The notes under the pieces are model-generated. The model searched no databases. It had not been told where the DNA came from and saw nothing but the letters and a program-made list of their open reading frames with translations. Shown here in pieces: positions 1 to 64,000 of a stretch of 64,000 nucleotides of DNA (position 1 is its first letter; each line of letters opens with the position of its first letter). The position numbers were made by a program, and so were the translations under genes. Source of the DNA: an uncultured bacterium (GTDB lineage Bacteria; CSSED10-310; CAZUFC01); contig CAZUFC010000014.1 of the NCBI GenBank assembly GCA_964619725.1, forward strand, positions 40,641 through 104,640, written 5' to 3'.

Positions 1-1128
1 AATGCCGAATTTTCTATGCCAGTCCGCGGCAGGCCCTATGCCGATTCTCGGATCGGTAATGGGTCTGTCGTCTCCGAATTTGAAACCATGGTCCGAACAG
101 AGCATCACTTTCCTTTTGCCGTCGTTTATGCTCAGCAGCTCACCCAATAACTCATCGTGATAAATATAATAATTTTCGATGGTTTCGCCGTATCGCCGAA
201 CCTCTTCTTCTGAAACTCCCTCCATAGCCGGAGGCCTGTAACGGGCGAAGAGATGACATATCGTATCCGTACCTTCGAAATACAAACAGAAAAACTGCGG
301 CGAATACTTCGCCAGCAGGTACCGGGCCATTTCATAATAAGTTATTGTGGATGAAAGAATGCCTTTAAAATCATCCACAGTCCTGAACAAACCCGGATCA
401 CGCATAGCGCCGGCATAAAAATCTTCCTCTTTCAGGTCCCAGAATCGTGTAGTATCCTTGTGTCTTATCCCCGCTCGCGAACTCTTGAAATTGCCCAGCT
501 CATCATACAGCAGCTCTGGAAAAACCTTACGCGATTCTTCCTCCTCTATCGTATCATAACGGAACAACTGATAAGCTACCCTGTCGGAAACCATCGCACC
601 CTTGACCCGCTCCGCAGGCCACGTTCCCCAGAATCCGACGAATATGGAACTCAGATCGCTCTCGGAAAGAATATTCCATAAAGCCGGCGCCTGACGAATG
701 TTCGACGTTATCGGTATCCGGTTGCCGCTGACTCGACTGGCTACCCAAAAATCAAGTATCCCGTGATGCTCCGGCGATACTCCCGTCGCCATACTCGTCC
801 ATACCACCGGTGATAATGCCGGTGGTATCGTTTTCAACAATCCCCAGCTTCCCTGGTTCTTCAGAGCATTGAAATGAGGCATCCGCCCCTGCTCCATCAA
901 GGGGTCCAACAAATTCCAGTCTGCAGCATCCCAGCCTATCCATAAAACCCCCTCAAAGCGCTGCAACATTGACCCCGACTGAAAAACCTCCGATCCTCCC
1001 CTTTCATCAATCTCGCTCTTTGCGTTTTCAAACTCCTCCAACACAAAAGGAGATAACTTGAAAACAGCGTAAGCTGCGGCAAAACCGAACAGGAATCCCA
1101 GTATTATGCCTTTTATACGAAAATTCAT
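1..1128 (-). CDS. Alkaline phosphatase superfamily / type I phosphodiesterase-nucleotide pyrophosphatase protein with an N-terminal membrane anchor; runs off the left edge
   Basis: Not in the ORF track. Hand translation from ATG 1128 gives MNFRIKGIILGFLFGFAAAY...WIGWDAADW...LSPVVWTSMATG...LYFEGTDTICH...CSDHGF...WHRKFG, the same motifs as its paralog at 11776-13122. Confidence 0.85.
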   Translation of the reverse strand, partial: MNFRIKGIILGFLFGFAAAYAVFKLSPFVLEEFENAKSEIDERGGSEVFQSGSMLQRFEGVLWIGWDAADWNLLDPLMEQGRMPHFNALKNQGSWGLLKTIPPALSPVVWTSMATGVSPEHHGILDFWVASRVSGNRIPITSNIRQAPALWNILSESDLSSIFVGFWGTWPAERVKGAMVSDRVAYQLFRYDTIEEEESRKVFPELLYDELGNFKSSRAGIRHKDTTRFWDLKEEDFYAGAMRDPGLFRTVDDFKGILSSTITYYEMARYLLAKYSPQFFCLYFEGTDTICHLFARYRPPAMEGVSEEEVRRYGETIENYYIYHDELLGELLSINDGKRKVMLCSDHGFKFGDDRPITDPRIGIGPAADWHRKFGI

Positions 1129-1231
1129 CTATCCGTCCGGATTCCTCTCCTTTCCCACATCATCTCTTTTTTGATTTTTATTTCTCCTTATCAAAATTCA
1201 GCGCCTCTATCTTTCGTTCTATTCCGCCTCT

Positions 1232-1975
1232 TTAACTGGCCTCATCCTTCTTCACCGCTTCGTCTTTCCTAACCGCCTCGTCCTTCTTTACCGCTTCATC
1301 CTTCTTTACCGCTTCATCCTTCTTTACCGCCTCATCCTTCTTCACTAACTCATCTTTTTGAATAACTTCTATTTTGACAAGTCTGGCTATCCTTTCGTGG
1401 CGCCTGCGTTCCATACCCTCGCTCCCGGACTTCCTTCCTCTTTCCTGCCAGCCTTTTCCTGCTCCGTAACGCGCGCCGGACCGGAATGATATCAGCCCCC
1501 TGGGATGAACTCTGATCATATATTCAGCATCATCGGCCATAACTTCTTTGTGAGACAAGGCAATGCTCCGTTCGCGAATTCCATGCAGAGTTATTTCTTT
1601 AAATTCTTTAATTTCCAATAATTCCAGCATTTTTTGCAATTCAAGTTCCCTGCCGAACCGGCGCCTTCTTCTGACAGGCTCCTTATCAGTATCCTTTTCT
1701 TCCTCTTGCGGTACGCTTTTTTCCACCAGATCAGCGAATTCTTCATGAGTGAATTTTTTAAATAGATTGCCATCAATGAAAACTTCCAGCGGTTCATCCA
1801 TCATTTTACTGTGTTTGAACATTCTTTCCCGCTTCATTTTTTTGCCGCCCTGCTTTTCCTGGATTTCAGTCTGCTCCGCTTCCTCTTCCGCGCAGTAGAG
1901 TATGGGAGAGGACATAAAGGCAATGATTGTCAAAGCCGTAGCTGCGACGGCCAGAATATTGAAAACCTTTTTCAT
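1232..1975 (-). CDS. Hypothetical exported, highly charged protein with a C-terminal KKDEAV repeat
   Basis: 247-aa ORF with an N-terminal signal-like segment; SD AGGAGG upstream. Confidence 0.75.
   Translation of the reverse strand: MKKVFNILAVAATALTIIAFMSSPILYCAEEEAEQTEIQEKQGGKKMKRERMFKHSKMMDEPLEVFIDGNLFKKFTHEEFADLVEKSVPQEEEKDTDKEPVRRRRRFGRELELQKMLELLEIKEFKEITLHGIRERSIALSHKEVMADDAEYMIRVHPRGLISFRSGARYGAGKGWQERGRKSGSEGMERRRHERIARLVKIEVIQKDELVKKDEAVKKDEAVKKDEAVKKDEAVRKDEAVKKDEAS
1238..1360 (-). repeat. 18-bp coding tandem repeat, about 7 copies of [KRQ]KDE[AL]V
   Basis: Protein ends QKDELVKKDEAVKKDEAVKKDEAVKKDEAVRKDEAVKKDEAS; DNA unit ccgcttcatccttcttta with synonymous variation. Confidence 0.9.
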
Positions 1976-2217
1976 AATGTTTTTCCTCCTGCGATAAAGG
2001 CAGATTTAATCATCGAACCGTATAAAAAATTGATGTATCAAGTGAATTTTTATCCTCCTGGCGAGGCCGTATCTCCTCCAGCCGCTCAAAAAGTTATAAA
2101 GCGGATAAGCGAAAATGTCAAGATTGGAAGGATATTTCCAATGCCAAAAGTTTTATCGGGTCGATGAATGCTGCAATTTTGAAGAAACTTTCCGGATGAC
2201 GGCATCAAATATGAAAG

Positions 2218-3060
2218 TCAATCGACGTAGGTATGATATCCTTGAAACCAAGGCAGGTAATTAACTCCAAGAAAGGTAATGAGAACGGCAATGAATCCGA
2301 TGATTGCGAGGAGAGCCATTGTTTTTCCTTTGCGCTTTTTAGTCCACCCGGTATGCAGGTAAGCGGCATAGATAAGCCAGGTGATGAGGGACCAGGTTTC
2401 TTTGGGGTCCCAGCCCCAATATCTTCCCCAGGTTCTGTTTGCCCAGGCAGCGCCAGTGACGATCCCTATGGTCAGCATGATAAAACCGAGAAAAACGGCC
2501 CTGAGTGAGATATAATGTAATTTTTGAAGGTCCGGGAGCCTGGAAGCGAAGCCGGAGAATCGCTGTTCTGTTTTCATTCTCAAGAGGTAAAGGATGCTGG
2601 TCGTCATAGCTACAGCGAATCCGGCGTAACCCAGGAAGCAGCTCAGAACGTGAATATGAAGCCAGCGGCTCTGAAGAGCGGGCATCAGCGGAGTTATTTC
2701 ATCGGTAACTCCCGGTATAAGCTGAACCAGGAGGATGGACAGCCAACTGAGAGGAATGATGAAGGCGCCGAGGGCTTTCGTTTCGTATCTTCGCTCGTAA
2801 AGGAGGTAGACCAGCAGAAGGCACCAGGAGAAAAATACCGTCACTTCGTAAGTAGTAACGAGCGGCACATGACCTGTACCCAGAGCGTATGATTCAAGCC
2901 AGCGAAATCCGAAGGCAAGAGTTTCCGCTATGAATCCGACAAGAGCTGTGAGTGAAGCGGATTTTCCCCATTTAGGCCCTGCAGTGAGGAAAAAGACAAG
3001 GTAAAGATTACCTGATGCAAATAACAAAAGAATAGCGACTTCGAATAATAATTTGCTCAT
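2218..3060 (-). CDS. ccsA: Cytochrome c biogenesis system II heme-handling protein CcsA/ResC
   Basis: WWD motif WGRYWGWDPKETW, LQSRWLHIHV, multiple TM helices, C-terminal His. Confidence 0.95.
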   Translation of the reverse strand: MSKLLFEVAILLLFASGNLYLVFFLTAGPKWGKSASLTALVGFIAETLAFGFRWLESYALGTGHVPLVTTYEVTVFFSWCLLLVYLLYERRYETKALGAFIIPLSWLSILLVQLIPGVTDEITPLMPALQSRWLHIHVLSCFLGYAGFAVAMTTSILYLLRMKTEQRFSGFASRLPDLQKLHYISLRAVFLGFIMLTIGIVTGAAWANRTWGRYWGWDPKETWSLITWLIYAAYLHTGWTKKRKGKTMALLAIIGFIAVLITFLGVNYLPWFQGYHTYVD

Positions 3061-4475
3061 GCTCGTTTCCTGGGCTGATCCTGTAAAACCGACTTCAATT
3101 CACTCTTGAAATTGACGTAAAAAGTTTCCGCAGAATGACTGCGGCGACCGCTTTTTGCTGAAAACATAACCGAACCGGGAGTTTGTATCAACCAAAGTCG
3201 AATGTGAGGAACAGCGAAAAATATTACTAATCCGGCAATGAGGGTAAAACAGCCGCCCCATACGATCCACACGCCCGGATTCTTCGAAACCTGGATTCCC
3301 GTAAAGTAGATGCTTTCAGCATTAGATGTATCCAGGCCGAACTTGATTCTCGGAAGGACATCGCCATGAAAGTCGTGTTTTTCAAAGACCCAAGTTTCGA
3401 CCGCTTCGCCGTTTTGGATCAGCAGATGAGCGGCCGGATTCTCGAATTCTTCCGACTGGTTGATGAAGGCACGATCGTCGCCTACTACAAGATGCGAAAA
3501 AAGCTTCACAACGTATATCGACAAAGCGCCGTCTGAAGTCTGCAGCGAAAATTCCTCGCCCTCTCGCATTTCTTCTCTTAAGATTTCTTCACCTGATTCT
3601 GACTTTACGGCGGTCAGTATAAAATCTTTAAATTTAATACCGTATTCCGCCTGAAAAAAACGGAAGCCTTCATAATCGAGAGGCTGATTGACTTTGATCA
3701 GGGCTTTTTTCAGGGTATTGCCGTCTTTTGTAATTCTGAGCTCGCTCTTATATTGCTTAACGGAATCCCCGGCGTATTTTTCTATTTCAAACGAATCGCA
3801 ATGAACGGTGAATCCGAATTTTCGCGGGACTCCGTTTTTCATAAAAAAAATATCGGTTTTTTCGCCGACGGGAAGCCGGAACGAACCTGAGACTCCGGTT
3901 ATGCCGGATATCACGGCCCCCAGGAGGATAATCAGGAACCCCAGGTGAACGAGATAAAACGCATAGGCGGAATAACGCGCTTTTTCCCCGAGAAGAGCCC
4001 TGCGCTGTGCAACGGGGTCGTTGTATTCGGTCAATTTTACGCGTTTTTCACTCAGGAGCGCCTTGATGGAATCGAAAGCCAGTCCGGGGTCTTCGGGGGA
4101 AAGAGAGCAGAAAAACCTCTGCCTGGAAATTTGATCGTCAGCCGTTATTTCCCCTGGTTCGGCGAGCCTTTTTGCGACGCTTTTGCCGGCTCGGACCGTA
4201 CAAACGGACAGGTTGAGCGTCAGCGCCAGGACCAGCGCGATAAAGAGAGGAGAATGATACACGTCGAGGAGTCCGAAACGGTTCAGCCATTTGAAAACTT
4301 CTTCGCTGTAAACCTGCCTTATGGATTCGGCATCATAGACGGGTTCCTGCAAAATGACCGTCCCCGGTACGCTTGCGACAGCGAGAAGTATCAGCAGAAC
4401 GACGGTAGTGTAAGTAGAGCTGAAAATACGAACCGTTTTTTTTATGAGAAATTTCAATCTAGAACCCGTCGACAA
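3057..4475 (-). CDS. resB: Cytochrome c biogenesis protein ResB/CcsB
   Basis: GTVILQ, DVYHSPLF, YLVHLG, IKVNQPL, NPGVWIVWGG motifs; 4-bp overlap with ccsA. Confidence 0.9.
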   Translation of the reverse strand: MSTGSRLKFLIKKTVRIFSSTYTTVVLLILLAVASVPGTVILQEPVYDAESIRQVYSEEVFKWLNRFGLLDVYHSPLFIALVLALTLNLSVCTVRAGKSVAKRLAEPGEITADDQISRQRFFCSLSPEDPGLAFDSIKALLSEKRVKLTEYNDPVAQRRALLGEKARYSAYAFYLVHLGFLIILLGAVISGITGVSGSFRLPVGEKTDIFFMKNGVPRKFGFTVHCDSFEIEKYAGDSVKQYKSELRITKDGNTLKKALIKVNQPLDYEGFRFFQAEYGIKFKDFILTAVKSESGEEILREEMREGEEFSLQTSDGALSIYVVKLFSHLVVGDDRAFINQSEEFENPAAHLLIQNGEAVETWVFEKHDFHGDVLPRIKFGLDTSNAESIYFTGIQVSKNPGVWIVWGGCFTLIAGLVIFFAVPHIRLWLIQTPGSVMFSAKSGRRSHSAETFYVNFKSELKSVLQDQPRKRA

Positions 4476-4481
4476 GCCATT

Positions 4482-6590
4482 TCAGTTTTCTATATCGCTG
4501 GGGTCCGCATTCATCGCATCCTTGCGGGAGAGCGATATCTTGCCCTGACGATCGACGCCCAGAACTTTCACTACAATCTCATCACCTTCCGTCACAACGT
4601 CCGTGACTCTCTCCACTCGCTCATGCTTCAATTCCGATATATGAACGAGCCCTTCATAATCAGCGAAAATCTCCACAAAAGCCCCGAAATTTTTAACGGA
4701 TTTGACCGTACCACGGTATATTTTACCGACCTCAGGTTCAGCCGTCAGATATCTCACCCGTTTTTTCGCTTCCTCCATATCGGACTCGTTTTTAGCGTAT
4801 ATTCTGACTACGCCCTCATCCGTCACCTCAATATCCGTTTCCGTTACCGCCTGTATTTCCTGTATCGTCTTACCGCCGGGTCCTATCAAACTGCCGATCC
4901 GTGATTCCCTGATTCTTACCTGAGCCACTCTGGGGGCATGGCTGGACAACGATTCTCTCGGTTTTGAAATGGTTTTAGCCATCTCCGCCAAAATATGCAG
5001 ACGCGCCTCTCGCGCCTGCTCCAGCGCCTTCTTAAGAATCTCAGCCGGCAGCGCTCCGATTTTATTATCCATCTGGACTGCGGTTATTCCGTCAGCCGTG
5101 CCGCACACCTTAAAATCCATGTCGCCCAGATGGTCTTCATCTCCCAGAATATCAGTCAATATAACGGTTTTTTCACCTTCTCTGATCAGCCCCATAGCCA
5201 CGCCTGCAGCGGGTTTCTTTATGGGAACGCCGGCATCCATTGCAGCCAGCGAACAGCCGCAAACAGTCGCCATGGATGATGAACCGTTCGATTCGGCGAT
5301 ATCGGATACTATTCTGACGGTGTAAGGAAAATCATCCTCACCCGGCATCAGCTTTTCCACGGCCCTGGTCGCCAGGTTCCCATGCCCTATTTCACGACGT
5401 CCCGCGCCTCTCAAGGGCCTGACTTCGCCCACCGAATAAGGCGGAAAATTATAGTGCAAATAAAAACGATGCCCTTCTTCTCCAAACAGGGTATCTTCCC
5501 TCTGTTCATCACGGGTCGCGCCCAAAGTGCAACTGACAAGCGCCTGAGTTTCCCCGCGAGTAAAAACCGCGGAACCGTGAGCTCCCGGAAGCCAGCCTAC
5601 TTCCGTTTCAATGGGCCGGACCGTCTCGGCGTTTCTGCCGTCTATTCTTGTTCCTTCATCGGTTATCATTTTACGGATCATGTCATGTTTCATCTTTGAA
5701 AAAATATCGCTTATCTTTTTTTCATCGCCGGCATCCCCCTCTTCCGTTAACAAATGCTCCACTATCTCTTTAAACAAATTGTCCAGCGCCAGGTACCGCT
5801 CCTTTTTCACAGGCTCTGTCACGGCTTCTCGAAGTCTGCTTTCGGCAAATTCCTTCACCCTCTTTTCAAGCTCTTCATCCCACCGCGCCCGTGTCCATTC
5901 TCTCTTTTCACAGCTCGCTTTGCCGCGCCATTCGTCCAGCCGCTTTATCGCCGGCGCCGCCGCTTCTTCAGCAGCTTGAAGAACATCCGCAAAATCCTCT
6001 TCGGAAACCTCGTCAGCCTCGCCTTCAACCATTATCATTCCGTCCGGACCCACGGAAATGACTATATCGATTAAAGCCCCTTCTCTTTGCGAACGCGCAG
6101 GATTTACGATCAACTCCTCATCGGGAGTTTTTATCACGCGCATTCCTATCACGGGTCCGGCCCACGGTATATCGGACAAATGTAAAGCCGCGGCAGCTCC
6201 ATTCAAAGCGCAAATGTCGGGATCAACTTCAGCATCCGAACTCAACACCGTAGCGATTACCTGCGTATCCTGAAGATAATCCTCCGGAAACAGAGGCCTG
6301 ATCGACCTGTCTATGATCCGGCACGTCAGTACCTCATGATCGGACGCCCGGCCCTCCCGTTTGATGTATCCCCCGGGAATTTTGCCCGCTGCAGCCGCCT
6401 TTTCCCGGTATTCCACGGTCAAAGGAAAAAAATTCATCCCCTCCTTTACATCCTTCCTGGAAGATACTGCTGTCACCAGAATAACCGACTCGCCCGCCTT
6501 TACCACGACCGACCCGTCCGCCTGTCTGGCGATGCGGCCTGTCTCCATTACGTATTCTGCACTTCCAATCTTTATCGTCTCCTGCATCAT
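4482..6590 (-). CDS. pnp: Polyribonucleotide nucleotidyltransferase (PNPase)
   Basis: FFPLTVEYRE, FTRGETQAL, RREIGHG, SNGSSSMA, DHLGDMDFKV, KH and S1 domains. Start moved to 6590 because of the SD GAAGGAG and a promoter -10 abutting ATG 6629. Confidence 0.97.
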   Translation of the reverse strand: MMQETIKIGSAEYVMETGRIARQADGSVVVKAGESVILVTAVSSRKDVKEGMNFFPLTVEYREKAAAAGKIPGGYIKREGRASDHEVLTCRIIDRSIRPLFPEDYLQDTQVIATVLSSDAEVDPDICALNGAAAALHLSDIPWAGPVIGMRVIKTPDEELIVNPARSQREGALIDIVISVGPDGMIMVEGEADEVSEEDFADVLQAAEEAAAPAIKRLDEWRGKASCEKREWTRARWDEELEKRVKEFAESRLREAVTEPVKKERYLALDNLFKEIVEHLLTEEGDAGDEKKISDIFSKMKHDMIRKMITDEGTRIDGRNAETVRPIETEVGWLPGAHGSAVFTRGETQALVSCTLGATRDEQREDTLFGEEGHRFYLHYNFPPYSVGEVRPLRGAGRREIGHGNLATRAVEKLMPGEDDFPYTVRIVSDIAESNGSSSMATVCGCSLAAMDAGVPIKKPAAGVAMGLIREGEKTVILTDILGDEDHLGDMDFKVCGTADGITAVQMDNKIGALPAEILKKALEQAREARLHILAEMAKTISKPRESLSSHAPRVAQVRIRESRIGSLIGPGGKTIQEIQAVTETDIEVTDEGVVRIYAKNESDMEEAKKRVRYLTAEPEVGKIYRGTVKSVKNFGAFVEIFADYEGLVHISELKHERVERVTDVVTEGDEIVVKVLGVDRQGKISLSRKDAMNADPSDIEN

Positions 6591-6630
6591 TTTCCGTCGC
6601 TCCTTCGCAAAAGTTGAATCAAACGTCATG

Positions 6631-6659
6631 ATACTAATGGACTGATATGAAGTTGTCGA
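6631..6659 (-). promoter_or_regulatory. Sigma70-like promoter of pnp
   Basis: TCGACA-17 nt-TAGTAT on the minus strand. Confidence 0.5.
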
Positions 6660-6769
6660 GTTTTTTTACGAATGAAAACATTTTTATCGAGCTGACAGAA
6701 GAGCGCCGAATAAAAAGTAATCAAAACAACTTCTGGATTGATCAATACTCCATGCACGGAATTCTGCAT

Positions 6770-6804
6770 AAAAAAAGCTCCCGCTCTTGCGAGCGGAAGC
6801 TTTT
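6770..6804 (-). terminator. Intrinsic (probably bidirectional) terminator after the 1483-aa gene
   Basis: AAAAAAAGCTCCCGCTC-TTGC-GAGCGGAAGCTTTT hairpin flanked by A and T tracts. Confidence 0.8.
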
Positions 6805-6825
6805 AAAGGCTTATAAGGTTTTTAA

Positions 6826-9800
6826 TCAGCGATTTTTGCGGTATGAACGTCTCAGGACGAATCCGAGACCGCCGAGAAGCATTATGATGCCAAGCGGCGT
6901 CGTCGCAGGAATCGACACGCCTTCACAACTTACGTTCAGAATACCCATACCGGTACTGGAACTGTAGCCGCCGACTTCGATCAGATAAGTCTGACCTACA
7001 TCAGCCACAAAAGTAACCTGAGATTGCAACTCTCCGCCAAAGTCATCATTACTCGCTATTATCTCCCCGACAGGATCGCACGTGCAACCTTCGTAAACGG
7101 CCAGTTTCGTGTCGTACATACTTCCCAGGAGACTCACTGTGGCAAGTACCGAATCTCCGGAACAGGTCGGCGTGTAGCAGTACCAGACATTGGGACTGGT
7201 AATGTAATCGCCCGGTCCGTCTGCAGTAGCGCACATCGTGTTGAAGGGCATATCGACCACCTCATTAATGGCCGTGGCATTGGCGCAATCGTCGTTTGCA
7301 GGCAATTCGTCGATGGAGAAAATAAAGTCGTTGATGCAGTCAGGCGACGGCCAGGTGTCGATCATTACGTAATAGGTTCCTGCGGTGAAGCTGTAGTCGA
7401 ATCCGACATTGCTTCCAGTACTTGTGTTGTAATCCAGGCACGGATCAGCCGGCGGACATTCGTCATCTATCGCCATTCCGATCCAGGAAGCGTCTGTAAT
7501 CAGCGAAAGGCACGCTGACACGTCTTCCGTCACGGTGATCTGATAAATGATGTCTTCGCCGCCGTCATAACTGCCCAGACAGGTTTCAGAATAATCGTTC
7601 ACGCGTCCGCATGTGGTATTCTGGTTCGCAAAGGGCATCTCAGCCGGTATGGTCACAGGGAAAGGATCGGTACAGTCATCGCCGCCCATGAAGGGACAGG
7701 TGTATTCGGGGCATGTTTCGCCTTCGAACCACCATCCGTTCATCGCATCGCATTCAGGTTGCGTATTGGTTTCAACGCATACCGAGTCTACGCAGCATGC
7801 TCCTGTTGGCGGAGCGGTGCATTCAAGCGAGAATGCGTATTCCCAAGGACCCAGGGCACATGGATAGCCTTCAAACACGGTGGGGGCGATGAAGAACCAG
7901 TGCGTGCCGGCTCCCAGGTCGACCTCAACGCTGATCTCTTCACAAGGCTCTCCTGTAGCGTAAGGGTCCAAGCTCCCCAACAGATAGGCGCAATCGCCGG
8001 CGCCCGGCGGGTCTGTCGGAACGTACCCGATTATCACGTCGAATTCGGCTTCGGCCGTCATGGTTACCGTGTAAGGTTCCGTCAACACCAGTTCATACCA
8101 GTCGGTGTCTCTGGTCGAGTCCTCAGCCCAAGCGTTGCCGCAGTAAATGTCTCCGCATTGAATCGAGGTGAATACGGGCGGCGTCGAGTTACAGCCGCCG
8201 TTGGTGTCCTCACCGCAAGCTTCGCCTTCATCCAGTCCGCCCATCGGGCAAGGCACTACACAGGGTATGCATTCTGCAATGGTTAAGTCGAATTCCGGGA
8301 TGCAATCAGGAGAAGGGTATGTATCGATCATCAGGTAGTAGGTTCCGGCTGTGAAGTTCATGCAATCGCTGGAGTAAGGATCGCTGAGGTAGCTGTTATT
8401 CTCATTAATGATGCATTCAGTATCCGGCGGACAACTGTCGTCGACAGCGAAACCGGTCCAGGTCGTTCCCAACGGGTCTAATGAGAACTGTAAATAAGTG
8501 TCTGCAGTCACGTTCAGCATGTAAATGATGTCTTCGCCGCCGTCGTATGAGCCCAGACAGGTTTCTTCGTAATCATTCAACCGGCCGCAGGTGAAATTAG
8601 TATCCATGTAATCCAAGTCTGCAGGAATATTCACCATTATCGGGGTCGCACAATCATTTCCCGAAGGATCGGGGCACTGGAATTCCGGGCATGTTTCGCC
8701 TTCAAACCACATTCCGTCCAGGGCATCGCATTCGAATTCAAAGTTGGTCGCCGTGCAAACCTGATCAACGCAGCAGGCGCCCAGGGCCGGTTCGCAATTC
8801 GGCGGGTCCTGACAAGCCGTTGCGTCATCAGAAACGTCTAACTGAAAGACCCCGTATGACGAAGAGCTGAAACCGCCGACAGTGATGTAGTAAGTTTCGC
8901 CCAAATCAGAGCAGAACGAATAAGTGGAGAGCAATGAATCATAATCAACGCAGTCGTCATCGTTGCCGCCCACGCAGATCAGGTAGTCGCAGGAATAGCA
9001 GAATACGCTGATCTTGCTGTCGAATTCCGACACATCGTTGCACGTGGTCACCGTTATGGTATTTCCTGTGCCCGTAACCGTATACCAGACGTTCTTGTAA
9101 GGTCCGGAATACACTCCGCAAGGTTCCGCTATATCGTCCGTGGCCCAGGTGTTGTCGCCGCTCACCGAAGCAGGAAGCGTTCCCACGTCGATAGCGCCGT
9201 CGCAGTCGTCATTGGGCGGAGGCGGTTGCGGACAGGGATTCGGATCGCAGACTTCGCCGGGCAACCAGTTGCCGGGTCCGTAAAGTCCGTCGCAAGTCGC
9301 TATGTCCGTAACCGAACATTCGCCGGTGGAAGGATTACAGCAGGCGCCGTCCGTTATGGTCTCACACGTCAACGAAGCCTTGTAATCCCAGGGACCGTCC
9401 GCACAGGCGTATCCATCGTATACCGAAGGAGCGACAAAGAACCAGTAAGTTCCCGGCATAACGTCGACTTCTACGAATATTTCTTCACAGGGCTCGCCGA
9501 GAGTATAAGGATTGAGATATCCCGTCGAATCAGCGCAGTCGCCGCTGCCCGGAGGATCGGTTTCTATCATACCGATGACCACGGGAAGTTCGGCTTCCGC
9601 CGTCCATGTGAATGAGGTCGGCTCCGTCACTACTACTTCATACCAGTCCGTATCACGCGTTCCTTCACTCGCATAAGATTTCCCGCAGTATAAATTGCCG
9701 CATTGCAGGCTCGTGAACACCGGCGGTGAGGCATTGCAGCCGCCGTTAGTGTCGTCGCCGCAAGGTTCGCCTTCCTGAATGCCGCCGATCGGACAATTGA

Positions 9801-11277
9801 CGATGCAGGGACAGGGATTCGGATCGCACGTTACGCCGGGATGCCAGTTGCCGGCGCCGTATGTCGTGAAACACCACGTTTCCGTCGTGTCCGGATAACA
9901 ATTTCCCGTATTGGGATCACAGCACGCGCCCAGTCCGCATGCAGGTTCAAGTTCGCTGCAGAGCGTATCCATGGCGAAACGCAACGGCGGTTGGCACGCT
10001 GACATGTCAACCAGATCATTACATGTTCCCGTGGAATCGTCACAGCAGGCCCCTGTCGGATCAACCCACTCAGGCGTCAAACAGAACGAACGATCACGGA
10101 GCGTTGAATCCAAAACCGTTCCGTCCCACTGCAGCGAATCGCCGTCGCCTATGGGTGAACTTCCCCACAATAACCAGCACGTTGAATCGCCCGCGCCTTC
10201 TATCGATACCCAACCGGCGCTCAACTGACAGCAGGGATGTATGCCGGCGCTGAAATAATAAAGCGGATAAACGTCGGCATACAGGTACCCCGTATCCTCA
10301 ACCAAAGGCGTAACCGTGGTTTCACACACTACAGCCCCAGGAACTCCGCCGTCATCGGCATAAAACGTTACGTCATACACCTGCGGGTCTTTGTAGCACG
10401 TCGTCCAACCAGCGTCATAAGCCAGGTTCATTCCCCACCAGTGAATATCGCATATAGGCGATTCCACTCCTGAGAAATTGTCATACACGACATATCCAGG
10501 TGAGACGTCGCTCGTGGCGAACGACCAGGCATCATCCGGCCCGTCCACTGGCTGCGAATACAGCGAATCAAGCGGACACGGCATCGGCGGGTCCCAGGCC
10601 TGACCTTCCGTTACTTCGAGCGTATACGTTCCGGAATTGGTTCCGAAACCGTCTACTACGATATAATAGGAATTTCCGCCCGTCAAAGTCACGCCGGTCA
10701 CTTCTGAAACATAGCTCGAATAATAAGGAGCGCTGCAGGCGTCGTCGCTGCAGGCGAAATAGTTGCCGGGGTCCGGACATGTGTTCTCATAAACATACAG
10801 CTTTGTATCATAATCCGTATCGCCGACGCACAGCGTTATGTCCACAATGACTTCGGCAGCGGGGGTGTACACATAGACCACATCCGGAGCCGTCGAACCT
10901 GTATATGGACATACTTCGTCGTAGTCGTTAACATATCCGGTTGTCGTCCCCGTATCCGCGTAAGGCAGACTCGTTATCGCCAATGCTTCCGCACATGTGT
11001 CGCCGCCCTGGCGAGGTCCGTTCATGTCATAACCCTTCTCCTGCAGTCTCGCTCTCTCTTCCTTCGTCACGGGCTTCGACAATCCTGCAGTCACAGGATT
11101 AACCGGACTCGCCTTTATTGAATTCGATTTAACATTTTCTACTTTGTTCTTATCGATCGTCGTTTTTACCGTATTGATTGCATTCGCCGTCAAATCAACT
11201 TTTCCGGCGAATACCGTCGGCAACGCCATTATCGATATTACCAACATTAAAGGAATTAAAACCTTCTTCACTTCCAT
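6826..11277 (-). CDS. Large secreted Cys/Asp-rich repetitive surface protein (GACC repeats, PPC-like beta-sandwich modules) with a C-terminal sorting tail
   Basis: Signal peptide; 5x GACC; duplicated modules (EGExCGxDTNGGCN; TCGRxNDYxETCLGSYDGGEDIIY); ends IPATTPLGIIMLLGGLGFVLRRSYRKNR. Confidence 0.9.
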   Translation of the reverse strand: MEVKKVLIPLMLVISIMALPTVFAGKVDLTANAINTVKTTIDKNKVENVKSNSIKASPVNPVTAGLSKPVTKEERARLQEKGYDMNGPRQGGDTCAEALAITSLPYADTGTTTGYVNDYDEVCPYTGSTAPDVVYVYTPAAEVIVDITLCVGDTDYDTKLYVYENTCPDPGNYFACSDDACSAPYYSSYVSEVTGVTLTGGNSYYIVVDGFGTNSGTYTLEVTEGQAWDPPMPCPLDSLYSQPVDGPDDAWSFATSDVSPGYVVYDNFSGVESPICDIHWWGMNLAYDAGWTTCYKDPQVYDVTFYADDGGVPGAVVCETTVTPLVEDTGYLYADVYPLYYFSAGIHPCCQLSAGWVSIEGAGDSTCWLLWGSSPIGDGDSLQWDGTVLDSTLRDRSFCLTPEWVDPTGACCDDSTGTCNDLVDMSACQPPLRFAMDTLCSELEPACGLGACCDPNTGNCYPDTTETWCFTTYGAGNWHPGVTCDPNPCPCIVNCPIGGIQEGEPCGDDTNGGCNASPPVFTSLQCGNLYCGKSYASEGTRDTDWYEVVVTEPTSFTWTAEAELPVVIGMIETDPPGSGDCADSTGYLNPYTLGEPCEEIFVEVDVMPGTYWFFVAPSVYDGYACADGPWDYKASLTCETITDGACCNPSTGECSVTDIATCDGLYGPGNWLPGEVCDPNPCPQPPPPNDDCDGAIDVGTLPASVSGDNTWATDDIAEPCGVYSGPYKNVWYTVTGTGNTITVTTCNDVSEFDSKISVFCYSCDYLICVGGNDDDCVDYDSLLSTYSFCSDLGETYYITVGGFSSSSYGVFQLDVSDDATACQDPPNCEPALGACCVDQVCTATNFEFECDALDGMWFEGETCPEFQCPDPSGNDCATPIMVNIPADLDYMDTNFTCGRLNDYEETCLGSYDGGEDIIYMLNVTADTYLQFSLDPLGTTWTGFAVDDSCPPDTECIINENNSYLSDPYSSDCMNFTAGTYYLMIDTYPSPDCIPEFDLTIAECIPCVVPCPMGGLDEGEACGEDTNGGCNSTPPVFTSIQCGDIYCGNAWAEDSTRDTDWYELVLTEPYTVTMTAEAEFDVIIGYVPTDPPGAGDCAYLLGSLDPYATGEPCEEISVEVDLGAGTHWFFIAPTVFEGYPCALGPWEYAFSLECTAPPTGACCVDSVCVETNTQPECDAMNGWWFEGETCPEYTCPFMGGDDCTDPFPVTIPAEMPFANQNTTCGRVNDYSETCLGSYDGGEDIIYQITVTEDVSACLSLITDASWIGMAIDDECPPADPCLDYNTSTGSNVGFDYSFTAGTYYVMIDTWPSPDCINDFIFSIDELPANDDCANATAINEVVDMPFNTMCATADGPGDYITSPNVWYCYTPTCSGDSVLATVSLLGSMYDTKLAVYEGCTCDPVGEIIASNDDFGGELQSQVTFVADVGQTYLIEVGGYSSSTGMGILNVSCEGVSIPATTPLGIIMLLGGLGFVLRRSYRKNR

Positions 11278-11775
11278 CCATTACCTCCTGAAATTTTTTG
11301 TAAATTTTCCGTCATCATTTCCTTCACACGCTACTTTCTTCTCAGAAAAGATCAATTATCGCCCTCCTCTTATACGACCACCTCCTTCATTCCCCAAAAT
11401 CCTTTTCCTCAACTCAACCCTACTCGAAGCATCATCGCTTCAGTCTCATCAGAATAATTTCCATGCACTTTATACTGATCAGATCAAGAAAGTCAACCTT
11501 TCTTTCATCTTTTTTTGATCGATTTTAAACATTTGAAAACAGAAGCATCCACCCTGTTCAGAAACTGACCCTATAACTCTAAATATCCATTTGTTTTTAT
11601 CCATAACACGGCGATATACCCCTATTGGTGCGTCATGCTGCTGCTTTTCCCAGTGAATCTACAAACAATAGCCCGCTTCGAAAAACCATGCCTTCCTTGC
11701 CTTAAAAAAAATTCGCCCTTTTATCGAAAAGAGGGCAAAACTCTCAGGAAACCCACTTCCCATCACAGACCCGGG

Positions 11776-13122
11776 TCATATCTTGTAGCCGAGATTCTTC
11801 AATGCATCCATCAGCTCGAATTCATCAGGCGGTCGAGGAAGGGAATCGCTGTCGAACAGATCGGTTCTTTTTCCGTAAGTGGCCACGGTCGGCTTCTCTT
11901 TTTGCCGCAGTATTTCCCCGGAGAAAAGCGAATAAAGGGGCTGTTCGCTCCAGTCTTCCGCTGTCGGCAGATCGAACAGGGTCATCAGGGTGGGCGCAAT
12001 TTGTAGAATATTGCCCTGAATTCTTCTTCCCTGACGGAACTGCGGACCCGCGGCGAGAATTATGCCCTGAAGATGATGGGTTCCGGGAGTCGGCAGAAGG
12101 ATAAACGGCATTCTCCATTTCGATGCGTCTATTTTTTTGGAAGCGTTTTCGTTGGCTTCCAGGGCTTCGAGGTATCCCGGAGTCATCTGGAAGCCGTGGT
12201 CCGAGATGATCATGAAGTGAGTCTGAGACTGCGCTGTACTGATAAAAGATTCAAGAAGGGAATCGGAGTATCTGTAGTAGCGGCTTACTTTTATTTTATC
12301 GGGCCAGTATGGATGACTGCAGGCGTCGATGCCCTGGAGATACAAACCGAAAACCTGCGGCTGGTACTTCTCCAGGACGTATTTCGCATGATTCGCATAG
12401 CTTTGGTCCCTGGCATAAAACCAGTCTTCCGGGATGAGCTGCAGGAAATTCATGATCTCTTCCGGTATATTCGATCCGGTACGGTTGAGAAATTCTATTT
12501 CCTGCATTAATTCCGCCGGATACGTCCTGTAAGGCAGACTCTCCCTTTCATCCTGACTCAATTCTCTCAACGCCAGCTTCTTCCGGAAAGGCCAGGCCAG
12601 GCTGGATACCGTTGTACCCTTGACTCGCTCAGAAGGCCACGATGCCCACCACGCCACGAAAGAGGAACTCAAATCATACGAATTGAAAATGTTCCACAAT
12701 GCCGGCACCAGACGCTTATCTCCGGTTATCAGCCGTTTGCGAATCTCGCCGTCCACTATTATCTTCTCAGCAAAATCCTCTATCCCATGCCTCTCCGGAG
12801 AAACTCCCGTAACAGCAGAAGTCCATATCCGAGGGGACAGCATAGGCTTTATGCTCTCCAGAGTCCCCCACGCTCCCGCTTCAGACAATCCTGTCAGATT
12901 CGGGGTCTTGCCCATTCTCATCAAAGGATGAAGAATGTCCCAGGATGCCCCGTCAAGACCTATGAAACGTAAGCTGACCGTCGTTGCCTCCGCAGCTTCC
13001 TCCTCGCGCAACGACTCGCCCCAATCACACGACGTCCATAAAACGACAAGATACATTGGAACCGAAATGTATAATATTAGGCTCCGCTTTACTGAAAAAA
13101 GCTTATGCCTGATGCTTTTCAT
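11776..13122 (-). CDS. Alkaline phosphatase superfamily / phosphodiesterase-nucleotide pyrophosphatase protein
   Basis: IGLDGASW, LSPRIWTSAVTG, DACSH, ISDHGF, H before GI, C-terminal LKNLGY. Confidence 0.85.
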   Translation of the reverse strand: MKSIRHKLFSVKRSLILYISVPMYLVVLWTSCDWGESLREEEAAEATTVSLRFIGLDGASWDILHPLMRMGKTPNLTGLSEAGAWGTLESIKPMLSPRIWTSAVTGVSPERHGIEDFAEKIIVDGEIRKRLITGDKRLVPALWNIFNSYDLSSSFVAWWASWPSERVKGTTVSSLAWPFRKKLALRELSQDERESLPYRTYPAELMQEIEFLNRTGSNIPEEIMNFLQLIPEDWFYARDQSYANHAKYVLEKYQPQVFGLYLQGIDACSHPYWPDKIKVSRYYRYSDSLLESFISTAQSQTHFMIISDHGFQMTPGYLEALEANENASKKIDASKWRMPFILLPTPGTHHLQGIILAAGPQFRQGRRIQGNILQIAPTLMTLFDLPTAEDWSEQPLYSLFSGEILRQKEKPTVATYGKRTDLFDSDSLPRPPDEFELMDALKNLGYKI

Positions 13123-14017
13123 TTATGAAAACTACTTCAAGCTCCTCCAGAACATCAAAATAAAATCTTAACTTCCCCAGACGCAGCGTTTCGGAAAAAA
13201 ATTTGATTACCGCATTCAGTCTGTCTGCCGAAAAATAATGTTCCAGCCTGTTAAGGAAAATGTTCAGCGTCAAATATGTCCCGGACGTTCCCATTTTAAG
13301 AACCCGAAATCCTTTCTGCTCCAGCATCTTCCTCATCGTGGCGCGTGTAAAATAAAACAGGTGTTCCGTCGGCTTCAACTGAATCCAGTTTATTCCGAAT
13401 ATCCTGGGTGAAATCGCTTTGGCATCCGGTACCCGGACATAACCGATCCCATCTTTCTTCAATACACGTCTGACCTTCTCAAGCGCGGCCGAAGGATCAA
13501 GCATATGCTCAATCGAATCACCCATGTGCACTACGTCAAATGAATCATCCTCATACGGCGCTTCCAGAAAGTCCCCTATCTGTATCTCAAATCCCAGATT
13601 CTCCTTCACCCAGTCATGCAGAAACGGAGAAACATCAATCCCCGACGGATTCCAACCCCTGCTCTTCGCCACCTCAAGAAAATCCCCTATGGAACAACCC
13701 ACATCCAGTATATCTCCCTTCTGAGGATAATATTTCTCCAGCAATTTGAGCCGATGCGCAAAAGTCTTCTTGTTGGCGTGAGAAGTCAGAAAATAATAAT
13801 CGAAATATTCTGAATCGTAAATATTGTTGGGATTGGGATCGTTGATGCGAGGATTGACGTATATCAACCCGCACTCCTTGCACTCAACAATATTCATGCC
13901 GTCCTTGTGGTAATAAATTTTCGTATTATCCGCTTCGCACAAATTACAGCGAATATATTCCATGTTCTGCCTTGCGGCTGTCGTCTTCTCTTCGTTCTTT
14001 ATTTCTGTCTGTTTCAA
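13103..14017 (-). CDS. Class I SAM-dependent methyltransferase with an N-terminal Zn-ribbon (surface-polysaccharide-associated type)
   Basis: CNLC...CKECG, ILDVGCSIG, FDVV, IEHMLDP, PTEHLFYF. Confidence 0.85.
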   Translation of the reverse strand: MKQTEIKNEEKTTAARQNMEYIRCNLCEADNTKIYYHKDGMNIVECKECGLIYVNPRINDPNPNNIYDSEYFDYYFLTSHANKKTFAHRLKLLEKYYPQKGDILDVGCSIGDFLEVAKSRGWNPSGIDVSPFLHDWVKENLGFEIQIGDFLEAPYEDDSFDVVHMGDSIEHMLDPSAALEKVRRVLKKDGIGYVRVPDAKAISPRIFGINWIQLKPTEHLFYFTRATMRKMLEQKGFRVLKMGTSGTYLTLNIFLNRLEHYFSADRLNAVIKFFSETLRLGKLRFYFDVLEELEVVFINEKHQA

Positions 14018-14350
14018 TCCGGGACCTCATTTTCTTGCAAATTAAACTACTGAAATTCCAGCGCTCCGGCTCTCACCGTCTACAACTTTTTAAATCACTT
14101 CACGATGAAAATCAAGAATTACTCGGAAAAAAAAGAATTTTTTCAAAAATTTTACCGATGGCTTGCAAGAAGGGAAGAATGGGTGGATGGATGGGCGGAA
14201 GAAAAGAGCGGCTGATGGAAGAGATGAATTGAGAGAGTTATGGAGCGAATTTCTCATAAATTACGGTCATGAGAAACTCCAGATTCCAGCAGAATCAGGC
14301 GATCCTGGTTTCGAAGGCAGTATATTTTCAGTTTTAATCTTGAAAATGTG

Positions 14351-14379
14351 TTGACTTCATATTGAATTATGAATAAATT
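14351..14379 (+). promoter_or_regulatory. Sigma70-like promoter of the rpmH operon
   Basis: TTGACT-17 nt-TAAATT about 60 nt upstream of rpmH. Confidence 0.6.
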
Positions 14380-14437
14380 CTACTCCGGTTGGAATCCGGG
14401 TTGAAGCGAAAACCGGCATTGAGGAGGTGAAACCGGA

Positions 14438-14572
14438 ATGAAAAGAACATATCAGCCCAGTCGAATAAAACGGAAGAGGACGCACGGTTTCCGGGCGAGG
14501 ATGAAAACTCGCGGAGGAAGGAAAATACTGAACCGGCGCCGTCGGCGGGGCCGGAAAAGATTGACGGTTTAA
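14438..14572 (+). CDS. rpmH: 50S ribosomal protein L34
   Basis: Not in the ORF track. [54 protein letters not shown]. Confidence 0.99.
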
Positions 14573-14607
14573 GACGCACCGGGGAGTGATACCGAACGCG
14601 AAGCGAA

Positions 14608-14937
14608 CTGGAGACAATAAAAAAGCGAAGCGATTTCGTCAGAACTTATAAGCAGGGAGGAAAGTTAAATTCTTCCCTGTGGGTGCTTTTTTATTTGGAG
14701 AACGTTGAGGGCAAGCGGAGATTCGGGTTTACGGTATCGAAAAAGATTGGCAAGGCTTGCGTCAGGAACAAGGTGCGCCGGCGATTAAAAGAGGCAGTAA
14801 GATTGATGTTAAAAGAGCATGAAGAGATCGCCGGTTATGATGTGGTGATTGTGGCTAAGCGCGGATTGAGAGACGTTGCCTTTTCCCGGATATGTACAAA
14901 ATTGCAGCGGGATTTTTCAAAAATCGGATTGCTATAA
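14608..14937 (+). CDS. rnpA: Ribonuclease P protein component (start uncertain, probably CTG)
   Basis: RFGFTVSKKIGKACVRNKVRRRLKE motif. The frame extends upstream of GTG 14683 through LETIKKRSDF to a TGA at 14587. Confidence 0.93.
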   Translation: METIKKRSDFVRTYKQGGKLNSSLWVLFYLENVEGKRRFGFTVSKKIGKACVRNKVRRRLKEAVRLMLKEHEEIAGYDVVIVAKRGLRDVAFSRICTKLQRDFSKIGLL

Positions 14938-14946
14938 AGAGATATT

Positions 14947-15195
14947 TTGAGAAAACTGATCATCGGGACAATAAAGATATATAAAAAAGTATTATCGCCT
15001 TTAATGCCGAGGGCTTGCCGATTCAGTCCTACGTGCTCGGAATTTTTTATAGAGGCTTTGGAGGAGCATGGAACGATTCGGGGAAGTTTTTTGGGAATAA
15101 AACGGATATTGCGTTGCCATCCTTTGCATCCCGGCGGATACGATCCAGTACCGAAAAAGAGAATTGTTACGGAAAAATCGAGTATAACAGAATAA
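14947..15195 (+). CDS. yidD: Membrane protein insertion efficiency factor YidD
   Basis: CRFSPTCSE, RILRCHP, GGYDPVP; canonical position. Confidence 0.97.
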   Translation: MRKLIIGTIKIYKKVLSPLMPRACRFSPTCSEFFIEALEEHGTIRGSFLGIKRILRCHPLHPGGYDPVPKKRIVTEKSSITE

Positions 15196-15211
15196 GGAGA
15201 GACGATTCCTC

Positions 15212-16984
15212 ATGGAAAAACGTGCGATGTTGACATTTGTTCTTATCATGCTTTTATGGGTGGGATACTATTATTTTTTTCTAATGCCCCAGCAACAGGA
15301 GCTTCAGCGCCGTCAGCAGACGACGGCGGAGGAGCAGACGGGATTGAGGTCTCCGACGGCGATTCCATTTGCAGAAACCGACGTGGAAGGGATGGTGGAG
15401 TATATTCCTCCTGAAGAGGAAGCATCAACCGGCGAAAAGGAAGCTGCTGCTGAAGGCGCAGAGGAATCGTTCACGGAAGCGGCGCTGTCGGGATATGCTG
15501 CCGAGGAACGCATAATAAGAGTGGAAACGAAATATTACAAAGCCGAGATAAGCAATCTCGGCGGAACGATCAGGAGTTGGTGCCTGAAGGAGTACGGCAA
15601 CGGATATACAGGAGAAGAATGTTTTGAGATGTTGCCTGAGGATGAGAGTTTAACGGGAGGTTATCCTCTTCTTGTGACTTTCGACAGTGGGGAATTACAG
15701 GAATCCTTCGAGGAGAGGCTTTATCGATTTGATTCAGAAAGGGATATCATTCTGGACGAGAGGAATCCTGAAGAGCAGATTGAGTTGACTGTCCGTGATT
15801 CCAGGGGCAGGCGGTTCATCAAGACCCTGGTTTTTCATTATGATTCCTATCTGGTTGACATTTCGACGACGCTTGAAAACGGAGACGACGAACCTGTCGG
15901 AGGGCGCTATACGTTAAATATAGGCGGCCCGTTGCGGGCTGAAGGCGAAGAGGAGGCGGCCACAAGGCGGCGCTCATTCAGCGGACCTATGGCGTATCAG
16001 AATGAAGAGCTTCAGAAAATCAAAGTGAGCAAGCTGGACCTGCCGACTCCTTATACAGGCGATATTCCCTGGGCTGCAGTATCGGATGCTTATTTCTGTT
16101 CGGCGCTCATACCTGAAAATCCTTCCAGGAAAATGATCAAGGTTTATCCGGGCGTCGACAAAGAGAATTACAGGATAGGATACGTGCTCGGTGCGCCGGA
16201 GTTGCCGGGACGGAGGAAGACGACCGGCAAATTATCCCTGTATATGGGCCCGAAGGACCTGGACAGATTGAAGGAGATCGGACATCAATTACACAGGATA
16301 GTGGATTTCGGTTTTTTCGGCTTTCTTGCCCGCCCTTTGCTTGATATACTGAAGTTTACCTACAGATTCACCGGCAATTACGGAGTAAGCATCATTATCC
16401 TTACGATACTGATCAAAGTTTTATTTTTTCCTTTGTCCCGCAAGCAGATGCAATCGATGAGCAAAATGCAGCAATTGCAGCCTGAGATCAACCGTTTGAG
16501 GGAAAAATACAAATCCGATCCCAAGCGATTGAACGAGGAAACCATGCGAATGTATAAGGAGCATAACGTCAATCCTTTAGGAGGATGTTTGCCGGTATTA
16601 GTTCAGATTCCGGTATTCTTCGCGCTTTACCAGGTCCTGTTGAATTCCATCGAGCTGAGGCATGCACCCTTTTTTTTCTGGATTCATGATTTATCGGCGA
16701 GAGACCCTTATTACATAACCCCTATTATGATGGGAGCCTCCATGTTCATACAGCAGCACATGACCCCGACAACAGGGGCATCAAGCCAGACTCAATTCCT
16801 CAAATTCATGCCTCTGATTTTTACTTTCCTTTTCCTGAACTTTCCTACAGGTCTGGTCATTTATTGGTTGTCGAACAATCTGCTGACGATCGGACAACAA
16901 GTCATAACCATGAAAATTCAAAAAAAGACTCCCGACAAAGCAGCAAAAAGGGGTAACTCGAAATTAATCCGGCGCCGTGAATAA
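15212..16984 (+). CDS. yidC: Membrane protein insertase YidC (long form with a large periplasmic domain)
   Basis: GNYGVSIIILT, NPLGGCLP, ELRHAPFFFWIHDLS, GLVIYW. Confidence 0.97.
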   Translation: MEKRAMLTFVLIMLLWVGYYYFFLMPQQQELQRRQQTTAEEQTGLRSPTAIPFAETDVEGMVEYIPPEEEASTGEKEAAAEGAEESFTEAALSGYAAEERIIRVETKYYKAEISNLGGTIRSWCLKEYGNGYTGEECFEMLPEDESLTGGYPLLVTFDSGELQESFEERLYRFDSERDIILDERNPEEQIELTVRDSRGRRFIKTLVFHYDSYLVDISTTLENGDDEPVGGRYTLNIGGPLRAEGEEEAATRRRSFSGPMAYQNEELQKIKVSKLDLPTPYTGDIPWAAVSDAYFCSALIPENPSRKMIKVYPGVDKENYRIGYVLGAPELPGRRKTTGKLSLYMGPKDLDRLKEIGHQLHRIVDFGFFGFLARPLLDILKFTYRFTGNYGVSIIILTILIKVLFFPLSRKQMQSMSKMQQLQPEINRLREKYKSDPKRLNEETMRMYKEHNVNPLGGCLPVLVQIPVFFALYQVLLNSIELRHAPFFFWIHDLSARDPYYITPIMMGASMFIQQHMTPTTGASSQTQFLKFMPLIFTFLFLNFPTGLVIYWLSNNLLTIGQQVITMKIQKKTPDKAAKRGNSKLIRRRE

Positions 16985-17021
16985 ATTTGCCGGCGTCCCC
17001 TGCTGGAATGAGGTGATGGGC

Positions 17022-17663
17022 ATGATTGAAATTGAAGAAACGGGCGAAACGCCAGAATCGGCTTTACAAAAAATCCTGGAAAATGTGAACTTGGATGAAA
17101 GAGATGTAAAATATGAAGTCCTGGAAGAAGGCAGAAAAGGACTGCTGGGATTCGGGAAAAAGGAGGCGCGCGTCAAGGTCAGTTATGAACCGGCTGACCT
17201 GGCCCAGAAGGAGGCAAAAAACATATTGCTGACCATTCTCAATAAAATGAACATCCAGGCCGATGCCGAAGCCTTCGAAAAAGAAGGCAGAATTCATCTC
17301 GACATAAAAAGCGAACAGAACAACCGCATCATAGGCAGAAAAGGAAGGACCATCGATGCATTGCAGCACATCGTCAATCGAATGGTCAACCGGCGCATCG
17401 ACGAGAAAATGATCCTCATCATCGATGCTCAGAACTACAGGGAAAGAAAACGGGATAAATTAACGTCCATGGCATTGCGCATGGCCGAAGAAGCCAAAAA
17501 AAAGAATAAAACGCTGACCTGCCCCCCTTATGCTCCCTTTGACAGGCGCATTATCCACCTCGCCCTGCAGAAAGACCCCCTTGTTAAAACGGTCAGCAAA
17601 GGGGACGGTTACCTGCGAAGAGTATTAATCAGTCCTGCAAAACAGAAAAGAAATCGCCGCTGA
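17022..17663 (+). CDS. jag: RNA-binding protein Jag/KhpB/EloR (Jag-N, KH, R3H)
   Basis: GLLGFGKKEA, IIGRKGRTIDALQ, DRRIIH. Start placed at ATG 17022 after the SD GAGGTG. Confidence 0.93.
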   Translation: MIEIEETGETPESALQKILENVNLDERDVKYEVLEEGRKGLLGFGKKEARVKVSYEPADLAQKEAKNILLTILNKMNIQADAEAFEKEGRIHLDIKSEQNNRIIGRKGRTIDALQHIVNRMVNRRIDEKMILIIDAQNYRERKRDKLTSMALRMAEEAKKKNKTLTCPPYAPFDRRIIHLALQKDPLVKTVSKGDGYLRRVLISPAKQKRNRR

Positions 17664-17867
17664 TTTGATCGCCGGAGAAAATATGGTCCTTTTCGGAACG
17701 AAGCGGTCTGCCCTGTTTCTAGCCCTACTCCTTTGCAGAAGACCGGCGCCGGAAAAGAAGCCCCATCTTGCATCCTGAACTGATTTCAAAGCGCCCAGCA
17801 ATACAAACTTGAAAAAAAATCCGTAATATAGTTCAATTATAAGCGGCGTTGACCGGGGGCGATTAAA

Positions 17868-19163
17868 ATGGAAAAAATCAATTATAATTCGGCTTTGGCA
17901 ATCCTCATGGGTATTTCCTCCAGAACTGCAGAGTTCCTGGGGATATGGGAGCTTTCGGGCATATCGGCTGTGAAATCGGCCCATTACTATTGGGATGCTC
18001 ATCAATTTGAAAAAGCGGAAAGGCAATTCAAAAAGGCAGTAGAAATATTTAAAAGCAAAAAACGGAATAAACCTCACCTGCAGGAAAAACCTCTGGATGC
18101 CCTGGATGAACTTTACAATATTACGAACAAGCATATGAAACGTTTTCATATTCTGCAGCAGAAGTTGTCCTACCATCAAAAAACAAATTCCCAACTCGGA
18201 CAGATAAGGGATTACATCGGGATAGCTCAATGTTTTCACAAACAACATGAATACGACAAGGCATCTAAATATTACGATAAGGCGCTCGAAACAGCGGAGG
18301 AATACTTCGTTTCAGAGGCGCTGATTGATTTGTACATTGAATCGGCGCCAGCGTTTGCCTCAGCCGGACGTATCGCCAAAAGCGAAAAACTGCTGAAGAA
18401 AGCCAGAAAACTGTCCATAAAAATCGACGATCCTGTCCGCATCGCTCTGACAGCTCATCAGCAGGGACTGATAAAAATGCGCAACAACCAGGTTCAACCT
18501 GCCGTGACCTCTTTAAAGGAAGCGATAAAAATATTAAAAAACAAACGGGAATACATCTATCTGGGGATGTTCAACGAAGACCTGGCCGGCATTTTTTCAG
18601 GGCTGAACGACAAAGGTAATGAAATGCGATATCTGTCGCAGGCCCTGCTGTATTACAGCAAGAGCGTCAGTTTATCCAAAGCGGTCCAGATCGGTTCCCG
18701 CCTGGCCGAATTATATTGCAGCGCCGGCGACGTTTATGAAGGCTTGCTCGTTCTTAATAAACTCACCGAAAAATGCAAACTCACGAAACAATATGAACTT
18801 TGCAAGGATTTGAAACAAACAGCGGACATGCTGGCGGAAAAATACAAATGTTTCTCCGGAACCGATTCTCATCTTTCAGGACTGGCCAGGGAAGCATTTG
18901 ATTCTCTTGATTTTGAAGAAAAGAAAACGCCGGCGGTAAGAGCGGAAAAATACGTTCAAAAAACAGCCGCCGGTCAGTTCGTAGGCGCTTCAAAAGCTTC
19001 GTCTCACGAAAACCGGAAAAAAAGCGATGCTCAGAAAACCGAAAAAGAACGCAACAAAAATGAAAAAGGACCGGAAGTCATTCATATAAAAGAAGAAGAT
19101 GCGCAAAAAATCCTGAACGAATACGAAAATAAAATAAAGGGCGGGCGCCAGAAGCGAAAATGA
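17868..19163 (+). CDS. TPR-repeat protein
   Basis: Helical TPR-like repeats (YDKASKYYDKAL etc.); charged C-terminus. Confidence 0.7.
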   Translation: MEKINYNSALAILMGISSRTAEFLGIWELSGISAVKSAHYYWDAHQFEKAERQFKKAVEIFKSKKRNKPHLQEKPLDALDELYNITNKHMKRFHILQQKLSYHQKTNSQLGQIRDYIGIAQCFHKQHEYDKASKYYDKALETAEEYFVSEALIDLYIESAPAFASAGRIAKSEKLLKKARKLSIKIDDPVRIALTAHQQGLIKMRNNQVQPAVTSLKEAIKILKNKREYIYLGMFNEDLAGIFSGLNDKGNEMRYLSQALLYYSKSVSLSKAVQIGSRLAELYCSAGDVYEGLLVLNKLTEKCKLTKQYELCKDLKQTADMLAEKYKCFSGTDSHLSGLAREAFDSLDFEEKKTPAVRAEKYVQKTAAGQFVGASKASSHENRKKSDAQKTEKERNKNEKGPEVIHIKEEDAQKILNEYENKIKGGRQKRK

Positions 19164-20347
19164 TGCCGGAAAAATACAATTCACCGGACCGACCCGGACC
19201 GGTACCGGGAATGCCTTCTCGTGTTCAAATGCTGAAAAATATGGCTGTCGGGCTTGCGCCTCTCATCATATTCGTCATCGTCGATGCCTGGGCGCAAAAC
19301 GCTTATGATGAAACGACCTCTTTGAAATTAGCGCTGGGTGCGGCATTGATCCTGGGCACGGCTCAATTCATATATTTTTGGGCGCGCGATGGAAAACCCG
19401 AACCTTTCATATTGGCGGACACCGGGCTGCTTCTGGTCATGGGACTGATATCGCTCATTTTGCAGAAGGACATCTTTTTTAAATTAAAACCCGCCATTAT
19501 TGAAGCTATCCTGCTCATAATAATCGGCCTGACGGCTTTTTCAACCAGCGATATGTTGTTGAAAATGACCTCCCGGTATATGAAAGAGGTCCGGTTCAAC
19601 CAGGCGCAAATCGAATCTATGCGGCGCATGATGCGGACATTCTTCTTTTGTTTGCTGATTCATACTGCGCTTATCGTCTACGCCGCTTTTTATTTGAGTC
19701 GTGAAATGTGGGCGTTTATCAGCGGCGGACTTTTCTATATCTTTATGGGGGTCGCATTGCTGTATGAATTTATCAAGGCAAGAATTTCTCAGGGCGCTAT
19801 GAAGAGAAAATACAAATCAGAAGAATGGCTGGATATAGTCGATTCGCAGGGAAAAACCGTCGGTTCAGCGCCCAGATCAGTATGTCATCAGAATCCGAAT
19901 TTGATTCATCAGGCCGTGCATTTGCACGTCATTGATTCTCAAGGACGGATATATCTGCAGAAAAGGTCCCCGAATAAAACCGTACAACCCCGGAAATGGG
20001 ATACGGCAGTCGGCGGTCATGTAGTCAGGGGCGAATCAATTGAAAACGCGCTCACAAGAGAAATCAGAGAAGAACTGGGAATGCAGCGCCTGCCTCATGA
20101 ACCGCTTTTTCGTTACCTTTGGCGCACCGATATTGAATCGGAACTGGTCATCGCTTTTCGCGGCTTCTCCAACGGTCCCTTTACGCACCCTGAGGCAGAA
20201 ATAGAAGAGGGAAAATTCTGGTCGGTCGATGAAATAGACGCAAACCTGGATACAGGAATTTTCACGCCGAACTTTGAACATGAATACAGGGTGATGAAAT
20301 CCAACGGAATTGTTGCGACTAACGATACGATGAACAATGATGAGTGA
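19160..20347 (+). CDS. YciB/IspZ-like membrane domain fused to a Nudix hydrolase (IDI-like)
   Basis: N-terminal TMs with FFKLKPAI; Nudix box GGHVVRGESIENALTREIREELG; LQKRS...WDTAVGGH. Confidence 0.85.
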   Translation: MMPEKYNSPDRPGPVPGMPSRVQMLKNMAVGLAPLIIFVIVDAWAQNAYDETTSLKLALGAALILGTAQFIYFWARDGKPEPFILADTGLLLVMGLISLILQKDIFFKLKPAIIEAILLIIIGLTAFSTSDMLLKMTSRYMKEVRFNQAQIESMRRMMRTFFFCLLIHTALIVYAAFYLSREMWAFISGGLFYIFMGVALLYEFIKARISQGAMKRKYKSEEWLDIVDSQGKTVGSAPRSVCHQNPNLIHQAVHLHVIDSQGRIYLQKRSPNKTVQPRKWDTAVGGHVVRGESIENALTREIREELGMQRLPHEPLFRYLWRTDIESELVIAFRGFSNGPFTHPEAEIEEGKFWSVDEIDANLDTGIFTPNFEHEYRVMKSNGIVATNDTMNNDE

Positions 20348-20404
20348 AAACCGCGGAGCAAGCTGACGCCTTGTCCTCCTGCAGTCTCGTGACGTCCGTC
20401 AATA

Positions 20405-21005
20405 AAAAGTTTGCGAAGGGCTCTGACCCCATTCCGGAATCAAACCGATAATACACTTCTTTCAAAACTTTTGACAGTTGTTTCAATAATCAGGGTCGGG
20501 GTCGGTATCGGTATCGCAATCGAAACAAAATGACGGGAGATTCTGTCAAATTGAAACCTCAAAAGAAGCATTTTTGAGGAATACCCAAAAAACTTTAAAA
20601 ATGCATTCGTCGTCGTGATCGTTGTCGTTGTCGAATTTAAACATGACGCCATTCAGGCGAAATTGAATTCAAAAGTCATTTTGCACAGTATTCAGACAAC
20701 GACGACAATTCATCAGCTAACATATTGAAAAGTAATGCAGCAAAGCTTATCCTAATACGTATTCCGCTGGCGGAGGGATTTAGTGGGGGCTAAAAACCGC
20801 CCAATTATTATGCCGTGTTGTAATACAAGAAAATCAAAATATTTCAATAAATTGTGACATGCTTGTTAAGAGCTCTGAACTTGAAACATCTCCATTACCC
20901 GCTGATACCAATGACCGACCAATAGCTATTCTTCCAGTCTTCCACACTGCCGTCTTTCTCCCCATCCATTCTTCCAGTCCTCCAATCCTTCCATCCCTCT
21001 TTTCA
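20405..21005. repeat. Intergenic cluster of short periodic and dispersed repeats
   Basis: GGGTCGGGGTCGGTATCGGTATCG, GTTGTCGTTGTCG with an inverted partner, 8-nt periodic CCA-x-TC[CT]T tract; segments recur at 51473 and 63784. Confidence 0.7.
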
Positions 21006-21031
21006 CTCTCTGTGATCATCATGACCGGCTA

Positions 21032-21907
21032 TTATTCGAATGGTTCCTTTTTTGACAGCGCCGGCATGCGGTGGAAATAGAACACCAAAGCGCCCATTCT
21101 TATTTCATCGCCGTCTTTCAACAATTGCCTGTCTATTTTTTCTCCGTTTACATATACCGCGCTTTGTTTGCTGATGTCGTCCAGGTAGTAGAAGAGACCT
21201 GTCAGGTAGATTCTTGCGTGCCGTTCTTCCAGTCGGCTTTCCGGGTTGAATTGAAAATCGACGTCATCTCCTGTTCCGAAAATATTGGTCCCGAATCTCA
21301 GCGAAAAATTTTCGATTATCCTTCCGTTTTGAACCTGCACCAATTTGCCGGTGAAGGGGATCGGAGGCGATACGACGCTGTCCACGCGACGGTCTTCCTC
21401 AAAGTCCAGGTTGTCTCTTTTCTGAGCGGCGTGAAGGATGAGAAAGTTCAGTCCCAGGGAAACGGGCAACGGTATCCGCCCGGGCAGCGGGTGATTTTCC
21501 AGAAACTGAAAATGTCCGTCCTTCCATGAAAGCAGGTATGCTATTTCATCCAGGAATATTTCCTTGGACAGTTCGATTAAAGTTCCAGGGTCCAGATAAC
21601 CTGCTTCGAGGATTGAAGATACTGCGAAACGGTCTTCCGCACGACAGATATTTATGGCTTCGAAAAGTTCGTTTCCTTCCAGGAGACTTCTTTCGGCAAT
21701 AAAATTTTCAAACGTCCGGTTCAAACGTGAGGATTCTATCCAGATCAGCTCCTCCTGTTGGACGTAAAGCTCTACAACATCCGGTTCGCGCTCTATCCTC
21801 AGCATCCCGGACTTCCCGCCCATTTCCAGCAGGTGAAAAATCTCCGCCAGATCAATGACGCGAAGATATCCTTTAAAATCGTATATGGCCTTCTGATCTT
21901 CGCTCAT
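21032..21907 (-). CDS. DUF4388 (PATAN-like) plus FHA domain protein
   Basis: FKGYLRVIDLAEIFHLLEMGGKSGML...WKDGHFQF; C-terminal HARI...VYVNG...LKDGDEIRMG. Confidence 0.8.
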   Translation of the reverse strand: MSEDQKAIYDFKGYLRVIDLAEIFHLLEMGGKSGMLRIEREPDVVELYVQQEELIWIESSRLNRTFENFIAERSLLEGNELFEAINICRAEDRFAVSSILEAGYLDPGTLIELSKEIFLDEIAYLLSWKDGHFQFLENHPLPGRIPLPVSLGLNFLILHAAQKRDNLDFEEDRRVDSVVSPPIPFTGKLVQVQNGRIIENFSLRFGTNIFGTGDDVDFQFNPESRLEERHARIYLTGLFYYLDDISKQSAVYVNGEKIDRQLLKDGDEIRMGALVFYFHRMPALSKKEPFE

Positions 21908-22033
21908 CTAAAAGGCTGACGGAATAACACCGGCATGATCACCGCTTTTGCCGGCATGTTCCTGCCCTGCCTGCTCCTGTTGGGCTCACTCATCAATTCA
22001 ATAAATTGTTTACTTCCAGATACGACGAGTCGC

Positions 22034-22447
22034 TTATTCGGTTTCAGTTTTTTCCGGGATTATCGGAACGCAGGCATCCACGGGGCAGACAGAAGCGCAT
22101 TTTTTACAGGCTGTGCATTTGACAGGATCGATCACGTAAATCGGGTCGCCTTCGGAAATGGCGTCTGCCGGGCATTCTTCCAGACAATTGCCGCAGGCTA
22201 TGCATGAACCGTTAATGCGATAGGGAACCAAATTGGCCTTGACTTCGCCTTTCTGACGCAAAAGCTCCAGGTTCAACCTATGATAATATGCTGCTGATTC
22301 TTCACGCGCTTCTTTCAGATCATTGCTCAGGTCTATGTAAGAATTTCTTATATAGTCGATTTCCTCACTGATGCCCTTGGATTTGAAATAATTGCGCAGA
22401 ATCCCGATGATGATTGCGATCAGCAAGATCACTAATAACCACGTCAT
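22034..22447 (-). CDS. Membrane-anchored 2x[4Fe-4S] ferredoxin-domain protein
   Basis: N-terminal TM; CIACGNCLEECP and CTACKKCASVCP. Confidence 0.9.
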   Translation of the reverse strand: MTWLLVILLIAIIIGILRNYFKSKGISEEIDYIRNSYIDLSNDLKEAREESAAYYHRLNLELLRQKGEVKANLVPYRINGSCIACGNCLEECPADAISEGDPIYVIDPVKCTACKKCASVCPVDACVPIIPEKTETE

Positions 22448-22507
22448 ATTGAATACTCCTTTTCAGCCATTTTTTCATTACGGCGCAGAGATGCCGAATC
22501 AAGGAGG

Positions 22508-22536
22508 AAAATAATTTATTTCCCGTTGCCTGTCAA
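22508..22536 (-). promoter_or_regulatory. Sigma70-like promoter of the ferredoxin gene
   Basis: TTGACA-17 nt-TATTTT. Confidence 0.5.
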
Positions 22537-22612
22537 GATTTTTCATGATACGTCCATGCGGGCAGCGAGCAAAGATTCTCAGACAGAACGAATGATCGAT
22601 TTTCGAAAGAAT

Positions 22613-23581
22613 CTATCCTTTGTCCAGGATGCTGATCAGCGAATTCATCTTTTGCCGGGCGTTATCAAGGAAAACCCTGAGATTATTGGGATGATTGGCG
22701 AACAAACCGCCTTTGCTGCCGTTATGAACGATCAGGGGATTGAAAAAGGACTGGTCCAATGAATAAATAATCTCATTGATGATCACTTCCGCATTTTTGT
22801 CTTCTATCACTTCGCTGAAGTCAATGGAAACAGCTTTCATCATGTGATTTATCCCGTATCCGACTCCCAGACCGTAATAAAATTCATCGTCCACTTTAAA
22901 CCAGGATAACTCCTTGTTCGCTTTGGAAGAACTTCGTTGTTGAAGCGAAAAAACGTCGCCTCCACCCGCGTTCATCAGTCGCGTATTGATTCCTCCCAGA
23001 AGAGAGGCGTAATCAGTAAGCAACTGGATCAGATTATCGCTTCTGGGGTAGAACTGAGCTGTTTTAGCGGAATCAGTCAGTGATAATCTTGTTTCAAATG
23101 ATTTAAGAGCCTCAATTCCTTTTTCGAATTTGCCTTCAGCCGACGGCAGCCACCATTTGTATGCATCGTTGCTGAAATATTCAAAAGCCCTGGACGCGTC
23201 TTCATCGATCTTGTCCGTTGTTCGCGAACGGGAAAGATTCTCCTTCAATACCCGACTGGAATATCGCACGGTTTCCAATACGCCGAGTTGAAAATTCGGA
23301 CGATTGTCGATCCACCATCCCGGCGACACAATAATGTCGTTCGGCAACCATCCCCCGTCGCTGTTCAATTCCTGCTCCATCAAACGCATCAATACCGTAA
23401 CGAAAACAGCTCCACGCTCCGCCGGCTCCTTCTCTTCAACCTTGAACTGCTCCGGCATCCCTGAAAAATATATCATTAAAATCACATATCCCAGAAAAAT
23501 GATGCCGATTGCCCCCCCTATCGTCCTTCTTAATGTCTTACCGTTTTTTTCCTCTTCGCTTTTTTTCGCTTTTTCCGCCAT
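22613..23581 (-). CDS. DUF2333 family protein
   Basis: GGWLPND, DNRPNFQLG, LSRSRT, RSDNL, VDDEFYY motifs; N-terminal TM. Confidence 0.75.
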   Translation of the reverse strand: MAEKAKKSEEEKNGKTLRRTIGGAIGIIFLGYVILMIYFSGMPEQFKVEEKEPAERGAVFVTVLMRLMEQELNSDGGWLPNDIIVSPGWWIDNRPNFQLGVLETVRYSSRVLKENLSRSRTTDKIDEDASRAFEYFSNDAYKWWLPSAEGKFEKGIEALKSFETRLSLTDSAKTAQFYPRSDNLIQLLTDYASLLGGINTRLMNAGGGDVFSLQQRSSSKANKELSWFKVDDEFYYGLGVGYGINHMMKAVSIDFSEVIEDKNAEVIINEIIYSLDQSFFNPLIVHNGSKGGLFANHPNNLRVFLDNARQKMNSLISILDKG

Positions 23582-23956
23582 CTGTTCACCTCCGTTAAAT
23601 TTTATCGATCTCTTATTCTACTTTATTCGTTCACAAAAACAAATTCATTCTTCACGGTCCGAAGAATTTGAACTTCGAATTTCTCCTGGCGGGCATGAAA
23701 GAAGCCGGATCGAGCTGTTCATAAAAACGTCCCTGGGTGAAATAAACAGCATTAAGTTCATTAAACAGACAGTTGCGTGTTCGGGGCGCATTCTGATGGT
23801 TATTGCAATCAGTCAAATATTTTATGAAAAAGCGCAACCCCGGTTCGATCAGTCCCGAAAATAATAATGTCGAATAATTTGAAAAATAAAAAAAAATTAT
23901 TAAAATGAACGGCGTTGAAATTATGAGTCGACAACCCAAAAAACAGGAGGTTTAAA

Positions 23957-25897
23957 TTGAAAAAATCGGGACGTTCGAAAGTAACTGGGATATTGTTCTC
24001 GGTAATTCCTGTATTTTTCTTAGCTTTCAGCAGTACGGGATCAGCCTATGTTTTAATTGATGAATTGTATTACGATCACCCAGGCACGGACCTCGGTTAT
24101 GAATATGTCGAGCTTTACAATACCGGAACATCCGCCGTTAATCTGGACGGCTGGCGCATTCAATGGGCCGGGACCGATTTCACGCATGCGGAATATCAGA
24201 TTACCGGTAACTATTGGATTGAGGGGGGCGGTTATTTTTTGATCGGAGGTTCTAATGTGCACGGGGTATTCGGCGTACCGCCCGATATAGTTCATAATTT
24301 TGATCCTCCTTTCCAGAATTCAGGTACAGAAACAGACGGCGTGCGTATAATCAATGATCTGGACCCTTTCACCTGGTCCGACACGGTGCTGTATGGAACT
24401 CCGAACAGCAACAATCTTCCGAAAGACATTAACGGGCCTCCTGCGGACGACGATGAGTGTGCGCCTGATGTGGAGGAAGGGCAGAGTTTATCCCGGTTGG
24501 CATCCCATATCGATTCTCAAAACTGCAGGCTTGATTTTCAAGTGCTGGCGAACCCGGACCCCCAATCGGGCGTTACAGGAACGCCCACTCCGACGCCGTA
24601 TCCCGTATACCCCATCGATCCCGGCGCCGTCTTAATCAGCGAAGTCATATACAATCCCGACGGCGGAGACACGGACAGCGAGTGGTTGGAGCTTTACAAC
24701 ACTCTGGATGAAGACGTGAACCTGGCGGGCTGCACGATACAAAGCGGCGGAACGACGTTTGCTCATAATGTGACCATTACGGAAGGGATTATTCCGGCGA
24801 ACGGTTACTTTTTCCTTTATGAAGGTTTGGTTTCGCCTCCTGCAGGACCGAACAAACTCCAGGTGAATTTTGATCCGCAGTTCCAGAACGGCGAGGATGT
24901 CGCGGACGGCATAAGGCTGCTGGATTCTTTCCAGGTTGTCGTGGACACGATTCTTTATGCATCCGACAACAACGGCAGCGAATTGCCCGATGACGATGAC
25001 GATCCCGCCCCGGATAATGAGGTTGCCCCTCCTGTAAATGCGGGCTGGGCGCTGGGCCGTTGTCCCTCATCAGGTTCCGATACGAATAATTCGGCGATTG
25101 ACTTCTGGCCTGTAGCGCCCGCGGATATAACCAAGAACGGTCCGAACATATGCGTGCCGCCGTCCGTCACCCCCACGCCGACAGATACGCCGGAAGCTAC
25201 GTTGACTCCGACCGCGACCCCCACCTGTTTCATCGAAGCGGGCGCTGTCGTGATTAATGAGTTGATGCCGAATCCTGACGGTTCAGACGATGGCCGGGAA
25301 TGGCTGGAAATTGTGAATCTTTCCGATGAAGCCATAGACCTTTCAAATTTTATTGTGGAAAGTTCAACCGGCAGCAATGACGCTTTTGAAGAAAGTTTCG
25401 TCCTGCCCGACGATGCCGGCTCAATGACGCTTAATCCCGGCGAATACATGCTCATAGCCGAGTCAGGCGTCGACGTCTCCTCGGTTCCCGGAACGACTTC
25501 GATTTATCAACCTATGGACAGCGGAGGACTCAACATTGACATGCAAAACGGAGGCAGTCATTCGGAAGGTCTCCGTCTCCGATGCCCCTCAGGAGGCATG
25601 GTCGTCGATACCGTGATCTATTCCTCACCCAATTCCAACGACATCCAGGGCGATGCAGGAGACCCCTATGGGCAATCACCCGCCCCTGAACCCGAATCTG
25701 GAAAAACGCTGGCGCGACTCCCCGACGGCTCCGATACAGACGTCTGCCAGGTCGATTTTCAGAATGTCGGACCAGATAAAATTACTATGGGCTTCTCCAA
25801 CGATCAGGTTCTGCCCGCTACCGGTCTCGCCTCCTTGCTGGTCCTGCTCCTGAGCGTCACAGCGCTCCTGTTCTTTGGAACAAAAAAAGGACATTGA
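23957..25897 (+). CDS. Secreted protein with three lamin-tail (LTD) domains, PT linkers and a C-terminal sorting tail
   Basis: Three repeats of (L/V)I(D/S/N)E..Y/M.P.G.D..E(Y/W).E(L/I); ends LPATGLASLLVLLLSVTALLFFGTKKGH; SD AGGAGG before TTG. Confidence 0.9.
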   Translation: MKKSGRSKVTGILFSVIPVFFLAFSSTGSAYVLIDELYYDHPGTDLGYEYVELYNTGTSAVNLDGWRIQWAGTDFTHAEYQITGNYWIEGGGYFLIGGSNVHGVFGVPPDIVHNFDPPFQNSGTETDGVRIINDLDPFTWSDTVLYGTPNSNNLPKDINGPPADDDECAPDVEEGQSLSRLASHIDSQNCRLDFQVLANPDPQSGVTGTPTPTPYPVYPIDPGAVLISEVIYNPDGGDTDSEWLELYNTLDEDVNLAGCTIQSGGTTFAHNVTITEGIIPANGYFFLYEGLVSPPAGPNKLQVNFDPQFQNGEDVADGIRLLDSFQVVVDTILYASDNNGSELPDDDDDPAPDNEVAPPVNAGWALGRCPSSGSDTNNSAIDFWPVAPADITKNGPNICVPPSVTPTPTDTPEATLTPTATPTCFIEAGAVVINELMPNPDGSDDGREWLEIVNLSDEAIDLSNFIVESSTGSNDAFEESFVLPDDAGSMTLNPGEYMLIAESGVDVSSVPGTTSIYQPMDSGGLNIDMQNGGSHSEGLRLRCPSGGMVVDTVIYSSPNSNDIQGDAGDPYGQSPAPEPESGKTLARLPDGSDTDVCQVDFQNVGPDKITMGFSNDQVLPATGLASLLVLLLSVTALLFFGTKKGH

Positions 25898-26091
25898 AAA
25901 AAAACCTCGCATGATTGTTCAGCGTCAGGACGCATTTTTTTACAATGAGTATACCGTCAGGCATCATTCTGCCGGATTTCAATCTGCTGCTTGACAACTT
26001 GAATCGAGTTATGCTAATAAAATCAGCGATTTTCACAGGACGCAGTTCTGTCCGACAGTGAATCCGATTCGCAAGAGAGAAAGGGGTCAAC

Positions 26092-26370
26092 ATGACTAAA
26101 GAGCATATCGTAAACAGGATTTGGGATAATCTGGACATAACGAGAACTGAGGCGGCAGAAGCCGTCGATATTCTTATCGATACTTTAAAAACGTGTTTGA
26201 AAGAAGAAGAAAAATTAAAATTCGGCGGATTCGGGGTTTTCGAAGTCAGGCATCGCAAGGCTCGAATGGGCCGTAATCCCAAAACGGGAAAGCCTGCTGA
26301 AATAAAAGAGGGGAAAACGATAAAATTTAAACCGGGCAAACCCCTTAAGATGGCAGTATTGGAAAAATAG
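26092..26370 (+). CDS. HU/IHF-family nucleoid DNA-binding protein
   Basis: GFGVFEV...GRNPKTG...FKPGKPLK. Confidence 0.95.
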   Translation: MTKEHIVNRIWDNLDITRTEAAEAVDILIDTLKTCLKEEEKLKFGGFGVFEVRHRKARMGRNPKTGKPAEIKEGKTIKFKPGKPLKMAVLEK

Positions 26371-26501
26371 TCTTTATTCTGAATAATACAAGAAGCTGTT
26401 TTCATCGGCGACGGTTTCCATGATCGAAGAACGGGTCGGTCAATCGGATATATTCATTGGAAATCGCCGCTGAATGAAATTTTTCGCTGACAGGAGGAAC
26501 A

Positions 26502-27620
26502 ATGAGCGATTCTGAGTCAAAGAATCTTAAAAAAACCGCATTATACGAAACTCATAAAAAATACGGCGGAAGAATAGTGCCTTTCGCCGGTTGGCTGATG
26601 CCGATACAGTATAGTTCAATAATCGATGAACATAACGCCGTGCGCCGAAAAGCGGGACTATTCGATGTGAGTCACATGGGTGAAATTGAATTTATCGGAC
26701 CTGATGCCTTGAAAACAGTGCAGAATCTTATATCAAATGATGCTTCAAAGCTGGAAGACGGACAGGCTCAATATTCCGGTTTGCTTTATGAGAAAGGAAC
26801 GTTCGTCGACGATATACTCGTATACAAAATCAAAGACGATCATTATATGATGGTCGTCAATGCGGCCAATACATCCAAGGATTATGAATGGATAAAATCG
26901 CACGTCAAGGGGGACGTATCTGTAGAAAACATAAGCGATCAGGTGGTTCAACTGGCGCTGCAGGGCCCCGATTCTCAGAACATATTGCAGAAGTTGACGG
27001 AAACGAAACTGGAGGAACTGCCCTATTACTGGTCCGTAATGGGAAAAGTAGCCGGCAGGACGGCGAGGATTTCCCGGACAGGATATACGGGCGAGCATGG
27101 TTATGAGTGCTATGTATCTCCTGAAGACGGTCCTGAAGTATGGGAAGCGATATTCGATGCCGCAAAGGACGGATTTGTGGTTAAACCGGTCGGATTGGGC
27201 GCCCGGGACACATTGAGGCTTGAAGCCGGCATGCCTCTATACGGCAACGACATTGACGATACGACGACGCCTTATGAAGCGAAACTGGGCTGGATAGTCA
27301 AGTTGAAAAAAGGCGATTTTATCGGTTCGGAGGCTTTAAAGAAGCAAAGAAAAGAGGGCACGACAAGGCGGCTGATGGGAGTGGAGGCGCTGGAGCGGGG
27401 CATACCGAGACCCGGATATCCTCTTTATTATGAAGGCGAAAAGATCGGCGAATTCACCAGCGGCACATCTTCTCCGTCTTTGAAAAAAGGCATAGGCATG
27501 GCGTATGTTCCCCGTAACCTGGCTAATCCGGGTTTGAAAGTGGAAATGGGCATCAGAAAAAGGAAAGTCGCCGGGGAAATTACGGCATTGCCGTTTTACA
27601 ACAAAAAAACGAACCAGTAG
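26502..27620 (+). CDS. gcvT: Glycine cleavage system aminomethyltransferase T
   Basis: LFDVSHMGE, SRTGYTGEHG, GLGARDTLRLEAG. Confidence 0.98.
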   Translation: MSDSESKNLKKTALYETHKKYGGRIVPFAGWLMPIQYSSIIDEHNAVRRKAGLFDVSHMGEIEFIGPDALKTVQNLISNDASKLEDGQAQYSGLLYEKGTFVDDILVYKIKDDHYMMVVNAANTSKDYEWIKSHVKGDVSVENISDQVVQLALQGPDSQNILQKLTETKLEELPYYWSVMGKVAGRTARISRTGYTGEHGYECYVSPEDGPEVWEAIFDAAKDGFVVKPVGLGARDTLRLEAGMPLYGNDIDDTTTPYEAKLGWIVKLKKGDFIGSEALKKQRKEGTTRRLMGVEALERGIPRPGYPLYYEGEKIGEFTSGTSSPSLKKGIGMAYVPRNLANPGLKVEMGIRKRKVAGEITALPFYNKKTNQ

Positions 27621-27765
27621 TTCAGCAACGGATTATCATTTATATTCCATGGAATTAATTTGTTGTTTAGGTAAAAAAGAGATCGATACGGACAGAATAA
27701 CTTGAAACGGGCGGAAAGAAGGCGAAGCCGGAACTTTCCGCCAGAAAAACCATAAAGGAGGCAAC

Positions 27766-28155
27766 ATGTATCCTTCAAATTTTAAATATACGAAAAGTCA
27801 TGAATGGATCGAGATCAATGATGATGAAGGAAAAGTGGGCATAACGGATCATGCGCAATCTCATTTAGGCGATATCGTTTATGTGGAAAGACCTGAAGTC
27901 GGTGATTCGGTAGAAGCGGGAGAACCTTTCGGGACTATCGAATCGGTAAAGGCTGTTGAAGACGTTTATGCGCCGATGTCGGGAAAAGTCGTCGCAGTGA
28001 ACGACAAGCTGGAGGACGAACCTGAACTGATTAATGAAGACCCCCACGGAGAAGGGTGGATAATAAAAATAAAACTCAGTGATATGGATGAATCCGAGGA
28101 ACTGATGAACGTGGACAAATACGAGGAATTCGCTGCTGAAGACGAAGAAGATTAA
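27766..28155 (+). CDS. gcvH: Glycine cleavage system H protein
   Basis: HEW, GITDHAQ..LGDIVY, ESVKA lipoyl-Lys. Confidence 0.98.
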   Translation: MYPSNFKYTKSHEWIEINDDEGKVGITDHAQSHLGDIVYVERPEVGDSVEAGEPFGTIESVKAVEDVYAPMSGKVVAVNDKLEDEPELINEDPHGEGWIIKIKLSDMDESEELMNVDKYEEFAAEDEED

Positions 28156-28174
28156 TCTATAGGAAAAGGATATT

Positions 28175-29524
28175 ATGAGATATATTCCTCATACTGATGA
28201 AGATATTCGAAAGATGCTGGAAAAAATAGGCGTCGCTTCTCCGGCAGAGCTTTTCTCGGATATTCCGGAAAATGTCCGGTTGAAAGGTGAGCTTAATCTT
28301 CCCGATTCCAAGTCCGAGCAGGATGTCGTCAGAGAATTCAATGAATTTTCTAAAACCGAAAATGCCTGCACGGATAAATTCAGTTATTTTCTGGGCGCCG
28401 GAGCATATCCGCATTATGTGCCGGCTCCGGTTTCTCAACTGGTCAACCGGGGAGAATTTTTAACGGCTTACACACCATATCAGCCGGAAGTCAGCCAGGG
28501 TTCCCTGCAGGCATTTTTTGAATTTCAGACAATGATTTGCATGTTGACGGGAATGGATTATTCCAATGCATCACTTTACGACGGAGCGACGGCAGTTGCT
28601 GAAGCTGCGATGCTATCCGTCCGCAAGAAGAGAAAAAAGAAAATACTATGCTCTCGCACATTGCATCCTTATTACAGAAGCGTATTGAAAACCTATTTCG
28701 CCTTTAACGACGGCGAAATAGAAGAAATAGGCTTTACGGAATCCGGAACGACGGATATGAAAGAGCTGTCCGACAAAATAGATCAGGACACGGCAGCAGT
28801 GATCGTTCAGTCGCCTAATTTTTTTGGACGGCTCGAAGATTTGAAGAAGATACGCGCTATGACTGAAGATAAAAAATCGCTTTTTGTCTCCGTGGTCTCC
28901 GAATTATTATCGCTGGGTTTGCTGAAACCGCCGGGAGAATACGGCGCCGACATCGTGGTGGGAGAATCTCAATCATTCGGCAACTCCCTCAATTACGGCG
29001 GACCTTACGTCGGATTCATGGCCGCTCAAAAGAAATTTCTGCGAACCATGCCCGGACGCCTGGTGGGACAAACAGTGGATTCCAAAGGCCGCAAGGGTTA
29101 CGTACTCACCCTGTCCACGAGGGAACAACACATCCGAAGAGAGCGCGCCACATCAAACATCTGCACCAATCAAGCCCTGTGTGCACTCAGCGCCGTCATT
29201 CATATGTCCCTGCTGGGAAAAAAAGGCATAAGAGAACTGGCCGTCCTGAATGCTCAGAAAGCTCACTATGCCTGGAATAAACTTAAAAATCTGAAGGGAA
29301 TCAAGGAACGCTACCCGCGTCCGTTTTTCAATGAATTCACCCTCTCCTTCGATAAAGACGTCGATACTATAAACCGGAAACTGGCGGAAAAAAATATTAT
29401 AGGCGGATTCAATCTCGGAAAAGAATATCCCGAATTGAAAAACGAAATGCTTTTATGCGTTACGGAATTAAACTCTAAAAAGGATATAGACCGTCTGGCG
29501 AACGCCCTGGAAGAAATACTCTGA
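28175..29524 (+). CDS. gcvPA: Glycine dehydrogenase subunit 1
   Basis: FLTAYTPYQPEVSQG, REQHIRRERATSNICTNQ. Confidence 0.97.
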   Translation: MRYIPHTDEDIRKMLEKIGVASPAELFSDIPENVRLKGELNLPDSKSEQDVVREFNEFSKTENACTDKFSYFLGAGAYPHYVPAPVSQLVNRGEFLTAYTPYQPEVSQGSLQAFFEFQTMICMLTGMDYSNASLYDGATAVAEAAMLSVRKKRKKKILCSRTLHPYYRSVLKTYFAFNDGEIEEIGFTESGTTDMKELSDKIDQDTAAVIVQSPNFFGRLEDLKKIRAMTEDKKSLFVSVVSELLSLGLLKPPGEYGADIVVGESQSFGNSLNYGGPYVGFMAAQKKFLRTMPGRLVGQTVDSKGRKGYVLTLSTREQHIRRERATSNICTNQALCALSAVIHMSLLGKKGIRELAVLNAQKAHYAWNKLKNLKGIKERYPRPFFNEFTLSFDKDVDTINRKLAEKNIIGGFNLGKEYPELKNEMLLCVTELNSKKDIDRLANALEEIL

Positions 29525-29671
29525 CATTAGCCGTTCGTCTCGACTGCACGGCATGCTGCCGAACCTGACCGGCTGTTTTTCGGGACCATTTCACATCGAC
29601 ATGGCTTGCATGCTTTTTCCGTAAACAAAAAAACAACAATTCCTGCAAACCGGGAGGAATCAATAAAGCTC

Positions 29672-31177
29672 ATGAGTAATGAAAAATACAGCAGACCGGG
29701 GACCTCCGGATTAATTTTCGAGGAACCTCCGATTTTTGAGATAAGCAGTCCGGGTCGCCAGGGAGCGGACATACCCGTTCCGGATACGCCCGTGGAACCT
29801 CTGGAATCCTTATTCAACGAGGAGGAAATTCGTGATGAGATCGAAGATTTTCCGGAGGTGAGCGAGTTCGATGTCGTCAGACATTTTACTCGATTATCGC
29901 AATGGAATTTCGCCATAGACCTGGGATTCTATCCTTTAGGTTCCTGCACCATGAAATACAACCCCCGGGTCAATGAAATGACGGCTTCCCTTCCTTTTTT
30001 CAGGGGAGCGCATCCCATGCAACCTGAAGAATATTCCCAGGCTTGTCTCAAGGTTATGTATGAACTGGAAGAAGCGTTGAAAGAAATATGCGGATTTAAT
30101 GCGGTTTCGCTTCAACCTTCTGCCGGAGCGCACGGAGAATTAACCGGATTGCTTCTAATAAGAGCATATCTGAATGATCACGGGGCGGCGGACAAAGATA
30201 TCGTTTTGATTCCCAATTCTGCTCACGGCACTAATCCGGCCAGCAGCGTGACCGGCGGATTCAAAACGGTTGAAGTCGATACCAGAAGCGACGGTTGTAT
30301 GGATGTAGAGGATTTGAAAAGCAAGTTGAATGACAAGATAGCCGCCATAATGGTTACCAATCCGAATACTCTCGGAATATTCGAAAAGGATATTTGTGAA
30401 GTAAGCGGCATGATTCATGATGCCGGCGGGCTGGTTTACTGTGACGGCGCCAACATGAACGCCATGCTAGGAATAGCCAGACCCGGAGATATGGGAATCG
30501 ACGTCATACATGTCAACCTCCATAAAACATTCTCCACGCCTCACGGAGGAGGCGGTCCCGGCGCCGGGCCGGTAGCGGTGAATGAAAAATTAGAACCCTA
30601 CCTTCCCATGCCGGGCATCCTTAAAGAAAACGATAAGTTTAGACTCAACTGGGACATACCGAAATCAATCGGCAAAGTCAGCACATTTTACGGCAACTTC
30701 GCTGTTATGGTCCGTGCCCTTACCTACATCAAATCACTCGGTAAAGACGGTTTAAAAAGAATTTCTGAAATGGCCGTCCTGAACGCTAATTATGTCAGAA
30801 AAAGCCTGGAACAGGAATACAACATCCCGTATAACGTCCTCTGCAAGCATGAAGTCATAATGAATGATAAAAAACAGAGCAAATTCGGGGTTTCTACGAT
30901 GGATATCGCCAAACGACTCCTGGATTACGGATTCCATCCGCCGACAGTATACTTCCCCCTCATCGTTCCCGGAGCCCTCATGATCGAACCCACTGAAAAT
31001 GAAAGCAAAAAAACGATCGATGCCTTCATTCAAGCCCTGAAAGACATCTCCGCTGAAGCTCAAAAGAATCCCGATGCTCTCCATTCTGCGCCTCATCTGA
31101 CCAAACGGACAAGACTGGATGAAACAAAAGCAGCCAGAAATCCTGTACTTAAAATGCAAAAAGAGGATAATTCATGA
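29672..31177 (+). CDS. gcvPB: Glycine dehydrogenase subunit 2
   Basis: PLGSCTMKYNP, NLHKTFSTPHGGGGPG; start at ATG 29672 preferred over TTG 29606. Confidence 0.97.
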   Translation: MSNEKYSRPGTSGLIFEEPPIFEISSPGRQGADIPVPDTPVEPLESLFNEEEIRDEIEDFPEVSEFDVVRHFTRLSQWNFAIDLGFYPLGSCTMKYNPRVNEMTASLPFFRGAHPMQPEEYSQACLKVMYELEEALKEICGFNAVSLQPSAGAHGELTGLLLIRAYLNDHGAADKDIVLIPNSAHGTNPASSVTGGFKTVEVDTRSDGCMDVEDLKSKLNDKIAAIMVTNPNTLGIFEKDICEVSGMIHDAGGLVYCDGANMNAMLGIARPGDMGIDVIHVNLHKTFSTPHGGGGPGAGPVAVNEKLEPYLPMPGILKENDKFRLNWDIPKSIGKVSTFYGNFAVMVRALTYIKSLGKDGLKRISEMAVLNANYVRKSLEQEYNIPYNVLCKHEVIMNDKKQSKFGVSTMDIAKRLLDYGFHPPTVYFPLIVPGALMIEPTENESKKTIDAFIQALKDISAEAQKNPDALHSAPHLTKRTRLDETKAARNPVLKMQKEDNS

Positions 31178-31550
31178 TGACGAATGCCGGCAGCATGAGG
31201 TGATTTTCTCCCGGTAACTGGAAATGCTGAACATCGAAGGCCGTTGCCTGATGCTGGATTGACTCCACTATCATCCGCGAATTCACGCGAATTTACGCGA
31301 AAAGAGAAGAAGGAAAAATTTTTACGTTTGCTGATCACGTTACGAGCGATGGGTTCAATAAAGGCATCGATGAACGCTTTAAAGGTAAACCATCATGACG
31401 AAAACTCAATAAACATACGAGTCTCGGCAATGGCGAACCTCTTATTCGTCCGATTCGTGAGATTCGTGGTTAAATACCGACATAATTCCTTCACCAACGC
31501 CAAGCCGCTTCACTCTGCCATAAAACACCAAAACCATCATCCCCTCAGTT

Positions 31551-32489
31551 TCATCTTCCAAATTTTGAAGATTCGATGCCCAAATGACGCGACAACTCTT
31601 GGCCTTTCTCGTAGCAGCGCTTAAATAATCGTTGATCGCCCATTTTCTGGGCTAGGGAAACGAGATGAGCATAATCGGTGAAAAGCAATCGAAAATCTTC
31701 CGCTTTTTCCCCGTATTCGACGGCGGTTTCAAGAGCTTTTACAGCCTTTTCGAATTCTCCCGTTTTAAGATAAATCTGCGCCAGGTTGTGATGGTCGAGG
31801 GCAAGAGCGGAGATCGAATTCTGCATTTCATGCAGCTCTATGGCTTTTTTCTGATAGTTCAGCGCTTTTTCGGTATCGTTCAGCATAAGATGAAAAGTCC
31901 CTATATTGCTGAGCAAATCGCCGATTAATGCCTCGTTTTTATTCTGTCTTGCGACATCCAGAGCTTTCTGTGCCGTATCCAGGGCTTTGGATGCTTGCCC
32001 TTCTTTGGCCAGACAGTTTGACTTCAGCTTCATAAGGTATTCGGAATCAGGATGCTCTTCAATCAGTGAGCATGCATCCTCAAGCGTTTCCCCGTACCGT
32101 CCTGCCCTGTATTTAAGAAGCGCCAGTCCGTAATATGCCTGCAGACGCGTCTTGTCGGATTCAACCTTTTCACTCAACTCCGTTAAACGTTCGATCCCGC
32201 CTTGGATTCGCTTACTCACAACGTAAGCTTCAGCCAGTTCCTCGATTTCTTCAAAACCGGCGCGACCGTTTATGAGAGCTTCATTCAGTTCATTGATCCG
32301 TTTATCTTTATTTTGAGCAGGAAAATAATTATCGGGCGATCCGGCGGGCACACGCATGCTGTACAGTTGTTTCAGGTTTGATGATCTTTCGGAGGAGCTC
32401 AACAGCATTTCGCCCAAATAGATGCCTGCAGCAACGATTAAACCGGAGAAAACTATAAAAAAAGGTTTTAAAGTCGACCTGGACGCCAT
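31551..32489 (-). CDS. Membrane-anchored TPR protein
   Basis: N-terminal TM; TPRs (LSNIGTFH..EKALNYQKKA; HNLAQIYLKTGEFEKA). Confidence 0.85.
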   Translation of the reverse strand: MASRSTLKPFFIVFSGLIVAAGIYLGEMLLSSSERSSNLKQLYSMRVPAGSPDNYFPAQNKDKRINELNEALINGRAGFEEIEELAEAYVVSKRIQGGIERLTELSEKVESDKTRLQAYYGLALLKYRAGRYGETLEDACSLIEEHPDSEYLMKLKSNCLAKEGQASKALDTAQKALDVARQNKNEALIGDLLSNIGTFHLMLNDTEKALNYQKKAIELHEMQNSISALALDHHNLAQIYLKTGEFEKAVKALETAVEYGEKAEDFRLLFTDYAHLVSLAQKMGDQRLFKRCYEKGQELSRHLGIESSKFGR

Positions 32490-32621
32490 TAATAAAACTT
32501 CGCTTTTTCCCTTTGATCCGTTGAGAAAAAGAGGATAAAATTTGATATGTCTTCAGTTTTTATGAAATTACAGTATTCCCCTCATCATATCTGAAGCCGG
32601 CTTTTTAAGCTGCATCCGGAT

Positions 32622-33056
32622 TCATATTTCCAGAAGAACCTGATAATCCTCCCGTGATTCCCCTTCAGGAATCTCTTTTTTCACCAGAAGTACACCCTCT
32701 TCTGATATCCGGCGAATGCAAATGTCAGTACCCTCTATACACTCATTCAAACGGAACCATTCCTGAGTGAAATCCTTGAATCTTATGACCGCTATTTCAT
32801 CTTCGCCGGAAGAAACTATGCCGACGAGATTCAGAGAATCCACATAGGCTTTGAATTTTTCGGCGCCCGTTAATTCTTTCTGTTCCGGTTCTTTCGCAAC
32901 ATCCGAAACCTGATTATCCTCCCTATCTTGTTCCGTCTGGGGATCATCGGCTTTTGTTTCAACTGCAGGTTCCATAGGTTCCTGCGCCTCGGCGACAGTA
33001 AAAACCGCACAAAGAATAAAAACTAAAGCCGGGATAAAGAAATATTTTCCTCTCAT
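32622..33056 (-). CDS. Exported protein with a PilP/GspC-HR-like beta domain
   Basis: Signal peptide; LNLVGIVS...AVI...IRRISEEGVLL pattern; 4-bp overlap with the transglutaminase gene. Confidence 0.6.
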   Translation of the reverse strand: MRGKYFFIPALVFILCAVFTVAEAQEPMEPAVETKADDPQTEQDREDNQVSDVAKEPEQKELTGAEKFKAYVDSLNLVGIVSSGEDEIAVIRFKDFTQEWFRLNECIEGTDICIRRISEEGVLLVKKEIPEGESREDYQVLLEI

Positions 33057-35170
33057 TGCCTTTTTCTCCTCTTAAACTTTTTCAAACGTTCGATCATCTC
33101 TTTTCTTGTTTCCCTTGCGGGAATTCTTCCGCCGAATCTGGTCAAGCAATACACATCAATAATCGGTTCCAGCAACTCTGCGAATTCAGGACGTTTTTTT
33201 CTGATTCTTTCAAGATATTCCCAGGGACCTTCGTACTTGAATTTCGGGCCAATAACAGGTTCAACGCCCCGTAAAAACCGACTGTAGAGATTCACTGCAT
33301 AAATCTGTCCTTCAGATCGTTCGGCAGCAGACATTAAACGTATCCAATATCTCACCAGGCTAATCCCATCGTAGAAAACGAAAATCGCAAGGACGCTCAA
33401 CATGAGTGATATGATCATAGCAGTTTTAAGGAAAAAAGCCAAGTTATTTTTCAATGTGACCGACAAATCGAAAAAGAGTTTTCCCGTTTTCAGCGCAATG
33501 ACATGTATAATGTTTTTCAGGTTGCTGATAATGATGATCTGCTGATGTTTTGAGAAATCGATGAAACGACGGCGCCATTTCGATTCCAGGTTTCTTTTCA
33601 GCTGGAACCACCAACCGTCCGCCCCTCTGTCGTCCAGGTCCGTTCGGGGAGGAGTGGGATCGAAAGGTAACCATCCGAAAGCGGGAATATAAACTTCGGC
33701 CCAGGCATGGATATCCTTGTTTCTGACGATCCTGACCCCGGCGCCTGCATTCGTTCCGGAAAGGTAACCGTTCACGAGCCGGGAAGGTATGCCCAGGCTT
33801 CGCATAAGCAAAACGAAAGCTGATGCGAAATACTCGCAATGACCCTTTTTATTATGAAAAAGAAAATCCTCGACAGGATCATAGCCTCGTCCGACCGCTT
33901 TTCTTTTCAGGCTGTAATCGTAATTATCCCGAAGGTAATCTCTTATGATTACAGCTTTTTCATAGACATTCTGAGAATCGTCGACAAGCCCTCCGGCCAG
34001 ACGACTCACTCGACTCGATATGGTCGCCGGCATCTGCGTGTATTTGTAAAAAAGGTCTCTCGAAAGAACCTTTCTGGCGCCGCGCTGCTGTCCATTCCGA
34101 TATATTTTTTCAGGGACCTCGGAAATGTCCGTTCTGTTCAGATAAAGCCTGTATGAATAACCTGAACGAACGCTTCGGGTCGGAAAAGCGGCGCCCTGCT
34201 CATCCTGGGACACTACAACGTCGTCCGTTTTGATAATTTCGGCGCCGTAAGGAATAAAAAGCGCCCTTTTTTCATGATTGACTGCCGTAATCTTTATATG
34301 CTGCAGTTCATCGATTTCTCCTGACTCTGTTTCCCCCGACTGCAGCGGGATATCCTCCAATTTATAGACCTCTTCCGCAATGCGCTCGGCTCTGTGATAC
34401 CGTCTTTTTGCGGTTTCCCAAACAAAATCTTCATAATGATCGAAAACGAGTCCTCGAAAATAGTCCACCCGGGGACCGCTGACGCGAAAAACAATCTGGT
34501 CGCTTTCCATTATATCCGTGAAATCGCCCAGAAATATCGAACGGGAGAATCCCGTCGTCTGCTTATAATTATCATCGAAGGCTCCGATAAAGCCTGGCGG
34601 CGTACGAGGAACCAACGGAAAGAGGAAAACGGCAAAAATAATGACGAAGGATGTAACGGCCAGGGCAAAGGCGTAATCGGCATGCTGAGGCGATTCATGC
34701 GAAGGGGATTCCCGAAATTGTTCTTTATTTGCAATGAGTTTTAACTTAATAAGAGAATAAACCGAGGCGGCGACGTAAGCCAGGAGGAAAAGAACGAAAG
34801 TGACGGATTCGGTCAGAACTGCAGCCGCCAGGAATTGTATGAGCGAAATAATCAGAATGTAGGAGTATTCCTTGGTATTTTTCTTTTTTACCGACAAAAC
34901 GACTTGAATGAACATCAGGAAATGCGTCAAAGCCAGGATTCGGATGTCCGCCCTGAGCAGTCCCTCTGCTGCGAAGACCATAAAAGCGGTCAAAGCAGCA
35001 AAATTAATTCCCCGTCTTGATATATTGAATTCTGAAACCAGCAGACTCAGGACGAAAACCGCAGTAAGGGATAAAGAAATCGTGGGATTCTCCGCAGCTT
35101 CCATCTCAGCCGTAATGATGGCCATGTTAGCGATCAGCCCGGCCCAGAAAAATGACCATGCTTTTTTCAT
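33053..35170 (-). CDS. TgpA-like membrane transglutaminase (DUF3488 + transglutaminase core + DUF4129-like)
   Basis: Catalytic Cys-His-Asp in GHCEYFAS, HAWAEVY, FDPTP; FPLVPR and TGFS motifs. Confidence 0.92.
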   Translation of the reverse strand: MKKAWSFFWAGLIANMAIITAEMEAAENPTISLSLTAVFVLSLLVSEFNISRRGINFAALTAFMVFAAEGLLRADIRILALTHFLMFIQVVLSVKKKNTKEYSYILIISLIQFLAAAVLTESVTFVLFLLAYVAASVYSLIKLKLIANKEQFRESPSHESPQHADYAFALAVTSFVIIFAVFLFPLVPRTPPGFIGAFDDNYKQTTGFSRSIFLGDFTDIMESDQIVFRVSGPRVDYFRGLVFDHYEDFVWETAKRRYHRAERIAEEVYKLEDIPLQSGETESGEIDELQHIKITAVNHEKRALFIPYGAEIIKTDDVVVSQDEQGAAFPTRSVRSGYSYRLYLNRTDISEVPEKIYRNGQQRGARKVLSRDLFYKYTQMPATISSRVSRLAGGLVDDSQNVYEKAVIIRDYLRDNYDYSLKRKAVGRGYDPVEDFLFHNKKGHCEYFASAFVLLMRSLGIPSRLVNGYLSGTNAGAGVRIVRNKDIHAWAEVYIPAFGWLPFDPTPPRTDLDDRGADGWWFQLKRNLESKWRRRFIDFSKHQQIIIISNLKNIIHVIALKTGKLFFDLSVTLKNNLAFFLKTAMIISLMLSVLAIFVFYDGISLVRYWIRLMSAAERSEGQIYAVNLYSRFLRGVEPVIGPKFKYEGPWEYLERIRKKRPEFAELLEPIIDVYCLTRFGGRIPARETRKEMIERLKKFKRRKRQ

Positions 35171-36361
35171 TTAAATGCTCCGCTCGCGAAAAACTGAAAT
35201 TTCTTCCAGATCGCTTTCATCATATATCAGATGACCGTTTAATCCGTAGTTTCTAATCCGGTTCATCATCCTTTCACCCCGTTTCATATCATTCTCTACA
35301 TTTAAAAGCATGAAACGGATATCGGAATTGCCGAGGGTCCGGAAAAATTCCAGAGTTTGCCTTGATATGTGAGAAAAAAGGATGATGAAGATTGCTGAAG
35401 AAGGCAAAAAGGGCAATGTCTTTTTGATCTCGGACTGCAGGTCTGTGCCCGGCGCCGGCATTTCCAGCGCCAGCCGCCTTAACTCAGGAAAAAGAAACTC
35501 TTTGGAATCTTTTAACAAAAGCATATCCCCGCTGCCGCCTGTTACGGAACGAAAACTGCAAGCATGCCCCTTGTTCAGGAAATAATCACAAAGAGCCGCG
35601 GTCATGCGTATCCTTTTCTCAAACAATTCATCAGGATTGTTCGGGTCGGCGCCGATCGATGCAGGGTCATTCATTATTACAAAGGACGGCTCCGCTTCCT
35701 TCTCATATTCCTTCACTATCAACTTTCCCAGACGCGCCGTCGATTTCCAGTGTATTTTTCTTACCTCATCCCCGTAATGATACTCCCGCAAATATAGAAT
35801 ATTGTCTCCCATCCCCGCCTTGCGTCTGACTGCTGAACCGGAAGACTGCACAGAACTGAATACCGGCGCAGGCATCCGTTGCAAAGGCTTATACTCCGGA
35901 TATACAACGACTTCCTTCTCCGCTTCGGCCTTCCTCCGAACCTGAAAAAATCCGAATGGAAAATCCGTCTCAAGCAAAACAGGGCGCAACTTGTGCAAAC
36001 CGCGTCTCCTGAACGCCTGCTCAATCTCCTGCTCCTTCGTCTCCCCTCCGCCCAAATACTCCAGATAAACAATCTCTTCCTCCTGCTCCAGGCTTATCTT
36101 CAAACCGTAAACAGGTAATCTTTTACTGTTTCTGACGGTTAATCTGATCGTTATCGGGCGGTTTTGAAACACATTCGCAGGAGATCGACGCTCAACCTCC
36201 ACTCCGCGTAACGCATAAATCGCATAAAGTATCGAAATAAAACTCAATCCGGCCAGCATTAAAAAAATTAAATACAGTAAATTCTTACCCGTGTTGAATG
36301 CCGAAGACAGAACCACTACCGATAACAATACGAAAATAAATCCTTGCTTCGTCAAACGCAT
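35171..36361 (-). CDS. DUF58 domain protein
   Basis: NTGKNLLYL, RRG, FPFG, LREYHYGDEVRKIHWKSTAR. Confidence 0.92.
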   Translation of the reverse strand: MRLTKQGFIFVLLSVVVLSSAFNTGKNLLYLIFLMLAGLSFISILYAIYALRGVEVERRSPANVFQNRPITIRLTVRNSKRLPVYGLKISLEQEEEIVYLEYLGGGETKEQEIEQAFRRRGLHKLRPVLLETDFPFGFFQVRRKAEAEKEVVVYPEYKPLQRMPAPVFSSVQSSGSAVRRKAGMGDNILYLREYHYGDEVRKIHWKSTARLGKLIVKEYEKEAEPSFVIMNDPASIGADPNNPDELFEKRIRMTAALCDYFLNKGHACSFRSVTGGSGDMLLLKDSKEFLFPELRRLALEMPAPGTDLQSEIKKTLPFLPSSAIFIILFSHISRQTLEFFRTLGNSDIRFMLLNVENDMKRGERMMNRIRNYGLNGHLIYDESDLEEISVFRERSI

Positions 36362-36601
36362 AACGTCTCTCTTGGCCTTTCCTTACAGATGAAAATGAAT
36401 ATTCCTCATGAACGCTATCCCGGGAAAATTACGCCTCTTCATCCACATCCCGCAGAAAACCGGAGCCATTACAAGCTCCCGCATCCTCTTTTGATTCACT
36501 TTCCTGCCCACAGGATTCGAATGAAATTAATGCCCCTTTCTCATCCGCCCCTATCTCAATCTAACTCCGCTGACCAACTTAGTAAGGAAAACACGACTGC
36601 A

Positions 36602-36937
36602 CTACTTCCTCAACTCCTCATCATCCTGTATGCCTCCCCAACGCCTGATCCGTAACTCATAATACACATTATCGCGCCATACCAGCTCTACCGTCAGCCG
36701 CATTCCGCTCTCTGTCTTCTCCTGAAATCCGCCTTCACGAAATGTAAACTTTCGAAAAAAATCTATCAGCTCCCCTTTCGCCGGAAGAACCTTCCACGGC
36801 GCCGGCTCTATCACCACTTCCGGATAACGCCTCATCAGTATTACGAACCCTATGCTCCCCGACTCCGTCTGCAAAGACTGTATATCCTGTTTCCGTATCC
36901 TGTGAATCAAAAGATCTTTTAAAGACCTTTTCATCAA
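36602..36937 (-). CDS. Hypothetical protein
   Basis: 111-aa ORF with SD GGAGG; no recognisable motif. Confidence 0.55.
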   Translation of the reverse strand: MMKRSLKDLLIHRIRKQDIQSLQTESGSIGFVILMRRYPEVVIEPAPWKVLPAKGELIDFFRKFTFREGGFQEKTESGMRLTVELVWRDNVYYELRIRRWGGIQDDEELRK

Positions 36938-37640
36938 CTCTTCCTCCGGCGATGTCGAAAAATTTATTTGATAGCGAAAATCATCCCTTTCATATTCTTA
37001 CCGTTATTTCATCGTTTGTCAAAATTACTCAAACGAAATATCTCGCACCGGCTGCTCCTTTTTTAGCGATTTTTTATGAGAGAATTTTCTCCATCCTCTT
37101 TGCCGACCTATTGCAGGGTAATGAATGAAAAAAACTAGCAGCGACAAAGTTCTTGCTTTTTCCGCTCCCGCAACTTGCAAAATTTATCTTAAATTGCAAA
37201 ATTTATCTTTTTTTTTACAAAAAAAATCACCTTCCTTTTTAATTAATTGTAAAAACTGAAGAAAATTTTCGGGATTTGCGAATCCAAAAAGGGGTTGCGT
37301 TAAACGGAAGGAATGTGAATTTAACTGCGAAACGGAATGACTTATACTTTTAATGGTCCGAATAAGCGTTGCTTTGAGGGATAATCGAGTATCAAACAAA
37401 TTTTATAAAGAGCTGTGAAGACTTAAGAAAAAAAATGTAAATTTATTATTATTTTGTCATTTTGCTTGACATAATTTTCGAAATCCTTTTATTATTTTAA
37501 TTGTAAGACATTAGAGATGAGAGTGGGGAATCTCTAAAGAAACATTCAGTTTTTTTTATGCAATTATGGGATGCTGATTTTCATTGGGAAAATGGAAAAG
37601 ATCAATCACTTTGGCTACTGAAAAAAGGGGGGCAATTGAG

Positions 37641-39152
37641 ATGTTCGATCAGTTGAGGGGGAATTCAACGGATCAGTCAGGGAGATCGCAAAGTGGAAGC
37701 GCGGGTAAGCGCTTGATGATGGGGATGACGGAATTTTTCAAGTTTGCGGAGCGGAACGGTGGGATATTATCATCGGAGGGAGCGAAGCCTTATGAATGGT
37801 TATCTTATCAGATGACTGATCCTGCGAGTCGACTTCGTCGGGATAAGGTTGACAGGGGACTTTCGGTGAATTCGAATGGAAACGGCCACGGAGTTTCCGG
37901 TGCGAAGCTGAACGGCCGAAACGGGAGCTCAGGAGGTAATTTGCGTGTAAAGGCGGATGTGCGGCGGCCTATGGGGACAAACGGAAACGGGAAGGAGCAT
38001 TCCGGGGTCATTTCCAGGAAGCCTTCATGTGCGAGCGAGGAAGAGGAGGAGGAACAGGGCGGATATAATTTCGTTAAAGGATTGATGCACGATCTGACGA
38101 ATATGATAACGCTGCTTTATCTCGACGTGGAGGATTTAAAGCGGTTATTCAAGGATAATGCTGATTATTCAAGGATATGTCAATTATCGGTATGGACTCG
38201 TCGCGCCAGCATATTGGCGGGTTTATTATCAAATCCGCCCGACAAATCTGAAGGTTCCTGCCGAATAACCAAGGTCAACGGCATAATCGAATATTTCATT
38301 AAATTATTAAAAAACAATTTTCCTCATATTGATTTTGAATTCAAGCCTTCGGACCCTGATCCGCTGGTGCTGATGAGCAACATAGAGCTTCAGCGGATAC
38401 TGCAGAATCTTCTGATGAATGCAGTGGAGGCGATAGAGCGTAACGGGACGATTCAGATATCGACTTCCATTGAAGAGGCGAGTCTGGAGGAAGAGAAGGG
38501 AGCGAATCAGGACAAGCAGGTGTTTGTTGTGCTGAAGATCAAAGACAGCGGTTGCGGGATGAATGATGTTCAAGTGGAGAATCTGTTCAAACATGCCTAT
38601 TCCACGAAGGGGACGGGAAAGCATGCGAAGCACAAGGGAATAGGTTTGATAAACGTTTACAACATAGTGAACTCACTGGGCGGTAAAATCGACATTGAAA
38701 GCCGGCCAGGCACAGGAACTGAATTTAAGATATATTTGCCGCCCGCAGGAATTCTGGCGGTTGAAGATAATTTAAGCTTGCTCGATCTCACCATAGCGAA
38801 TCTCAAGAATGCAGGATTCAGGGTATTTCCTGCGCGTGACGGTTACGAGGCTTTATCTTATTTCGAAAGGGGCGAGCGGGGCATCACGCTGGTATTCTCA
38901 GATATGAATCTGGGCGACATGGACGGATCGGAGTTATTTTTTGAGATAAGGAACTATAATCGGGAAATACCTTTTATTTTCACGAGCGGTGATTCGGAGA
39001 AGAGCGACAAAAGGAAGAATCCGGCATTGAATTGCAAGGGAACGCGATTCATTGATCGATTCACTGATAACCTTGAGGTGGTCAGGTTTATAAGGGAAAC
39101 CATTTCGCAACATTGTTGCAGCGGAATGTTCGGCAAAAGCGACGGTCCTTAG
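37641..39152 (+). CDS. Hybrid histidine kinase/receiver with a low-complexity N-terminus
   Basis: H box MHDLTN, N box QNLLMNAVEA, DSGCGM, GIGL, GTGTEF; receiver VEDN..FSDMNL..FTSG. Start at ATG 37641 preferred over TTG 37584. Confidence 0.9.
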   Translation: MFDQLRGNSTDQSGRSQSGSAGKRLMMGMTEFFKFAERNGGILSSEGAKPYEWLSYQMTDPASRLRRDKVDRGLSVNSNGNGHGVSGAKLNGRNGSSGGNLRVKADVRRPMGTNGNGKEHSGVISRKPSCASEEEEEEQGGYNFVKGLMHDLTNMITLLYLDVEDLKRLFKDNADYSRICQLSVWTRRASILAGLLSNPPDKSEGSCRITKVNGIIEYFIKLLKNNFPHIDFEFKPSDPDPLVLMSNIELQRILQNLLMNAVEAIERNGTIQISTSIEEASLEEEKGANQDKQVFVVLKIKDSGCGMNDVQVENLFKHAYSTKGTGKHAKHKGIGLINVYNIVNSLGGKIDIESRPGTGTEFKIYLPPAGILAVEDNLSLLDLTIANLKNAGFRVFPARDGYEALSYFERGERGITLVFSDMNLGDMDGSELFFEIRNYNREIPFIFTSGDSEKSDKRKNPALNCKGTRFIDRFTDNLEVVRFIRETISQHCCSGMFGKSDGP

Positions 39153-39377
39153 TAGAGGAACATAAAGGTGCAAAGGGGCCGGTTCCGTGCGAAGGCATTT
39201 TGAGTTGCTGGACTATATGACAGGGGCGACGTTAAGAGACACACCGGTTGGAAGGCTGATTTTCCGGAAAGTCGTTATGGGTGAGCCGGCCAGCATTTGA
39301 GCGGTATAATTATTTTATTACCGCAAGAGTTTTCGTAGAGTCGTGCGACAAGAGCGTCCTGGTTGGCGGCGCTGAAG

Positions 39378-39406
39378 TTGACAAAACAATTGGAGAGACT
39401 TATATT
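39378..39406 (+). promoter_or_regulatory. Sigma70-like promoter of the CsgG-family gene
   Basis: TTGACA-17 nt-TATATT. Confidence 0.7.
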
Positions 39407-39479
39407 TAATTGTCCTGGAAGAGAAAACGGGATTTTTTTTCGTTTTGTAGTGTGCAGGATACAGAAAGGAGTGCAACAG

Positions 39480-40367
39480 ATGAGGAAAGTATTTTTACTG
39501 ACGGTATTGTTAAGCATGGCTGCGATTTTATTCTTGACGTCGTTGCCTTCGGCTTACGCGAAGCCTCGCATCGCGGTAGTCGATTTTGAGAACAAGGCCG
39601 GCGGATGGGGCGGTTGGCGCCTGGGCAACCAGGCAGCGGATATGCTGACAACAGAAATAGTAAAGACCGACAAGTATTCGGTAATGGAACGGGAGAAGCT
39701 TGATGCGGTGTTAAAAGAGCAGAATCTCGGTCAATCCGGACGGGTTGATCCGTCAACGGCCGCCAAAATCGGCAAAATTCTGGGCGTGGATGTGATCGTA
39801 ACGGGAGCGGTCACTGAATTCGGCAAAAGCGAAGCAGGCGGCGGCGGCTGGGCTCTCAACATCAAAAAAGACACTTACGCCGGCGTCATTGATGCGCGTA
39901 TGATCAGGGTCAATACGGGCGAGATCATATGGGCGGATACGGCGAAGGGATCGAGCGCCAATGTGCGCGTACGTGTAAAGGGTTACGGCGGCGGAAAGGG
40001 TTACGACGAGAAAATAGCGAGCGATGTGTTGCGTGATGCCGTTAAGGAAATGGCGAAAAAGATCGGGGACAAGGCATCCGGGATTCAACCGCGAGCTGCT
40101 GCGCCCAAGCCGAGCATATTTAAAGTAGCGAAAGTAGAGGGCGATAAAGTGTGGCTTAACGCTGGAAAAGATGAAGGTATATCAGAGGGCGATTCTTACA
40201 GCGTATACCGCAAGGGCGAGGAAATCGTCGATCCCGACACTGGAACCGTCCTGGGAGCCGAGGAAGAAAGAATCGGCTCGCTGAAAGTCACCAAAGTAAA
40301 ATCAAAATATGCAATCGCTGAAATTGTGGAAGGAAGCGATTTTCAGACCGGCGACATAGTTAAATAG
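39480..40367 (+). CDS. CsgG/HfaB-family exported protein with a FlgT-C-like C-terminal domain
   Basis: RIAVVDF, ERE.L..VL.EQ, AAKIGKILG, VNTGEI; LNAG...G...DPDTG.VLG. Start ATG 39480 after AAAGGAG. Confidence 0.85.
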   Translation: MRKVFLLTVLLSMAAILFLTSLPSAYAKPRIAVVDFENKAGGWGGWRLGNQAADMLTTEIVKTDKYSVMEREKLDAVLKEQNLGQSGRVDPSTAAKIGKILGVDVIVTGAVTEFGKSEAGGGGWALNIKKDTYAGVIDARMIRVNTGEIIWADTAKGSSANVRVRVKGYGGGKGYDEKIASDVLRDAVKEMAKKIGDKASGIQPRAAAPKPSIFKVAKVEGDKVWLNAGKDEGISEGDSYSVYRKGEEIVDPDTGTVLGAEEERIGSLKVTKVKSKYAIAEIVEGSDFQTGDIVK

Positions 40368-40432
40368 CGCCTGTCCGCAATGTCATTTTAAACTCGGCAT
40401 GCCGCAACGAACAGACTAATTCGTTTTGCCGT

Positions 40433-40786
40433 TTATTTCTGCGATTCTACGGCTTCTATAACGTCTCCCGGCGCGGCTGCATCTGGTGCAGTCGCGCCGG
40501 CGGCAAACTCAACCACGGAATGTGATTTTATACCTCCGTAACAGATGCGCCAGGGCGGAATATTCCGCTTAATCCTGACGATCCTGTTACGCCTGTCCAG
40601 AAAAAGCGCATCGATATCGAATCTCATGAAAAAAGTATGGATCATACCGCAGGGTATTATCCAGAGCGCTTCGTTATGACTCATGGAGGACCTGCCGAGA
40701 AGCCCGGCGGCACGCGAAAAAAAATCGTCCGCATATTCGGCTTTTTCAGCCAGGATAATATTACGGCTTGCGTTCTTTATTAACAT
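40433..40786 (-). CDS. DUF192 family protein
   Basis: FFSRAAGLLGR, IHTFFMRFDIDALFLD, SVVEF. Confidence 0.9.
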   Translation of the reverse strand: MLIKNASRNIILAEKAEYADDFFSRAAGLLGRSSMSHNEALWIIPCGMIHTFFMRFDIDALFLDRRNRIVRIKRNIPPWRICYGGIKSHSVVEFAAGATAPDAAAPGDVIEAVESQK

Positions 40787-40922
40787 GTTTCACCTTTTGC
40801 GGTCCAACCCGCTTCGGAGACGAAAGTTTATGCTTTACGTGCTTGACTGGAATAATCATCGTCTGATAATAACTGCTTTTGTTGCTGCATATGCAAAGTT
40901 CACATGCGGAAAGGGGTTATGA

Positions 40923-41792
40923 ATGAAGGTAAAAAAAGGAATCATCGCTGCAGCCGGCCTGGGCACCAGATTCTTGCCGGCCACCAAAGCCATGCCGAAA
41001 GAAATTCTGCCCATTATCGACAAACCCATTATACAATACACGGTCGAAGAATTCTATGATTCGGGACTGCGCACCATCATCATCGTGACCGGCCAAAGAA
41101 ATAATGCGGTGATCGAAGAATATTTCGACATTAACAAATTCAAAAAGTATAAGAATCTGAACGAAACCACAAAAAAATTATGGGAAATTCTGAACGAATG
41201 CTGCATATCTTTCGTCAAGCAGAGAGGACCTTACGGCAACGGTACGCCTCTTTTAAGCGCCAAGGAACTTTTAGGGGACGAACCTTTTATTTATGCTTTC
41301 GGTGACGATCTGATCTTATCGAAGACGCCTTTCACGCAGCAGCTGATAAATAATTATGATCGATACGGCAGTTGCGTGGTCGGCGGTCAGGAAGTCCCCA
41401 AAGAGGATGTGGTGAAATACGGCATTTTGCGGCTTAAGGACAAAAGTGAAAAAATGGAGCTTGACGGCATCGTTGAAAAGCCTTCCATAGAAAACGCGCC
41501 GTCCAGACTGGCGGTATTCGGACGTTTTCTGCTTTTCCCCAAAGTCGTGGAGATATTAGATAAAACGCCATTGGGGAAAAACAACGAGAAATGGATGACT
41601 GATGCGCTGGATGCCTATCTGAAAAATGACATCGTAACGGTTCAACCCGTTGAGAACGGACGATGGCACACCACCGGCGATCCTCTGACTTTCCTTCAAA
41701 CCGTGATCCAATACGCTTTGGAAAATAAGGAAATAGGAACTCAGTTCAAAGAATATCTAAGGGGATTGCAGGGGCGTTTCGATAAGGAATAA
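40923..41792 (+). CDS. galU: UTP-glucose-1-phosphate uridylyltransferase (GalU-like)
   Basis: AAGLGTRFLPATKAMPKEILPIIDKP, VEKP. Confidence 0.85.
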   Translation: MKVKKGIIAAAGLGTRFLPATKAMPKEILPIIDKPIIQYTVEEFYDSGLRTIIIVTGQRNNAVIEEYFDINKFKKYKNLNETTKKLWEILNECCISFVKQRGPYGNGTPLLSAKELLGDEPFIYAFGDDLILSKTPFTQQLINNYDRYGSCVVGGQEVPKEDVVKYGILRLKDKSEKMELDGIVEKPSIENAPSRLAVFGRFLLFPKVVEILDKTPLGKNNEKWMTDALDAYLKNDIVTVQPVENGRWHTTGDPLTFLQTVIQYALENKEIGTQFKEYLRGLQGRFDKE

Positions 41793-41810
41793 TCGGGTGC
41801 GAGGGAAAAG

Positions 41811-42227
41811 TCATTTTTCTGCAACGTATTCGGCTTTAACTTCAATCCTGATGCCGCCGCGAGCGTTGAATTTTCCTATGACTGTGGCTGAAAGGGGTCG
41901 AGCGGCTGCGACGAGGTCATCCAAAATTCTGTTCACGGCTTTTTCAAAGAAGGTTCCGACGTTTCTGTAAGACATGATATAAAGTTTCAGCGATTTGCTT
42001 TCTATGCACCATTTCGAAGGCACGTAACGGATTATTATTTCGGCGAAATCCGGTTGTCCGGTAATGGGACACAGAGATGTGTATTCCGGGCAGACGAAGG
42101 TTATTTCATATTTCCTTTCGGGATGACTGTCGGCGAAAACTTCTAATTTGGCGTTGTCGGGATGGTCAGGAATTACCGTTTTCTTTGATCCCAGGAGAGT
42201 GAGTTTCGGTTTTTCCTTTTGGGGCAT
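41811..42227 (-). CDS. queF: NADPH-dependent preQ0 reductase (type I)
   Basis: EYTSLCPITGQPDF, ESKSLKLY, FNARGGI. Confidence 0.96.
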   Translation of the reverse strand: MPQKEKPKLTLLGSKKTVIPDHPDNAKLEVFADSHPERKYEITFVCPEYTSLCPITGQPDFAEIIIRYVPSKWCIESKSLKLYIMSYRNVGTFFEKAVNRILDDLVAAARPLSATVIGKFNARGGIRIEVKAEYVAEK

Positions 42228-42399
42228 GGCATCCTCCTTGTAATCAAGCTGAACCCGATATTTAGTTCCTGGTCATGTATAGCGGCCTGCGGGTTTCAAA
42301 TCAAGCTGCCTTTGCATATTTTACTTGAGAAAGGCTTGAATGTCTGCAACAATAATTAAACGAATTTTTTTCGATGCTCAAGCCAGGAGGTTACGGAAA

Positions 42400-44070
42400 A
42401 TGCAATTAGTTGAATGTGTTCCCAATTTCAGTGAAGGAAGAGACCATTCGATAATCGATTCAATAACCCAGCAAATTTCGCAGACAGAAGGCGTTAAACT
42501 ATTGGATGTTGATCCCGGAGCCGATACGAACCGAACGGTTGTGACTTTCGTCGGGTCGCCGGCCGGAGTAAAAGAAGCGGCGTTTCAGGCTATAAAGCGC
42601 GCTTCGGAGTTGATCGACATGCGTCAGCATTCCGGGGCACATCCCCGGATGGGAGCGACCGACGTTTGTCCTTTCGTTCCCGTATCGGGGGTAACGACAG
42701 AGGAATGCGTCGAGATAGCGAAAGAGGTGGGAGCCCGGGTTGCTCAGGAGCTGAGCATACCGGTTTATTTGTATGAAAAGGCGGCATCGCGTCCGGAACG
42801 CAACAGTTTATCTGACATCAGGAAAGGCGAATATGAAGCTTTAGAGGAAAAATTAAAGCAGGCCGAATGGAAACCTGATTTCGGCGAATCGACGTTCAAT
42901 GCCCGTTCGGGAGCAACTGTCGTAGGCGTCCGGGAATTTCTCATCGCTTATAACGTTAATTTAAACACCATGGACGGTAACGCGGCGAATGAAATTGCCA
43001 AGCGTGTCAGACAGGGCGGTAAAGCGAAACGGGATGAAAACGGTAAAATAGTGAGAGACGAAAAGGGCAAAATCGTTCGGATACCAGGCTCGTTAGATGA
43101 ATGCCGAGGCGTAGGATGGGTCATACCGGAGTATGAGGTCGCTCAGGTCAGCATGAATCTGACAAATTATAAAATTACTCCTCCTCACAAAGCTTACGAA
43201 GAAATACGCAAGGAAGCCGAAGACCTGGGATTGCTGGCATTAGGCAGCGAGATAGTGGGACTGGTTCCTCTCGAAGCCGTATTGGAAGCGGGACGATTTT
43301 ACTTAAAAAAACAGGGAAAAAATACAGGCGTTCCGGAAAAGGATTTAGTCAAAACAGCGATTCAATCCCTGGGCCTGGATTCTGTCTCTCCTTTCGATCC
43401 GAACAAGAAGATCATCGAATATCAATTCAGAAACAAAGAAGACGCGTTGATTGCAATGAAGATAGACGATTTCGTCGACGAATTGTCCTCCGATTCTCCG
43501 GCGCCTGGCGGCGGCAGCGTCGCCGCACTGAACGCCGCTCTCTCCTCCGGCTTGTCAGCAATGGTCGCCTCGCTGACTCACGGCAAAAAAAACTATGAAA
43601 ATGTGTGGGAAGAAATGGAATCGCTGGCTGTTGAGGCTCAAAAACTGAAGGATATGTTTCTGGATAAGGTCGATAAGGATACAGAAGCTTTCAACCGGGT
43701 TATGGCAGCAATGAAAATGAAAAGAAAAACGCCGGAACAGAAAGAAGCCAGAGAAAAAGCGATGGAATCAGCCAATAAAGAAGCCGCCCGGGTTCCTTTC
43801 ACCGTGCTGGAAGAGAGCGTCAAAGCCCTTCAGCATGCTCTGAAAGCCGCAGAAAAAGGAAATAAAAACTCGCTCAGCGATGCGGGCGTAGCCGGATTGA
43901 CGGGATTAGCAGCAGCAAAAGGAGCCTTTTACAACGTGCTTATTAATCTCGGTTCGATTAGCGACCTTCAGTTCAAACGGGAATTCAAACAAAAAAGCAG
44001 CGAACTCTTCGAAAAAGCCCGTAACCTGGCCGATCAAATCGAATCTCATCTCCTTAAAGAACTCTCCTGA
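42400..44070 (+). CDS. ftcD: Bifunctional glutamate formimidoyltransferase / formiminotetrahydrofolate cyclodeaminase
   Basis: ECVPNFSEG, HPRMGATDVCPF, C-terminal SPAPGGGS and SDAGVA; SD AGGAGG before ATG 42400. Confidence 0.95.
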   Translation: MQLVECVPNFSEGRDHSIIDSITQQISQTEGVKLLDVDPGADTNRTVVTFVGSPAGVKEAAFQAIKRASELIDMRQHSGAHPRMGATDVCPFVPVSGVTTEECVEIAKEVGARVAQELSIPVYLYEKAASRPERNSLSDIRKGEYEALEEKLKQAEWKPDFGESTFNARSGATVVGVREFLIAYNVNLNTMDGNAANEIAKRVRQGGKAKRDENGKIVRDEKGKIVRIPGSLDECRGVGWVIPEYEVAQVSMNLTNYKITPPHKAYEEIRKEAEDLGLLALGSEIVGLVPLEAVLEAGRFYLKKQGKNTGVPEKDLVKTAIQSLGLDSVSPFDPNKKIIEYQFRNKEDALIAMKIDDFVDELSSDSPAPGGGSVAALNAALSSGLSAMVASLTHGKKNYENVWEEMESLAVEAQKLKDMFLDKVDKDTEAFNRVMAAMKMKRKTPEQKEAREKAMESANKEAARVPFTVLEESVKALQHALKAAEKGNKNSLSDAGVAGLTGLAAAKGAFYNVLINLGSISDLQFKREFKQKSSELFEKARNLADQIESHLLKELS

Positions 44071-44078
44071 CTCCAGCA

Positions 44079-44780
44079 TTGGTCGGATATGCTCATATGG
44101 CGCTGTGGAAAGAAATTCTGTGGCGGATTCTAGGCCGTGTGGGTTACGGCATTATTTTCCTTACCGCTAAGTCGCTTCGATGGACAGTATTAAGAAAAAA
44201 AATTGATGAGGAAATAAAACGGGAATACGGGAGCGCCATTTATGCCTTCTGGCACGGCAGACAGTTCCTGCTGGTTTACACGCATGCTCATAGGAAAGTC
44301 CATGTGCTGGTTAGCCGCTCCAGGGACGGAGAAATAATTCATAGAATTCTGGCCGCCGGAGGAAACAGAACAGTTCGAGGTTCAACCACTCGAGGGGGTT
44401 CTGACGCTTATCAGGAACTGATAAACGTCGTTACAGATCAAGGTTTCTATGCCGCCTTCACTCCCGACGGCCCCAAAGGACCCGCCTGTAAAGTCGCTCC
44501 CGGCATCATCGCTCTGGCGGCACGCACGCAGAAACCGATCGTCCCCATGTCGACTTCATCGGGCAAAGCTAAATATCTTAAAAGCTGGGATAAATTTCTG
44601 GTTCCCTGTCCCTTCTCAACAGGCGTGCTGGTTTACGGTGACCCTCTCTTCGTGCCGGCCGACTGCTCCCCTCAGGACGTTCAAAGATACTCAAAAATCC
44701 TGGAAAACGAACTCAACAGAATAACCGCGCTCGCGGATAAAACAGCCGGAAAAAAGAATCGGACTCAAGATGACAAATAA
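44079..44780 (+). CDS. DUF374 / lysophospholipid acyltransferase-family protein
   Basis: FWHGR, SRSRDGE, RGSTTRGG, TPDGPKGP, SWDKF..P.PF; start may be ATG 44097. Confidence 0.9.
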   Translation: MVGYAHMALWKEILWRILGRVGYGIIFLTAKSLRWTVLRKKIDEEIKREYGSAIYAFWHGRQFLLVYTHAHRKVHVLVSRSRDGEIIHRILAAGGNRTVRGSTTRGGSDAYQELINVVTDQGFYAAFTPDGPKGPACKVAPGIIALAARTQKPIVPMSTSSGKAKYLKSWDKFLVPCPFSTGVLVYGDPLFVPADCSPQDVQRYSKILENELNRITALADKTAGKKNRTQDDK

Positions 44781-44884
44781 ATTCCGCATCAGCCGGCCGA
44801 TGCAGGCGCTGTGAGCATCTGTCTTTTATTTCCAAAAAATTAAAAGGTCGTTCTTCACTTATTCTGTCATCTCGGCAAATGCCT

Positions 44885-46225
44885 TCAAGCCTTCAACTCG
44901 ACACGACAAAAGGGACACTTCAATTCGGGATAAGGTGGAAATACGCTGATTTCCTCCCCCCATTCGGTTACTCCTTCAGAACAGATATAGCCGCATGATT
45001 CGCACTGAGGAAAAACACTCCCGTTATCTCGTTTGCACTCGGTCACCTTCTCGACGGCTATTCCGATTTTCTCAGCGAAAATCGCTGCCCTGTTCATATC
45101 GGGGTCGGAAGGTAAATTCTTTATTATATAAGCAGGCAGGGGAACGATAATTTGTTGCTGCCTGAACATATTCTCTATTATCGAAGCAGCGTTTCCGCTC
45201 CACCCGTACGATCCGAAAACCGCGCCTATTTTTCCTCTCATCCGAATTTTACTCAATGAATATAGCATATCCCATATCGGCTTAATGACGTTCCTGTCCA
45301 TCGTGGGCGAACCGATAATAATTCCTGACGATTCTTCAATGTGCTCTAAAGCCATTTTTATATTGAAAGGATAATGATGCTCGTAAACGTGTATTCCCAT
45401 GCTCCTGAGCTGTTCAACGATGCCTCTCGACAGCAACTCGGTAAAACCGTAAACCGACGCTGAAATCAAAACTACGCTTTTTTGATTCTTCAGTGAATGC
45501 TTCGACCACTCCAGATACTTGCACAGGTAAGTCTCAGGCTTGTGACGAATGACGGGGCCGTAAGCCGGCGCTATCATATTGAGATTCATTTTTGCCGCCT
45601 GATTCAGCGTTCCCATCAAATAATCGGTCTTGGAACGGAATACGTTGTTGTAATATCGCCGGAACGCAGTCGAAAACTCCGGCGCCTCATCATTGAACAG
45701 CCTTTCCGGACTGTAATGTGAACTCATGACATCCGAAGAAAAAAGAATAGCCTCTTCATCCAGATATGTAATCATTGAATCCGGCCAGGGGGCGAATCGC
45801 GAATGATAAAAGGAGAGATGTTTCCCCCCTAAATCTAATTTTTCTCCATCGCCGACGAACTTGATGACCACAGACAAATCCTTGAAAGAATTATTCAGGA
45901 CGTGTCTGGCGTTTTCAGCGAGGATAATCTTCGCACGGGAAGCCTGGTTTATGATCGGCAACCAGGATGCCACCTGATCGAACATGAAGCGATTAAGCGC
46001 CACATAATCGATCTCTCTCAAATCGATCAGCGATCTCAAATTCTTTAACAGCTTATCACGGTGAAAACTCCCCACAGCATCAATCAAAACGTTTTTTTCC
46101 GCCTGCACAAGATAAGCATTGTACATGGTACCGCGCTGGAGGTCCTGTACGAGATTGAACTTACGCAATGTAGGGTCCCGAGCGCCCACCCAATGCACCT
46201 GCGGAACCAACTGTACAGAATTCAA
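44885..46225 (-). CDS. Flavodiiron (FprA)-like protein with a degenerate diiron site and a C-terminal rubredoxin-like CxxC...CxxC
   Basis: GTMYNAYLV, WPDSM, SVYGFT, GSPT, FGSYGWSG; metal ligands substituted; CESC...CPFC. Confidence 0.85.
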   Translation of the reverse strand: MNSVQLVPQVHWVGARDPTLRKFNLVQDLQRGTMYNAYLVQAEKNVLIDAVGSFHRDKLLKNLRSLIDLREIDYVALNRFMFDQVASWLPIINQASRAKIILAENARHVLNNSFKDLSVVIKFVGDGEKLDLGGKHLSFYHSRFAPWPDSMITYLDEEAILFSSDVMSSHYSPERLFNDEAPEFSTAFRRYYNNVFRSKTDYLMGTLNQAAKMNLNMIAPAYGPVIRHKPETYLCKYLEWSKHSLKNQKSVVLISASVYGFTELLSRGIVEQLRSMGIHVYEHHYPFNIKMALEHIEESSGIIIGSPTMDRNVIKPIWDMLYSLSKIRMRGKIGAVFGSYGWSGNAASIIENMFRQQQIIVPLPAYIIKNLPSDPDMNRAAIFAEKIGIAVEKVTECKRDNGSVFPQCESCGYICSEGVTEWGEEISVFPPYPELKCPFCRVELKA

Positions 46226-46299
46226 AACTTTGCTCCCCTTGTAGTTCTCCTTACTATATAAATTTCAAGCCCCAGCAGAATTAGTTGCTTTTCAGAAGC

Positions 46300-46328
46300 A
46301 TTATAAAATTTTTATAAGGTGTTGTCAA
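46300..46328 (-). promoter_or_regulatory. Perfect-consensus sigma70 promoter with an overlapping palindrome
   Basis: TTGACA-17 nt-TATAAT on the minus strand; TTATAAAA-T-TTTTATAA at 46301-46317. Confidence 0.85.
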
Positions 46329-46436
46329 GCAGCCTGAATCGGTTCAGCTAAGCCTGCCTGGGATTATTTGAAAATGTGTAAGCGGTTTAGTAGTATTAAT
46401 ATAGTCAAAGAGGGTTTCAACAGGAAGGATGAATAA

Positions 46437-46985
46437 ATGAAAACCGGAGAATTAAAGGATATCATGGCTGCAGGACCCATTTTCAAGGGAATGTCTGCGG
46501 ATGAGCTTGAACCTTTAGCGGAAAAATGTCGTCGCATGGACATGGATAAGGATCATGTGATCTTCGAGTCAGGGGATGAAGGAACCTCGCTGTCGGTTAT
46601 CCTTTCGGGCGCGGTGCGTCTGACGATACCTTGCGGCGATATGAGTCTGGGTGCGGTTGGTCCTGGAAAAGTATTCGGCGAAATATCATTTTTTGACCCC
46701 GGTCGCCGTCTGACGGGGGCCGTCGCCACAACCGACGTTACATTTTTTACGCTGAAAAAAGAGGCTTTTCTGGAACTTTTGAATAAGCAGGATACAGGGG
46801 CGCTGCGTCTTTTGCGATACATGAGTGAACTGATGGCGGAGAGGCTGAGCGATCTGCATGACAGGATGGAGAGGGCGGCGCGTAAGCTAAAAAGAGCGAC
46901 AGGAGCATCAGCGTCTGACAAGAAAGGCGAACAGGAAAAGTCAGAGGGCATATTACAAGGCATCCTGAATAAGTTAAAACTTTAA
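46437..46985 (+). CDS. Stand-alone cyclic-nucleotide-binding domain protein
   Basis: IFESGD..ILSGAV..FGEISF...R; no HTH. Confidence 0.88.
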   Translation: MKTGELKDIMAAGPIFKGMSADELEPLAEKCRRMDMDKDHVIFESGDEGTSLSVILSGAVRLTIPCGDMSLGAVGPGKVFGEISFFDPGRRLTGAVATTDVTFFTLKKEAFLELLNKQDTGALRLLRYMSELMAERLSDLHDRMERAARKLKRATGASASDKKGEQEKSEGILQGILNKLKL

Positions 46986-47086
46986 CGGCTGCTTTATTTT
47001 CAGTTCATGGAGCAAAAAATGAGCGACCGATTCCATTTCAGGATACATTTTGTCATGGTTGAGTGAACAATGGGGAGGCATTTAAA

Positions 47087-47698
47087 ATGAAAGTCACACC
47101 GGCTGCCTTGAAAAAGGTTGGTTTACTGAAAGAAATGACCGATGACCAATTGCTGAAATTGACTTCCAGAATGAAATACAGACGATTCACCGACAAGCAG
47201 GAGATATTTTCAAAAGGGGCTGCATCAGATTCGGTTTTCATAATCATAAACGGCAAAGCAGAAGCAAGGATATTCAGCGGAGAAGCGGGACTTGACGTGT
47301 CGGCTCACCTGGGCGAGGGTGAAATATTCGGCCAGGTTTCTTTACTCGGCAAAAAGCCCCGAACCGCCGCCTGTTCGGCCAGAGGGGCTGTTCTGACCGC
47401 TGAATTGAACTCAAGAGCTCTGGATGAGCTGCTGGAAGATAAAGACCCTGGAGCAGCGGCCTTTCTCCTGCTTCTGACGGAAAACCTGGCTAAACAAATC
47501 CGGCAGAGTCTCGCAGGAGTCATCAAGTTGTATGACAAACTGGAAAAGACCAGGGATTCCATGGCTGCCGTTCGTCTGGAAATGGCGGAGATTCCAGGTG
47601 ATGAAGCTGCAGGTGAAACGGAAGCTGAGACCGGTCCCCAGGAGGAAAAAATAATCCTTAACGAACTGACTGAGATAATCAGAGAGTGCAGGTTGTGA
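47087..47698 (+). CDS. Stand-alone cyclic-nucleotide-binding domain protein
   Basis: IFSKG..IINGK..FGQVSLL..PRTA; SD GGGGAGG before ATG 47087. Confidence 0.85.
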   Translation: MKVTPAALKKVGLLKEMTDDQLLKLTSRMKYRRFTDKQEIFSKGAASDSVFIIINGKAEARIFSGEAGLDVSAHLGEGEIFGQVSLLGKKPRTAACSARGAVLTAELNSRALDELLEDKDPGAAAFLLLLTENLAKQIRQSLAGVIKLYDKLEKTRDSMAAVRLEMAEIPGDEAAGETEAETGPQEEKIILNELTEIIRECRL

Positions 47699-47844
47699 GG
47701 TTTAAAAACCAGGGCATAAAATAAAACGCATTCGGGTTGATAAATGGTGATTTCCGGAATTGTTGAATCAGAAGTCGGCAACATCTGATCGCACGGTAAC
47801 CGGCGACTGAAGCGAAAATTTACCTGACACTATAAGGAATAATA

Positions 47845-48169
47845 ATGAGCATGCTGCGAGTTGGAAAACCAATATTCTTGACTCTTTTTGCCGTCTTGGT
47901 CTCGGCATTGTCGCTGCATTCCGGTCTCAGCGGATATCCTGACGGCGTGCTGAAGATTGTCGAAGGAGAACGAAACCGAACCGGAAATCGATCATCTCGT
48001 CATGACCATCACATATAAACCTTTTGATTTCATGTTGATAGAAGATTTTATAATGCCCCGGACTGACCCGGCATATGCCGCCTTCTACGCCATGATGTTC
48101 GAACCCAATGCCTTCTCACATGAATCAGCGGTCAGCAATCTGACCGTATGGGAATTCGATCTGTATTGA
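47845..48169 (+). pseudogene. Probable frameshifted remnant of a secreted-protein gene
   Basis: An ATG 47845 ORF has a signal peptide (MSMLRVGKPIFLTLFAVLVSALSLHS); protein-like sequence continues in another frame (47957-48169). Confidence 0.35.
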
Positions 48170-48608
48170 GGACGGATGCCGAATCGAAGCTTAAAATCTG
48201 GATAAATATGTTCCTTGACAGGATTTTCCGGATAGCGTATTTGTCGTTTGAGTCATGAATTCTTATTTCGAGAGGATTTTTCATGATCAAAGGTTTTGGT
48301 TTCACGTGAGGTTACATCGTTTAGCTAACCGGGTTTGTTAGACGAAACAGCAAGCCAGAACCGATCCTGCCTATCTTTTTTTACCCTTGAAAGATAAATA
48401 AATACAGGTCACCTCCCGCACTGCAGCAGGTCAATCTACAGGCTGAAGACTACTAACCGGGAAGGATTTCTTTAGTTCTGTAAAAGACTGTGACCTCGTA
48501 AATATTCGGAGCGGAAGACGCACAGTCTGGAAGGACAGGAGGAAGGAGTCGGAGGATCGGGGGTTTGCAGTTTTCCGTTACGAAATTTCAATCTTATGAG
48601 AGGAGGAA

Positions 48609-49889
48609 ATGATGAGTAATGAATATCGGAGCATGTGGAAGGATTTAGGACTTGATCTGGAAGCCCATGACGCATTGCTGGGAGTATTGGGCGAAGGTTA
48701 TGCGGAAACTTATCTGTCGCAGAAAATGCGGCCGGAGGGCATGAAGTATTTTGATTTTGTCATGAGCGAGGTTCATGGATTAAGAATAAAAGAGCTTCTG
48801 GATGAGAAGAAGGAAGGGCGAAAAATCATCGGATCATATTGTGTTTTCGTACCTGAAGAAATCGTCCTGGCGGCCAATGCTTCTCTAGTGGGACTGTGTT
48901 CGGGCGCTGATTTCGCCGGGGAAGAAGTTGAAAAACTTTTACCTCGCAATACATGCGCTCTAATCAAATCGTCATTCGGGTTTCAACTCGGACGAGTATG
49001 CCCCTATTTGGAAAGCGCTGACATGATTGTCGGCGAAAACACTTGCGACGGCAAGAAAAAGGCATATGAAACGCTGGATGATCTCGTCGGAAACTTATAT
49101 GTTATGGACCTGCCGCAGGTTAAATCCGAACAGGGACGAAAACTTCTCAAAACAGAATATGACCGGTTCAAAACCGCAGTCGAACGCCTTACCGGAACCG
49201 CCGTTACCGCAGAATCATTAAAACAGGCGATCAAAACGGTCAACGCCAAGCGAAAGGCCGTTCAAAGATTGGCAAGCCTTCGCAATGCGTCTCCAGCGCC
49301 CATTTCAGGCCTGGATGCCCTTCTTATCAACCAGGTATTCTTCTACGACAATCCCGCACGCTTTACCGATGCCGTTGAAAAAATATGCGCTGAACTGGAA
49401 AAACGTATTGAAAACAAAACAGGCGTTTTCCCAAAAGAAGCTCCACGAATAATCGTTTCAGGTTGTCCTCAGGCTGTCCCCAACTGGAAGTTGCCGCACC
49501 TCGTGGAAAACTCCGGCGCCGTTATAGTGGGTGAAGAATCTTGCGTCGGCGAAAGAGGCGCACGAAATTTAACGGATGAGTCCGGCGAAACAATTGAAGA
49601 AATGATGGAAGCCATCGTCGATCGGCATTTTAAAATAGACTGCGCAATTTTTACTCCAAACCCTGAACGTTTGGAGCATATCAGGGAAATGACCTCACAA
49701 TATGATGCCGACGGGATTATCCATTACACTCTACAATTCTGTCAGCCGTATCTCATGGAATCCATCCCCTTCGAAAAAAAACTGGAAGAAGAGGGAATAC
49801 CCGTCTTGCGCATTGAAACTGATTACAGCATGGAGGATGTCGGCCAATTGAAGACGCGGATAGAAGCTTTTATCGAGCAACTGCAGTAA
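48609..49889 (+). CDS. Double-cubane-cluster reductase (DCCP) / 2-hydroxyacyl-CoA dehydratase D-family protein
   Basis: SYCVFVPEE, GLC, LPRNTCALIKS, GENTCDGKKK, EESC, CA.FTPN, FC, IETDYS. Confidence 0.88.
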   Translation: MMSNEYRSMWKDLGLDLEAHDALLGVLGEGYAETYLSQKMRPEGMKYFDFVMSEVHGLRIKELLDEKKEGRKIIGSYCVFVPEEIVLAANASLVGLCSGADFAGEEVEKLLPRNTCALIKSSFGFQLGRVCPYLESADMIVGENTCDGKKKAYETLDDLVGNLYVMDLPQVKSEQGRKLLKTEYDRFKTAVERLTGTAVTAESLKQAIKTVNAKRKAVQRLASLRNASPAPISGLDALLINQVFFYDNPARFTDAVEKICAELEKRIENKTGVFPKEAPRIIVSGCPQAVPNWKLPHLVENSGAVIVGEESCVGERGARNLTDESGETIEEMMEAIVDRHFKIDCAIFTPNPERLEHIREMTSQYDADGIIHYTLQFCQPYLMESIPFEKKLEEEGIPVLRIETDYSMEDVGQLKTRIEAFIEQLQ

Positions 49890-49911
49890 AAAATCAGGGA
49901 GACCTTTAACT

Positions 49912-50658
49912 ATGCTTTTCGCGGGAATCGACATCGGCTCTCGTACGATAGAACTGACCGTGATAAACGGCCAGGGTGATATTATAATCAATCTGCAGAC
50001 CGATACAGGTTTCGATCCGATCAGGGAAGCCTTCAAGCTGATGGATGGAGTCGCTTTCGACAGCATTACCGCTACCGGTTACGGCCGTAATTTATTTGAA
50101 CTTGCCTGTGATGCGCCCACCGTTACCGAAATAAAAGCGCATGCTGCCGGCGCCAGGCATTACTTCCCTGACGCTGAAACCGTGCTGGATATCGGCGGTC
50201 AGGACAGCAAAGCCATCGCCTTGTTCAAAAACGGTAAAGTGAAAAAATTTGAAATGAACGACCGGTGTGCTGCAGGGACCGGGAAATTTCTCGAAATAAC
50301 AGCCAGGACATTGGGCTACCCTATAGAAGATTTCGGTCCTGAAGCGCTGAGAGCCGAAAAGAATATCAACATTTCAAGCATGTGTGCTGTTTTTGCTGAA
50401 TCAGAAGTCACTTCATTGATCGCAAGAGGTGAAAAACCAGCGGATATAGCCGGCGGACTGCATGCAAGCATCGTCCGCAGAACCGCCGCTATGATAAGAA
50501 GAATATCATCCGAAGGAGATATAGTTTTCACGGGCGGCGTCGCCCTGAACCCATGCATGCGCATTCTGCTGCAAAATACGCTGAAGCGCAGAATATTAAC
50601 GCCGGACGACCCGCAAAGCATCGGCGCACTCGGCGCCGCGCTGCTGACGCGAAAATGA
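49912..50658 (+). CDS. ATP-dependent [4Fe-4S] activator (HgdC/BadF, DCCP-R type)
   Basis: GIDIGS, ATGYGR, DIGGQDSK, MNDRCAAGTG, SSMCAVFAESE. Confidence 0.95.
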   Translation: MLFAGIDIGSRTIELTVINGQGDIIINLQTDTGFDPIREAFKLMDGVAFDSITATGYGRNLFELACDAPTVTEIKAHAAGARHYFPDAETVLDIGGQDSKAIALFKNGKVKKFEMNDRCAAGTGKFLEITARTLGYPIEDFGPEALRAEKNINISSMCAVFAESEVTSLIARGEKPADIAGGLHASIVRRTAAMIRRISSEGDIVFTGGVALNPCMRILLQNTLKRRILTPDDPQSIGALGAALLTRK

Positions 50659-50850
50659 ATGACAGACTTCTTCAAACTTTTACGACTGGTGCAATTACAC
50701 TAAGGCGGACCCTGCATCACTGGACGTACCCGACTGTCCATTTTCCTGGCATCATTGGCCGGCGCTTCGTCTGTCGTGCCCCCGAACAACAAGCATAAAT
50801 GCATCATGCCCCGGAAAAATTAAGTCCGTTTTTTGTTTTCTGTAACTTCT

Positions 50851-51165
50851 CTATGGGGCAGCTGAACCTTTTGAGTTAGCGTCCGTTATTGAATCGCCGA
50901 TATCGGCAATAATAATCGCAGCTTCTTTCCAGAATCTGGCGCCCAAAAAAATCGCGCCGGCGCCGATGAGCCCGAATATCAAAATTCCTGCTCCGGCCAG
51001 AAATGAATCGCCCATGGTTCCAAATCCGCTGATAAGAGCGCCTAATGCGCTGAGTGCAGCGAGAATATATCCCAGCAGAGCGATTAATCCTATAATGCTT
51101 CGATAAGTCGGATAAGCTGTGTTTGAACGGATTTTGTTTAAATAATCCCTTTTAGCGACATCCAT
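50851..51165 (-). CDS. Small two-TM hypothetical membrane protein
   Basis: MDVAKRDYL...; SD AAAGGA before ATG 51165. Confidence 0.7.
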   Translation of the reverse strand: MDVAKRDYLNKIRSNTAYPTYRSIIGLIALLGYILAALSALGALISGFGTMGDSFLAGAGILIFGLIGAGAIFLGARFWKEAAIIIADIGDSITDANSKGSAAP

Positions 51166-51515
51166 TTTTTTTCCTTTCTGATTAGTTTTTATTTTTGAAC
51201 AAAGGCTGGCAATCCTTTTCGGTTGTTTATCGAAAAGAAAACCGTGTTTGAACAAGCGTGAATAATTAAATGAAAAATCCACTGAAACATCAAACCTTTT
51301 GACCGTCCACATTTTCGAGTATACAATTTTGGATTTCTTATTTCAAACGGATTATGAGCAAACAAGTAGAAAAATTTACTCGAATATGGATAAGAAACCG
51401 CAGCGTCGGTCCGAAACTGAAATTCGAAGCTCCTGATATTTTCAATCACTGCAGAAAAAAATGACTTGGAAACAAATGTTTTACGAAGGGCTCTGATTTC
51501 TCTTCAGCCAATAGA

Positions 51516-51566
51516 GAAACAGCGCCGTGCATCTTTCCTTCCGGATCGACGCACGGCGCTGTTTTC
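51516..51566 (-). terminator. Long hairpin after the 2074-aa gene
   Basis: AAACAGCGCCGTGC...GCACGGCGCTGTTT 14-bp stem. Confidence 0.65.
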
Positions 51567-51584
51567 AGGGCTTAAGGTTGACTA

Positions 51585-54500
51585 TTAAAGCGATTCCGTT
51601 CTTCTTTTAACGAGCAAAAATGCAATAAGCGTAATCAGCAGCAGGAGTCCGGCGGGTTTTGCGGCGGGAACTGAAGCGGGAGTGAAAGTGGGAACGGGCG
51701 TGGGATTGGGATTGTATCCGTCCTGAGAGTATTTCCAGGCATCATCGAAGTAGCAGCCTTCGCCGGCGCCGCCGAATAACAATGTGTAATTCATTTCAGG
51801 ATTATACGCCATTTCGATTTCGCATCTTACTTCAGGAGAATGTTCGGGACTTTCCTGATTCCATTCGGCATTTACTCCGTCCCAGGTCCAGGTATGGTTG
51901 GTGAAATCGCCGTTCTGGTCTGAACCGCCGAATAATATGCATTTCTGGAGTTCATCGTCATAAGACATGGCGCCGTTAGCGAGAGGACCAGGCGATGAAC
52001 CATCTTTTCTTAATACCCAGTTGCAATCGGCGGCATTTGAGTCACCATAGCTGCAATGCAATTCCCAGGTATCGTCCAGTTTTTCTGAACCTGCGCAACC
52101 TCCATAGAGAACGACGCAGTTACGATTTTCATCGTAGGCCGTCATGGGTTCAGTTCTGGGTGAAGGAGAATCCTCCGTATCGATAAGAGACCAGTTTGTG
52201 CCGTCCCATTGCCAGGTATCGTTCAGAGCGGAGCCTCCGTTCCACCCGCCGAAAAGAATAACGGTTTCGGTGTTCGGGTCATAAACCATTTTGTGGTGTC
52301 TGCGTGCACAGGGACTTGTGTTCGGTTGCTTCAGCAGCCAGGACGAACCGTCGAATTCCCAGGTATCGCTGTAGTAACCGCCATACCCCGTTATGCTTCC
52401 CCCGAAAAGCACGGTAACGCCTTTTGATGCATCATAAGCAGCGGCAGCACAGAGTCTGCAGGCAGGCGATTCGTTCAAACCATCGAGAAGTATCCAGTTT
52501 TCAGCCGCCGTATCGAATACCCAGGTGTCGTTAAGTGAGTTGATTCCGTCAACCGATCCGCCGAACAACAGAAACTCATTGTTTGCCTGATCATACGTCA
52601 GAATGTTCTCAGCTCTTGCGGAGGGATACTGGTCTGGAAAAATCTGATGCCAGTCGTAGATTGTTTGATCGGCAGGTCCGTAAATATCATCGATCCATTT
52701 TTCCTGCCAGCCGCCGATATGGTCCTGGAATTCCAGCCGGAAGTAATTGGATGTCGTGAATTCATTATCGGTCGCCGACATGCAGAGGACATCGTCGATG
52801 TAAACAAAGAAGCTTCCGTCAAAAGTCCTTTCAATTCTGCAATGCCGCCAGGTTCCCAGATCGAAGCCTTCACCGGTGTAATAGGAATCCAGTTCAACCG
52901 TTTCGCCGCCGACCTTCTTTCGTAAAAACCAGGTTCGGCAGCAATCCTGATGACCGCAGGGTTCGCCGTGAACCAGTTCGTAAAAGTTGTCGGAATCAAG
53001 ATGAATGAAATGGACATGACGGAAGGAATAATGCCCGTCGCCCTCAACCTTGGTGCGCCATTTCCAGCATCCGTAAGCCGCTGTTTGCGGAATCTGAAGT
53101 ATCCCCGCTCCCGGATTCGGCGCCGGCCCGTTGTATCGCAACGCCCCGGAAGCCGCGCTCCAGTATGAGCAGCCCTGGATGCATCCCCATGATGGATTCG
53201 ACGTCCAGTCCCCGTCGGAAAAATCATCGTATTTTTGGAAGTCGCAGGGGAATGGGGTCGGGACTCCCGTCGGTGTGGGAATAACGGTGGGTACATATGT
53301 CGGTGTAGGAGACGCCTCTGCCGGTCCATAAATATCATCAATCCATTTTTCCTGCCAGCCGCCGATATGGTCCTGGAATTCCAGCCGGAAGTAATTGGAT
53401 GTCGTGAATTCATTATCGGTCGCCGACATGCAGAGGACATCGTCGATGTAAACAAAGAAGCTTCCGTCAAAAGTCCTTTCAATTCTGCAATGCCGCCAGG
53501 TTCCCAGATCGAAGCCTTCACCGGTGTAATAGGAATCCAGTTCAACCGTTTCGCCGCCGACCTTCTTTCGTAAAAACCAGGTTCGGCAGCAATCCTGATG
53601 ACCGCAGGGTTCGCCGTGAACCAGTTCGTAAAAGTTGTCGGAATCAAGATGAATGAAATGGACATGACGGAAGGAATAATGCCCGTCGCCCTCAACCTTG
53701 GTGCGCCATTTCCAGCATCCGTAAGCCGCTGTTTGCGGAATCTGAAGTATCCCTGCTCCCGGATTCGGTGTTGGCCCGTTGTATCGCAGCGCCCCGGAAG
53801 ATGCGCTCCAGTATGAACAACCCTGGATGCATTCCCATGATGGATTCGATGTCCAGTCGCCGTCGGTAAAATCGTCGTATTTTTGGAAGTCGCAGAGGAA
53901 TGGGGTCGGGATTGCCGTCTCTGTCGGTATAAGAGTTGGAGTATTCGTGGGAGCGGGTGTCGGCGTCGGCGCTTCGCAATTGTATTCCCAGGTGTCCCCA
54001 ATATCACTAACGCTGTTCTGACCGCCGAACATCATCATTATCTCGTTGCAGGAATCATAAGCTAATCCTAAATCCGTTCTTATGGGAGGAATTGTCGCCG
54101 GTTCTTCTTCCACCCAGGTATTGCCGTCCCAGGTCCAGGTGTCATTAGACGGTCCGTTATCGGTCGTTCCCCCGAACAACACGCATAAATTACGGTTCGA
54201 GTCGTAAATCATTCTGCCGTCGTTTCTGGCCGGCGGAACAGAGCCTGTCGGATATTTTTGCTGCCAATCGCTTCCGTCATATTCCCAGGTATCGTCTAAA
54301 TACACGCCGCCATTAGAACCACCAAAAAGCGCCGTCACACAACGTTCTTCATCGAAAGCCATCATGGGCTCAGCACGCGGACCGGGTGAACCAACCGTCG
54401 TTATTAGCGTCCAATCGGACCCGTCCCATTCCCACGTTTCATTATTGTAACCGCCGCCGTTCCATCCTCCGAACATCACGACGACTCCCCGACAACTGTC

Positions 54501-57500
54501 GTAGACCATCCGGTGATGCCGACGGGGATATGGATTCGTATCCGGGGAAATCTGGGTCCAGTTCGTTCCGTCATATTCCCAGGTGTCGTTGTAATACCCC
54601 CCGTAACCGTTCGTGCTGCCGCCGAAAAACACAGCGACGTCTCTTGTGGAATCATAAGCCATGCCGTAGGCGATCCGCGCTGAAGGTGAAGCGGAAGTAT
54701 TCTTTTCTGTCCATGTTCCGGTACTGACGTTATACTCCCAGGTATCGGCATACGATTGAGTTCCGCCTTCATAACCGCCGCCGAACAAAACGCATACGCC
54801 GCGATAATCATCATAGACGATCTTAATCTCATGTCTTGCATCTGGAGAGGTCGAGGGAAACTGCTCTTCCCAATCACAACTCATCATAGCAGGGGTACCC
54901 GTCGACACTGGGGTACAAGTCGGAAGCTGCGGCGTTTGAGTCGGCAAATAGGGAACGAATGCCTGCACTCTGTAGTTTCCGCCGTTGCCGCCGTCGGACA
55001 GGAACACTCTTCCATCCGGAGCTTCAGCCATTTCAGACGGTCGCCAGTAAAATTCCTCCGGATCGCTGCCCTGGTAATCGTACCCTATTTCCGTTACAAG
55101 GTTCCAAGCGGAATCATATTTTCGCGCTTTGTATTCAGTTCTCGTCCAAAAATTACCTTCATCGTCGATAAACAGAAGCGATTCGCCATAAGCGGGTCTT
55201 CTCCAGCCGGTATCGACACCGGCATTAGTAAATTTTGCAAACTCATCCCCCCCGACGCTAAGGTAAATGTATCCGTCTGGTGAGGCATGAATGTCTCCGC
55301 CGGCCTGCCCGGTATCCGTTACAATATATTCCCTGACGAATTGACCCTCCGTATTGTAAACAACGACTTTTCGATCGACGGCAATGCTTATTTGAAGGTT
55401 ATGATCACTGTCCATCGTCATTCCCGCCGACCAGTAGGGTATGGATACCGGCACGCTCCAGACGAGCTGTCCGTCCAGGGTCCATTTTTTGATGCCGCCC
55501 GGAGGAACCAACTGGTAAAGATGGTCTGCGTAATATTCAAGCTGAGCGCCGTAACCGCTGTTCACGATCCATTCGGGTACGCAATTGCAGTCGATGTCCC
55601 ATTTTTTCAATTTCTGATTGCCGTAATCGGCCACATAAACATAACCGTAATCGTCCAATGCGATCCCTCGCGGACCCAGATCGCTTCCGAATTCACACGG
55701 CCCCGATCCCAATGACCCGAATTCACACAGGAATTGATACAGCCTTAAAGGGGTAGCGGTAGGAGGCGCCGTCGTTTCCGGCGTTATCGTCGGCGTCGGC
55801 GTTTCCACCGGCGTTTCGGCGGCGGTGGGTTCGGGGGTCTGGGTATTCGTAGGAGGCGGAGAATTCGTCGGAGTTATCGGAGTGTTCGTAGGTCCGGGTG
55901 TGGGCGTAGTCAGTTCGGAATAAACGTCAATGTACATTTCATAGTACCCTGAACTGAAAATCTCAGAATTCCGGGCCCTCATATCGATAACTTCTGTTCC
56001 CGTATCCAGCATAATCTGAATCAATCTTCCGTCCTGCGTGAGAGCCGGTATATCGGAGACGTTCCATTCGAGCGTGAATCCGTCATCCGAGTCGACCCCC
56101 AACAGCCAGGAGGTTACCAGGTCCCAGTCTGGAATATTTTTGATATCTCGCCGCAGACGATTGAAAGCCGGATCATCACAGTCAAAGAACGCATCCAGAG
56201 GCGGATTCATTCCCGGCGGCGGCAAAGGCATATCAAGTCCGCTGTCGTAATCTTCCGAACCTTCCGGATGAACTCCCCATTCCAGGTCGATCGGATCGAC
56301 TATGGGATCGTCGCTTGTTATCAAAACAGGCTCAAGCCAACCGACAGCGTATTCATGATGAGACGAAGGAGCGAATTCAGGATCAAAACTTGTATTGGGC
56401 GGATTCTGAAGATCGCTTGCAGATATATAATACCATACGACTGTACCCAGTTCCTGTTCAGGAATGGAAACCGCAAATTCATCGGGATACCCCGTCCATT
56501 CCATCAGAGCGTTCGTCCAGTTAAACCCTTCATCCGTGCTGGAATAAACGAAAAGTGCATTCGTATCCAGGTCGCCGTCTACATCGGTTATGATCGCGGT
56601 TATGTCGCAAGCTGTGACTGCAGGTTGAATGAATGTCGCCGTCGTATGCTGTATCGCGGGCGGAACGCCGGAAGATTGAGACGTCGGCGTTATCGTGGGC
56701 AGAGGAACGAGTGTCGAAGTCGGTTCCGGCGTTGCTGTGGGTTCTCCCGAAACCTTCCTGGCGTATTTCAGGTTCTTATTTGTGTCGTCATAATAGCAAA
56801 TGTGGGGTTTCCCTTCACTGTCAAGCGCCAGAGAACAATATTTCCCTACATTGCCGTCGCAATCTACGGTTTCTTTCTGCCAGGAGCTGCCGGTATAGTA
56901 AGCCGTTTTCAGGCAGCCGTTATGTTGATAGCTGATCAATGGTCTGTTGCTCTCGTCGATAACCAATGATGAATAACCCGGCCCTTCTGTTTCAATTGTA
57001 AATTTCTGCCAGGCGCTGCCGTTGTAGTAAGCGTATTTTAATGTGTTTGAATCCCATTTATAACTGACGTGAGGATGATCATATTCGTCGAGTTCCATTG
57101 ATATGTATCCAGCATCGCTGCCTGCCGTATCGACCTGCTGCAGTTGCCAGCTTGAACCGTTGTAATAAGCATACTTTATTGCGCCATACCGAAATTCGCT
57201 GTAAATAATGTGAGGTCTGTTCTGGGAATCGACATTAATTGCCGTCCATGAGCCGTAATTGTATTCCGCAGGATCCTCTATTGTTTCTACCTGCCAGGAG
57301 CTGCCTGTATAATGAGCGTATTTCAGGTGAGGATAAGGGTTACCGGGATCGTCGTGGGCATAGTAGCTTATATGAGGACGTCCATATCCATCCAGCGCTA
57401 TGGAAGTATTTTGGCCGACATATCCCGGCGCATCGACGGTTTCGACTTGCCATGTCGAACCGTTGTAGTGAGCGTATTTCAGATCTTTTTCCGAACCGTA

Positions 57501-57809
57501 ATAATAGCTGATGTGCGGATTATCGTAGATGTCAAGAACAATGCTCGTACAGTAAGAACTTACATCGTCGGCGCTTTCCTTTACCCATTCGTCGCCGTTG
57601 AATCGCGCATAACGAAGACTGGGATAACCGAAACTGTAACAGCAATGAGGCCTGTCGAACGAATCCAGCGCCAGAGAACAGTGTTGACCGAAAGTATTCT
57701 CGTCTTCAACGATTTCGGTAACCCAATAATCGGCTGAACATCGTGATGCATGAATCCATGCCGTTAAAATTAATACAAGCGCCGTTAGAAAAATAATCTT
57801 TCCTTTCAC
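51585..57809 (-). CDS. Giant secreted multidomain protein (beta-propellers, NHL, two Kelch-like sets, duplicated ConA-like module, PT linkers) with a C-terminal sorting tail
   Basis: PHISY/LKYA repeats, GPRGIALD..YVYVADYGN, LFGG...DTWEYD repeats; ends VPAAKPAGLLLLITLIAFLLVKRRTESL. Confidence 0.92.
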   Translation of the reverse strand: MKGKIIFLTALVLILTAWIHASRCSADYWVTEIVEDENTFGQHCSLALDSFDRPHCCYSFGYPSLRYARFNGDEWVKESADDVSSYCTSIVLDIYDNPHISYYYGSEKDLKYAHYNGSTWQVETVDAPGYVGQNTSIALDGYGRPHISYYAHDDPGNPYPHLKYAHYTGSSWQVETIEDPAEYNYGSWTAINVDSQNRPHIIYSEFRYGAIKYAYYNGSSWQLQQVDTAGSDAGYISMELDEYDHPHVSYKWDSNTLKYAYYNGSAWQKFTIETEGPGYSSLVIDESNRPLISYQHNGCLKTAYYTGSSWQKETVDCDGNVGKYCSLALDSEGKPHICYYDDTNKNLKYARKVSGEPTATPEPTSTLVPLPTITPTSQSSGVPPAIQHTTATFIQPAVTACDITAIITDVDGDLDTNALFVYSSTDEGFNWTNALMEWTGYPDEFAVSIPEQELGTVVWYYISASDLQNPPNTSFDPEFAPSSHHEYAVGWLEPVLITSDDPIVDPIDLEWGVHPEGSEDYDSGLDMPLPPPGMNPPLDAFFDCDDPAFNRLRRDIKNIPDWDLVTSWLLGVDSDDGFTLEWNVSDIPALTQDGRLIQIMLDTGTEVIDMRARNSEIFSSGYYEMYIDVYSELTTPTPGPTNTPITPTNSPPPTNTQTPEPTAAETPVETPTPTITPETTAPPTATPLRLYQFLCEFGSLGSGPCEFGSDLGPRGIALDDYGYVYVADYGNQKLKKWDIDCNCVPEWIVNSGYGAQLEYYADHLYQLVPPGGIKKWTLDGQLVWSVPVSIPYWSAGMTMDSDHNLQISIAVDRKVVVYNTEGQFVREYIVTDTGQAGGDIHASPDGYIYLSVGGDEFAKFTNAGVDTGWRRPAYGESLLFIDDEGNFWTRTEYKARKYDSAWNLVTEIGYDYQGSDPEEFYWRPSEMAEAPDGRVFLSDGGNGGNYRVQAFVPYLPTQTPQLPTCTPVSTGTPAMMSCDWEEQFPSTSPDARHEIKIVYDDYRGVCVLFGGGYEGGTQSYADTWEYNVSTGTWTEKNTSASPSARIAYGMAYDSTRDVAVFFGGSTNGYGGYYNDTWEYDGTNWTQISPDTNPYPRRHHRMVYDSCRGVVVMFGGWNGGGYNNETWEWDGSDWTLITTVGSPGPRAEPMMAFDEERCVTALFGGSNGGVYLDDTWEYDGSDWQQKYPTGSVPPARNDGRMIYDSNRNLCVLFGGTTDNGPSNDTWTWDGNTWVEEEPATIPPIRTDLGLAYDSCNEIMMMFGGQNSVSDIGDTWEYNCEAPTPTPAPTNTPTLIPTETAIPTPFLCDFQKYDDFTDGDWTSNPSWECIQGCSYWSASSGALRYNGPTPNPGAGILQIPQTAAYGCWKWRTKVEGDGHYSFRHVHFIHLDSDNFYELVHGEPCGHQDCCRTWFLRKKVGGETVELDSYYTGEGFDLGTWRHCRIERTFDGSFFVYIDDVLCMSATDNEFTTSNYFRLEFQDHIGGWQEKWIDDIYGPAEASPTPTYVPTVIPTPTGVPTPFPCDFQKYDDFSDGDWTSNPSWGCIQGCSYWSAASGALRYNGPAPNPGAGILQIPQTAAYGCWKWRTKVEGDGHYSFRHVHFIHLDSDNFYELVHGEPCGHQDCCRTWFLRKKVGGETVELDSYYTGEGFDLGTWRHCRIERTFDGSFFVYIDDVLCMSATDNEFTTSNYFRLEFQDHIGGWQEKWIDDIYGPADQTIYDWHQIFPDQYPSARAENILTYDQANNEFLLFGGSVDGINSLNDTWVFDTAAENWILLDGLNESPACRLCAAAAYDASKGVTVLFGGSITGYGGYYSDTWEFDGSSWLLKQPNTSPCARRHHKMVYDPNTETVILFGGWNGGSALNDTWQWDGTNWSLIDTEDSPSPRTEPMTAYDENRNCVVLYGGCAGSEKLDDTWELHCSYGDSNAADCNWVLRKDGSSPGPLANGAMSYDDELQKCILFGGSDQNGDFTNHTWTWDGVNAEWNQESPEHSPEVRCEIEMAYNPEMNYTLLFGGAGEGCYFDDAWKYSQDGYNPNPTPVPTFTPASVPAAKPAGLLLLITLIAFLLVKRRTESL
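52675..53912. repeat. Intragenic tandem duplication, period 648 bp (about 590-bp unit)
   Basis: 52741 aagtaattgg recurs at 53389; the protein module CDFQKYDDF...WIDDIYGPA is repeated. Confidence 0.97.
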
Positions 57810-57865
57810 ATTTTTCTCCTTTCCATCTCATTTAAGTTAGTTAAAGTCGACAAAAACAGATTCTC

Positions 57866-60800
57866 TCAGGGCAACCACAGAACACAGTCCTGTTCCGCAG
57901 CCGTCCAATAACCCTTCTTGCTTTCGATGATTGTAGAGAAATCATAAGACTTCGTTTCCGGGCTCCACCAGTAAACAGGCACGAGAACCGATCCGTCCGG
58001 CACATCGTTCGGGTCTGAGAAATCCTGATCGTCTATGAGCGAACCCAGCATGTTCCATCCTCGAGACAAGTCCATGACGTACGAAGAAGGAGCATGGCCT
58101 TCCAGAACGATATCTGCCGCCGAATCCGCAGAAACCCAGTATCCTTGTCCCACCTGCACTTCAGTAACCGGATAATATTGAAATGTAAGCGGATTCCATC
58201 TGTAGATGAATGAATTAGGCGGTAAAAAGGATTCGGGATCAGGATCGTCAAGTTCAAGAGGAACTGAAATCATGTTCCAGCCCCTGGTGAGAGAAATGAC
58301 TACCTGTCCGGGAATGCCGGTGGGAGCAGGAGTAGCGGACGGCCGAGGCGTTGCTTCAGGCGTCGCCGTCATCAAAGGCGTATCCGTTGACGTCGGTACT
58401 GGTCCTGAAAGAGTCGCAGCGCTGCCCAGGTCTGTCCAGGCGGTTTCGACTTGATCGCCGTTTCTTGCTTTCACTCTGAAATGATAAGTCGTATCAGGTT
58501 CCAGGTTCGTGCAGTTCCAGCTCATCCCGGTGATCCATCCGGAATCAGCCCCCGTATCGGTGTTCTCACAGTAATATTCCGTATGGCCGGGATTTCCGTT
58601 ATGCGTCCAGTTCGCCCGTATGCTTGTATGAGTGATATCGCTGAAATCGTCTGTTCCGGGATTCTCTGCAAGCGTATACCTGTAATCGACTGAACAGTAA
58701 TCCGTTTCGATGCCGTCGCCGTTCCTGGCTTTTGCCTTGAACTCGTATATCGTATTGACCGAAAGCGAATCGCATTCCCAAAAATCATTATCCTGTTTCC
58801 ATCCTGAATCCGGTCCCTGCGTAACGTTTTCCACTATTAATCCGGACGATCCCACAGTCAGTCGCGAAGGAGTATTGGTCGATTTCGCTTCTATGCTGTT
58901 TTTTGTGACTGAACCGAAAGTTATGCCTGATGGCGTTTCTATGTCCGTGAACGAGTATACGACGCCGGAATACGCCGTTTCATTCTGCGAAGGAGAGCTG
59001 TCCCTCGCTTTCACTCTGTATCCATACTGATGATTGGCGACCAAATCGTCATCTACATAAGAAACGCCTATCTGCCAATCAGAATCGTCGCCCCCGTAAC
59101 CGCCGGTCGGACTGCCGTAAAAATTAAAATAATACTCTACAGGAGGCGAACCGTCTGATGCCGTCGTCGCTAACATTCCTATTTCAGTCGTCCCCAGAGA
59201 CGAAGGGACGGTAGCCCACGTCATTGGGTCCGGGGTCGGCGGATCGGTGTCGTCAGAAATAATTACATTGAGCTGATAACCTTCCTTATAGGCTGTATTA
59301 TCCGTTTCATCGCCTTCGCACACTTCTTCATCAGCATCGATAATCCATCCTATCCAGTAAGTTCCTGAGGGGATATCAGTCGGGAAATAACCCGACCAAT
59401 CGCAATCGTCATAATTCCCCACCGAAATTGAGGGCATGCCTTCCTCACCTATGAAGTAATCGGCAGAACTTATGTTTTCGTCAAGCGAGGCATAAAATTG
59501 CACCGAAAAACCGCCTGAATCCGCCTCTCCCCCGTTGCGGATATTGCAGTGAATTTCAAAAGATTGTCCCGCCTCACCAGATGTCGCCTGACGCGGTGAA
59601 AAACTTCGCCCATACTCCCCGTCATCATAAAGATTCGGCTGATACGGCATGGAAATGAATTCATCCCAGTGCGTATCTTCGGCGAATGTCAGTTGATTGT
59701 AGCTTTCGTCAAAACAGTAATCTTCATGAGGAATGCAAGGTGGATTTTCAGGATAATAAATAGCCATACCGTAAGAATGATCGTAATCACCGGACTGATC
59801 GTGCATAGAAAGAACAATGGCGTTATTCAAGTCATTAATTAGAGCATTAGCAGAATTTTTGAGAGATTGCGGGAATAAGGTATTATTATACACTTTTAAA
59901 GCAAGATCATATAAATCAATATTTTTGATTTCATGATCGTTCACCAAGTCAAATTTTTGAACTGCTGCTCTAATAGATTCTATTTCATCTGATTGGCTAT
60001 TAACATTTGCATTAATAAGTTCATCTGAAAACGCATCTATCGTTAAAACAACTTCATCAATTTTGGAAAGATCAACTAAAGATTGTGTGCGTTGACCGGA
60101 ATCAATTATCGATGTTGATACTATCAGTTCTCCCAGGGTTGAGGGCGACATGCCAAAATCTGTTGTAAGATCGTCCAGAAAACTGTCATAGGACCAGCCT
60201 TGTCCTTTTACAAGTTCTTCCGATCCAACCATGTAGTCAGCATAATCCTTGTTGATATACGCAACTTCAAGCATCTGCATCAAGCAGGCATCAAATCCAA
60301 TGATATCAATTTTCTTTCCTAAATGGGTTTTTATAGCGCTTATTGCCGTTTCCCATTCACCTTCAGCAATGCTAATCTTATTATTATTCGTACTGTCACT
60401 GCTGACGCCTTTATTTTTCCAAAAACTTCCCCTTTTTGTTTTGTACCAACCATTTCCATGATCCCAGACAATTAATGCATAATGATTAGCAGGGTAAATA
60501 TCTATTGCCCATTCAGCAAAATCAATCAACTCATTTTCATCACCCATATCCGGGTCAGGTAAAATATCCATTCCCCAATCATCATCAGGAATATCCCCTA
60601 TATTAATAAGACCTTTCTTTCCATGAGACCATGAACCATAAGGATTATCATTTCCATCAAAAAGATCTATTTGAAGAATTAAATTAACTTTGTTCGTTGA
60701 TCCAATATCTGACATTTCCAAAAAATCAAGTATAGCGAAAGCTTCCAAATTATTATCCCCATTAAGAAAGACCATAAAAGTCCATTCGGCGACGCCGGCA

Positions 60801-63433
60801 CTAAAGGAATGCCCCCAATCCCAATGATCTGTAAGGGGCCAATCTCCGTAGAAGTCGGTGTAGCAGAAAGGTCTGATTTTGTATGATCCTTCTTCCGGGA
60901 TTGTCCATTCGAATGTGAAGACTGTGGGAACGACCGGCCAGATGGTCTGGTAATCGCTTAGCGGTGACTCGAAGTCGTAGGGCGTTGACTGGTCTTTGTC
61001 TATAAGGATTCTGACTTTGCTGTTATAGTATCCTGTCAACAGCGGATGTTTCACGTCGATTTCTACGGTTACAGTTTCTCCTACGGCGAATTCCGTGGTT
61101 TCCTGTCCGGACGCGTTTTTTATTCTTACGGCGGATATGTAGGGCATGTTTCTGTCCATCACGACGTTGGTCGTATTTCCTGCCGCTATATCCACATCAA
61201 CGTTATTGCACCAGAATTCTTCGTTGAAATAAGCCTCCAGCTTGTAATCATTGCCTTCTTCCACGTAGGACCAGTAAACTGTGCCGCTGGAATCCGTCAT
61301 TTCAGGATCGCCGATCTGATTCCAGTCAGAGTCGTAAAGATAGACCTGCACGCCCTCCTGGGGTGCATCGCCGATATTATTGACGGTCACATGCAATGAG
61401 CCGCCTGGAGGCTCGACAGTGATTTGCGTCGAATCGTAGCCGGTATCGTTATCGGAATTGTCATCATTGTCGCAATCGACGATCAGGCCGATATAGTAAT
61501 CATCGTATGGAATATCGGCAGGCAAATCAGCATGAGAGACGTAGGAATGAGTCGCTCCAGGCGCCAGGCTTGACCTTTGCACATAGCCCAGGTGATGATC
61601 GGATGAGGAAATTATCGTATTCAAGGAAGCGTAGAAATCGACTCTGTATGCATCAGAATACGCATCTCCGATGTTCGTTATAACGTTGTCGACGTCCACC
61701 GTATCTCCAGGACAATAAATGCCGTCTGCCGCATCGACCGACTGCACAGACAAATCGGAGTAAGCCTGCTGGACGGTGAATTGATTATACTTTTCCATAT
61801 AATCCCAGTAATCCCCGGCGCCTATGGTTTCCCACAGTCCCCATCCGACATCATAACTTCCCGGATCGGCATCTGACGGAATATCGAAATACCTCACATG
61901 ATTACTTGTCCCATGCGATGCATCAACATACACGTCGTCGTCGGAATCGCTTATCCAGTCACCGCCTGTTCCGTTTTTTCTGATGGAGCATCCCAGGCCG
62001 ACATATACGGCGCCGCTATGAGGATTACAAATCCGATAACAGACGGTGATACGACCGCCTGGGGCAATCGTCGAAGGATTCACATAACATCCTGAAGAAT
62101 TCAAAGACAAATCGGTCAGAACTGATACGGGAACCCCGTCATAACCGACATCATTTGTTTCATTTTCATCATTGGGACAATCTACAATCATTCCGATGTA
62201 ATAATCGCCCGGATCAATGTCCCCTGGTAATCCGGGCGTCGAATTATAACTGTGTGAAGAACCGCTCGGCAGCTCAGGACGGTTGTAAGCCTGCATAAAC
62301 CAATCCTGTTCAGAGATGATCGTATTTTCCGAAGCGTAAAAACTGACGGTGTACGGTTCAGAATCGCCTGCTCCTATATTGTCGGTCAGATTGTTTATAT
62401 TTATCGAATCGCCAGGGTTGTAAGAGCCGTCTGAAGCATGAACATACTGAACCGACAAATCCGCCGGAAGCATGTTCATCGTCACCATGTCATAATCGTT
62501 CAAATCAAAAGGATTGCCGATATGTATGTAGTAATAAACCAGGCCGCTTTCCGGCATATTCGGGTAAGGCGTTGAAGGCAAAGTCCAGGTATAATTATTT
62601 AAGTAATAATGATCGCCAGGATCGATCGTTACATGCCAGTCCCTGATAATATGATCGTCGGCATCCCATAATATCGTGTCGCTCGATGCGATTATTTTGA
62701 ACCAGGCATCCGCTGCGGTACCTCCTGAATTGTATACATCAAGATCAACTTGCGCAGTTCCTCCCCAATACCACGGCTCATTCTCGCAATCCCAGTCCTC
62801 AATCGTTAGCTCTGCCGCTGAAGGAACTTCGTAATACACATATAGCTGCATAACCTCCAATGTGCCGGTATCGTACTGAGCCGTATCCCTGACCCTGTAA
62901 TACCAATTTTGAGCAGGATCATCACCGTCAAAAAGACTATACTCCGTTACCGTCTCGTTTATGTCGTCGTCAGAGCCCCCTTCGTTGTCTCTCACCATCC
63001 ATGTATGACTGGAATTGTAAATTTTTACTTCCAAATCCCCTATGTAACTATGCGTTATCTCATGATGAACTCTGACTTTCGTTACATATGAACCGTCAGG
63101 AATCCCACTTGGCGCATTACAATTAATTCCAGTCCAATCGCCGTCAGGTCCGTCCGGAATGTCTATTGAACCTGACCAGTCCCACCATCTAAACTCCTCA
63201 AGAATTTCCTTACCGTCCTCTACACCTTTGACGCTCATCTTTCCTGGACTCTCTGTAAAATTGAATATCAGCAATCCATTTGAAGCCGTTTCATCAACCG
63301 AAATATTCGTTTTTATGCCTTCGATTTCATACTGTTTGACCTCATCGTTCAGAACTGATGGTTTCTCGGCATTAACAGCTAATACGCTGATAAAAAACAA
63401 AAATATTAACGTGATTCGTAAAAATTTACTCAT
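57866..63433 (-). CDS. Giant secreted protease: proprotein-convertase P domain, CARDB-like Ig domains, clostripain (C11) domain, FN3-like domains, C-terminal GWN repeats
   Basis: HSYIGDLEV; WTFMVFLNGDNNLE, WDHGNGW, FDACLM, SEE; LTRGWNMIS/LSRGWNMLG. Start ATG 63433 with SD GGGAGGAG and a signal peptide. Confidence 0.9.
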   Translation of the reverse strand: MSKFLRITLIFLFFISVLAVNAEKPSVLNDEVKQYEIEGIKTNISVDETASNGLLIFNFTESPGKMSVKGVEDGKEILEEFRWWDWSGSIDIPDGPDGDWTGINCNAPSGIPDGSYVTKVRVHHEITHSYIGDLEVKIYNSSHTWMVRDNEGGSDDDINETVTEYSLFDGDDPAQNWYYRVRDTAQYDTGTLEVMQLYVYYEVPSAAELTIEDWDCENEPWYWGGTAQVDLDVYNSGGTAADAWFKIIASSDTILWDADDHIIRDWHVTIDPGDHYYLNNYTWTLPSTPYPNMPESGLVYYYIHIGNPFDLNDYDMVTMNMLPADLSVQYVHASDGSYNPGDSININNLTDNIGAGDSEPYTVSFYASENTIISEQDWFMQAYNRPELPSGSSHSYNSTPGLPGDIDPGDYYIGMIVDCPNDENETNDVGYDGVPVSVLTDLSLNSSGCYVNPSTIAPGGRITVCYRICNPHSGAVYVGLGCSIRKNGTGGDWISDSDDDVYVDASHGTSNHVRYFDIPSDADPGSYDVGWGLWETIGAGDYWDYMEKYNQFTVQQAYSDLSVQSVDAADGIYCPGDTVDVDNVITNIGDAYSDAYRVDFYASLNTIISSSDHHLGYVQRSSLAPGATHSYVSHADLPADIPYDDYYIGLIVDCDNDDNSDNDTGYDSTQITVEPPGGSLHVTVNNIGDAPQEGVQVYLYDSDWNQIGDPEMTDSSGTVYWSYVEEGNDYKLEAYFNEEFWCNNVDVDIAAGNTTNVVMDRNMPYISAVRIKNASGQETTEFAVGETVTVEIDVKHPLLTGYYNSKVRILIDKDQSTPYDFESPLSDYQTIWPVVPTVFTFEWTIPEEGSYKIRPFCYTDFYGDWPLTDHWDWGHSFSAGVAEWTFMVFLNGDNNLEAFAILDFLEMSDIGSTNKVNLILQIDLFDGNDNPYGSWSHGKKGLINIGDIPDDDWGMDILPDPDMGDENELIDFAEWAIDIYPANHYALIVWDHGNGWYKTKRGSFWKNKGVSSDSTNNNKISIAEGEWETAISAIKTHLGKKIDIIGFDACLMQMLEVAYINKDYADYMVGSEELVKGQGWSYDSFLDDLTTDFGMSPSTLGELIVSTSIIDSGQRTQSLVDLSKIDEVVLTIDAFSDELINANVNSQSDEIESIRAAVQKFDLVNDHEIKNIDLYDLALKVYNNTLFPQSLKNSANALINDLNNAIVLSMHDQSGDYDHSYGMAIYYPENPPCIPHEDYCFDESYNQLTFAEDTHWDEFISMPYQPNLYDDGEYGRSFSPRQATSGEAGQSFEIHCNIRNGGEADSGGFSVQFYASLDENISSADYFIGEEGMPSISVGNYDDCDWSGYFPTDIPSGTYWIGWIIDADEEVCEGDETDNTAYKEGYQLNVIISDDTDPPTPDPMTWATVPSSLGTTEIGMLATTASDGSPPVEYYFNFYGSPTGGYGGDDSDWQIGVSYVDDDLVANHQYGYRVKARDSSPSQNETAYSGVVYSFTDIETPSGITFGSVTKNSIEAKSTNTPSRLTVGSSGLIVENVTQGPDSGWKQDNDFWECDSLSVNTIYEFKAKARNGDGIETDYCSVDYRYTLAENPGTDDFSDITHTSIRANWTHNGNPGHTEYYCENTDTGADSGWITGMSWNCTNLEPDTTYHFRVKARNGDQVETAWTDLGSAATLSGPVPTSTDTPLMTATPEATPRPSATPAPTGIPGQVVISLTRGWNMISVPLELDDPDPESFLPPNSFIYRWNPLTFQYYPVTEVQVGQGYWVSADSAADIVLEGHAPSSYVMDLSRGWNMLGSLIDDQDFSDPNDVPDGSVLVPVYWWSPETKSYDFSTIIESKKGYWTAAEQDCVLWLP

Positions 63434-64000
63434 GTGTCGCTCCTCCCTTACCATTATTTGTGAAAAACTCAAAATATTCAGTTTTCTCAATATAAAAAGC
63501 AGTGCTTCCTGCTTGTTTTTAAACGCTTTTCTGCACATACGAATGCACAAATACACCATGCCTCCAATCCAAAAATAAAATTTCAATTCTTGCCTCACTA
63601 TAAACAAACGAAAAAAACGGCATGACGAGACAGAATTTTTTGAATTTTTTTTTATTGAATTCGTTATGTCATTAACTTCAAAGGAAAAAGCGTTAAAAAA
63701 AAATAAACGTGTTTTCATCTCGGTCAGCGGACTTAGCGGACATGGCGGACGGAGCGGACCCGGAGGGAGGAAATCAGGACTGTTCAAACCGCATTTACAC
63801 TTTTTTCAAAACGTTTGACAGTTTGTTTCGGGGTCGGGGTCGGGGCACGGTATCGTCAAAGTAATTAGTTTTTGTCCATAAACGGCGAATTTTCCCCAAT
63901 ACTGCGTCAGGCTGCGGATTTGCTCAGTCAACGTATATGCATTACCCCTACCTCGCAAATCCTTGTCTTAATTGCTTTAAGATAAATTCGCCCGTTTATG

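Follow-up and report, generated by a model that had tools for sequence, protein, structure and literature searches.

Trp-poor probable relatives of the IPTL-CTERM tail and a candidate exosortase H with a putative membrane partner in an uncultured bacterium of the CSSED10-310 phylum

We describe a C-terminal tail carried by more than 200 exported proteins of an uncultured bacterium of the CSSED10-310 phylum. At a probability of roughly 0.8, this tail is a drifted, Trp-poor and greatly expanded form of IPTL-CTERM, and the exosortase encoded in the same genome is a divergent exosortase H with a downstream membrane partner. The broader statement, that the tail works like an exosortase-sorted surface signal, we hold with high confidence. 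By cut-off or by signature, both the tail and the enzyme fall outside formal membership of the IPTL-CTERM and XrtH families; the system does not represent a novel type of protein sorting. The preliminary description, made from a 64,000-nucleotide stretch of the assembly (the window, G000:C14:40641-104640), had proposed an undescribed system without a recognisable enzyme. That proposal gives way here, because a candidate XrtH-type exosortase and a partner gene were found outside the window (Table 1). Its idea of a sorting signal of the motif-helix-basic type, expanded in this lineage and most similar to IPTL-CTERM, stands, with 220 tails identified in this genome, most of them without Trp.

Table 1. 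Positions of the exosortase gene, the three tails of the window and the proteins that carry them. Positions without a contig name are those of the window.
Feature	Position	Strand	Description
Host protein 1	6826..11277	-	1483 aa, acidic, Cys-rich (6.5% Cys), exported, sorting tail at C-terminus
Sorting tail 1	6826..6912	-	IPATTPLG, helix and basic end; 28 aa plus stop
Host protein 2	23957..25897	+	646 aa, exported, three lamin-tail domains, Pro/Thr linkers, tail at C-terminus
Sorting tail 2	25811..25897	+	LPATGLAS, helix and basic end; most deviant of the three
Host protein 3	51585..57809	-	2074 aa, exported, Kelch-type propellers, NHL repeat, Pro/Thr linkers, tail at C-terminus
Sorting tail 3	51585..51671	-	VPAAKPAG, helix and basic end; Pro/Thr linker before it
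Exosortase	G000:C134:12955-13527	-	190 aa; sole exosortase-family gene above cut-off

The three tails of the window lie where they were first placed, and each runs for 28 residues from motif to stop. Tails 1 and 3 are read from the minus strand, the plus-strand translations at these positions making no sense. Signal-peptide-like N-termini could be read from the translations of all three host proteins, and the hosts have no domain in common, in agreement with the preliminary description (best pairwise BLASTP E values of 0.11 and 0.54, with no match for the third pair). Host protein 1 matched no NCBIfam model at E ≤ 10 and no Pfam model above its cut-off. Host protein 2 matches PF00932 in three stretches (Pfam, E 8e-44), and host protein 3 matches Kelch families with E values down to 1e-77 (Pfam). 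Tails 1, 2 and 3 scored 23.8, 17.1 and 25.8 bits with a profile built from half of the genome's tails, from which these three were left out; tail 2 starts with Leu and is therefore outside the strict [IV]P[AST] set. None of the three passes a curated cut-off among the NCBIfam and Pfam models: the best of them on the PEP-CTERM model scores 15.1 against a cut-off of 16, and tail 2 has no sorting-signal match in either collection.

The assembly (9.17 Mb, 47% GC, 90.9% complete, 6.5% contaminated) was represented by 5877 non-overlapping ORFs of at least 100 aa called for this analysis. A strict tail, defined as [IV]P[AST] and a hydrophobic helix within the last 55 residues, occurs on 220 of these ORFs, whereas 20 shuffles yielded 1-11 and 20 sets of internal windows 3-12; the signal is far beyond chance. 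Enrichment is also evident in larger proteins: 160 proteins of at least 500 aa end in a single C-terminal helix and basic residues, and 142 of them have the strict motif. A profile search gave a concordant result. At a threshold of 12 bits the half-set profile recovered 106 of the 109 tails held out from training, and it picked up 22 of the 5657 remaining ORFs. The majority of those 22 resemble variant tails, and the total number of tailed proteins is about 220-245.

Within the 220 tails, Ile or Val at position 1 and Pro at position 2 are present by definition. Position 3 is Ala, Ser or Thr (67, 22 and 10%), position 12 is Leu in 73%, and the end is rich in Lys and Arg. Position 8 is Gly in 77%, which upholds the small residue noted there from three sequences. 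Residues 4-7 vary widely, Leu4 being found in only 22%, and a linker rich in Pro, Thr and Ser precedes the motif in 155 tails. Two features of the original definition dissolve at this scale. The motif [ILV]PA[TA] fits only 40 of the 220 tails, position 4 not being confined to Thr or Ala, and tail length ranges from 23 to 47 residues, with 28 in just 36 tails (three equal lengths would arise by chance at about 1%). Both PA[TA] and the fixed length of 28 residues are small-sample effects.

A set of 217 tailed proteins sums to 227,339 aa, or about 7.4% of the assembly; 79 of them exceed 1000 aa and the largest has 12,076 aa. By a crude heuristic, a hydrophobic N-terminal stretch is present in 181 of 208 tailed versus 1935 of 4714 other proteins. 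An artefact of mixed binning is unlikely, given that the tails are spread over 120 contigs with GC contents of 43-53%, and that the contig with the exosortase gene (46.6% GC, versus 47.4% for the window contig) itself has a tailed gene.

In anatomy the tails resemble IPTL-CTERM (TIGR04174, PF18203), sharing its register, [IV]P at positions 1-2, a small residue at position 3, Gly8, the helix and the basic end. They differ in having mostly Ala rather than Thr at position 3, in the low frequency of Leu4 and in the scarcity of Trp7 (8 of 220); TL at positions 3-4 occurs in 6 of 220. The tails thus mostly lack the TL..W core, as the preliminary description had noted. Trp is not needed to pass TIGR04174, since it is absent from 7 of 15 readable over-cut-off tails from outside the phylum. 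In this genome the TIGR04174 cut-off is passed at two places (122 candidates scored) and the PF18203 cut-off at none (120 candidates). Among 40 good tails drawn at random, TIGR04174 has a single match (E ≤ 10), and several further tail models have one to three. Assignment to a family cannot be made from model scores alone, because TIGR04174 does no better on these 40 tails than unrelated tail models. The tails had been set apart from any system with a known model and enzyme; that separation holds for the window tails, which pass no model, but only in part for the family, as the two tails here and tails in 4 of 13 genomes of the phylum pass IPTL-CTERM.

Other signal types were considered and rejected. 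No tail has an LPxTG motif (0/220), and no sortase match (PF04203) was found in the 90.9% complete genome. The pairing of GlyGly-CTERM with rhombosortase fits poorly, as GG precedes the helix in 13 of 220 tails and the five rhomboids of the genome all score 24.7-41.7, far below the rhombosortase cut-off of 84. Neither a PEP motif (0/220 tails) nor an XrtA match points to PEP-CTERM and an XrtA-type, eight-helix exosortase, the sole exosortase here having only 190 aa. Signals of the MYXO-CTERM or Cys type do not fit, for lack of an invariant Cys, with Cys at positions 1-8 in 9 of 220 tails. VPXXXP-CTERM (TIGR04143) and ArtB (TIGR04144) share with the present system an [IV]P start, a similar length and the enzyme's top raw score; they differ in that none of 115 candidate tails passes TIGR04143, Pro6 is present in 36 of 220, the ArtB cut-off is not approached and ArtB is archaeal by name.

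The exosortase passes the family models PF09721 (35.5-37.5 bits, cut-off 25.7) and TIGR04178 (65.7-67.9, cut-off 23). Its best subfamily scores are 78.2 for ArtB (cut-off 150) and 76.6 for XrtH (TIGR04177, cut-off 86), so that it lies 9 bits under the XrtH cut-off. All 30 rows of the alignment have Cys96, Arg137 and His156. These residues match the triad described for exosortases and archaeosortases, which are presented as proteases of the Cys/Arg/His type whose subfamilies serve different signals (bioRxiv 2023.06.07.544157). Candidates for a second exosortase were discarded, as the weaker profile matches are all below cut-off and several contain internal stops; at 90.9% completeness, a second enzyme could be missing from the assembly. 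Plasmids were also searched for annotated XrtH genes; of the three records obtained, two are annotated as XrtM, and they were left aside.

Downstream, the exosortase gene overlaps a gene for a 214-aa membrane protein, the putative partner, and on its other side it faces away from an adjoining tailed gene of 876 aa. A short exosortase with Cys, Arg and His is shared with the known XrtH system, and so, probably, is a downstream partner gene, represented there by NF041730 and PF28117. The partner found here has no NCBIfam or Pfam match. Its top atlas match is at 0.95, with 229 of 256 language-model features in common, and PF28117 (XrtH_assoc) is annotated on 30-68% of the members of its top three atlas clusters. 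NF041730 gives weak matches (E 0.35-0.36) in two of five partners from the phylum, and its cut-off is reached neither by the partner nor by six related proteins.

Structure modelling of the two proteins together points to a complex. The exosortase-partner model scores 0.68 versus 0.00 for the best control, runs agree in at least 76% of contacts, and pLDDT of the partner is at least 72. Of 157 solved pairs, 116 reach the mark used for complex models, as do 2 of 215 mismatched ones; this mark applies only roughly here because our own alignments were used. Foldseek found no PDB match at E ≤ 0.001 for the exosortase model (pLDDT 93), and without a solved relative it is less likely that the complex model reproduces a known structure. 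On this model, whose interface includes enzyme residues 165-170, the exosortase and its partner probably form a heterodimer. Comparison of partner and enzyme profiles was weak (probability 29.5%) and one partner matches the XrtH model at E 2.9e-5; we mention common ancestry of the two proteins as a lead only.

[quoted passage not shown] Named relatives of the exosortase are 52-57% identical, and five of the nine belong to candidate division CSSED10-310. An orthologue is encoded in 13 of 13 genomes of the same phylum, compared with a distant match in 1 of 27 unrelated genomes, and the XrtH-type operon is intact in every phylum genome examined. At E ≤ 1, a profile of 40 tails finds 3-42 matches in the 13 phylum genomes versus 0-4 in the 27 unrelated ones. 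As the enzyme is universal in the phylum, co-occurrence within it does not single out the exosortase from core genes, and these genomes are kin and hence not independent samples.

The wider search links this group to XrtH proper, whose pairing with "IPTLxxWG-CTERM" is taken from source labels. TIGR04177 was matched at E ≤ 1e-8 in 32 of 401 genomes, and its cut-off was passed in 10, including phylum members G002 (88.9 bits) and G004 (87.4 bits); 12 of 14 phylum genomes are below it. Tails pass TIGR04174 in 10 of 18 outside genomes. IPTL-like tails with Trp are present in phylum members G001 and G004, and the best-scoring readable tails of the other members are without Trp. Genome G057, from outside the phylum, encodes an enzyme that is 50.5% identical, scores 96.6 bits on XrtH and adjoins a tailed gene, and it has IPTLTEWG-type tails above the IPTL cut-off. 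In outside XrtH genomes, the best matches of the new tail profile are at the same places as the TIGR04174 matches. G019 and G077 have XrtH above cut-off and no tail match with either TIGR04174 or the new profile. The number of substrates is a further difference, about 220-245 here, whereas none of the 18 outside genomes has more than 17 TIGR04174 matches (E ≤ 1), the two counts being based on different models. In a midpoint-rooted tree of 41 rows, none of them ArtB, XrtX or XrtY, the orthologues form one group that includes G057 (support 95/94). The over-cut-off XrtH enzymes of G002, G004, G057 and P0040 fall within this clade, and five of six rows named exosortase H at source fall outside it.

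These placements bear on an alternative in which the enzyme and the tail form an exosortase subfamily of their own, placed between XrtH and ArtB, that deserves a separate name and does not process classical IPTL tails. Enzymes of 12 of the 14 phylum genomes below the XrtH cut-off, an ArtB score as high as that for XrtH, a supported clade apart from most rows named exosortase H and the rarity of Trp7 would all suit such a subfamily. Against this, the same clade contains the four over-cut-off enzymes, two of which (G004 and G057) come from genomes with classical tails, and the change from one form to the other looks gradual. The ArtB cut-off of 150 is also far away, VPXXXP-CTERM is passed nowhere, Pro6 is infrequent and the partner is XrtH_assoc-like. 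We therefore regard a separate subfamily as unlikely and favor a divergent exosortase H.

It is less likely still that the tail stays uncleaved as an inner-membrane anchor, or is cut by a housekeeping rhomboid, with the exosortase doing something else. Five rhomboids are available for such a role, motif residues 4-7 are widely variable, and cleavage of the tail is itself deduced by comparison with other systems. For a plain anchor, however, there is no need to conserve [IV]P and Gly8 across some 220 unrelated proteins, none of the five rhomboids is rhombosortase-like, and a tailed gene adjoins the exosortase operon both here and in G057; proteins of up to 12,076 aa would also hardly be confined to the periplasm. 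The preliminary description had supposed an unrelated, wholly new sortase. The escape of most tails from curated models could be read in that way, and a second, unexplained C-terminal domain in the same genome makes further export machinery likely. A continuous series nevertheless joins the tails to IPTL-CTERM, and an XrtH-type operon is maintained throughout the phylum genomes examined, leaving a new sortase very improbable. Exosortase sorting by an XrtH-type enzyme remains the reading that we develop below.

The experimentally studied relative is the PGF-CTERM/ArtA system of Haloferax volcanii, for which a tripartite tail, its cleavage, and lipid attachment that needs PssA and PssD have been described (PMC7157517). 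It differs from the system described here in its motif and its archaeal host, and our enzyme scores 38.4 bits on the ArtA model against a cut-off of 75. In the papers searched we found no experiment on XrtH or IPTL-CTERM. By analogy and from the anatomy of the proteins, the N-terminal signal peptide would take each protein across the inner membrane, where the tail helix and basic end would halt its passage and keep it in place. Next the exosortase, which according to the complex model probably acts together with its partner in a heterodimer, would cut near [IV]P..G by means of Cys, Arg and His, as we infer from ArtA. The new C-terminus would probably gain a lipid, for example phosphatidylethanolamine; a phosphatidylserine decarboxylase gene is present in the genome. 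This would accord with a paper in which exosortases and archaeosortases appear to leave their substrates membrane-anchored (PMC11980579).

The diderm cell assumed in the preliminary description is consistent with six Omp85 and seven secretin matches in the genome. One GspD-type secretin lies in a cluster that reads like gspF-M. The protein would reach the surface most plausibly via one of the type II secretion systems, whose genes are present; even for CrtB, how substrates pass the outer membrane is described as not known (PMC12188702). So far XrtH/IPTL-CTERM exists as curated models, and nearly all tails described here are missed by the current one. With a widened tail model, surface proteins could be annotated throughout an entire uncultured phylum. 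The 220 natural substrates would also set the limits of what the enzyme accepts, the constant elements being [IV]P, Gly8 and a small residue.

The tail also occurs within seven ORFs, with a second, signal-like helix directly after it. Three of them (on contigs C64, C203 and C171) look like two exported proteins joined together, and those on C203 and C171 are open at contig ends. In the other four (C10:17419-18711, C126:13080, C155:14892 and C226:1528, the last with an in-frame stop downstream) the insert lies within a CarboxypepD_reg-type domain. The second helix of the C10 protein has an xYA site, at which signal peptidase I might act, and a conserved Cys that might instead be lipidated. A mid-protein tail followed by a second hydrophobic helix is also the layout of the midcut-by-XrtH model (NF033207); in these four genes the insert differs in splitting a single transthyretin-like domain instead of lying between two domains. 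Five of the seven proteins were scanned with NF033207, and four gave weak matches (E 0.004-0.19, 11.8-17.2 bits, cut-off 45) and the fifth none, indicating that mid-protein XrtH signals are known to curators. One internal-tail protein reaches 16.0 on TIGR01167 (cut-off 15.9) through the helix alone (model positions 12-33). We did not find the split-domain form in a literature search, nor, in the literature searched, any paper joining two of midcut, XrtH and exosortase.

An AlphaFold model of the split module, from an alignment of 14 rows, has a pLDDT of 84.6, with two of the five models at only 65. It is ordered as two strands, two helices and then five strands. Over its residues 1-132 the model can be superposed on the carboxypeptidase D transthyretin-like domain, covering 81 of the 82 residues of the latter (Z 11.7, rmsd 2.0), and Foldseek agrees. 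Because the model superposes on the whole domain, the strands flanking the hairpin appear to make one domain. The N-terminal piece has no significant sequence-profile score in any of the 14 sequences, the two halves being joined by the structure model only, and the model may merely reflect a common fold. An uncut protein could also fold in this way as a hairpin-anchored membrane protein.

We tentatively put forward a broader scheme, in which XrtH-type enzymes would be heterodimers with a non-catalytic partner and the split modules would be substrates for a cut-and-clip reaction. With the tail and the signal-like helix placed after the first two transthyretin-like strands, the exosortase would anchor an N-terminal piece of about 25 residues and signal peptidase would free the large C-terminal piece, both remaining part of one fold. 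If true, this would amount to a non-covalent surface anchor for cargo without a tail of its own. Cleavage of the split-domain proteins would give a large shift in size, as was the case for HVO_0405, an ArtA substrate that is cut at a central site (PMC7157517). The split module is matched in 10 of the 13 phylum genomes and in G057. At least 10 new full-length homologues were present among the 150 representatives listed, a set dominated by intact repeat proteins.

Besides the tail, a second C-terminal domain of about 120 residues is carried by 217 proteins of the genome that holds the window (G000), and it is terminal in 207 of these. None of the 217 bears the strict tail, and none is encoded inside the window. 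Window proteins 2 and 3 have paralogues that carry this domain at the C-terminus in place of the tail. It was matched in 10 of 13 phylum genomes, with copies per genome ranging from 47 to at least 150, and in none of the 12 genomes outside the phylum; searches returned no Pfam match over the cut-off and no atlas match at 0.9.

Tails also occur within proteins. At the split-domain loci, one transthyretin-like domain is interrupted by the tail followed by a second signal-like helix, an arrangement that is kept across the phylum. A nearly invariant cysteine lies immediately N-terminal to the putative second cleavage site of this module, and the copy on contig C226 has an in-frame stop downstream of the module. 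In the fusion type, a tailed exported domain is followed, in the same reading frame, by a second signal peptide and then a second exported protein.

Locations of internal tails, the second C-terminal domain and the neighbor of window protein 3 (L, locus; C, contig)
Feature	Location	Strand	Domains
Split-domain internal tails	L112:123-1412; L113:184-2385; L111:193-1443; L110:129-518		
Fusion-type internal tails	L114:194-3235; G000:C203:1-9159; G000:C171:6391-15444		
Second C-terminal domain, example	L118:3358-3747		
Exported protein, 1973 aa	window 57866-63787	-	clostripain-family, CARDB, P-domain, fn3

The same-phylum genome G002 encodes a second enzyme passing the XrtH model, with its own partner (G002:C517; loci L126 and L030), and this enzyme was placed outside the phylum clade. 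Its partner matches the XrtH model itself (E 2.9e-5), a hint from sequence that the partner proteins may be derived from exosortases.

Window protein 1 (6826-11277, minus strand) consists of 6.5% cysteine, with repeated Cys-Cys modules, and was not assigned to any family. One paralogue of 529 aa (C5:13318-14907; 54% identity across 462 aa) has a variant tail at its C-terminus. In the translation of window protein 3, a block of about 190 residues occurs twice in near-identical form (approximately window 52650-53900, minus strand), which may reflect either a recent duplication or an assembly artefact. Directly upstream of this protein lies the gene for the 1973-aa clostripain-family protein, which has no tail and, as read from its translation, ends in two short similar repeats.

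Elsewhere in the window, we recognized from translations what we take to be housekeeping-type genes, for cytochrome c biogenesis and PNPase (2218-6629), YidC and Jag (15212-17663), the glycine cleavage system (26502-31177), a transglutaminase-like/DUF58 pair (33053-36361), and 2-hydroxyacyl-CoA dehydratase with its activator (48609-50658).

Other C-termini were observed in G000. One 1264-aa protein (G000:C35:2262-6056) carries an IPEF-type tail, which resembles PEP/PEF-CTERM more than other tails of this genome do and is present although only one exosortase was found. Several large acidic tail-less proteins, that of locus L119 among them, have a C-terminal segment resembling cohesin (PF00963 matched weakly, E 0.07).
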